The notes under the pieces were generated by a model. That model was not told the origin of the DNA. It saw only the letters and a list, made by a program, of their open reading frames with translations, and did not search any database. The translations under genes were made by a program, and so were the position numbers. A stretch of DNA of 63,770 nt, counting the filler, from Collodictyon triciliatum (Eukaryota): assembly GCA_043381765.1 (NCBI GenBank). It is 4 parts of 4 records of this genome, joined end to end, with 100 filler letters (N's around TTAATTAATTAA, not from the genome) between each part and the next. Parts side by side here need not be neighbours in the genome. Positions count along the whole stretch, not along the records: positions 37,777 to 56,523 come from JBHJMP010001345.1; 3 more parts are not named here. One strand, given 5' to 3'. Shown piece by piece: positions 1 through 63,770 of this stretch (the stretch's first letter is position 1; each line of letters begins with the position of its first letter).

Positions 1-98
<98 letters not shown>

Positions 99-169
99 AC
101 CACCACCACCACCACCACAACGAAATAACAACAAGAGCAAGAACCGAAACAGGAAGCAAGCCCCGAGCC

Positions 170-613
170 ATGGCCCTTCGCCGCCTCAACAAAGAACTGA
201 CGGACCTGCAGCGCGAGAAGCCCGAGCACGGAGAGGCGGGGCCGAGCGGCGAGGACATGTTCAACTGGGCGGGGCACATCAACGGGCCGCACGACTCGCC
301 GTACGACGGACAGCGGCTGCCCATCACCCTCAAGTTCCCGTCCGAGTACCCGTTCAAGGGGCCCGAGGTCAAGTTCACATGCGCCATGTTCCACCCCAAC
401 ATCAACGCCGACGGCGTCCCCTGCGGCGTCAGCTTCGTGGTGGACTGGCGCCCCGCCGTCACGATCACGCGCGTGCTGCAGGAGCTCTACTCCCTCCTTG
501 CCGACCCCAACCTGGCCCAGCCCGTCAACCCGGACGCCGCCAGCCTCCTCACCTCAAACCCGGCCCAGTACGCCCAGCGCGTCCGCGAGCTCGCTCGCAA
601 GGGCAGCATCTGA
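170..613 (+). CDS. Ubiquitin-conjugating enzyme E2 (UBC4/5/UbcD-like, divergent), intronless and GC-rich
   Basis: 147-aa ORF with E2 motifs: MALRRLNKEL, DMFNW..I.GP.DSPY.G, FPSEYPFKGP.V.F, FHPNINADG..C (active-site Cys), W.PA.TI, L.SLL.DPN...PVN..AA. Confidence 0.93.
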   Translation: MALRRLNKELTDLQREKPEHGEAGPSGEDMFNWAGHINGPHDSPYDGQRLPITLKFPSEYPFKGPEVKFTCAMFHPNINADGVPCGVSFVVDWRPAVTITRVLQELYSLLADPNLAQPVNPDAASLLTSNPAQYAQRVRELARKGSI

Positions 614-787
614 GCGATAAACACACCCGCGCCCCTTGCGCCCTTGCTCAGCCTGCCGCTTCTGGACGCCCGTCTTGGTATCGATTGGCCGTGTGTTTGT
701 TTGTTCGCTTTGTTTGCGTTGCTTTGTCTGTATGGATGTATGTACGTAGAGGGGATGAAGCAGCGTGCCGTGGGTGGCCGACCGTGC

Positions 788-10220
<9,433 letters not shown>

Positions 10221-11090
10221 TACATACAGAGTAATGTCCCTTGTGTGAATAGTTTGCGTATGGGGCTATCATGTTTTTCCTTCTCTTTTTAAGGATCCTC
10301 CTGTGTTTGTATTCAACGCATTTGAAATGCCTCACTTTACATAAATCACACAAAACAAAACAAAACAAAACAAAACAAAACAAAACAANNNNNNNNNNNN
10401 NNNNNNNNNNNNNNNNNNNNNNNNNNNNNNNNNNNNNNNNNNNNNNNNNNNNNNNNNNNNNNNNNNNNNNNNNNNNNNNNNNNNNNNNNNNNNNNNNNNN
10501 NNNNNNNNNNNNNNNNNNNNNNNNNNNNNNNNNNNNNNNNNNNNNNNNNNNNNNNNNNNNNNNNNNNNNNNNNNNNNNNNNNNNNNNNNNNNNNNNNNNN
10601 NNNNNNNNNNNNNNNNNNNNNNNNNNNNNNNNNNNNNNNNNNNNNNNNNNNNNNNNNNNNNNNNNNNNNNNNNNNNNNNNNNNNNNNNNNNNNNNNNNNN
10701 NNNNNNNNNNNNNNNNNNNNNNNNNNNNNNNNNNNNNNNNNNNNNNNNNNNNNNNNNNNNNNNNNNNNNNNNNNNNNNNNNNNNNNNNNNNNNNNNNNNN
10801 NNNNNNNNNNNNNNNNNNNNNNNNNNNNNNNNNNNNNNNNNNNNNNNNNNNNNNNNNNNNNNNNNNNNNNNNNNNNNNNNNNNNNNNNNNNNNNNNNNNN
10901 NNNNNNNNNNNNNNNNNNNNNNNNNNNNNNNNNNNNNNNNNNNNNNNNNNNNNNNNNNNNNNNNNNNNNNNNNNNNNNNNNNNNNNNNNNNNNNNNNNNN
11001 NNNNNNNNNNNNNNNNNNNNNNNNNNNNNNNNNNNNNNNNNNNNNNNNNNNNNNNNNNNNNNNNNNNNNNNNNNNNNNNNNNNNNNNNNN

Positions 11091-12716
11091 NATTTTTGCT
11101 CACGGATTCGGGGCAGATAATCACGACCTTGTTGATATAGCTGACATAGCTTTTCATGATGTTCGGGTATCCGCTCAAGTATAGACTCATATAGCAATCA
11201 TTACTATTCATTATTATTCCCTCCAACAAAATGTAACCGAACCGTGCTGTTGTCATTATCTAATATTCTTTTTTCCTTTTTCTTTCTTTCCTGTTCGGCA
11301 TGCAGCCAGTGAGATTTATATTCCCAAATGCTCCAATACCAATATATGGTGAAAGGTCCAGGGCTTGGTGGATGATTGAGCCTGATCGATTTTCAAAGTA
11401 CATTGTAGAGGTTACAATTACCTTTATTTTCACTGGATAATGTCGTCGTTGGTTTTTTTTTCTCCTTTATTCGATTCAAAAAATGTCGACTGTGGTTATA
11501 TTTTATTTATATTTTTGTGATTTTACATTATTTAATTGTTACTATGGCATATCATTCTAAAGACCAAGAAACAATTATTAAAAGTTGCTTGAAGTATGCA
11601 CAAAAATTGAAAGGAATAATAAAAAAAAAGTTGCTTGAAGCAAAAATATCATGGATTTTCTAGATCTCGTCTTATCTGTTTCGAATCCTAGACGAACAAT
11701 TCAATTCATTCTCCCATTATTTTTCATTTAGTTTACAAGCAATTCTCATTAATATCGATATTTCATCAGTATCTTTCGATTCATTGATTTGGAGTTGTCG
11801 TCATACCAACTTTCACAGTTCACTCGTTACAGGGTAAACTAAGAGATATTTGCAAGGAAGTGCCGTCTGGATTAGAATACACAGCGAGACAGTATATGTC
11901 CATGATTAATAAAATTTCGAGCGACACACACCTCCCAATGAATACGTTTATTTTAGCAGGATTTTCTCAGGTTTTTATGCGATTATTTTGATCTAGTGTC
12001 ATATAATAGTGTGATTTGTTTTCTGTTATACAGCTTTATGTGTATGTGTGTATGTGTGCGTGTATGTATCTGTATGTGTCTGTATTTTTGAGTTTCCAGA
12101 ATATGTATTTTCATAATCATTGCAAGTTTTGGTAGTTCTATTTTCATGAAAGATAAACCTCTTTCAATATCCTCTTATTGAATGAAAGGGTTCGATGTTA
12201 TCATGTGACGTGGCACTCAGGCTGTCAACTAATGTTGGAGGAGTCGCTCTCTTCTCTACCTTAATGATTTGTGAAGATGAATGGAAAAAAAAAGCTCCTG
12301 CTCACACCGGGCTGCAGATTATCCAAAGTCACGGTCGCCAAGATCAGATACTTCCATATCCAACTGCCCCTTGGTAACTTATTTTTTTCTCCTAGTACCA
12401 ATCATTCGATTTTTTTTAACATAATCACTCAGTATCTATGAATTGTAATATTTATTTAACTTAATAATTGATATACCTTGATATAAGATTCCGATTTTTT
12501 CCTTATCAAGTGTATTAACATTATTAACTCATATCGTGATGGCATCTGACAACCAGTGAGTTTTAATATACTTTTTCTCTTTTTAGGCTTGGTGAAACAT
12601 TACGACCTCACGGCATTAACATCAATTTCATCCCATTCAACGGAGGCCATTCCATCCCCGATGTTGCCTTAGACCCTTTTTTCTCTATGATTCACAAGGT
12701 GGCGAGCAGTGGTTAG
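11091..12716 (+). CDS. Phospholipase/carboxylesterase (alpha/beta hydrolase, APT1/YpfH-like); 5' end lies in the N gap
   Basis: Exons read FAHGFGADNHDLVDIA..|PVRFIFPNAPI..RAWW..|..NTFILAGFSQ|GSML (nucleophile GxSxG)..QSHGRQDQILP (Asp)..|..FNGGHSIP (His)..*, with stop TAG at 12714-12716. Confidence 0.88.
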
Positions 12717-13128
12717 TGTCCCCTCTCTTCATATTAACCACAATCCCCTCATTTTGTGGTTCTCTCACAAATGATACATCTCGGTTCTTTCATGTTTTTT
12801 TTTTTAATACCCCTTTCGCACACCAGGAGATAACACCAGCCATTATGAAAGTGAACCTGTCCTAGATAATATACTATTGCCTTCATGATGTGTAAACTAA
12901 AACCAGCATATGTGCAGCTAATTAGGGTGCAGTTCTGCGATACATTGAAATCAACATCCACAATACCATAAACTAATAACAAACTCATAAACCGACTAAG
13001 CTCATTCAAGAAATTATAATTCTTGGTAAACGTTCATCATGGCGAATAATTGTGCTTGCTTTATGGTCGTTGAATCATATTCGATAAATGCATCCACCTG
13101 TGCTTCGAAGTAGCAGAGATCATAGAGA

Positions 13129-16100
13129 TCAATCGTTGCAAAGGTAGCAAACACAACAAATGATATCAAAAATGGATTCTACATTTCCCTCGAAAGAATC
13201 CATGATGCAATTTCCCGTATTATTGAAGACCATATCGATGCAATTGGGAATGCATTCAAAAGTAGAGCAGATACAATCTCCGATCTCGCATATCTCGGTG
13301 CAATCCGTGTTGTTGAAACAATTCTCGGTATTTCTATATCATGGTGCATATGTTAAAGACTTGCTTGTTGAAGTGCACCAGCTGCTGATTAGACATATAA
13401 CATAAAAGGTCCATGATTAGATGAGCTCGAATGAGTATTCCACATACATGAAATAAAAATTACAGTAGTAAGTCCGAAGAAACATCCACCACACCGTCTA
13501 ACAGAGGGAAGAAACAAGTGAATGGATATGTTGTCAACGATATGATACGATAGGATTGATTAAGGATATCAAAAGAAAATAAAAGCAAGGCGATGGCGGT
13601 AGGCTTGATGCAAAAACTTCTTAAATACCTATCTCAGAGATATCTGGAAGCAAATCCCCCATACTTAATACGATATCGCTGAGATTTGAAGACGTGAACA
13701 CAAATACTCTGGAATTTTAATGTCATAGCAAATATGCAACTGTATGCTAAGTCTATATACATATTACGATGATATTAAATACTAATTACTCGACGTCAGT
13801 TGAAGACATAATGTCCATCACATTTAAATTTTGTAAGGTGGCTGGTACATCTCCAAAATCGGTGGTTGAGGTACCAACAATAATTATACCGCCAACAGCT
13901 ATATGACTTATGACCTCTGTGGTCTGACCCTATATCGTGAAGGGACTGCTTTTAAGATATCTATGGTGGTTGTGGCTGCAATCTTTTTTTCTAGATGATA
14001 AAAGAAACGAGTAATGACTATATTTTGAACATTTTTTTTGAAAACCTACACTTAAATTGGCTCCCTTTCTGTCCACTTTTGCTTTTTTTGCTTTTTTTGT
14101 AAGTGTAGTTTCATACGACACCATAAGAGTATATGCACTTGGCATTGATTCGTAAACTGAAAGATTGATAATTTCTTCCCTCAATTTCTCATCCTCTTGG
14201 AGCCAGTACTAATGGATGGGTAAAAATTAATTGCCCATTATTTGGTAGCAAATATACTTGGCAAAAAGAGAGATAAATCAACTGAAATAAAACGAATATT
14301 ATTGGCGAAAATATATATTATGGAATCAACCCTGGCTGCCATCATGTCGAGTTGCTGTTTCACAAACATTTTGTGGACTGGTACTTTATGGCCCGTGATT
14401 GGGAATGCAGTTTGGCTCCACCACGTCCCATTAGGAAGTAGACCTCGAATGAAGATTTCATCAATTGGAGATCCCTCATATCTCCCCGATATTGTCTTAA
14501 TTTAAGGTAATAATGTGGTAAAATGATGTATGTATTAAGTATATAAGCAGGTTAACTGGTTGTATAAAGTACATCAGCCATGTGAACCAGGAAGTACAGT
14601 GAAAGGAACACAATAAAGGTTGAATATAAAATATTTACCAGAGGCGCTCCTATAAATAGATCAGCTATTGGGTGGGGACAAATATCACAACGGTCAGACT
14701 TCACTCTTACTTCAATGTTTGTCAGAATAGGCAGCTGTGTATCCATTCCAATCGTAAGTAAGGATTTTTTTTGGGTATTTTGATTCAGTTGAAATATGCC
14801 GATTGTTTATTGAAAACTACACGAAGACAATATGTGTATGTCTTACATTAGCCATCTCAAACATATTTGATATTTGAGTACATATTAGCTCAGGATTAAG
14901 AGCGACCTCAGAAAACCCTCGGCCAAGAGCTGCCAGCATCTGTATCCAATTATTTAGTAACTTATGGGTATTATATGCTCATGATTATGATAATTGTTAT
15001 GGTTATAATAATCATAATACCACTCTTCAAAAATGGATAATCAGTGGCAAGGGATAAATAAATGTATCCTTTATTCGATTCAAAGTGAGGATAAATAAAT
15101 GTATAATATTTTCAACAAGTATTTATGGATGTGTTTATACATGTGGCTATTTATTAGTATCTGAAAGCAGAGTATAATTTGTACCAAAGCGAGTAAATTC
15201 ACCTTAAGAAAATACACGTTGCAATAAGGACCAATTCCAAAGGTACATATTCTGGCAGGCGATTTACAGTCTTGAACATATCGACATATTGATTGTTCAT
15301 CCTGGACGGCTCCATCTGTAATTAGGAAGATATATGGAATAAACCGCGTGTGTTGCTCCGTTACTTTTATGGCCATCTGCAAAGGTGCTCTAATATTCGT
15401 GCCACCAAGAGCTTTTAGACCTTCTACCCACTTTTTAGCTGTGTAGATATTCTTATGCGACGCCTTTTGACATGAAAGCACGATTAGAAAATTAGTACGT
15501 TAATCCTAGATAAGAAAAAAATGGATTCATTTTGATTATTATAAATATTCAATTCCACCAAAAAAAATTAAGGGGGTATATCTCATGATTAACATCTGTG
15601 TAGAACGTTTAAAATTCTGCACCTCCATTAATTCGTCACAAAAGGATGTAATTGCATCGTCAAATCCTAATATGTTAAAAAAATCCTATGAAAGTATAGT
15701 TGATTACTTCAGAAGCATGGTGGACTATATATATGCCTGTTTTAAAAACAACATGAAGTGGCTAGAGAAAGTAATGTCATTTAATATATATGTATAGGAA
15801 CCCTGCATGCATTTAACAATATAGCTGAAGTTCCTTTAAAATTTAAATAAAATGAAAACATTTTCACGAAGTCTTTCTAATCCATAAATAACAGATTTTT
15901 TGGCATGTTCCATGGGTTCTCCACCCATGCTTCCACTTCGGTCTAATAGGAATATGACGCTACGTCCAAAATAACCAAGTTCGCCTAAACTTTGGGGAGG
16001 TGATAGAAAAAGAAGGAAAGGTGTCCTGTAGAACGTGAAAGTAAAAAAAAAAAAAAAAATTTATTCAAACAGTTTTTATACGTTCATAGACAATATCATT

Positions 16101-17836
16101 TATGTTAGAATAGAAATAGATTGTTCGTGATTATATTGACATTTAAAACCAGAGATTAAACCTAAAAAAAATTTTAAAATCATTTTTAAGGATTCAGTAT
16201 GATAGATATGGAAATACCTTGAGTCATAATGTCCAGCGTTGGGAGTCTCTGTTAAAAAGGCCGCAGTGATTGCAGGCGAACAGGCAGTATACGAAACAAT
16301 CATATCATGGTTACTGTAATTTATTTTTTCGTTGCTATTAATAACCATTCTGTAATCTGACCGCTCAGAACACAACGTAGGATGTGAAGGGACCTCCACC
16401 TTTTTCAGGATTTCAAAAAAAAAAGCTTAAAATTAGTATGTATGTATGTATGTATGTATGTATGTATGTATGTATGTATGTATGTATGTATGTATGTATG
16501 TATGTATGTATGTATGTATGTATGTATGTATGTATGTATGTATGTATAAATCGTGAAAGTAAAGTTCTCGCATACATGAGAGTTTGATAGGCAAGTATTC
16601 AAAATGATCTGGAAGGAGAGGACTTGGCTCACGAACATTCCAGATGGGAAGGAATCTGTGTTGATTGTGAGCGGTATTCTCATAAAATACCTTGTTTGAA
16701 AAAATATGTGTGAATCGAAAGAATGAAAGAGTATGTTCACTTTTTTCTCTATTTGATTCAAAGTAAAGAAAATGAAATCACATATATTAAATGTTCCGAT
16801 TATTGCATTCTAACTTTGGAAAGAAATATTACTTTCCTGAAAAGTACTGGAGTGGTTCAACGTAACTAGCATCAACAACTATAGTGTCATTCTCTAGAAT
16901 GTTTAGGAAGGGCAAATGAAATACATCGGGTACGTATGTTTTGTATTTATCTCTATTTTGCCCAGGTTGCTAGAAATATATATAATCGATCAATAATCTG
17001 CATGAGTATCCCTCCTTCGCTGAAGAATAAGTTAAAATTAAAATTTTATTAATATCATTAGTAAATCTTTATCAGGATTTTGATTATTTAAAAATATGAT
17101 CTTGAATAAAAAAAGAAAATAGAAACCGCCATTTTCATTTAATAACCTTGCTCTTTTCTACCAAGCATGCGGCATCTTCCTTTGAAATCACTTGAGTGTC
17201 CACAACACGATGCCCAGTTGTTGCGCAAGCGCGAATTACGGTCCCTTTTGGACTCATCGGGAGGTTAAAGACACAATCTCCTTTCTAATTTTTTTTTTAA
17301 AAAAAAAGTGATATATGGCATATTTCTTCAGAGAAAAAGTGCTAGGAAAACAATTTTTATCAGCATAATATATACAAGTAGAAATGATGGAGGAAAAACT
17401 ATATTCCAAGAAAATTATTTTTTTCCAACCAGACCAAAACGTGTTCAATAATGGTATGCATAATAAATGTATATTCATAACTACATACAATCCCCGTTAG
17501 ATTCAAGTACACCGCTGTAATGTGAACAAACGCAACACTAATTTGGATTTCTACTTGGTAATGGATACGCTGCAGCGTAAGCTCCTAATTGACATTAGTC
17601 TTGGTTAACTCCACGCTTTTTATATGAATGCTCAATCGATCTAAAGATTGATCCTTTTTTTTTAAAAAAAAAAAAGAAAAGAAAATAAAAGAAAAGAGAG
17701 ACAGGGATAAACAAATTATATATGCAGAAATGATGGGCTTGATAGTAACATTGTTCCCTAGGCGGATGGAAGGGTATGGATAACGACAGGCGGGCTTCGT
17801 TTCGTTTCCGATAGGAACGAATCCTCGTGACTGCAT
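13129..17836 (-). CDS. VIT/von Willebrand factor A domain protein (inter-alpha-trypsin inhibitor heavy-chain-like) with Cys-rich C-terminal tail; multi-exon
   Basis: MIDAS motif IFLLDRSGSM (about 15930-15960), ALGGTNI..PL, YIFLITDGAV, RICTFGIGPYCNVYFLK|MLAALGRG, PIADLFIGAPL, DFGDVPATLQN. The final exon ends DIICCVCYLCND* at 13129. Start at 17836 is tentative. Confidence 0.85.
16436..16546. repeat. (TATG)n intronic microsatellite
   Basis: Directly visible; similar tracts at 50219-50323 and 61610-61726. Confidence 0.97.
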
Positions 17837-17869
17837 CTAACTTAAAGAAATCATATTACAGGTAGAATA

Positions 17870-18821
17870 TCCCTGACCAAGTGCCGGAGTGATGAATGGT
17901 CAAAGAGCATCGTTTCTTAGAGGCAGAATACGATTCGAAAGAGGCTACAAGAGCGAGCCGGACCACACTCTATGCAACGATATCCAGCTCTGGGTCGCAC
18001 ACTCATCTTTGCTGCAGGAGAAGCGTTTGGACAAGAGTCCAAATAGATAGAAGCACAACTCGGCTTCTTGATTTAGAATAGTCACCCCCACCGTTGGAAA
18101 CATACAGAGCAACGCACCGTTTCGTCCCTGGCAAGAACGACCATTGGCCAATAACCCACACAACGACTCATACAAACAGTTCAAAAGTTGTTTAAACCGA
18201 TCAAGTGGTCAACACTGCTTCATCCAAGACATTAATACACTCCCTGCTATCCAAACCTAACCGCTCCTGGAGAGAGAACCCCTTCTCAAGAGCTCGACTA
18301 CCAGGTTTTCAACCAAGAACAATATGTCGGAAAGTATCGTGTCCTTAGCCAGCAATTGCCAGGGATTCGTCTTGCCATCTCGGTTGCAGGGAATAGATTT
18401 CAATTAAGGGTGTTGTTCCCACAAAAGATACTAATTAGGTCAGGTTGGCCAAAGCTATCTTTGTAAATCCTCATTCTCCTGATACACGCGGACGAGCCCA
18501 ACCAAAGAGGAGCGCAAGATGGTCAAAGGGTACCCCTCTAGAGCAAGTATTCGTCCGAAAGGATATAAGAGCCCAGCCCCAACCCCGATTACAACTAAAG
18601 ACACGCCTCCTAACCCCGGGGTATCTACAGGCAAACGAAAACAGGCTAACAAACAAAAGCCAACTCAGGTGGAAACCAGACAATCAGTAGCTAGCGAAGA
18701 AACTGCGATGCCCAGACATGGACATGCAATCCCCAACACAAAAGCTTCTCCTGCCAAAACCGCCATGGAAAGTAGTAGCGAGAACTCTAACAAACAAGTC
18801 AGGAAGAAAACAAACTATGGC
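17870..18821 (+). pseudogene. Degenerate intronless coding-like segment (possible TE ORF relic), truncated by scaffold end
   Basis: GC content above the flanks, no microsatellites or introns, protein-like frames broken by scattered stops and frameshifts. No family motif recognised. Confidence 0.3.
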
Positions 18822-18865
18822 NNNNNNNNNNNNNNNNNNNNNNNNNNNNNNNNNNNNNNNNNNNN

Positions 18866-18877
18866 TTAATTAATTAA
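18866..18877. other. Artificial scaffold-joining linker TTAATTAATTAA inside N padding
   Basis: Six-frame stop linker flanked by about 44 N on each side. Confidence 0.97.
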
Positions 18878-18928
18878 NNNNNNNNNNNNNNNNNNNNNNN
18901 NNNNNNNNNNNNNNNNNNNNNTTTTTTT

Positions 18929-18973
<45 letters not shown>

Positions 18974-19004
18974 ATCGTTACTAATTAAAAACTAAAATTT
19001 TTAG

Positions 19005-22000
19005 GCAACTGATTTTCTGAATGGAGACGGGGTCAATCGACTTATCTTCTTTCACCAGATATTAGAGGAGCGCGACGAAACTGGCGAAGTAAAGGAGCTA
19101 AGAGGGGTTCCAATCCTTTCACTGGCCAATCCCGATAGCGACCATTTCATCGGGACTGCAGTCTACTTCGCCCGCATGGGTACTAATCCGTTTGTTGATG
19201 TAGCATCCCTTGAATCTGATGTTAACTTTGGGGAAATCGATGCATCTCTCATCGAAAGCATGGAAACTCTGCTTTCTCAAGTTTATCATCCATTAATTGC
19301 GGCTCAGCAAGATTGGGGAATGAATTCTGAAGAAGGTGCGAAGGAATTTGTAACTGGGATGCGCAAGTTTGTTGACGGCTTGACTGAAACTGTGAAATCT
19401 CTCAACAGTGGAATTGAATTAACCAAGCCCGACAAGAAATATGAGGTAGAGAACAAACAGCCAGCATTTAATCGAGCTGCCACTGACCCGGAGGTACTCA
19501 CTCACTACGAGTATGTCCTTGAAGAATGGTGTAAACAGATGGAAAAATTGGTTACTGAGAGTGATACAGGACGAAAGGAAAGTGAAGACGCGGGGCCAAA
19601 CACGGAACTGGACTACTGGAAAACGCGTTTATCCAAATTCAACAGTATAACAGAGCAGTTGAAGACTAGAGAATGCAAGTCAGTCTTGGGTGTTTGCACA
19701 GCAGCCAAAAGCAAGATTTTAAGGCGATGGAAAACATTGGACAATCAGATAACAGACTCCACCAACGAGGCCAAGGTTTGCCAATTATAGAATCACCTCT
19801 ACACCCACCTCTCTAACTTCTCACTGCTGAATACAAATATCCCCCCCCCCCCCCCCCCCCCCCTCGCTGTTTCATTCAAAGGCTTCTAAATACAAATGTA
19901 ATATCCTTGTATCAATACTTGTATACACTTACCCTAGTCCATACCATACTCACCATCCATTTACCTTTTTCCATATGCGTCACATTCCTTATTTTTTATA
20001 GGAAAATGTCAAGTACCTCACTACGCTCGAAAAGTATATCGAACCATTATACACCGGCTCGCCTACTAGTATAGTGGACACACTCCCTGGCTTAATGAAT
20101 AGTATCAAAATGATGCACACGGTCTCTCGTTACTTCAATACGACCGATAGGATGGTGTCACTCTTTTCCAAAATTACCAACCAAATGATCAATTGTTGCA
20201 AGACTGCCATCAACCAAGGAGGGAAGATATGGGACCAGGACATCAACTTATTAATTCGAAACTTCGAAAGCTGTATTCGCCTTAATGAGGCATACCAGGA
20301 ACAATACAGAATCACAAAGGTAACCGAGAATCGAAGTAATATATGCGTATGAAACTAATTATTCTTTATGTTATCGATAAGTCAAATCTGACATACAAAA
20401 AAATCTTGGTATTTTTAACAAATCATTTTTTTTAGGACAAGCTCCTTACGCAACCCAAAGGGAAGCAGTTTGACTTTAATGAGCAGGAAATTTTTGGAAA
20501 ATTTGAGTCCTTCTGCAAAAGAATCCAAAAGCTGACAGACATATTTTTAACCATTCAGCAGTTCAGGTATTCTAATCTAATTCATTAAGGTGCTACTCAA
20601 AGTCGTTAAAAAAAAGAAAAAGAAGAGATAATCCCCGCTGCCAAACGTGCAATCATAGAGCTATTCTGTTTCTTTCATTCAGCAACTTACTATTTCTCCA
20701 TTTCTTCAAAAAAAAAAGCTCTCTAGAAGTCCACAAAATTGGAGGCATGGAAGCCATGATATCTAGGTTCAAAGTAGTTATTTCTGAACTCAAAAGAAAG
20801 CCATATGACCCGTTGGACTACAGCAAGTCCAATTTCGATAGGGACTATATCGAATTCAACAGAAATATCCAAGAGATAGAAAATTCTCTACAACTATTCA
20901 TTAATAAGAGCTTTGATACAATTACAAACACCGAACAGGTCACTTTTACTATCTATCGAATCTCTTGATGAAAAGTGCACTTTTGATGCAAAAAAGTAAC
21001 GCTTTGATTATACCCTTTATATCATAACAGGCACTCAATTTACTTCGACAATTTCAATCTATCCTGCAACGAGAGAATCTCAAATCCGACCTAGATGCAA
21101 AGTACATGCAAGTTTTCCACAACTATGGCATCGAGCTCGAAACAGTGCAAAAGATATATGAAAGGTTCTTAAACTGGATATAACCTCACACTTTCAACAA
21201 AACATATCCTATACCACAGTTTGTGCTATTATACCAAAATATACTATTCTTTCTTGCATCCTTAGCTCTATTCTGAGATAGTGAATTGTACCATCGCGGC
21301 ATCTTTTGCTTGTAGGAATAAACACAGTCCACCAACGATCAGGAATGCACCACCAGTGGCAGGTAATATAATGTGGGCCCGCCAATTGCTTCGACGAATT
21401 GAAGACCCAATGAAAAAATTTCAGGTGCTTGGTGAAATTAATCGCATGAATCAATCTGTAGATTACTATATGTTTCCTTTATACATATTACACAGTCGAA
21501 TACATAATTTATCTACACATGAGAAGTTACTATTAAGGTAAACTAAATTATTGAAAAAAAAAGGCCAACAAAAACATAATGGCTGCCAAAGACGCCAAGC
21601 GTATTGTCAAAACCTATAACAAGGTCGCTAGGGCTTTAATAGAGTTCGAAACATTGTGGCACCTTGCATGGTCGAAATCCATCGAAGCGGCTAAATCCGC
21701 ATTACAAGCAACACTCATCATTCGACACCCAGACAATGGAAAACTTTACGTCAACTTTGACAGAGAGATACTCCAGCTTATTCGTGAGACCAAGTAATAC
21801 CATTTGTAAAGACAGTAGGCATGTCACCGTACGTCTTGAATTGATATTTTTACACTTTTCTTTTCATTTTTCAATTTTTTTTTATTATTAAAATCCTAGG
21901 GCGCTTGTCAGACTAGGCATCGAAGTACCCGAAACAGCAAAAATTGTTCTCCTTCAAGAAGAAAAATTCAAATCATATTATGACCAACTGGATTATGCGC

Positions 22001-25000
22001 TGAATGAATATACCCGAGTAACTGGTAAAATGTTGCCGATGTTCAAACAAGTCTTGAAGCCTCACATTGAGGATATTGATAGAAAGCTCATGCCAGGAAT
22101 GACAACATTGACATGGACATCCATGAATATTGATGCTTATCTGCACAGGATACATACTACTTTGGCCAAAGCCGAAGGTAAAAAGCAATTTTTTTTAATA
22201 TACCTTTCTCAAAGCATAGTTGAGAAATCCAATGGTTATTTACTATTGTGTAGAACTGGTCACAAATATCAATGAAATTATGGAGAGTCGAGTTGAGCGC
22301 AATCTCAAGAGGATGAGTCGGCTGGTGCTCATTGATCTTCAGGAGTCGAAATCATACACACTCAACGAATTTGTTGCTCTACAAGAATCTATTATCCATA
22401 AAAGGTTTTCTAAGTTTTATTTACACATTCTCACTCTCAATAAATCTGACTTGAAAGTATGGGAGCGATTTTGACGCCAATCTTTTGATAACCTAGGGTT
22501 GAAGTGATGATATCCCGGAACAATGAAGTTAAAACTGCTATGGATGACATAATCAAATTGATAACCTCATATCGGTTCGACACAACAAATACCGGAGAAG
22601 GGACTGACCCCCACGAAGTCATCGCTTTGAGAGACCACTATGCCAAGTTGATGTATCTTGCCATTCTTAATTGTATCAGGTAATCTCAACTTGCCCTGCA
22701 ATTTAATAATTTTGAGCCATACTTATTGGATAACTTTAAATCTAACATGCTGTACTTAATTTTTAATTGAAAAACCTCTAAAATGAGCCACGCCATAGAA
22801 ATTCCCTGTATTCCCTCAAGAAAAGAATTGGCTCTCGTCAGTCAACTGGATTTTTGTTTGTCGAGAGACCCTTTTTTGATGTAGATGTTGAACTAACTAT
22901 TCCTGATGTGAGCATGAACCCCACCATAATCGACATTCAGAATGCCATCAATTCTGTCTCTGTCTCTATCCTAAAATCATCAAGAAATCTTCGTTTGTGG
23001 GGACAGGTGAGATATGATTCTTTTATTTTTTTATCCCAGATTGGTACACACAGATATTTTTTCATTTTCTTTACATTTTCTGCATTTCCTTCCTTGTTTA
23101 TCACAAAGTCGTTTATATTTCTTCTTTTTTCCTTCGTTTCTAAAACAGCCTATACCTGGTGTGTCTCATTTGGACACATTCTACGATCTCATTGCCCGCG
23201 ACAAAGCTGTCGTACGTATGATATTGCTCTTGACAGGAAGGTAGTTTTTATCATATGCACTATCGCTCTAGCGTTGTGTTAATCTTGGATAGTTGCTTCT
23301 TTACAAACAATTACGACAATAACACACTGTGTTCTAACAAACAAACAAACAAACAAACAAACAAACAAACAAACAAACAAACAAACAAACAAACAAACAA
23401 ACAAACAAACAAACAAACAAACAAACAAACAAACAAATCTTCACTACTCTATCGTAGCATCGAAGGGCTGAAAATCCAGGTCACCGATTTCCTCAACTCA
23501 TTCCAGCAGTATAGCTATCTTTGGAAAGAAGATATGCAGTTGGCCTATCTGGACTTTGTTCAGAACAGCCCAACACTAGATGCATTTGAGGCTGAGATGA
23601 GAAAATATTTAGGGGTTGAGCAACAAGTATCCCAGATATCGCCTATGCACGTGATTGGCGCCCTTTCACTGCACACGCAATCGCTAAAGTATTCCCTAAA
23701 AGCAGAGGCAGCCAGTTGGAAGTCTCAATACGCAAAGAATTTGCACAAACAAGCTCACGATGATTTGACTCAAGTTGTGCGATATATTGATTCATCATTC
23801 CAGCAACTCAGAAGGGAAATCAAAGATCTAGAAGACCTCCGTTTCATAATGAAAAAGCTGCAAGAAATTCGGGAGAAAGAGGCGGAGGTTGATCTATTCC
23901 TTTCTCCTGTTGAGGACATGTACACCCTTTTGTCCCGCTATGAGGTTCGCGTTCCAAAAGAAGAGAGCGAGCTGGTTGTCGAACTTCGTCCTCGCTGGAA
24001 GGCGCTTAAACAAGAATCAATCTACATCCAAGAGCAAGTACAGCAACTCCAAATCTCATTCAAGCGAGAACTGATAAGGAGTGTCAAGGCCTTTCAGGTT
24101 GATGTCATCCAATTTCGGAACGATTACGATGCCAACGGCCCATCTGCCGTGGGGTTGAAATATCAAGAAGCTATCGAACGACTCAAGTTTTTCCAAAGAA
24201 TGTACGACGAAAGGCATAGAAAATGGGAAACATACACTGCTGGAGAGGAGCTATTCGGGCTTCCAATCACTGACTATCCTGAGCTTACTCGAACGCGCAA
24301 AGAGCTGAAAGTCCTTCACACTGTATACGACCTACTCACCGACTTACTGGGATGGATCACTGCATGGGGTCAAACTACATGGAAAGATATCGATATAGAT
24401 GCCATATCACAAAAAGTAGAAGAATGCCGCACACAGGCCAAAAATTTCCCGAAACAAGTCCGCGATTGGGATGCGACAAAGGAAGTTCATAAGATAATTG
24501 GCCAATATACCGAACTTTTACCTATTCTGAAAAAATTATCGCAACCTAGCATTCGTTCGAGGCACTGGACCCAAATACTTCAAATAAATGACAAATCCTT
24601 CCGACAAGATTATGAATCAATGACTTTTGGAACCATAATCAGCTGTGACCCTATCACCCACAAAGAAGAGATCGATGAAGTGATTAAAGGTGCGGAGAAC
24701 GAACAGGTTATGGAGATAAAAATACGAAAGATAGAGGAAGAGTGGGCTGACCAAGTATTCACTTTTTCCTCATTCAAGAATAGGGGCCCTATCCTTCTGA
24801 AATCAAAAGAGACGTCTGACATCCTGAATCTACTGGACGAGAGTCAGATGTCCCTTGGAACTATGATGACATCTCGATACATCGCCCCGTTTAAAGAGAT
24901 AGTGACTTCATGGATGGTCAAGCTTTCGGGGGTTTCTGAAAGCATCGAGCAGTTGTTGCTGGTTCAATCGATGTGGAGTTATTTGGAGGCGGTTTTTACC

Positions 25001-28000
25001 TCTGGAGATATCTCTCGACAATTACCCCAGGAATCAAAACGATTCGTAAATATCGACAAGAACTGGGTAAAACTTATGAATAAGATATTTGAAACGCGCA
25101 ACGTAATTCATGCATGTGCTACGAATGATTCCTTAAGATCGCTCCTGCCTCACCTTCTCGAGCAGCTAGAATTGTGTCAGAAAAGTCTTTCTGAGTATCT
25201 TGAGATCAAAAGAATCGCTTTTCCTCGATTCTACTTTGTATCTGACCCTAATCTACTTGAAATCTTGAGCCAAGGCACAGACCCCAATAACATACAAAAT
25301 CATTTTCAATATCTCTTTGATAACATCCAATTCATGAATATTCATCCCACACTGGACAAAGCTGGTAACAGGCCTATCTTTGGGTTGACATCCTTTGAAG
25401 GGGAAATATTGAACTTCCCTGAAAAATTGATTCCCGAAGGAAGAGTTGAGGATTACCTAATCCGAATTGAGGATGAAATTCGAAAGGCCATTCGCATCCA
25501 AGTAAGAGATGTTGCCCGTAACTACCCCAGCCTCTCTGTTCAGGAGATCGTCGAAAAGTATATTGGCCAAGTCGGGATAATAGCACTTCAGCTGATATGG
25601 TCGACTGAAACATTAAGCGCAATTATTCGGTCAAAAACAGAAAAAAACATCCTTACGACAGCGTTCAAAAAATGTACCAATATATTATCTGAACTCACAA
25701 GCATGATGTGGAGGGAATCGAGCTCCTTTATGAAGGCAAAGCTGGAAGGATTATCCATCGTGCAATTTCACCAGAGAGATTGCTTCGAGGAGCTCATCAA
25801 GCGCAAGGTTAAGGAGGGGACTGATTTTGATTGGTTGAAACAGTTCAAGATGGCTTGGAAAGGCGATATGGAAAGATTAGAGGCGCAGATTCTCGATCAA
25901 GAAATTCCCTATTGCCACGAGTACGTTGGATGCAGGGAGCGTCTGGTCAATACCCCCCTTACCGATCGCTGCTATATTGCATTAACACAAGCAATCGGCT
26001 CATACATGGGAGGCGCGCCGACAGGTCCGTCCGGTACTGGTAAAACAGAGGGCGTAAAGGACCTTGCCAGAAGTCTTGGTAAATTCTTTGTCGTGTTCAA
26101 TTGTTCCGAGAGCATGGAGCCCAAGTCATTCTCAAAGTTACTCAAAGGTGTTTGTCGCAGTGGCGCATGGGTTATATTGGATGAATTCAATCGTGTTGAA
26201 CTTCAGGTGCTCTCCGTATTTGCTCAATTGTTGCACTCACTCTTCTCTTCTCTGCGTGAAAAGAAATCATCATGCATCTTCCCGGATGGTACAACTATTA
26301 AGCCCGACCCACGCTTAGGAGTCTTTATTACGATGAATCCAGTTTACGTATCAAGAAATGAGCTTCCTGAAAACATGAAGGCACTCTTCCGCCCTGTTGC
26401 AATAATAGCTCCTGATAAATACACTATTATTCGCACTCGTCTGGCCACTTCCGGGTTCCAGGACCATGTGAACTTGGCAAAGAAATTTCAGACACTATAC
26501 TACCTATGCGAACAGCAGCTCCCTAGAAATGCGTATGACTTTGGACTGAGGAATATTCTGTACATCCTACGCATAATTAGCTCGACAAGAAAGTCGGCCA
26601 TGACTCCCAGCCAGGAGGCAACCATTATATATCGCATCATACGAGACAGCAACTTGACGCGCTTGTCTCCAGACGATATTCCGATGTTCTTGTCCCTACT
26701 CGGAGACATATTTCCGTCTCTTCGACTTGACAGAATACCCAACGAAAAGATGGAGCAATCTCTTAAGAGACAAATTCTCGATTCAGGTCTCATACCTTCG
26801 CCTGAGTGGATAGAAAAAATCACTCAGATTTATGAAATTGCAAGTACTCGGTGCGGGGTTGCAGTCATTGGTCCCACTATCAGTGGAAAGTCGCGCGGTA
26901 TTGATATGCTACTAAAGTCACTCTCGGAAACAGGAGCTTCACACAAACAAATTAGAGTGAATCCAAAGTCTCTCAGCAACAAAGCACTTTTTGGGGCCGT
27001 TGACCCTACCTCTGGCGATTGGTCAGACGGAGTTATAACTACAATCTGGCGCAGGGCTCTACGACAGAAATCAAACTACACATGGATTGTTCTGGATGGG
27101 CCTATTGATTCGACATGGGTCGAAAATTTGAACACAGTATTGGACGAGAATAAATTCTTGACTCTATCAAATGGAGAACGACTCCCTTTCCAGAATAACA
27201 TCAATATACTGTTTGAGTCGGAATCGCTAGCTAATGCATCACCTACCACAGTAACCCGACTCGGGGTAGTCTCTCTTAATGAATCGATAATGTCGTGGAA
27301 ATTGCTCGTGGATGCATGGTTCAAAACTAGGAGGCCTATGGAGGTTGCATACCTGTCGCCCTACTTTGAGCTGCATATCGAAAATTTATATACCATTTTG
27401 AAGTCTGGATACACATTCATTCTACCCCTGCCATTGCCCTCATTGGTGCTAAATCTTCTATCGCTCTTGACATCTTTACTTCCCGAGACAGTTGAAACCG
27501 AATCTGTCAATGAGTTCTACTACGAGAAACTTTTCTTTTTCGCCTTGATTTGGTCCATAGGGGCAAGTGTTGACCAGGATGGTAGGATTCGTGTGGATAA
27601 GTATATCAGACAGGTCTGTGAAAACATACCGCAAACGGCATCAGAGGAGACTGTTTATGATTTTTATGTTGACGAAAATTCCAACGATTGGGAGTCGTGG
27701 AGCACAAAACTGGCGCCTCAATCAGTCTCTGAAGGGGATGCTTTCAGCTTCCATGAGATTTACATTCCAGTACCTGAAACAGCTCGTGTAACTTATATTT
27801 TGGAAGCGTACATGAAGAGAGGAAGAAGCGTGGGCATTATCGGCCCAACCGGAGCGGGCAAGACATCCCTTGTGAATCATTATTTTCGAAAGGTAGGTGA
27901 CGAGGATAGAATTTCGAAGGTCCTGCACTTTTCTAGCTCCATCAACCCTGTGAAATTCCAGAAATATTTAGAGTCATTTACAGAGAAGAGGCAAGGCAGG

Positions 28001-31000
28001 ACCTACGGCCCTATTGGAGGGAAGTCGATGGTTCTTTTGATTGAAGATGTTAATGTTTCCCAACCATTGATGAAGTACGGAGGCGATGAAAGAAATAATC
28101 CAGAGCAAGAGTGTGTTCTTGGAGATGACGATGTCATGGAAACATTAAGACAGTTGCTTGAAGATGAAGGATTGTTCAGCCTGGAACGCATGGGCGATTT
28201 TAAAAGCTTTGTTGACATCAATTACATCGCCACATTGAACCCATCTGGAAACGGGAGATATGATGTCTCAGCACGACTCAAACACCATTTAGCCATAGTG
28301 TCGATGAATGGAATGTCCCATAACACTATTGAAAATATCTATCTGAACATCACCAAACTATGGCTATCAAGTAGGTGCATATCAAAAGACATGCATAACA
28401 TAGCTTCAAGGTTGCCAAAAGCGACTATCGTGCTGATAGACAAAGTGCGAAGCAAATTACATCAAGCCGATGGTCGCTTCCATTATCAATTTAACATGCA
28501 TGATATCGCAAAGATTTTCACTGGAATCACTCAATGCACAAGTGCAGTCTTCAAGGAAACCCCATTCGTGAATTTACTCGATCTGTGGGTTCATGAATGC
28601 TCTCGAGTTATTCAGGATCGATTGATAGCACTAGAAGAACGAGAATGGGTACGCTCCACGATTAAGGCGATCTCATCAGAGCACATTGACCGCTTGTTCA
28701 CGTCAGAACTAAAATACCCCCACTTTTATCATGAAGCGCACACTTCACCTGAGTCTTCCACCAGACCAACGTCATCAGAGCAAAAAATTCAGTCAGATTT
28801 TCCTTCATCATCCTCTTCTGCTCAGCTGAATCGTGCACATCAGCGGTTTGAAAGTCAGGGTGATGCGATGTATCAGCCCATCAAAGAGTTGCCAAGTTTG
28901 GCGCAGAAATTCGAAACACTGGGAAACAAATTCTGCGAGGACGAAAGTGATCCAATTCTTCCAAAAGTGTTGTTTGAAGGAACTATTGAACTGCTCATTC
29001 GCATATCCCGCATCTTGAACACACCTCGTGGCTGCATGCTACTGGTAGGGGTTGGAGGTTCAGGGAAAAGGTTATTATCCCATTTCACCTCCTTCATCTC
29101 CGGACATGAAACTCTGATTGTACCCAGTTTAAAATCTTACAACATCGATTCATTCTACCTTGACATAAAAAAGTCATTCAAGAAAGCCGGACTACAAGGG
29201 AAGAATGTTACTATAATTGTGCCTGATTCACTCGCAAACGACTCGGTGATTATGGAAGCCTTGAATTCGTTCATCGGGTGTGGAGAGCTACCAAACCTAT
29301 TTTCCAAGGAAGAATTAGATACTATATTGAATGATATGAGACCACTTGCCAAGAAATCCAAGCCCGGCTTCATAGACACATGGGATAACCTATACAAATT
29401 CTTTATCAGCAGAGCCAGAGAAAGAATTCATACGATAATTTGTTTGTCTCCAGTTTTTGATGGCCTCTCAAGGATTCTAAAAAGCTACCCAAGCTTGTTG
29501 GTGCACTGCCAAATGGATTGTTTCACGATATGGCCTCATGTGGCCTATGACAATGTGGCATTCAAATTGCTACGAACAATGTCCTTAGATACAAGCGCGT
29601 TGCTTTTGAAGGAAATGTCCGAGTATATTGGTAGAACGCATAACATTATAGAGAAAATCACCGTGGAGTATGCATCACGCCACCGACGAAAAGTATCTAT
29701 CACATCCAAAAATTACATGAATTTCATCAGTTTATTCCAGAAAATATACTTTGAAAGGGTAAAAGAAATAGACTCTCAATACGAACGAACAAAGGCTGGC
29801 CTTGATAAGCTCAATCAGGCTGAGTTGGATGTGGAGAGAATGAAGCAAGAGCTTCAGTCGAAAGAGGTCTCCCTTCAAGAGGCTCAAAAAATATCAACAT
29901 CAATTTTATCTCACATTACAGAAAAGACTGCGAAAGCAGAAAAAAAGAAAGGTGAAGTGATGCTTGTCAAGAATGAGCTCGCTGCCGAGGCCCAGAGAAT
30001 ACAGGATGAGAGGGCAATATGCGAAAACGACCTCCTTCTCGCTAAACCAGCGTTGGATGACGCAGTTCAAGCAGTGCGCTCCATCCAGTCAAAAGATATC
30101 CAAAGTCTGAAAGCTATGAAAAATCCTCCTGAATTGATTCGTCGCATATTCGATGGGGTCTTGATTCTTTTCCGGTGCCCCATGGTCCCGATTGAATGGG
30201 TTGAGGTCAAGGGAAGACTTCTCATTAGAGATTCGTATGCAAACTCTGTCTCCTTGATAAACGATGTTGGATTCTTGACAAATATAATGTCTTATCCAAA
30301 GGACCAAATTAATGACGAACAAATTGAGCTCCTGGAACCATATCTTTCTATGGAAGATTTCAATTTTACCGAAGCAAGGAAGGTTTATGGGAGCGTGGCT
30401 GGACTATGCAAATGGATTCGAGCTTTGACGACATACCACGAACAGGTTATTTTGGTGAAGCCGAAGATGGATGCATTGTTTTTGGCTGAAGAAAAAGTCA
30501 AGAGCGCAAACCAGAACTTGGAACGCGCTTTGATGGAATTGGAAGCCAGTCAAAATGAGCTGGATAGTATGCAGGCTGAATTCGATGCGGCTATGGCTGA
30601 AAAACAAAAAATCCAGTCCTTTGCCGACATCACTAGGCAAAAGATATCGGACGTCAACGACCTTGTTCTTGGCTTACTTGAGGAGAAAAATCGATGGGCA
30701 AGTTATTCGCAACAGTTTGAAGAAAGAAAGACGAGATTACTCGGCGACTGTCTGGTAGCTGCAGCCTTTGTAAATTATGCAGGTCCTTTCAATCAGGAAT
30801 ATCGTGATATCATCTTGAAGCAACACATACTGAAAGAGTGCCAAGACAGAAAAATACCCATCTCAGACGGCTTTGACATTGCACAATTCCTGACAACAAA
30901 ATCAACTATAAGAACTTGGATATTACACGGCCTTCCCAATGATGAGCAGTCCATTCAGAACGCTATCATATCTTTGCATTCTATCACCCCGACTCTCTTT

Positions 31001-34000
31001 GTCGATCCCCAGGGACAGGGCTTAAAGTGGCTGAAAGGGGAGAACGCGGCAGTCCTCCCCAAAATATATTCTCTGACAGATAAAGGACTTATGAACGGAA
31101 TAGAAGAGTCTCTGACCTTAGGAAAGAAGTTGATATTGGAAAATATCGGTGACGAGATAGATTCGCTCATTAGTGGGATGCTGGACATTTCAGTCATGAA
31201 GAGCACTAGGGATGGATACAGCGTTGTATTCGAAAACAAGGAGGTTGAGTTTAACGAGGGGTTCAAGCTCCACTTGGTTACAAGAGCCTCAAACCCTGTT
31301 TTCTCCGCTGATATCTACTCCAAAGCGACTGTAATTGATTTCTGTGTGACACCCAAGGGTTTAGAGACGCAGCTCCTGGCTCGTGTTATTCAGAAGGAAC
31401 GTGTGGACCTTGAGGAAAAGCGCATACAGTTGCTCGAGGAGGTGCACACATATCGCCAGAAGATGGAAGAGATGGAAGAGGATATGTTGCTTCGGTTATC
31501 CGCTTCGAAAGGAAATCTATTAGACGATACCACGCTTGTAGAGTCTCTCTCAAAAATCAAGAGGGCATCCCACGAGCTGAAGGAAAAGCTGGATGTTGCT
31601 GCAAACACAGAGAGGAGGATAGAGACGTCAAGAGAGGAGTACCGCGGAATCGCCAGTCGTGGCGCAGTGATATATTTTTTGATCAACGAATTGAGCACAA
31701 TCAATTACATGTACCAGGTTTCTCTAGGGGAGTTTCTAAACATCTTTGACACAAGCATTAAACAGGCCGAAAAAGTGTCTGGCGTCACAAAACGTGTGCA
31801 GAGTATTATTGAGACACTGACCTTCAATGCAAACGTATTTGTCTCACGAGGACTTTTTGAGAACCACAAATTCGTTTGGCTCTTTATGCTGGCAACAAGG
31901 ATTGCTCTTTCGCAAGGAAGTGTTACGCCGACGGAATACGGATGCTTTCTAAAGACCGGTGTAATTCTGTCAAACGATCCCCGCTATAACAGAAGAAAAC
32001 CATTTGATTGGTTGCCTGATGCTACTTGGTTGGGAATCCTCCAGTTAAGCACCCTCCCAAACTTTGATAACTTATCTGAGATGATATCACGCAACGAAGG
32101 GTTTTGGAGAAGCTGGTTTGACCAAGACATCCCAGAGGAGATTCGTATTCCGGAGCTGGAAGACCGTCTGACTCCCTTCCAGAAGCTGCTGTTGGTGCGC
32201 ACTGTGCGAGAGGATAGGACTTTGGCATCTTCTATGGAGTTTGTAAAGCTTACTCTCGGGAAAAAGTATGTAACCAGCAATCTTCTCGACTTTGACGCAG
32301 TTTTGTCTGATTCTGCTGCCAGACGCCCTGTCATCTTGATTGTCACACCCGGAGGAGACCCTTCCATTTTGGTTGCAGAGGCTGCCAAGAAAAAGAAAAT
32401 CGAATATAGTGTATTATCTCTTGGTCAAGGACAGGATGCAACTGCTCGTAAGCTGGTTTCGTCGGAAATGGCGGTTGGAAAATGGGTCTTGCTGCAGAAT
32501 GGATATATCAGCCCAAAGTTTATGCTGGAGGTGGAAACGCTTCTTCAAAAGACACACGAAATTCACCCAGACTTTCGGCTTTTCATCACAACCATACCCT
32601 CGACTAGATTTCCATCCTCTTTACTCCAAATGTCGATCAAAGTGACAAACGAAACGCCTCAAGGGTTGAAGCACGGCTTGCGCAGGACGTACCAGCTTCT
32701 CACTCAAGATATTGTTGATTCGACTTTTAACGCAGAGTGGAGGTCGATTCTGTTTTCGATTTGCTTCCTTCACTCTGTGCTGCAGGAGCGCCGCAAGTTC
32801 GGTGCGATAGGGTTTTCAACAACGTACGAATTTAACCACTCCGACTTGATGGCTTCCCTGCTTTACGCGCGAAACCATCTCGTTGAGATGGAGCAGAAGC
32901 GGGCCCCTGTTTCATGGTCAGCGTTGAAATACACTATCTCCGAAATCCTCTATGGAGGAAAAGTTACGGATGAATACGACAGGCGCCTACTCATGACGTA
33001 CTGTGAGATGTGGCTCAACAAGCGACTCACAGAACCCAATTTTTACTTCTTCTCGCCTGTTTATACTATCCCACGGTTCACCGAGATTGCAAAGATTCGT
33101 GGAGCCATCGACGACTTCCCCAACGCAGACAACCCCGAAATATTTGGTTTGCATCCCAACGCAGATTTGACCTATCGCAACACGCAGGTGCGCTCCATGC
33201 TCAACACGCTTCTCGAAGTTCAACCGAGGGACGCCACAGTCGCTGTCCAGCTGTCCAGCACATCACGCGATGAAGTACTGGCCAAAACAGTGGAAGACTT
33301 GCTTGCAAAAATACCTCCTGATTTCAACATGGAGGACGTGAAGGAAAAGTTTAATAGGAAGCTGGGCGGTCCGAAACCAGTTAACCTGTTTCTGATGCAA
33401 GAAGTCGATCGACTGCAAGCTGTGCTCACACTTGTTCGAGGCCACTTGACGGACCTCAAAGCAGCGTTGATTAGTTCGGACGTGCTCCAGCCCGAGTTGG
33501 CGGATGTGTCCAGCGCTCTATGCGAAGGGAAAATCCCATCCGCTTGGCTGAAAATCTCATGGCCGGCAGCGAGTCTTTCGTCTTGGTTCCTTGGCAGTAT
33601 GCAGAGGATGGAACAACTGGTCACATGGCTCAACACGGGGCGGCCATTGACCGTCTGGCTCGGCGGATTCTTTAACCCGCTCGCATTCTTTACCTCGCTG
33701 AAGCAGGACGCGGTCCGCAAGAGACCAAACTTGGCCATCGAGGATGTTGTGGTTTATGTAGAAGTGCTTTCCAAGGAGAAGGATGATATTCGAGTGCCTC
33801 CTGAAGATGTACATGATTGTTCTCATCTGCTTCTTTGATTCATCCACTTTTGTATATCACAGGCTGTCCTCTTCTGTGCTTTTAATTGTAGTCATATCAA
33901 GTTCCTTTGCCGTTTTTCTTTTTTCCTACCTCCATCAGTGAATATATTCGCATCGGCTATTGCTAGTTATTTACTCGTGTGCATATCATTTCTTCTTCCT

Positions 34001-34438
34001 TATCACTTGTTCTTTTGAATTATTTTATTTTATTTTTTTACGCATTTGCATATATGTATCACTGTTGAGGATTGTATCCTGTCTGCAATATATATTTTAC
34101 AGTTCTGTGCTCATATTGTTGCGTTTCCTTCTCTTTTTGAATTTGTTTAGGGCTACTATATCCACGGACTGTTCTTGGATGGCGCAGCTTGGGAGAAAAA
34201 GGGAAATCGACTTGTTGACCTGCCGCAGAGGACGATATATGCGCCGCTACCGATTGCATACTTGACAACCGTGAACTTTACAGATCTGAAGCGTGAGCAG
34301 ACAAACTATTCGTGCCCGTGTTACAAATCCCCGGCGCGCGGGAGTGCAAACCTGCTCTTGGAAATCGACCTGCGCTGCGATGAAGACCCGTACAAGTGGA
34401 TAATGCGTGGTGTTGCTCTCTTGACGAACACATGCTGA
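19005..34438 (+). CDS. Axonemal dynein heavy chain, outer-arm gamma/DNAH5-DNAH8-like with DHC_N1 tail; N-terminus truncated at scaffold start
   Basis: Tail motifs GPNTELDYWK.R..KFNSI.EQL and RNAPPVAGNIMWARQL; linker FPRFYFVSD; AAA1 GPSGTGKT..DEFNR; AAA2 GPTISGKS, WIVLDGPID..WVENLNTVLD; AAA3 GPTGAGKT; AAA4 LVGVGGSGK; stalk/MTBD; AAA5 DPQGQG..W; AAA6 SLGQGQ, ERRKFG.IG; C-terminal GLFLDGAAW..W..RGVALL. Twelve introns between 19776 and 23457, a 23458-33808 exon, and a last exon at 34151-34438. Confidence 0.96.
23336..23437. repeat. (AAAC)n intronic microsatellite
   Basis: Directly visible; similar tracts at 53459-53558 and 57717-57820. Confidence 0.97.
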
Positions 34439-35000
34439 TGCGCCGTATTCTCATTCAAAGAAGCTGACGCAATACAGGGATAAAGAGAATCGTCATCCTT
34501 GTGGGAAATCCAGTCCTGATTCCTTAATTTTATTCTTCATAATATCACTCGTATATTTTCTTTTCTTTTTTATATTTCTTGAATCATTTTGAACACCTAC
34601 AAAACAAAGACACCAGCTACCATACTGAACAGAACAGCGAAAATACAAACATCAAGAAAATTAATTGATGGCGATGCACTACCAAGTGAACGTCGCATTA
34701 CATACTACGCAAACAAAATGAAATCGAAAGTCGAATAAAAAATAACGAAATCATATTCCATATTTTCGTTCCGTCAACCGCCTGATTGGCCGACACACAT
34801 CTCTTATGTTGCAGTCGGTTGTGTTGTCCTGCATGTGGTCTCTTTCTAATAAAGCCGGTCTAGGATGCCTCGGAAGCCAAAAGTAATCCAACATCCAATT
34901 AGTATATTTGCGATTAATTTTTTCTTTTTTAAAAAAAAAGAATAAGTTGGTACGTCTCCTGTCTCGTCGGGGTGCTGTTTCTTTTCTTCATTTTCCTTTG

Positions 35001-35152
35001 GCAAAAATAAAAGCAAAAATAAAAGCAAAAATAAAAGCAAAAATAAAAGCAAAAATACAAGCAAAAATACAAGCAAAAATACAAGCAAAAATACAAGCAA
35101 AAATACAAGCAAAAATACAAGCAAAAATACAAGCAAAAATACAAGCAAAAAT
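35001..35152. repeat. 12-bp A-rich tandem repeat (GCAAAAATA[A/C]AA)n
   Basis: Directly visible; related A-rich arrays at 36941-37037, 37496-37676, 47558-47731 and 57831-57934. Confidence 0.95.
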
Positions 35153-35636
35153 AAGCACCAGCCATGAGTCACAGATTCATTCATATGATTATTGTTCTAT
35201 TATTCATCTTGTTGATTTATTTATAAAAGAAGATTGGCTTCAAGTATTCGCAAAGTTTTTTTTTCTTTTCGTCCCCCTTCGTGCCAGCCATATCCCAATG
35301 TCTTTCGGAGTTGGAGCTAGAACCTCGAAGAACTTCCAAAATACCTAATATACCAGAAAATAAAGTCAGGAACAAAACATGTAAGGTAGTATCTGATCAC
35401 GAAGCTTGTTAACTTCCGAAGTGTGGCGATGTTAAAAAAAACAACTTTTCTCTGATTGTATGTGCATTCGTTGTTTCCAGTCTGGTGCTGCTTGGGTTGG
35501 GCAAAAACTGCGATTCCTCCTAGAAAATTTATCTAGTTCATGAAAGTAAAAATATGAAGAATAAAAGAACAAAAAAGGAGACACGTTTTTTTCAATCCCT
35601 TTCACAATTAGTGCGCCACTCGTTTCATATGAGCAA

Positions 35637-37384
35637 TCATACATCATCCATAGCTTCCTCTTCCTCATCTACATTCCCCTCATCTGCTCGCAGACACTTG
35701 TAAATGAATATGACACACATCCAGAGCGAGATGCATATGTTTGCTACATTTAAGTCTTGATTATTCATAAAGTCGTTCATATGTGGATCTGGAATGCACC
35801 AGCCAAACTCTTTTGCAACGAGGAAATTCAAGTTGAAAATAATCACCCCCAAGAAAGAGAACAGCAAATATTGGTCCTTTCAGAGAAATTCGGCTCACGA
35901 GAGTATAGAGCTCAGTCATGAAACACTCGCCAGATGGTGAGCTTATGGCACACTCTTTGATTATATTATCCTTTTTCAAAAATTAGTGGAAATAGGTTTT
36001 TTTAAGAGATTGTGAAATAATTGATTCAAAAAACTTTAATTATAATTATATTTTGTGTGTCAAATTTGTTCGCCGATGACGTGTGGCGCGATTGTGTTGA
36101 TACTGATGAGTTAGATAGTCTAAATCGAGGTACAGTGAGCACACCTTATCCAAGTATCTCTGTTGACCAAATGCGGTATACTGAGGAGCCAAGGTAGTTG
36201 CCACAAAGTTTGTTGCAATTATCGTCAGCATCAAAGTGACCTGGTAAGATAGATTGAGTATCGATGTTTTTCTTTTTCGAACTAAAGTTCACATTACATA
36301 TAAATTTTCATATCGAATCTAAAGCACATACGGTCGATAGAATCATAGACTGTGGTACACTTCTTTTGATGCGAAGACTATACAACTGCCAACAACGTTG
36401 AGAATAGAAACGATATGTTGTTGGAGAAATTACAAGAACGTGTATCAGTAAACCTCATATATAAAATTACTATAGGACTAAGCAAGCACCTGAATCCACA
36501 ATAATCGGACACCGAGTTTGTAAAGACCATATATGGTGCAGACAAGTATGTCCATAACAATGAATCCAATGATGACTAAATCAACGGGAAAGTACTGCCC
36601 GTTTTATATTCCCATTTTTGCATTAATAAGATATTCGAGCATATCTTGTTATATCAAAATAAGTAGCATTTATTTAGAAAATATTTATTGAATATCAATC
36701 GACTAGTTCTAAGATGATTACAAACAGGCGAGAAGTACACAAGAAGATTGTCGATTGGATTTGGATACGTTGGCTTATCAAGGATGTATCCGCAGTCAAA
36801 ACCGCAGAGAGAATTGGCTGTCCGATCTAAACTAGATAAGAACTTTCGATCGAAATCAATGGACGACCGAGGTGTCATGAATGGAACAAATAGGCACCAG
36901 CAGAAAGATTCATAAAATTTCATTTACTTGAAAACAAGAGAAACAAAAACAAAAACAAAAACAAAAACAAAAACAAAAACAAAAACAAAAACAAAAACAA
37001 AAACAAAACAAATACAAAACAAAAACAAAAAACAAAAAAGGCAAATAAATGACCATACCCAAAAAGAACACTCAACTTACCAACGTAATCATCATCAAAA
37101 AGTTGGCCAATAGCCATGCAATGCCCAGTATCACAGAGAAAGGCCTCAAGCACATCAGGACAGCGAAACAGAATCCTTGGGGTCGCTCTTGTGTGGCTTG
37201 TCTCTCCAAATTCCTAAGCGAGCGGATATAATTTAATATAGGATAATATGGTATTATCGCGAACAGTCCAGACGATAGTCCCAATGTCCACAAATAGAAT
37301 ATGGATTGCATGGTTAGGAGCAACCTTTGCTCTTGTTGCAATTGTCGAAGTTTTTTCTGCTCAGAACTTGTCATAGTTTTTCCT
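35637..37384 (-). CDS. LMBR1-family / LMBRD1-like lysosomal cobalamin transport escort protein, C-terminal half (5' part lost at scaffold end)
   Basis: Exons read LRPFSVILGI..LL, SSLDRTANSLCGFDCGYILDKPTYPNPID.LL, PQSMIL, LAPQYTAFGQQRY, C.ISSP..EC.MT, and a final TM segment with an acidic tail. These match LMBRD1-type motifs. Confidence 0.75.
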
Positions 37385-37720
37385 CTAGAAAATTGATACT
37401 TGTCTTTGATTGCCCTGTGATAGAATACGTGTCGTGAGGTGTATTGGGCATGATTCTCGTTTGCTATGTTTCAATAATATAATTACTAAAAGAACAAAAC
37501 AGAAAGCAAAACAAAAAGCAAAAATAAAAATACAAAACAAAAAGCAAAACAAAAAGCAAAACAAAAAGCAAAACAGAAAGCAAAACAGAAAGCAAAACAG
37601 AAAGCAAAACAGAAAGCAAAACAGAAAGCAAAACAGAAAGCAAAACAGAAAGCAAAACAGAAAGCAAAACAGAAAGNNNNNNNNNNNNNNNNNNNNNNNN
37701 NNNNNNNNNNNNNNNNNNNN

Positions 37721-37732
37721 TTAATTAATTAA
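37721..37732. other. Artificial scaffold-joining linker
   Basis: TTAATTAATTAA within N padding. Confidence 0.97.
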
Positions 37733-37776
37733 NNNNNNNNNNNNNNNNNNNNNNNNNNNNNNNNNNNNNNNNNNNN

Positions 37777-38066
37777 AGTTTGATACATTATAAACTAATT
37801 CAATATAGTTTGATACATTATAAACTAATTCAATATAGTTTGATACATTATAAACTAATTCAATATAGTTTGATACATTATAAACTAATTCAATATAGTT
37901 TGATACATTATAAACTAATTCAATATAGTTTGATACATTATAAACTAATTCAATATAGTTTGATACATTATAAACTAATTCAATATAGTTTGATACATTA
38001 TAAACTAATTCAATATAGTTTGATACATTATAAACTAATTCAATATACTTTCATATATTATAAACT
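37777..38066 (+). repeat. 30-bp perfect tandem array (AGTTTGATACATTATAAACTAATTCAATAT), at least 9 copies plus one degenerate copy, directly upstream of tRNA-Thr
   Basis: Identical units visible in the sequence; the array is cut by the scaffold start. Confidence 0.97.
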
Positions 38067-38085
38067 TTTACTCCGAATTAAGGGA

Positions 38086-38157
38086 GCCGCCATGGCCCAG
38101 TGGCAAGGCATCTGCCTCGTAAGCAGAGGATCGCGTGTTCGATTCACGCTGGCGGCA
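38086..38157 (+). tRNA. tRNA-Thr (anticodon CGT)
   Basis: Acceptor stem GCCGCCA/TGGCGGC+A; A-box TGGCCCAGTGG; anticodon arm TCTGC-CT[CGT]AA-GCAGA; T-arm GCGTG-TTCGATT-CACGC; oligo-T Pol III terminator at 38160-38168. Confidence 0.95.
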
Positions 38158-38658
38158 TATTTTTTTTTGCCTGCGAAACCTGTTTTCTTTCCTGGATGAA
38201 GTTTCTCAAAAACTGATAGCGGTGCATCTCTCCCAAGTTGCTCGTATCTGTTCCTTTCTCTTAGTTAAAACCTTAATAGCTGACCGCAAGCCAGGAGATT
38301 TTCTTGCAGATAAACAGACAAGCCAGTCATGGTCAACATTGCATATTTCTTTTTGCGGAAATTATATTGCAGACATATTAAAATGTTTGTAGGCGCCCAA
38401 AGTGGATCATATGCTCGCAGGGTGAATATTAAATTTAGGGATGTTTGATATAAAAAGAATCTATTCCTCCCTATTTCTTGGAACGTCTAATTTTCGTTGC
38501 CTGGTGCCGGTGGTTGCCTTAACGCATCTGCGCTGCACAAGTCCAAGCCTTATCAAACCCACCCAAGATTACAGCAACGAGTGCGAAAGGTAGGATTTCT
38601 AAAAGCCAAGCACAAGCACAAGCACAAGCACAAGCACAAGAGGCCAAGAGAGGCCAGA

Positions 38659-40941
38659 ATGAGAAAAGCGCCAAAGATGTCTCCCAAAGCGGCTCCAGCA
38701 CATGGATCTACTCAAAGAAACGAAACGGATGGCAACAGCCCGGCCTCTTCGGGTGCGGCAGATAATGCCCGGTGGTTTCTGGGGAGATGTCACAATTTCA
38801 CTGAGGGCATGGACAAGGTTTATACCGATGCCTACTTTTGTATTTATCATAGGATCATCTCCAATCTCTTATCTAATGCACACGTTTGTGCTGTATTATT
38901 TTACGAATAAGTATGACTTGCTTTTGCTTGATGCCTTTCTGATCTCCTCGTTTTTACTGTGGCCCATTCGATATCTCATCTCTCCTCATGCTTACTTTTT
39001 AATCATATTTCTCCTTTTAATAGGAGAAAGAGGTGTTCTTTTTTTTTTTTATGAGTTATTATCGTTTTTATACACAGGATTGAATATATTCGGTTGGAAT
39101 CTAAAATAATAATAATAACAATAATAATAACAATAATAATAACAATAATAATAACAATAATAATAATAACAATAACAATAACAATAATAATAATACAGAA
39201 GAGAAAAAGGTCAATAACGAATACATCTACTTTTTTCAAAAAAAAGTGCATGTTATTGGTAAATCCGTTGCATTTGATTTTAAAAGATAGAATATCTATT
39301 AGATATGCGACGAGTTTGATTGTGTTGATGAATATATAATTTGCAAGTTTGAAGATTATTCGAGACTACTCAAATCTTTCGAGGAGCTAGTAATAAAAGA
39401 GGTACTACTTGATCCAACTAACATCTATCCAATCAAAACTAGCCATCACATCACGCTCATAACCTTCAAGAAGCTGAAAGAAGCATATAGTCTAACTTAG
39501 CCCCTTTCCACTCAATTTTTAGGCTTGGAATGTTATGAAGGTCGCACTGAAAGAACTTCATTTGAAGGAATCACACACAGGCGTTATTATCCAACGTGGA
39601 AATTTGGGCTTTCACCGATCAAACTGTTTAAAAGCCAAGATAATCAGATCGTCTATTTTATCGAAACCAAAGTTGATTAAAAACCATGGGGCCCACATCA
39701 TCAAGTCGCTACATCAGCTAATTGAGACGCATCCGCATTTCAAGTTAACCGAACCCATATACCATGTCCGTCTCTTGAGAAATTTATCAGTTTGCCCTTA
39801 TGATTTACTAGATTTAAGAAATGAATCGAGCGAGGAGAATCTTTCTAGTATGGAAGAAAGTCCAAAAGGTTGGGTTCATGAGGGCTGGTATCCAATCCTA
39901 ACCAACCCTGAAAGTCTTGTTGCAAGCGAGAGTAATTTTCTTCGTCCTAGTACCGCATGCATCTCAAAGGTAGTGAAGCTGTATATCTCGTTACCAAAAA
40001 GAACACAAAGGCATACGCCTCCATCAAATGAACCTCCTGGACAAGTTAATAACCACGAGGAGTTGCATTTTGAAGCCCCTGGCGAGAATGTCGTTGATAA
40101 TACTAATGACGAGAGAGAGGAGCACAATGAAGTTCCTGATCCTTACAACGGCTTAGATACCTTTGATAGTGAAGCTTCTCGCACGTCTATAACCGTCCAC
40201 CCAATAGATGGCGATTTATATATCTGCGACGGGGCAAATGCAAAGTTACACATCTTCGACCGAACTGGTTTTCTCAAGATTAAAATTCAATTCAAGACTC
40301 TTACTGGGCGATTGTTTTTATCTGGTGTTGCAATATCTCCTGATGGCCAATTTATTGCTGTGTTAAATAATGATGATGAATGGCTGTATATACTTGACAG
40401 GTCGCATACCCTAATTAAATCATTTCATAAAGAGAATGACAGGATGAGCTTTATGAGAATCGTTTCTGACATTGCTTTCGACTTGGAGAATAACATATAC
40501 GCATCCGAGCAAACGCAAAGTAGAGTAACAAAGTTTTCTTTAGATGGTACGCCTTTATGGAATCTCACAAAATACCCCATCGCGAGAGGTGCAAATGCTG
40601 TAGGTGTTAGTGCAGATAACACTATTTGGGTGACATGTCCTCATGACAGCTGCGTAAAAATTATGAGCCCAGATGGAAATGTTCTGAAAACAATCAAAAC
40701 AATTGGGCTCTTTGGGGGAGGTACCACCTCTATTACCCGAGGCCCTGGGAGTTGCATGCTGGTTACTGTATGTGAAATATCTGCAGTTTGGGTCTACAGT
40801 GAGACAGGATCCCTTTTGATGAAACTTCCTGCTGAATACCCCTCAGGCGCTGTATTTGATTTGGCTGGAAACCTTCACATCCTGCAGAAAAAGGAGTCAG
40901 TTTTATTGACGTATGCGAAAAGGGGACAGTCCTTGAATTGA
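38659..40941 (+). CDS. Protein with C-terminal NHL-repeat / beta-propeller domain (two exons: 38659-38817 and 39523-40941)
   Basis: In-frame splice EGMDK|AWNVMKV. Repeats such as SITVHPIDGDLYICD..NAKLHIFDRTG, GVAISPDGQF, DIAFDLENNIYASE..RVTKFSLDG and GVSADNTIWVT. Confidence 0.8.
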
Positions 40942-42174
40942 TGACAAGCCGTTATAAAACCAAACTCCATAAAGATATTCATAATTGGCGACCACTGAAC
41001 CAGCCGTCTTTTCTTCTTTCCTTGTTAAAAAAAGAAGGGGACACGGCTAGGCATCCTAAAATTTCATTCGCACAATTGAAACAGTTATATGAGCCGCGTT
41101 TGACGAGACACCATAAATTTAAAAGAAAAAAAAACAAGACATATAAATTGAACAAGTTATTGGCTCATGTTACTACGAAGGATAGTTTATTATTTGCATC
41201 TCCCTATTAATAAAAATAAAAACAATAAAAAAAAGCTACCCGTGCGATTTGCTACTGAAGCGGCTTGGTAGAGTAGTGCGAATACGCGCGCCCAAAGCGG
41301 GACAGACGGAACCCAGAGACACAGAGCAGCGNNNNNNNNNNNNNNNNNNNNNNNNNNNNNNNNNNNNNNNNNNNNNNNNNNNNNNNNNNNNNNNNNNNNN
41401 NNNNNNNNNNNNNNNNNNNNNNNNNNNNNNNNNNNNNNNNNNNNNNNNNNNNNNNNNNNNNNNNNNNNNNNNNNNNNNNNNNNNNNNNNNNNNNNNNNNN
41501 NNNNNNNNNNNNNNNNNNNNNNNNNNNNNNNNNNNNNNNNNNNNNNNNNNNNNNNNNNNNNNNNNNNNNNNNNNNNNNNNNNNNNNNNNNNNNNNNNNNN
41601 NNNNNNNNNNNNNNNNNNNNNNNNNNNNNNNNNNNNNNNNNNNNNNNNNNNNNNNNNNNNNNNNNNNNNNNNNNNNNNNNNNNNNNNNNNNNNNNNNNNN
41701 NNNNNNNNNNNNNNNNNNNNNNNNNNNNNNNNNNNNNNNNNNNNNNNNNNNNNNNNNNNNNNNNNNNNNNNNNNNNNNNNNNNNNNNNNNNNNNNNNNNN
41801 NNNNNNNNNNNNNNNNNNNNNNNNNNNNNNTAAAAGTTCGTTGGGTACTATTATTGTTTGTATATTTATTGCAGTCAACTTTCTCACCACCTCGTCCCAG
41901 CTCATATTAAAGCATACAGTTTTCCTGCATCTTTGGGACGTAATTTTTTCGTAGCCCCAGATTGGGACAACACAGAAAGGAGGAGAAGAAAAAGAAGACA
42001 GAGGAAAAAAAAAAGAGAAATTCGACAATAGTAGTCTCAGTGTCAGAAGACCGGTTTGAACGGGGGATATTCTATCAAGCAGCTTCTTACATATGATATG
42101 CGTGTCATACTTGGCCAACGATTTCTGGAACGGTCAACCCAATGCCTTTAAAAAATCAAATCGTGGGGCATACG

Positions 42175-43350
42175 CTAATGATGCATTTGGTCTTGTTGTT
42201 GAACTTGGGGCTGGTATTCTTGAACTGGGGTTCCTTGGGGCTGGTATTCTTGAGGTGGGTATCCTTGGGGTGGGTATCCTTGAGGTGGGTATCCTTGAGG
42301 TGGGTATCCTTGAGGTGGGTATCCCTGAGGTGGGTATCCTTGAGGTGGGTATCCCTGAGGTGGGTATCCCTGAGGTGGATATCCTTGAACTCCAGTTCCT
42401 TGGGGCTGGGCATCGACGATGGGGGTTGTCGGAGTATGCACCTGAGCGGTGCGGGAGTTACCGATAAAAAAACGAACAGATGTGTCAAGATTCAAAACAA
42501 ATGCCGGCATCACCAGCTCAGCGAGAAGTTCGTAATCAATTGTGATTATATGAGCAGCAAATGAAGGAACCAAGTTCTTGGGAAGAATAGCATCTTTGCT
42601 CAAGGTGATTGATTGCGTTCCAGGAGGAATGGTCTCTGGGAACTCTGAAAGTTTGTACACATTTACAGTTGATTGCGCAGAGCCCTGTGCCCTGTAGATC
42701 ACTCTCTGCCTCAAAGAAAGGCTGGCAGACAGGACCGGGCGGTCTGATGGGTTATTTACGGTAATCACCGGCTTGATCAGGTCTTCCGGTATGGCCCCGC
42801 CAACAGGAGACCTGAGCTTGCAGGTGATTGGGGCAGAAGCACACCACAGGCAGCAGATGGTTTTGGAGTCCTGGCCCTCGACGGCATTCTGGAACTTGGG
42901 GTCTCCCATGTTGTACAGACCCACGACGCGCAGTATGACTGCTGCCGTGGGGTCGAACTGCCACGCAAGATCAATGTTTGCAACCAGCTTATAGCTGACG
43001 TGGCCGTACGGCCCTCCGAAGACGGGCAGGTATTCGCGGTTTGGATGCAGCCTGAACGAGAACGGGAAGCGGTATTCTCCAGGCATGAGGGAGTCTGAGG
43101 CGCCGTCTCTGTTAGGTTCCCAGAGATGATATAGCTCCTCTATGAAGCGGCTCGTAGCTGTGTAGTGACGACGGTTTTTGCCGCTGCCGTGGCTGAAGCT
43201 TGCATGAATTACGCCAAAGAACTCTACATTGATTTTCCTGGGGCTGATTTGTTCTCGAACAATCACATGGACGTTGCCTCGGATGTCCTGGCCCGGGTAG
43301 AATATCATGCTGGGGTTTTCCAGCTCAAAGCGGATGTCTGCGTCTGGCAT
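42175..43350 (-). CDS. Alpha-arrestin (ARRDC-like; arrestin N and C domains) with a 9x GYPPQ tail, intronless
   Basis: FYPGQ.I.G.V, PGEYRFPFSF.L, G.YG.V.Y.L.A.ID..W..D, K..CCLWC.S.PI, V.NPS and I.I.Y.L motifs. The 15-bp repeat at 42251-42385 encodes GYPPQ. Confidence 0.92.
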   Translation of the reverse strand: MPDADIRFELENPSMIFYPGQDIRGNVHVIVREQISPRKINVEFFGVIHASFSHGSGKNRRHYTATSRFIEELYHLWEPNRDGASDSLMPGEYRFPFSFRLHPNREYLPVFGGPYGHVSYKLVANIDLAWQFDPTAAVILRVVGLYNMGDPKFQNAVEGQDSKTICCLWCASAPITCKLRSPVGGAIPEDLIKPVITVNNPSDRPVLSASLSLRQRVIYRAQGSAQSTVNVYKLSEFPETIPPGTQSITLSKDAILPKNLVPSFAAHIITIDYELLAELVMPAFVLNLDTSVRFFIGNSRTAQVHTPTTPIVDAQPQGTGVQGYPPQGYPPQGYPPQGYPPQGYPPQGYPPQGYPPQGYPPQGYPPQEYQPQGTPVQEYQPQVQQQDQMHH

Positions 43351-43830
43351 TCCTCACAAGCTGTCTTCGTCCAGATCCTCCTTACGCTTTCCTATTCTTT
43401 CCTAGTTCTTTGTTTATGTTGTTTCTTCTGATTCCAATCTGCCTTCCTTCGACGGCCCGTCTGTCAACTTATAACGTATTCCTCTGGGCGTTTCCCACGG
43501 GGGAATAACATATAAGCATGACCGTTACTGCCATCACCGACAAAGGCAATGAAATTGTGGGCAATTTGAGATGTCCGTTATTTGTGGCTGTAAGCTGTAA
43601 CGGTTTTTACATTACTGGAATTTAAGCGTGATTTTCATAAAGGCTTAGACATGGAATGCGATATTTATAATCGTATAAACTAATCACACACAATTACTCT
43701 GCTTCACAACTAGAGTTAACATCCCAGTGAAACAAGGATTCCTTTCTCTTGGCGGAGTTGCAAAAATGGAGTTCACAGAAACTGCGTTTGATTTTATCAT
43801 CTTAGGATTAGGCGTGAAATTTATTTCTGA

Positions 43831-43955
43831 CTAGAAGGGGTATACAAATCGAAAGATTGGTAAACTTGGTCTGTTAATATCCAAGGTCTCACCACTTTTT
43901 TCACAGAGGTCGTGTAGTGGCGAGGGCTGCCTGGAAAGACCCGACAGCCTGTATT
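43831..43955 (-). ncRNA. Putative Fanzor omegaRNA scaffold
   Basis: Four stems directly 3' of the RuvC-III coding region: GGCTGTC/GGCAGCC, CTCGCCACT/AGTGGTGAG, CTTGG/CCAAG and TAC-C-AATC-tttc-GATT-T-GTA. Loop-1 GGGT is complementary to 3'-terminal ACCC (pseudoknot). Confidence 0.6.
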
Positions 43956-45258
43956 TTAAAGAGAGGTGTTTTTTTTTTTTTGAAGGGTTAAAAGAACTTT
44001 GCTGAGAATAGTATAAGCGCTGTTAAAGTCCCTTGCCAATAATACACTTTTTTTGCTTTCTGACCGATTGCATTCTTTACATATGAGACATCTATACACC
44101 TTTTTTGAATTTCCTTTCAGTGTCATATACTCCAGTTCTTTTTTGGAGTTGTAGCACATCTTGGAGGTTCAATATTCATTTACACTAACCGGTTCAAAAC
44201 GTTTGGATAGTATTTTTTGTAATCCCCTTCCGATTTTTGGTATAAAATGGTTCATCTGAGATTTTCTGCTCCTGTCTCCATATGCCAGTACAAACATCCT
44301 TGCCAATTGTCTTTTCGATTCGGTCCATAGACAATTCTTCACTTCTTTTTGTATTAACACACTGTCTCCATCTCATCTTTCGAAAAGTTACTTGTTAATA
44401 AAATCTGGAAAGTTCTGTCTGGTATCTTGATTTCATAGATACAAATTTTCGAATTTTTTTATAATCGACCACGCATGAATTATGTTTACTCAGTCCTGTC
44501 TCTAAATCGATTAAATATACTCTTGATGTCCCAAACCGTTGATTCTCTTCAAAGGTCCTGAGACCAAAAGAAATAGCACATTGCAAACCTGTTGCCGTGC
44601 ATATCTTGCTGCTCGTGAGTCGATGGCTAGAGCTCGTTCAGTCTTCTATTTTTCTTTCCCTTTATTATTCGTTTCAAAAAGCTCGCTGCGTCTTATTATT
44701 AATTTGTTGTACTCACGGGACGGTGGCAGCTGGCGTCTTGATCGTCGGTGTGTCTCGGTGCATAATCTGTGTTGTGAAGGATGTGGTAAAGTGACCTATA
44801 CGCTCTCTGAGTCGGCTGCGTCGGCCTTCATGGTTTGCGACGGTCAATATGCGTTCCACGGGGCAGGCCTGTCGCGTCGGTCTCGTGGTAGGCGGTGTTT
44901 GGGCCTCTCAGGATCCCTCTTTCCGATCGCTTGCTTGTTTTTTTTTTTCGGCTTCAGGATGTGGTGGGTTGGGAGAAGGAAACAACACCAGTGTAGTAAT
45001 ATTATTTTCTGGAGAATGTGTCTTTTTCTCTGAGTGTTTATTGTTCTCAGCAAAAGAGACCTTATCCTCATATTGTGACTTTTTTTTATTGCTCCTCTCG
45101 AGTCTGTCTCTCTCGGTGTGATTACCACATTTATTCACATTGTGAGCTATAGAATAGATCGACCTTGGAAGCTTCTTCACACAAACAAACCAATCCTTGC
45201 AAATCTGCATATTTCGCATGTTTGCTCCTTGACCCTTTCCTGCGTCTCTACTGGTCAT
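43956..45258 (-). pseudogene. Fanzor (TnpB-like RNA-guided RuvC nuclease) pseudogene with stops, frameshifts and deletions
   Basis: Motifs in order across frames: N-terminal WFVCVKKLPRSI..IAHNVNK; HFTTSFTT; RuvC-I ALAIDS (Asp codon 44619-44621); L..HNS..VD..K..FV..K...L..FY*..FRKMRWR..VN..RSE; VLAYGDRS..QM....PKIGRGL.K.L.KRF; RuvC-II VSVNEY*TSKMC; zinc ribbon CYNS..CKEC; RuvC-III LARDFNSAYTI. Confidence 0.88.
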
Positions 45259-45448
45259 CTCTTGTAGGCTGGAAGATGTGAGACCTTCGGGCCGTATAAA
45301 GTCTGGTCATACACAAGCGTAATTCAGGGCGGTTGGTTGAGAAGGGATTAAGTTTTATTTATGCATAAAGGTAAAATATTTAAAGTGAATATAAAAAAGT
45401 GTATGTCGAACGAGATTATAGGTGCGATTCGTATAATATGCGATTCCT

Positions 45449-46007
45449 TTATTTTTCATCCAACTGAAAATACGACTCCAGCTTTTTGGTTATGTTAGTA
45501 GGGTTGGGAAATTTCTTCCTTTCCAGTTTAGAGTATAGTGCCTGTTTGATGAAGAAATGTGTTTTTTTTTTAACTTTGATAATGTGCATAAAATGGCGAT
45601 AGTTGCGAAACAAGAAATATGTCTAATTAGTGGATTGGAGCAGGGCGAATTGGATGTCAATAACATTATCGAATTGGTTTGGCATACATATTTCATAGGA
45701 CCATTTTTTGAAACTAAAGTGACTTCAAAGCTGCCAAGCCTAGGCAGTCTTTTCCTAGGATTCGGGTCTGCGCGTCTAACTTCCAAGTTTGGAAAAGATA
45801 TCGTAATCTCGCTGACAACTACGAATATTGAAGGAATAACTCAAACAAGCTATGATGCTATAGCAATAACGTAGTTGGATTGTAAATATAAAATGGAATG
45901 AATTGTGTTGTGAGACAATAATAATTTTTCCGTCATTCGATTCAAAGAATATCTTAGGCAGAGTAGAATATAACAATAATAACAATAATAACAATAATAA
46001 CAATAAC

Positions 46008-46090
<83 letters not shown>

Positions 46091-48007
46091 GCTTGATTAC
46101 TTCCACGGAAGGCCTTATTATAAGATTCAGGAACATGTCGAGTTGTCATTTGATGTTCTTCGCAGTTGAGGCTTTTTGTTTTTGGTTGAGATTATTTATA
46201 GATAATTAATTTTTGGAATCACCACACATACCATAAGATGCCGGACTAATTATGCCATAAAAGGGACTATACGAGAAACTGAAGCTTATATATAAACATG
46301 TAATTCAAACCAGTGTTCAACGGTTATATAAAACAGCTCTGAGACTTCCTCAGGGTCCAGACGCCTCTCAAATTTATCAACCGAGGCCACATCCCCTGTT
46401 GTTCCTTTGGAAAAGAAGCTAGTGACACTGTCGCATTTTGACAAACCACCAGCTGTTGCGGATTCAACAGAGGGTCGGTCGCTCTATTTGGTTATTCAAT
46501 TTATTTATTTATTTGCTAGAATGATAAGCAGATCATCATTTATATACAATAAATATTCTCACTTCAGGAAAATCTTGGTTTGGCGCAGAAGCTTCCTGAA
46601 CAGGAATATCTGCTTCCTGGATGAGAGGCTGGGCTACTGGAAGGTTTGGCTCCGACGGTTTACTCTGTTTTGTCTCCTCTAATATCTCTTCAACACTCTT
46701 CGGATTCCCTTCCAAATGGAGGTCAGTTTCTTTTTGGCGGTCATGAAAGGATTTCCATATGCCGTATGGTATATGTGAGATTTTGTTTTGGTCTATGTAA
46801 AGTTGCTCCAGTTGAGTCAGAGACGAGAGGGATTCGATGCCATGACTGTCAACTCCGCATCCAGATAACTTTAGAATCTTAACCGACGTTAAGTGATGCA
46901 TATTTGCAGGTAACCTCACGAGTGGATTCTCGCTAACGTCGAGTATTTGGAGAGAATTCATGCACGATATATCTTCAGACAGAGATGTTAATCCATTCGC
47001 CCGAATGGATAAGGATTGTACATGAGAAAAGGGGCTGAAGCAAAAGGGCTTTGGCGGGACGTCATCCTTTCCTGTGCGTGGTGATTGACCTCCGGCCGGT
47101 ATAGAGAATACGTGGTCTAATCGAACGTCGATAACTGACTTTGGCAGTATCAAATCATGAGGTATTTCTGAAAGGGGATTGCCACTCATGTCGAGAACCC
47201 TGATGTTGGGGAGAGAAAGGACGGCTTGTGGTATGGATGTGAATCTGTTATTCCGGATGGTCAGTTCTAGAATGAAAGGTGCTATGTGTGAAAAGACATC
47301 TGGGAGTTTGGATAGTCCGTGGTTATCAAGCAACAGTCGACCGTCCCACTTCGACTCCATCTCCAACTTCATGCAGTCCATGATGTATTCTTCTACAGAC
47401 TTGATTCTAGCCTCCATGAGCTCATCCTATGGAAAAAAAAATATCGTGATTTGAATTGGGAGTGCATATAAAGAGAAATATCAAAAGATAAAGTATTACT
47501 TGACCGATCAGAAAAGACTGGCTTGTCACCAAAATTATGTGCCGTAAACCGAGACTACAAAACAACAAGAAAAAACAAGAAAAAACAACAAGAAAAAACA
47601 AGAAAAAACAAGAAAAAACAACAAGAAAAAAACAACAAGAAAAAAACAACAAGAAAAAAAACAACAAGAAAAAAAACAACAAGAAAAAAACAACAAGAAA
47701 AAAACAACAAGAAAAAACAACAAGAAAAAAATGAAAAAGCGAAAGAAAAAAAAGGGCAAGAGCAGAAAGAAATATTCGACACATTATTTAGGTCGTAAAT
47801 TACATATTTGAGTCTAGCTTCAATATCAGACAGGTCTTTGATGGACTTTGACCGGTTGGCAAACTTTTCCATCAAGTGATTGAGCTGCTGATCGCTGGCG
47901 GAGGGATCGGCAAGGAGCTCTCCAAGAGACTTATCCAGATCCGCAAAGCGGGCCTCTGCATCCTCCAACTGTGCGAGCGTGTCTTCCATATTCTTATGCT
48001 GGAGCAT
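45449..48007 (-). CDS. Coiled-coil + leucine-rich-repeat protein with C-terminal Rdx-like domain (EHC-LNC-EEH motif)
   Basis: Exon 1 is coiled-coil-like. Exon 2 has LRRs (LELTIRNNRFTSIP, LDMSGNPLSEIP, LSIRANGLTSLS, LDVSENPLVRLP, LYIDQNKISHIP). Later exons read FYITVEHC|LNCEEHQMTTRHVPESYNKAF..RKRLPRLGSFEVTLVSKNGPMKY|ALYSKLERKKFPNPTNITKKLESYFQLDEK*, with stop at 45449. Confidence 0.85.
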
Positions 48008-48283
48008 CAGTAAGTTTCAATCTTCGTTTACATCTTTCGTTCCAGCACGTTCTGCTTCGTTCTTCTGTCCCACTACGTCTCTTTTTTTTTATATATATAT
48101 CTACTCTCTCCTCCCTTCTACTTCACTATTCCTCTTGTTTTTGGCCTTATATACCCTGCAGTACAGACCGAGCTCGTCGGCCGAATCATGCGCCTGGTGA
48201 TTTGGCCACGCACGCTGCAAGCCAGGTTTAAGAAAACGAATCAAAACCAGAAACAAAAAATCCGTTACGCGTGATTTCAGGAT

Positions 48284-48310
48284 TATAAATATAGTAATTT
48301 TCCATGGCAA
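48284..48310 (+). promoter_or_regulatory. Upstream TATA box and CAA motif of tRNA-His
   Basis: TATAAA at 48284-48289 (-34) and CAA at 48308-48310 relative to the mature 5' end at 48318. Confidence 0.45.
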
Positions 48311-48317
48311 ACATGTA

Positions 48318-48389
48318 GCCGTCTTAGTATAGTGGTTAGTACTTCACGTTGTGGCCGTGATAACCTCGGTTCGATTCCGAGAGACGGCA
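48318..48389 (+). tRNA. tRNA-His (anticodon GTG); G-1 not encoded
   Basis: Acceptor stem GCCGTCT/AGACGGC+A; D-arm TAGTATAGTGGTTAGTAC; anticodon arm TCACG-TT[GTG]GC-CGTGA; T-arm CTCGG-TTCGATT-CCGAG; base -1 is A. Confidence 0.96.
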
Positions 48390-48774
48390 ATCGCTTTTGT
48401 TTCCTCCAGGAAATTCGTTTGCCGCGCTTGATACTTTGAATATCTTTTACCTAAAAGGCAGCGATTTGGCCGTCTTCCATGAATCGGCAGTGGAGTCTTT
48501 TTGTTTGGCTTCATTGAGATCCATCGCAATCTCTTGCGCTGCCTCTAGAAGGTTGGCTTCTATCTATTTCGCGCCAGGAGAGGCTTTGTGCGCCTGAGAC
48601 TTTTACCTCCTTCACGTCTTATAAGTCATTTATTATCTGACTTTTATCAGCATTATATAGATAAGCCGATGTGCATCCTCTCCTCTCCTCTACTCTTGAC
48701 TCCCTTGTTCGTTCGCCTCATTCGTCTCATTCCACACTTTCGAGGCAGGTGTCGTTCGGCTTTTCTTTAGTGCT

Positions 48775-51143
48775 ATGCAAGCAGATCCAAACGAGAAGCT
48801 GTGGGTCCGTGCGTTCTGCGGTGGTCTCGCGTCATGCACAGCCGAGGCTGCTACTTTGCCGATGGACACAACAAAGATAAGGATGCAGTTGGCGGGTGAA
48901 CTTGGAAGCCAGGTCTCGAATATAACTGGTGGCTTCCTTTGTCTCTGACGAGAAACTGACTCCCTAATATTACTGATCATTATTTCACCACTATTGGACT
49001 GCACACTTTTTTTGTATCATTGAGCTCCAATGATACTTTATTTTGATGGATACAAACATGAATTTAAGTTTTTCTATGCCCTCCCTATACTCGCCCTATC
49101 AAGCTAATCACCATTCACATTCCAAATGCCAATCTTATCGGAAGACCGCAAAACGTGGGCTTGTCGGAACCTTCACTCATATTGTGAAGACTGAAGGTAT
49201 TGCAGGACTGTACAAAGGACTGACCCCAGGACTCCTTCGGCAAGCTACTTATTCCAGGTCAGTGATGTTTAGTTCGCATGAACTAGAACTAAGTATGACC
49301 GTACGAAAAGATACAATATATAAGAAAATGAATATTAATGTTTTTATATTCTCTATTTTTCATACCTTTAATGAAGTTGAATTCTTTTTTATGAGAATAA
49401 TAGCAGTTTCCTTCTATGTATTGCTTTATCATGGAATGTGATTTTTCCTCATTCTAATGAGGATATTTTCATTTATCTATCCAAAAAAACTAACTAAAAA
49501 AACCAAACCAAACCAAACCAAACCAAACCAAAAATAATAAATAGATAAATAAAATAAAATAAAAATAATTCACGACAGTGTGAGAATGGCAGTCTATGAA
49601 CCACTACGAAATATATTTGGAATTAACACAGGGTCCAAGGACTCGCCGCCACTGATGTATACATTATAATTCCGATACAATTCTTTACATTTTTTTGGAC
49701 CAGCCATTCATAAATTATCTATAACTCTTTCACATGCTAATGTTTATCTGTATGATAAGAGCTAAAATTCTTGCGGGCGGTTCTTCCGGTGTCATTGGAG
49801 CATTCATAGCCAATCCCACGGATCTTGTCAAGGTTTGAACAACGATATTCTGAGATATGTTGTTATTTAGTATGCCTTTAACCCCGTCGTCTCTTAGTGA
49901 GTATAATTGTCCAAATGATGCTTTTTTTTATTTATAGTATATTAATAAAAAAAAAAGCATCACCAAAAAAAAAACATTTTTTTTTACTTGCTATCACTTA
50001 ACCCAATAGATTCGCATGCAGGCTGATGTGGCTGGTACAAGATATCGGAACACACTTCATGCTTTTGCGACTATCTTTCAGGTGGAGGGACTTGCAGGGA
50101 TGTGGAAAGGGGTTATGCCTAATATGCAGCGTGCCTTCATTGTGAATGCTGCTGAACTATCAACATGTAACACTATCTTTAGACTTTTGAATTTGTCTAT
50201 CATTTGTTTATCATTTTTGTATGTATTTATGTATGTATGTATGTATGTATGTATGTATGTATGTATGTATGTATGTATGTATGTATGTATGTATGTATGT
50301 ATGTATGTATGTATGTATGTATGTTATTTTTCATTCTATGATGAGGGCTAATGTTCCCCTCTCTTCCTTTATCCAGCTCAAAGTACGGTCAATAATAATT
50401 TTATCAATTCAATGTATTGTTTGATTTTTCTAGATGACCATTGCAAGCAGTTGATTGTGAAAAACAAATTGATGGAGGATGGCACTGGTGCACACGCAGC
50501 AGCTTCTTTCCTGGCTGGATTTGTCGCCGCAGTATGCAGCACCCCGGTTGACTTGACAAAGACGCGTTTGATGAACCAGCCAGTTGATGCAAATGGCAAA
50601 GTACGTCCTGTCAATCGATGGCTACACGATTAATGTCAACATTCACATTCTCCAGTTTTTCTTCATACAATTATCCAAAATTTTAACGCATCTTCGAAAT
50701 GACTGGTCATTTTCTTGGACTAATTTCTTATTTTGATATGTTCATTTATTTTTAAATACTACTCTCAGTAATATTCTTATTTGTTCATCTAAACACCCAG
50801 GGCACACTTTACACTGGCATGCTTGATTGCATGACGAAAACAGTCAAATCGGAAGGATTCTTTGGAATGTATAAAGTAATTCATTTATTCTTTCGTCCTC
50901 AAGCAATATACACGAGTAATACCAATACTGTTGTTTTGTAATATCAGATGGTATAACCCTCGGATGCACACATACATTCTATATGCCCTGTATACCATGT
51001 GCTCATATTATACACTATTCGCTCCCATAAATGTCCGATGTTTGTAGGGGTTCTTTCCCACATGGCTCCGAATTGGGCCCTGGGCGATGGTTATGTTCAT
51101 TTCCTTTGAGCAATACCGCAACTTCATGAACAAGCGCTTTTAA
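48775..51143 (+). CDS. Mitochondrial carrier (SLC25), uncoupling protein UCP4/UCP5-like; multi-exon
   Basis: Three PxDxxKxR signatures (LPMDTTKIRMQ, NPTDLVK|IRMQ, TPVDLTKTRLMNQ), plus GLLRQATYS, PNMQRAFIVNAAELSTYD and GFFPTWLRIGPW..MFISFEQ. Stop at 51141-51143. Confidence 0.93.
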
Positions 51144-51689
51144 TTGCATCAAGCATAATCATCTGCTATCGCTTCTGTATCAGATTTCGGAAACCCTTTC
51201 TTTTTTTTTTTTTCCTTTTAAAAAAAGAACATAATAAACGATTTCCGAGCTGATAAAAAAGTCGGTACTGTGCAGTTTCATTCTATAATTTACCACGTGA
51301 CAGGCATACTATATTTAATTACTATTTAAATAAATAAAAAAANNNNNNNNNNNNNNNNNNNNNNNNNNNNNNNNNNNNNNNNNNNNNNNNNNNNNNNNNN
51401 NNNNNNNNNNNNNNNNNNNNNNNNNNNNNNNNNNNNNNNNNNNNNNNNNNNNNNNNNNNNNNNNNNNNNNNNNNNNNNNNNNNNNNNNNNNNNNNNNNNN
51501 NNNNNNNNNNNNNNNNNNNNNNNNNNNNNNNNNNNNNNNNNNNNNNNNNNNNNNNNNNNNNNNNNNNNNNNNNNNNNNNNNNNNNNNNNNNNNNNNNNNN
51601 NNNNNNNNNNNNNNNNNNNNNNNNNNNNNNNNNNNNNNNNNNNNNNNNNNNNNNNNNNNNNNNNNNNNNNNNNNNNNNNNNNNNNTTCC

Positions 51690-53310
51690 TTTCCTTCTAT
51701 GGGATTTTGTTCTGTCTGGAAATACGGCTCATCTCCTTAACCTGTTTTTTCCCCTAATAATTCATAAATGCGTGATTGATGGGGTTGGGTAAGTAGAGCC
51801 TTTCATCATGAACTAAAACTATCCGGCTTTGCATCAATTTTATCAGAATCATATGATTTATCCACTAATATTTTTATCGCTCAAAAAGAGGGCATACATT
51901 TTTCGTCAATTCTTTCTCCCCATTTTCACCAACACATTCTTCACCATCGCCATATTCATCGTCTTTACCTTCACCATCATCGTGACTGTCGCCATTATCG
52001 TTTGTGAATCTGCCTTCTACAGATACTTTGTTGCTCTTCAGGGTAGAGTATTTTGGGACAATATCTTTTCACTCAGGTTTGTTGCCTTCGCCTCGCTGGG
52101 CTCTTCAGTTGGCTTTGTGGGCACAGAATATGACTGATTGTCTGATTTCAAAGCCGTGTGTCTGTCTTGCGAGTTCAGCTGAATTTCGTTAATCACAACA
52201 TGCTCTTGTTTTGGTTCGAGCACTTGTGGTACGGGGTCTCTCTTTAATAGTAAAGTGGAAGATAAGGTCACCAGAACATTTGGCTTTCACTTTTCGGGAT
52301 AAATTTTGACATAATTTTCTTTTTATTTTGAGGAAATAATGGATGTAAATAAAAGCGCATGCCAATCGTTAAAGTTTTCATGACGTTATTAAAATTGAAT
52401 GGAAATCTTGAAATATTGTTTATATATAAATGAACTCACCGAGGAATCTAGCCTTATGAACGGCCCCTGTGACGGTTTGGAAGTATGGCCAAGCATCGAT
52501 TATTAAAACTTAATAACATATATACAAAAAAACCAAATGGGGTTGTGAATTTTTTCGAATATATTTGTTAATTGATGATGATATAATACTATATCTAGTT
52601 CTCCCTTCATAAGTCTTGTATGGTCTCGCTCATATTATATAACCTTATTTCTTTATTTTCTTTTCAATCAAAAGTTTTCGCTTCGCACTAATTCAAATTT
52701 CAAATTCATACAAGAAACAGCGCGTATACATGACGTTATATGTGGTCGTTGTCTATTGTTTAAAACATACAGCAAGAATAATAAAAACTTACCTGGTCTA
52801 GAGTGCGTGAAATAAAACCCTTTTTAAAGACTTCTTCATTCACCTCTCCCTCCGCGGCAATGCGAGATTTATTTCGGGACCTCTCTTGCATCCAATTAAT
52901 TAATCTACGATTATCACTTTTACTTCTTTTTTTTTTTTTTACTATATACATTACAAAAGAGATAAGAAGATTTCTAGAAAGCATTTCTTCTGTTTAAATC
53001 TGGGCTATGTAAACATCGAGGTTTACATCTGGAGTAGAAAGCATAGTAACGAAGCCAAAGTGTTCCTTTGTTGTCATGGTAGGAATGCCTCTCTTTTTTT
53101 CAATAAGAAAATTTTAAAATGAGTTAATTAACTATTTAATGAGTTTGATCGGAAAGCTAACAGAATTTCACCTATTTTGAGAAACGCAAAAAGTACCTTT
53201 GAAAAGAACTATGTGGCATTGGTTACATCTTTTCGAAGTCAAGTGAATGCGGATGGTCGTGCTCGACTGCTTGGGAGACATCGATGATATACATCTGATT
53301 CTTAAAATAT
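51690..53310 (-). pseudogene. RIO1: RIO1 kinase pseudogene (C-terminal part, introns retained)
   Basis: YIIDVSQAVEHDHPHSLDF-[frameshift about 53235]-RKDVTNAT*(TAG 53209-53211)FFSK|RGIPTMTTKEHFGFVT..; GEVNEEVFKKGFISRTLDQ; FQTVTG; acidic tract; ..KIP. Two splice sites appear mutated (cag/attt donor, ttgg/atg acceptor). Confidence 0.78.
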
Positions 53311-54422
53311 CTACAGGTGTATTAGGATGGTATCGATACCTTAGTGAATATTTGGTCGATGGCTTTTTTTTTTTAAGAAAAGTATGAGAATGGAAAAAGC
53401 CATTGTTTTCATATCATAGTAATTTATATCTATTCTATTCTATAAATAAATTTGCACGGTTTGTTTGTTTGTTTGTTTGTTTGTTTGTTTGTTTGTTTGT
53501 TTGTTTGTTTGTTTGTTTGTTTGTTTGTTTGTTTGTTTGTTTGTTTGTTTGTTTGTTTTAGAGTCATTATAGCTGTATGTTGAGGGTAATACTGAATACC
53601 ATATAATCTTTAGACATCTCTGGATAATCTTGACATATTATCGGTGATAAACATTACACACGATGCATATATTACTTTTCTCTATGTAATGAGTTGCGTT
53701 TTTCATACAAAAAAAATATCATCACTGCATGATATCTTATTTTATTTGATTATCTCATAGAGAAAGAATAACATAGAAATATAATAAATAGAGACAGCTA
53801 GAGGAGGCTATTTGACGTATTGCTGTACGCTATGTATTCCTTCTTTGCTTTTATATGCCCAGAACAGACATCATCTTGCAAAACTCATACCACTCTCGCT
53901 GGCTGTTAAGCATCCGTTTAATGAAAGGGCACAGGAGAAAGCTATCCACTTGTCATCAAGCATACTCGTTGGCATAAGCTACTTCAATAAACTTCCTCGC
54001 AATCCCTCTCGTATAGGTATGGGACATGCTCTACCATTTTCTGCGCGCGCATCATACTTCAAATGACTCTTTTCCAACTTGGCCTTCATCTCTGCGATTT
54101 TAAGGCTGCCCCTCCCGCAAACCCCTTCTAGTATTAATGATAAACAAGGAAAGGACTCACAACTTGTCAAGCACAACTTACAAACTATGCGCTCTATTAC
54201 AGTCGCAGCAACCAAAGTCATAAAACCGCCTCCTCTTTGCCTGTGAATATTCAAGCATGCGATTCATTCCCCAGGGCAAAGAGCATCTTTAAGAGACTTC
54301 AAGCAAGCTTCTTGTCGCTCTCTTGGAATAGGTTGATCACTGTCTTCAAAAAAGAAAAAAGAAAAAAGAAAAGAAAAGGGTAGGAGGGTGAGAGCAAAGG
54401 GAGAGAAACGAAACTAAAAACT

Positions 54423-55778
54423 ATGGTTGGTCGAGAGGAAAACAATAGCCCAGCCTTGAGGGAATGGCACTGGCCCGAGTACAGTCACGAGCAAAGAGTC
54501 CAAATAGCAAAAGCCTTCCGCACCGTGTCGCACCGGAGCCTATTAAAAAAGGCTTACCATCAAGAGACCAGTCACTTGCAGACAAAGACACCTACTTATC
54601 TTATCTTGTGGAGGATAATGAAGAAACAGAATTGTCTGTACGATGAGATATATGCCACTTTCTATGTTTTTGTTATGGCATGCCTAGCAGCTTTATGCCC
54701 TATCATCGCCAACTTATGGATTGCATGGACTGGTTATATCCACTATTCTTTAGTTTCTTGTACCCAAGATGTGAATGGAAACGATCATTCGATAGATTAC
54801 AAAATGCCAATCTCGTTCAACCAGACATGTGTCCAGCCACTCGGTCTATTCCAGGTTTTTATGTGATATCTATTTTACTTTCTTTTTTTTAAAAAAAAAG
54901 AAAAGAAAAGAAAAGAAATTGTTTCATCTTTAATATATTCTTAAGCGCAACCATTTATTTCTAGTCAAAAATTGAAATGAAGTAAATACTAGAATCTCAA
55001 TGAATACAACACAACGCTTATTGTATACTCCGAGGAAAATGTTTGCATAGGGTATTACTCAACGTTTCTAGAAGAATCACAATATTCAAACCGTGCCAGT
55101 GTGTTTCTTTTGGCAACCATTCTATCAATATGTCTCTTTGTTTATTGGATAAAAGAGAGATACAGGAAACTTCGAGCTTTGATTATCTCTGTCTATTTCC
55201 AAGCAACTCTTGTCACGGAACCGCTAAAATGGGGATTTTTGGACCAGTACGGATATGTAAGTCTCTGGTTTGTTGCATACTACTACTTTTGGACAACCCA
55301 GCAAGAGGGTGTCATTGATTACCTAGTAGTAAACAACAAACAATACACTTGCAGTGACATCATCCTCCCTGATTTGATACCTCAGCGTGATATGAATTAC
55401 TTAGCTCGTTGCGCTGAGTGCAATACAATTACATCATTTGTATTGCTCAGATTCTCTGACAACTTCAAATTTACACTCTCTTCTTACATCGAATTCACTA
55501 CTGTATGCTATGCCTGGTATAAAGTAGCATGGTTGAACACAAAATTATACAATTTCATCGAACCTGATATCCATTTGTTCGACTCGTCTCTTACAGAGAC
55601 AAACTGGGAGGATATCACCAAGCTTAGAAAAAGGTTTGAATGCATTCTTTTGTTTCTTTTCAAAAATTGTCTTATTTCGACGAGCGAAAGACTTTCCCAT
55701 TGTGTATTTAAATATGATAAAAATCACAAATTAGAAAAATGCACATCGTTCGTGCCTATGACTACGAAACCTACGTGA
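54423..55778 (+). CDS. Uncharacterised multi-pass membrane protein (two exons: 54423-54843 and 55051-55778)
   Basis: A phase-1 GT-AG intron joins the 147-aa and 225-aa ORFs in frame (VQPLG|YYSTFLEE). Several hydrophobic segments; no family recognised. Confidence 0.6.
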
Positions 55779-56434
55779 TGAAAAAGTCGATCGCAAGAGC
55801 TTACCCCACTCTGACTCCACCTGAAAGGGAAGAATTTGATATTGACCACGGTGTTGTGGAAATGTACGAGAGAGAGACCAGCGAATTGCTCGGAGGTGCC
55901 CCAGATAACTCATAAAATTAACTATTGAGGTTATATTTCATAATTTGTTTATTAAGGATGCATTTGTCTTGTATTTTTTCAAAATAAAAAACAATCTGTA
56001 CATTCTAGTGCGTCTTGATTTTGATTGCTGGTTGAAAATTACAGTTTTACTCCAAAAAGAGCTTCTTTATTCGATTTATATTATTACTTTTTTATTTTTA
56101 CTTTTTTTTTTCGAGTAGAGGATTATATATTTTTGCAACCTTCTATTACATATCACGTCATCAACACTTTCCGAATTTACTGATCTTTTGAATACGTGAT
56201 CCTATTCGAGTTATTCAAAAAAAAAAGGAGGGTTAACTTGCATAAGTGAAAAGACTTCTTCAAATGATAGTTTTTTTCATGTATTTAATTAAAACAGTTT
56301 CAATACTTGAGTACTCTTAAAATTTCGATGTTCAAAGAAAAAAGGAGGACATAATATACTCCTTATTTGCTCCTTTCTTTCTTTGAATTCCAAGGCTCTG
56401 TCATAGAGTGGCAGTATAGATGTATATTATTATA

Positions 56435-56523
<89 letters not shown>

Positions 56524-56567
56524 NNNNNNNNNNNNNNNNNNNNNNNNNNNNNNNNNNNNNNNNNNNN

Positions 56568-56579
56568 TTAATTAATTAA
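56568..56579. other. Artificial scaffold-joining linker
   Basis: TTAATTAATTAA within N padding. Confidence 0.97.
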
Positions 56580-56842
56580 NNNNNNNNNNNNNNNNNNNNN
56601 NNNNNNNNNNNNNNNNNNNNNNNAAAAGAATGAATAGTTATTTTTCCACATATTTAAAAATACCACACCAAAAGATTGTTTTTTTTTTTTCTCCCCCCCC
56701 CCCCCCCCTTCTCTGCTTTCTAGGTCGTTCTCTCTTTAGTGATGCTCTAATTCGATTTTTATGAGTATTTTATTGGTACACAATAAATTACTTATCCTGT
56801 GATTATGACATATTTTCATAATATTTTATCTTGTTTGTGTAG

Positions 56843-58796
56843 ACAAACTTTCCTCATGGCATCTGTCAAAAGAAAAGATAGCGGGACATCCAATTTCTCT
56901 ATTTCCAGCAGTAAATCTAATATGAACAAAACATCCTCATCATACCTAGGACGAGTAAGGTATTATGTCTCCTCCATACTATCTAATTGAAAAGAAGAAT
57001 AAAAAAAAATCTCACTAAAACTATTAATTCATCCGGATATGAAAAAATAAATAAATAAAAAAGCTGTCCAAAAAATAAGAAAAAAAAAGTAAACCGAAAA
57101 ATTATAACATTTAAAGATCTCGACTGGGAAGGAAACTCTTCAGCATTTATGACAATGGTGATAATCCAAGTAAATCCTCAGACCCTCTCAAGAACCGTCG
57201 TGAATTGGGTGCTGTCTCATATGTAAGCTCCATCATCGAAATTCAATTTTATACGTCAATAAATAAACAAAATTGAAACTAAAATCCAAATATTTTTGCT
57301 ATTCAAGCTACTTCACTCATGAGGTAATGCATTGAAACGAGTCATGATGAATTAATTGAATTTATTTTAGATCAGCACACCATCTGAAATAGTAACATGC
57401 AAAATGATAATCTGCATTCCTGAGGTGTCAAAAACGTGTGTTCCTGTCACATGGAGACCCTCTCATCCTTCAAAAGGTATTGTGTCGAAAAAAAAAACAT
57501 ACAATCTTCCTTTCCTTTCCTTTTCATGAAACATCAGAAATTCGTAGAGTAAAATTGTGTACTATCGCCTTTGCTTTCTATTGAACAATCATCATATCAT
57601 AAATGATAATTCTATTATAATTACAAAACGCACTTATGCTATTTAAAGGTTTATTGGATAAATTCTACAATGATGAACTAGAGGTTTTTGAATTTAATAT
57701 TCATATGCATTTTTTCAACAAACAAACAAACAAACAAACAAACAAACAAACAAACAAACAAACAAACAAACAAACAAACAAACAAACAAACAAACAAACA
57801 AACAAACAAACAAACAAACAGACGAAAGTAGAAAAGAAAAGAAGAAAAAGAAGAAAAAGAAGAAAAAGAAGAAAAAGAAGAAAAAGAAGAAAAAGAAGAA
57901 AAAGAAGAAAAAGAAGAAAAAGAAGAAAAAGAAAACAAATATATGCAGGAAATGACGGTGCTAGAGACCAAAGACCCACATTACGACCCAGGTGCCTTAG
58001 CTTCAATGTTAACCAACTTTTTCCTTCAGTTTTTCACATAATTTTCTCAATATAAACATATCCCCTATCTTTATTTCGTTTATATATATCTGATATATGC
58101 ATTTCCTTTATGGTTTCTAAATACTTTATGATTTTTTCTCTCTTGCAGACCGCAAGGTTTACTCTCTGGATTTCAAAGGCCGCGTAAAAGTTGGTAGCTT
58201 GAAAAACTTCCAACTTTGTGACAGCAGACAGCGTAATAATTATGCATTCATCTCCCCAATACTCGGTTTTGGTGTGATACATTCTTTCTATATAATTATA
58301 CATTTATGTGAGTCTAAAAATACCACAGGACATACATCAACAACCCATAACTCTTTTGTCTCAATAAACTGTTGAAAAGAAACCAACCGCCCCCCCCCCA
58401 TAACTCTACGAAAACTTAATATACTGCTATTTTTTTTAATCTAATTGTCATGCAAATCCTGTAGCAAATGACGTCATCTTTCAGTTTGGTCGCGTGGAAA
58501 AAGATGCGTTCATCCTTGACTTTAAGTACCCATTAAATGCATATCAGGTTCGATTTCATCGACCATCTGCTTATTTATTCTGACCTGCATCTTGTGTTGG
58601 AATTGTGTGTTCAACGGTGCATGCCATGATTAATCTCAGCCTTAATATGCTAATGTTCATAGCACTGTTTATTTATTAATCAGCACAAATAAACGCATGA
58701 AATATCACTTTGGCGTTTTGCATTTTTAATTAACACATTTTCGGTATACAGGCTTTTGCAATTGCATTGACTAGGTTTGATACGTCCCTTGCATAG
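56843..58796 (+). CDS. Tubby-like protein (TULP), C-terminal Tub domain; 5' part missing
   Basis: FLMASVKRK..TSNF.IS..SSYLGRVR|S...LFSIYDNG..RRELGAVSY; KMIICIP; YSLDFKGRV.VGSLKNFQL; VIFQFGRV..DAFILDFKYPLNAYQ|AFAIALTRFD..LA*. Confidence 0.9.
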
Positions 58797-59667
58797 TAAC
58801 CATACTGAACAAATATGTGCGGAGGTCATAATTTAGACCTATGACCCACACGACTTGATTATCCCTTGAGCTCCTCGCCTCCAATGCTGAATCATAATTT
58901 TTGCCCCATCGCATCATTTCGTCCAAAGAACCGGGAAGTTGCTTGATAAATGGTCAGAAGAAATACAAACAACCATTGAAAACCATCCACCAGAAGTTAA
59001 ATAAAATTAAAACCGAAAAAGACTATTTCTTTTTGGTCGAATTATCCACCTGCGCATCTGTACAATAATTTAATTATAAAAATCAAAAAAAAAAAAGGAA
59101 AAAAAAGGAAAAAAAGGAAAAAAAGGAAAAAAAAAAAGAAAAAAGTAGAAGAAATAGAAGCGAAACATGATTGCCATCATAAGAGTATTCCTGTTGTATT
59201 TCTTTCGCCTTCCAGTATACATGTTGATTAGTTAACATCAGTTATGATTCGTGCGATTACTCCACCGATTATGGAGATGGGGACACAGACTATTTTGAGT
59301 TCATCAACAGCACGCGCAGCCAACAGCGGGGCGAGGAGGATCATCCGCTGGCGGGATATGCAGGCAACCAAATACCCATATTTTCCAGAACGGGAGAGGA
59401 GAAGGTACGCGCCGGGTCGAAGCGCAAGCAACAAAGCAGCCTTTGCAGGTGGCCAACAACGCTCGGAGTGGATTCCTTCTCCGCCCCAAAAGCAAAAAGA
59501 ACGCAGCCCCACAATAGTCTTTCTTCCCACGGACTAACGCACGAATCCCACAGGCCCATTATCATCGGCATTATCTCCTGAGTTTCTGCTGTTCCTGCCG
59601 CCACACACATACACACACATACACACACACACTCTTTCTTCTCTCTCTTTTCTCTGTTTCCTTCCCA

Positions 59668-62602
59668 ATGGGCGGATCGTGCTGCAAAGTACAAACAGAA
59701 GACTCGTCGGACTTTTCGAGGGGCCTTCAACCCGGCGCCTCATTCAAAGCAACAAACACAGCAGGGAGCCTCACTCCAGCTCAATTGCAAAAGTCACCGA
59801 AACGCTCGACTCAGGTGCGGGAGTCTGCTGAGCCTGATCGAGTCCAGCCACAGGGCCAAACAAAAGGTGCACTTGCTGTCAAGGACTCTTGCGAGGGGCC
59901 GAAAAAACTCGGCAATTCAGCTCCAGGGACTGAAGACCCTCAAAGGAGGCTGCCTGTCCAAGCAAAAAGTGAAGCAGAGCCCGCGCCTGTGCTGCCTGCG
60001 CCCGAGGAACTGTCTTTCGAAGCTGCTTCAGTATCGGGGAATAATCCCAGCTCGGCGGTTCTCAGTGAGTTTAAGGAGGAGGCGCTCACTGACTCGGTCG
60101 ATACTACTGCGGATGCGTGCATGCTGTTGGTTAACGAGGCAGACCATGAGGCAACATCCCACGGAGAAATAGACGAGACAACACAAAGGAATCCACACGA
60201 AAGGATGAACGCAGAGATGGTCTGTGACACACCTGTGGTCAGTGAAGCGCACGAAGGAAAGGCGAAATATGAACCTCGGATAATCGATTTGGAAGAGGAA
60301 GGCACAGCTTTGAATCAAGTCATGAGCCGAGTTGCCCATAATGAATTAGGAGAAGAAAAGCCAAGGGCACATAGTATGGGAGAACTACCACCTTCATCGA
60401 ATGTAAACATCAGGTATACGATAGGAATAAAGTCATACGTAAATCCATATACAGTGCTCGTCTAAAAGTATTGAAATATGCAGGATGATCGACTACGAGA
60501 TCCAAACGCGGGACCAGATTGGAACTGATATTGGAGATGTGGATATAGAGATTCAATCGATCCAGACTTCCCCTGCTAAACAACCACAACAAGAGGGATA
60601 TGTTGTTGAAGGTACAGTTGGTAAGTCTATTTTTTTTCAGACCAAATACCATTTCTTTTGATGCACTAAGAACGGATGATGATGATGATGATAAATGTGT
60701 CACAAATTCCATAGGTAATGCCAAAGAGTATATGAAGGAGGGCGATTTATGCAAATCTATCGAACCAAACCTCATATATATTGAAGAAAAAGCAAATATT
60801 CCGTCAAACAATAGTGGCGAAGAAATTCAAACAAAGACGCCCATACCTGATTCCGAACATAACCGAAACTCTACTTCAACCCTTGATGTTTCAGAAGACG
60901 TTTTAGCACAGGATGCGACCCTCAATGCTGAAAGTGAGACAAATTCCATGAGTGAAGAAAGGAACCATAGCAGAGAGGATATTGACTCCAACAAATCCTT
61001 GGATGGAAAATATCTACCAGGTCCTCATAATATTACCAAAATGGCATCAGAGCCATCTATCCAGCGCGAAATAAAGCCTTTTATTAGAACAATCAGTGGA
61101 AACACCCTGCCAACGAGGAGAGCAGGTGATCTCAATGAAAATATCTCCTCCAAACAACTCGACACTTATCCAGTTTATGTGTAAAGTTTTCTGTGTATTT
61201 TTTGCACATTTGTCCCAACAGTCAACGTATATAATCAAGTAAGTCTAAAAAATAGAAACAAAACACACACATATATTATACAGCAATATCCGATCAGCCT
61301 TCTAGAGACAATTACTTATTCTACGCTGGAAGGTCGGCTCTCATAATATTTAAATTGAACAATAGATGCACTGCTGCGGCATTTATTCATTACTATTACT
61401 AGTACTTGCTTATATATTATTCATTAATGCACCAATACACAGCATTCGCTCCCGCCCCAATGATATGCATATTGATGATATGCACTCAAAGTGGTGGAAA
61501 GATTATACGGCTTTGGAAGCGTCTCAAAAGTATTATATTTAATATCAATATTGTTCCAAATCCTTTTACTCCAAATCTGTTATATAATATCTCGACACAA
61601 AGCACTACCCATACATACATGCATACATACATACATACATACATACATACATACATACATACATACATACATACATACATACATACATACATACATACAT
61701 ACATACATACATACATACATACATACAGTTCGCTTATTTTTTTTGAATTCATTTTAATAACGTGCAGCTATTTATCCTGGCTATTCCCTGTTTTTGAAGA
61801 TAATGGAGGCAACCAAGATGCATCCGCGTTAGAAAGAGTTTGGCATTATATACCTTCAATAAATGCGATGTACAAATAATTAAACTTCCATATATTTTTA
61901 AAAGAAAAAATTAATTTGCTACAGCAAGAAGCTGAAGAAATGGCTCAGGATGTTGTCATTTGCGAGCGTTTCATTAAGTCGTACGAGTATGTCATTTTAC
62001 CCTATTAATTAGCATTCTTGGTAGGAAAGTCTAATATTAACATTTATTTAAGGATGATGCTTGGCTTCTTCGGCTTTTCGTTGGTGAATAAAAAAGACGG
62101 GAGTATAAAAAGATCTACGCAGTGGAAGGAAAGATTTGAAACCTTTGCAAAGAACAGACATAACGGTTTAGTTATAAGTGAGCTAACCATAGATAGTATG
62201 ATATCATATCACAATTGTGTTTTTTTTTTTTTTTTTTTAGGAAAAACCGATAAATGAAACATTCGATTTAAAAAAGAAAGATTAATTAACTCACGCAACT
62301 TAGGTAGGATATTGACAAGCATGGGTCACCTAGGTGATTAAAAAAATAAGGACAACATACTAATATGAAACCCCCTGTGTCTAATTAACACCAAGGGAAA
62401 GTAAACTTATCTAAGGTGAAGGCAATCGTGTCGAGTTTAATCACGTGTCTAATTCTCTACAGGTTTTGGAAAATACAAGAAGCCCTTCATGGATACGATG
62501 TACAAAGTAATTTTTGTGGACAAACACTTGGTGAAATGCAGAGGACATTACGACAGATTCTGGCTGGAGGCTGTGCAGAAGGAAAAGTATGTCTTGAGTT
62601 AA
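59668..62602 (+). CDS. OGFr-domain (opioid growth factor receptor conserved region) protein with MGGSCC acylation motif and long disordered acidic N-terminal region; multi-exon
   Basis: C-terminal exons read DNYLFYAG|..HIDDMHSKWWKDYTALE..|YLSWLFP..N.DA..L..|..ERFIKSYE|MMLGFFG..RSTQWKERF..RHN..RILTSMGHLG|F. The 3' end is either 62602 or, with one more intron, 62674. Confidence 0.78.
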
Positions 62603-62923
62603 GAAAATTAGCATCACATTGTAATAAATCGGATAATTTATTACAATTTTTTCTTGAAGGAGTGTATTACATAGATGGTTAATTATTATTTATACATTTA
62701 TTTATTTTAAATAAAAACAGTATCTATCACTTTGAATCGAATAAAGGGAAAAAACAAAAACAAAAACAAAACAGCATCAATCAATCAATCATGAAATGAA
62801 ATGAAATAACAATACTTTTAAATTAGCATGCCTGATGCTGTGGTCTTTAAGTAACAGAAGGAAAGAAAGCTCCAAGGACCAGTTTTGCTCCCTCCGCGCT
62901 TCAAATAAACCATGCAATATAAT

Positions 62924-63058
62924 GCAATACAATACAATACAATACAATACAATACAATACAATACAATACAATACAATACAATACAATACAATACAATAC
63001 AATACAATACAATACAATGCAAAACAAAACAAAACAATACAAAACAATACAATACAAT
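62924..63058. repeat. (CAATA)n pentanucleotide microsatellite
   Basis: Directly visible. Confidence 0.96.
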
Positions 63059-63497
63059 GCAAAGCACAGAAAAATGGCACAAATTAGTTAAGAAAATTAA
63101 AAAAAAATATGATGATCGCAACAATTTTGTCATCCCGATGACCAGAATAAAGAATTAACTCGCCACAATAAATAATCCCTGGAGCTCAAATCATCAACGC
63201 CCAATATTTTCCACTATTTTTTTTTCATTTCGCATTATAAATGGAAGATAATAACAAACCACTGGAATCATGGGCTTTGTTTCTGCTTCTGCTTCTGTTT
63301 ATGCTTATGTTACTGCTTCTGCTTCTGTTTATGCTTATGTTACTGCTTCTGCTTCTGTTCTGTTTTGTGCCTTCAATTAACAATATATATGCACCTCTTC
63401 CTTTGTATCCTTTCTACAAACCTTTGACCCTATAGCTTGTCTGACGTGCTCTTTTGTGTCTACAGCTGTGGTATATTTTAGCCTAGCACATAGTGCC

Positions 63498-63561
63498 ATG
63501 AACAAATTCGCACCATTGCTAGTGTTCATTCTACTTGGCTTTCAATCCTCCTCGTCGATCG
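63498..63561 (+). CDS. Possible first exon of a secreted protein (signal peptide)
   Basis: GCCATG start, MNKFAPLLVFILLGFQSSSSI, then a gtaac donor. The rest of the gene lies outside the window. Confidence 0.4.
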
Positions 63562-63693
63562 GTAACATTTATTCAGAGCTACTCTCTTTTTTCGAGTGTC
63601 TATCCCGACATTTATTTCCTATACTAGGAGTATCTCAACAATTTATACAAAGTATATTGCGCAATAATTATGAACATTGTGATGATTTATCAC

Positions 63694-63731
<38 letters not shown>

Positions 63732-63770
63732 ACAAAAAACCATAAAATAGGGAAAAAAACCACAAAAAAC

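Follow-up and report, generated by a model that had tools for sequence, protein, structure and literature searches.

The window (the whole 63,770-nucleotide stretch of Collodictyon triciliatum DNA that was analysed, filler included) holds on its minus strand what is very probably a pseudogene fragment comprising the C-terminal ~30% of a Fanzor1 gene, from RuvC-II to RuvC-III with the zinc ribbon. Fanzor1 is a eukaryotic, transposon-borne homologue of TnpB. The first-pass annotation had read 43956-45258 as a Fanzor relic split over several short ORFs, and this was borne out for a narrower stretch, with the type now given as Fanzor1, because the relic pieces match a profile of full-length homologues at E 1.6e-16 to 2.4e-4 and a second such profile, A1, matches solved Fanzor1 structures at 4.6e-80 or better. 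The window is eukaryotic and the relic is flanked by ordinary cellular genes, one arrestin-like and one with leucine-rich repeats (LRR). Self-blastn of 43400-45700 found no second copy of the relic within the window. The features are collected in Table 1.

Table 1. Features of the relic and its surroundings, in window coordinates (X1-X4, public runs described in the text)
Feature	Position	Strand	Remarks
Axonemal dynein heavy chain	23234-33838		3534 codons open in one frame
Arrestin-domain gene	42175-43353	minus	Arrestin_N, E 3.8e-23 (Pfam)
3' flank	43850-43955	minus	Common to other copies beyond the stop; X1 and X3 contigs reach 43849-43878
Profile-matching piece	43959-44168	minus	Profile 526-592, E 1.6e-16, 57.6 bits
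The same, last piece of the relic	43959-44168	minus	TS motif, zinc ribbon with 3/4 Cys, RuvC-III RD; ends in TAA 43958-43956 after 13 A
In-frame TGA	44169-44171	minus	Between NEY and TSK, at profile position 525
Profile-matching piece	44172-44372	minus	Profile 482-524, E 1e-11
Part with VLAYGD..QM..P..G.GL and catalytic Glu	44172-44291	minus	Profile 482-524, E 1e-11
TTT run with one-base insertion	44292-44294	minus	Frame shift; frames of tblastn HSP and profile switch here
Profile-matching piece	44197-44394	minus	Profile 452-489, E 1.9e-7
Part FRKMRWRQCVNTKRSEE..IEKTIGKD	44295-44394	minus	Frame as upstream of the shift; profile 452-489, E 1.9e-7
In-frame TAA (FY*QV)	44395-44397	minus	GAA (Glu) in most other copies
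Profile-matching piece	44398-44637	minus	Profile 411-449, E 2.4e-4
Most upstream profile-supported part (LIDLETGLSKHNS..SRFY)	44398-44514	minus	Profile 411-449, E 2.4e-4
Stretch of uncertain protein placement	44515-44604	minus	Same repeat family by nucleotide likeness; covered by X1-X4 contigs
Non-Fanzor stretch	44605-45106		A more abundant repeat of another kind, next to the relic or inserted into it; contains 'ALAIDS' (44625-44642)
LRR gene	46536-47426		Flanks the relic

Homology and upstream extent of the relic

A 609-position profile was built from 39 full-length homologues and searched against every one of the window's 3491 stop-to-stop pieces. Only four pieces matched it, collinear on the minus strand and together spanning profile positions 411-592, and the next best piece of the window stood at E 0.8. 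When stops were read as X, the two relic frames scored 112.1 and 57.6 bits and the remaining window 6.2 bits at most. The same read-through, with stops as X, was used as a phmmer query against 1.84 billion representative proteins and gave 189 matches with E<=1e-3, of which 41 had E<=1e-10 and the strongest 1.8e-34; many of these were proteins of 590-700 aa aligned by their C-terminal ~150 residues. Since E-values down to 1.8e-34 were obtained against so many proteins, chance likeness is excluded, and it is confirmed that the four pieces belong to one Fanzor-type protein. With residues 418-498 of one homologue of 634 aa, P0004, tblastn likewise matched the window in the region of 44398-44514. 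A single reading frame across 43959-44645 was considered and rejected, because tblastn and the profile put the gene upstream of 44292 in another frame.

The profile search of 43956-45258 that had been suggested was thus significant with the homologue profile, but not with Pfam, where the relic pieces gave sub-threshold matches only. Cas12f1-like_TNB (PF07282) reached 16.2 bits (E 0.012) against a cut-off of 26.3, and the matches to CENP-B_N and to the PRDM9 zinc finger were about as weak. Among the longer homologues, eight matched PF07282, only one of the eight above the cut-off, and two more matched nothing. No solved Fanzor structure was found by phmmer with the relic alone.

It had also been proposed that five minus-strand fragments join into one collinear protein in which all three RuvC catalytic positions survive, the first of them being the Asp in 'ALAIDS'. 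Four of the five fragments are indeed collinear in the 609-position profile, but the fifth, 44908-45258, matched neither that profile nor any of 73 relatives by tblastn at E<=50. Nowhere in the window did profile positions 1-410 find a match that rose over the noise, which was at most 6.2 bits, whether by the profile or by relaxed tblastn, and between 44515 and 46200 neither method gave any Fanzor protein signal upstream of 44514. The RuvC-I Asp (in DPGK, profile position 365, D383 in SpuFz1) therefore has no counterpart among the matched positions of the relic, and since nothing is detectable ahead of profile position 411, some two thirds of the gene, RuvC-I included, are missing or unrecognisable. 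According to the published description of Fanzor1 families, 5' truncation and internal deletions are common among them (PMC3627910).

The other copies of the element bear on where the relic ends. Contigs were drawn from four public runs, X1 to X4, of which X1 and X2 represent two organisms that differ very little from the window in their single-copy flanks (3 differing letters over 423 bases; 10 over 624). The likeness of these copies to the window breaks off at 44604/44605, as is seen from loose ends at 44605 in six X2 contigs and one X3 contig, and contigs of the more abundant second repeat begin at 44602-44645. Within that second repeat the letter at 44720 differs from the window in 20 (X1) and 26 (X2) contigs, and no part of 44605-45106 matched the profile or Pfam.

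That the relic is instead a whole-length decayed Fanzor across 43956-45258, with 'ALAIDS' supplying the RuvC-I Asp (44625-44627) and 44908-45258 the remains of the N-terminus, is in our judgement unlikely. 'ALAIDS' does follow the hydrophobic-x-D pattern that the family shows in IVGLDPGK, and from it to the VDY motif downstream there are ~53 codons, as compared with 62 in P0004; moreover, one X3 contig splices 44604 to 45107, so that homology might resume upstream of a 502-base insert. However, neither the piece with 'ALAIDS' nor 44908-45258 had a profile match even at E<=10 among the 3491 pieces, the read-through upstream did not rise above the noise of the window, and the matches given upstream by the 73 relatives in relaxed tblastn (E<=50) were scattered, non-collinear and on both strands. 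In addition, the point at which the other copies part from the window and a different repeat starts lies ahead of 'ALAIDS', and since the true frame upstream of 44292 is a different one, the frame of 'ALAIDS' (44642-44625) is not that of the gene. This motif is accordingly dropped as RuvC-I, and two of the three catalytic positions are present, namely, the Glu in VNEY and the Asp in RDFNSA.

Between the last profile-supported codon and the divergence point lie the 90 bases at 44515-44604. Our best guess, a weak one, is that they belong at the TDGxxCSLLF strand, ~50 residues ahead of RuvC-I; residues 304-316 of the homologue P0058 align to 44589-44551 at E 0.068, which is not significant, and the profile gives -2.3 bits. 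If this placement is right, then RuvC-I has been deleted. There is a slight chance that a very decayed N-terminal remainder lies upstream of the relic.

Motifs kept, lesions and other copies

The motifs VLAYGD..QM..P..G.GL, NEY*TSK, CYNS and RDFNSA were seen as first described. The Fanzor1 Glu is present (GAA 44177-44175, in VNEY) and aligns to the column E530, which is invariant in 37 homologues. The in-frame TGA stands one codon past it (44171-44169), where P0002, the nearest database copy, has Arg, and is followed by an intact TS motif at 44168-44163. In the zinc ribbon, which reads C-Y-N-S ... C-K-E-C, the first Cys (44156-44154) and the last two (44081-44079 and 44072-44070) are kept and the second is replaced by Ser (44147-44145); the ribbon therefore has three of its four Cys and falls short of a full C4, in agreement with the earlier reading that its first CxxC had decayed to CYNS. 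The RuvC-III RD is encoded by AGG GAC at 44033-44028, aligned to the invariant D581 column. Among the other conserved residues, the Gly of AYGD is kept, the Trp of GDWS has become Arg, and the Asn six residues after RD has become Thr.

The open reading frame is broken at three places, by the TAA, by the TGA and by one additional T in the run at 44292-44294; with one T fewer at 44292 the reading becomes GKDVVLAYGD, which is the family consensus. The copy had been called dead on account of in-frame stops, frameshifts and internal deletions. The two stops and the frameshift support this, but not a gene of full length reduced solely by internal deletions, because no more than positions 411-592 of 609 are detectable.

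A live or domesticated gene that goes on producing a Fanzor-derived protein, with its stops and frameshift due to assembly errors or introns, is very improbable here. The frameshift lies within a T homopolymer, a typical site of error, and could be an assembly error, and introns are possible in Fanzor genes according to the published survey (PMC10530073). Both stops, however, replace single conserved columns amid conserved residues (FY*QV and NEY*TSK) and are therefore not intronic. Further, the upstream two thirds and the start codon are absent, and one zinc-ribbon Cys and a conserved Asn are lost. The locus is also drifting, because a contig of a related organism on 44078-44402 has 11 other letters and one gap.

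The relic is one decayed member of a multi-copy, diverged repeat family in closely related organisms. On 43000-46000 there were 216 contigs from X1 and 237 from X2, mostly 80-95% alike (adding up their depth does not give a copy number), and as many as 15-18 distinct contigs in X1 and X2 overlay a single position of the relic. In these closest organisms the flanks are represented by single near-identical contigs, as against the many diverged ones over the relic. The expectation that this copy marks a family thus held, at least for the two closely related organisms, which have many diverged copies, and for freshwater metagenomes. As for the lesions, one base less at 44292 was found in 1, 2, 1 and 1 contigs of X1 to X4, respectively, and at 44397 the plus-strand A was read as C, which turns TAA into GAA (Glu), in 10, 12, 5 and 1. 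Since some other copies are without the extra T and most are without the TAA, both lesions are private to the window copy or its orthologues. Contigs ~97% alike over the relic itself were present in X1 (43726-44081) and X2 (44078-44402), from which the insertion is probably older than the split of these organisms.

Beyond the stop, the other copies of the relic's own family share ~80-105 nt with it. This 3' flank is possibly a transposon end or a guide-RNA region. It showed no likeness to the conserved 3' end of the more distant relatives described below, since an nhmmer profile found nothing in the window and Smith-Waterman scores against shuffles gave z<=2.0, and Rfam on 43000-46500 gave nothing better than E 0.15. 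Inverted repeats of 30 nt, as in Spu-1 elements, were not found around the relic; a 15-nt inverted pair (87%) at 43883-43897 and 45273-45287 is probably due to chance.

Assignment to Fanzor1

Profile A1, made from 37 full-length homologues, was searched against solved structures and matched SpuFz1 (E 2.8e-94, profile positions 7-593), Parasitella Fz1 (E 8.4e-94) and Guillardia Fz1 (E 4.6e-80). The sole further matches were LaTranC at 4.5e-4 and 7.1e-4, and no TnpB or Fanzor2 chain among the solved structures was reached at E<=1e-3. P0004 on its own matched SpuFz1 (8gkh) over nearly its full length at E 9.2e-37. A small profile combining the relic with the four fragments closest to it matched Parasitella Fz1 at E 4.8e-7 across RuvC-II, the zinc ribbon and RuvC-III, and the SpuFz1 chain at E 0.1 only, the likeness to the latter being remote. 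A best match to an unrelated RNase H-fold family, which had been named as the outcome that would speak against a Fanzor, did not occur, the solved matches being Fanzor1.

The catalytic residues of SpuFz1 are given as D383, E541 and D606 (PMC10432273), and their counterparts D372, E530 and D581 are among the columns that are invariant in the 37 homologues; the relic retains the last two. These columns also agree with the published motif D-X(125,275)-[TS][TS]-x-x-C4 zinc finger-X(5,50)-RD, to which the same account adds a Gly and a Glu for Fanzor1, the Glu preceding [TS][TS] being E536 in the numbering of Bao and Jurka (PMC3627910). The homologues have the Fanzor1 traits described in PMC3627910 and PMC10530073, namely, a length of ~600-700 aa and a Glu immediately ahead of the TS motif. 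As judged by sequence likeness, then, the family of the relic is Fanzor1 and not TnpB or Fanzor2. The probability that the relic is a prokaryotic TnpB or a Fanzor2, or that it resembles some other RNase H-fold or zinc-ribbon protein by chance, is negligible, for although the generic Cas12f1-like TNB is the only weak Pfam domain and CENP-B_N and the PRDM9 zinc finger match similarly weakly, A1 matches three Fanzor1 structures at E<=5e-80 and otherwise only LaTranC, the neighbouring genes are eukaryotic, and the relic finds its relatives at E-values down to 1.8e-34 among 1.84 billion proteins.

Comparison with known systems shows what this copy has lost. SpuFz1 of Spizellomyces punctatus (PDB 8gkh, 9ceu-9cez) belongs to the same family; the relic keeps the counterparts of E541, D606, the TS motif and the zinc ribbon (three of four Cys) but, unlike SpuFz1, is without a counterpart of D383 and without the WED and REC domains, and it has two stops and one frameshift. 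The Fanzor1 of Parasitella parasitica (PDB 9cf0-9cf3), the best solved match to the small profile, is intact, with ~750 residues beyond the fusion tag, whereas the relic is broken and comprises the last ~180 aligned positions. Bacterial TnpB (IS200/IS605, ISDra2) and Fanzor2 share the superfamily plan, their motifs following in the same order as D ... [TS][TS]-x-x-C4 ... RD according to the published description (PMC3627910), but the profile did not reach them at E<=1e-3, and the length of ~600-700 aa and the Glu before TS set the family of the relic with Fanzor1.

Intact relatives and what the relic means

Intact relatives had been predicted to exist elsewhere, and they do. When metagenome contigs were scanned, 34 loci with 35-54% identity came up, and 16 of the 34 have full-length open frames of 615-700 codons that cover the whole profile. 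The closest intact relatives of the relic show 48-53% identity over ~95-110 residues, and no intact relative that was found exceeds ~54%, over the last third. In 12 of the 34 loci the Fanzor gene is adjoined by a transposase gene with DDE_3 and HTH domains (Mariner/IS630-type), and in the four of these where the frame was read (L007, L019, L020 and L029) the transposase lies upstream on the opposite strand. Five of the 34 come from viral contigs of IMG/VR, of which one is labelled as a giant-virus MAG; these contigs include two of 254 kb and 173 kb that are gene-dense and low in GC and encode a capping enzyme–cap methyltransferase fusion, ribonucleotide reductase and Hsp70. The last ~160 bases of the relatives are conserved and close with a ~30-nt motif ~50 nt past the stop, after which the flanks diverge. 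This strongly conserved 3' scaffold ends in '...GGTGTAAA' and contains covarying hairpins, with compensatory changes in 7 of 15 predicted pairs, as would be expected for an omegaRNA.

Mariner-borne and virus-borne Fanzor1 as well as conserved structured 3' regions of Fanzor1 have already been published (PMC3627910, PMC10530073). The transposase neighbour, the giant-virus contigs and the conserved 3' end, which are useful to miners of compact editors, all fit these accounts. The 12 metagenome loci with a transposase neighbour share this trait with the Mariner/Tc1-associated Fanzor1 of large DNA viruses (for example PGv-1, likened here by its description in Bao and Jurka 2013, PMC3627910). In contrast to those virus elements, the relic has cellular flanks, and the window holds no trace of the relatives' transposase (best tblastn E 1.7).

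According to the published work on SpuFz1, an intact Fanzor1 takes its guide RNA (omegaRNA) from transcription of the 3' end of its own element, and DNA that matches the guide is cut by one RuvC site, composed of an Asp, a Glu and a further Asp. By analogy, the intact ancestor of the relic would have worked in this way, and the present copy would be unable to cleave because it is without WED/REC and the RuvC-I Asp, is interrupted by a +1 frameshift as well as two nonsense codons, and has lost a Cys and an Asn. The history most consistent with these findings is that a Fanzor1 transposon copy inserted, probably before the related organisms diverged, and that another repeat would later have truncated or interrupted the relic at 44604/44605, although the order of these events may have been different.

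Thousands of Fanzors have been catalogued and several Fanzor1 enzymes solved and characterised, according to PMC10530073 and PMC10432273. The relic is a further example of this well-described family and on its own is of little weight. Rather tentatively, it may belong to a lineage-specific Fanzor1 subfamily that has intact active copies in this intron-poor flagellate or its close relatives, with a guide-RNA scaffold differing from the one that ends in '...GGTGTAAA', and that was perhaps acquired via giant viruses with Mariner-type Fanzor1. What the relic does provide is a marker that this lineage hosted a multi-copy Fanzor1 transposon, and since other copies in close relatives are without the extra T and the TAA, an intact nuclease, together with its guide RNA, could be recovered by searching full assemblies.

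The repeat beside the relic and its surroundings

A second repeat, distinct from the Fanzor relic (the dead, 5'-truncated Fanzor1 pseudogene fragment), shows up in the contigs of X1 and X2, two public sequencing runs that represent two closely related organisms. Summed contig depth is maximal within this repeat, and at window position 44720 an alternative letter was found in 20 contigs of X1 and 26 contigs of X2. The repeat is more abundant than the relic, which it adjoins or interrupts. Comparisons with Pfam, Rfam and Fanzor sequences gave no match to it. A 15-nt inverted repeat brackets the relic together with this foreign repeat and is probably due to chance; it lies close to the 3'-side point where other copies lose likeness. 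Upstream of the relic, 146 bases of the window are skipped in the orthologous X1 and X2 contigs (one contig each), and this is an indel between the window's organism and these relatives. A long microsatellite was left out of the contig comparison as a repeat.

The window contains 1922 N in ten runs, one of which (41332-41830) sits 0.3 kb beyond the downstream end of the arrestin gene. It also carries an axonemal dynein heavy chain gene, whose first piece holds DHC_N1 and whose second stays open in a single frame over 3534 codons; this suggests an organism with few introns, with flagella or cilia, and with the standard genetic code.

Features of the window and their positions
Feature	Window position	Details
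Inverted repeat	43883-43897 / 45273-45287	15 nt, 87% complementary
Second repeat	44605-45106	Peak 44717-44817
Indel	45540-45687	146 bases
Microsatellite	45966-46098	(AAT)n / (AATAAC)n
Axonemal dynein heavy chain gene	19005-19790	DHC_N1 piece
Axonemal dynein heavy chain gene	23234-33838	3534 codons
N runs	3256-3368, 10389-11091, 41332-41830, 51343-51685	Plus six runs of 44 bases

Nearest protein and nearest intact relatives

The top database match to the relic, P0002 (136 aa, 62% identical), is a gene call on another decayed copy. P0002 and the relic have in common the out-of-frame N-terminal text QKEV.NCLWTES, and in P0002 the reading frame is lost across the AYGD region while CCSC, VDEF and RD are retained. 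The closest intact relatives, at metagenome loci L007/L035 and L020/L039, are on gene-dense, low-GC contigs of 254 kb and 173 kb, which also encode a capping enzyme-cap methyltransferase fusion, a ribonucleotide reductase (RNR) small subunit, Hsp70 and a helicase. IMG/VR includes both contigs, and one record name bears a giant-virus MAG label.

Adjoining transposase and conserved 3' end

A Mariner/IS630-type transposase gene (DDE_3 and HTH) adjoins the Fanzor1 gene in 12 of the 34 loci, namely L006-L008, L014, L019-L022, L025 and L029-L031. In L007, L019, L020 and L029, for which the transposase frame was read, the gene lies upstream and on the opposite strand. L019 and L020 have in common a unit of about 3.3 kb at 96% identity, with unlike flanks.

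The final ~160 nt of the Fanzor elements are strongly conserved at the 3' end, CGGCGTTT...GGTGTAAA, which lies ~50 nt beyond the stop in L006, L007, L014, L017, L019, L020, L021, L029 and others, where protein identity among relatives is just ~50%. The CGGCGTTT pattern is present in 16 of the 31 loci examined. Covarying hairpins upstream of the 3' terminal motif overlap the ORF end in the metagenome Fanzor loci, and the flanks diverge immediately past this motif. The conserved 3' end of the relatives looks like an omegaRNA scaffold combined with a transposon right end.
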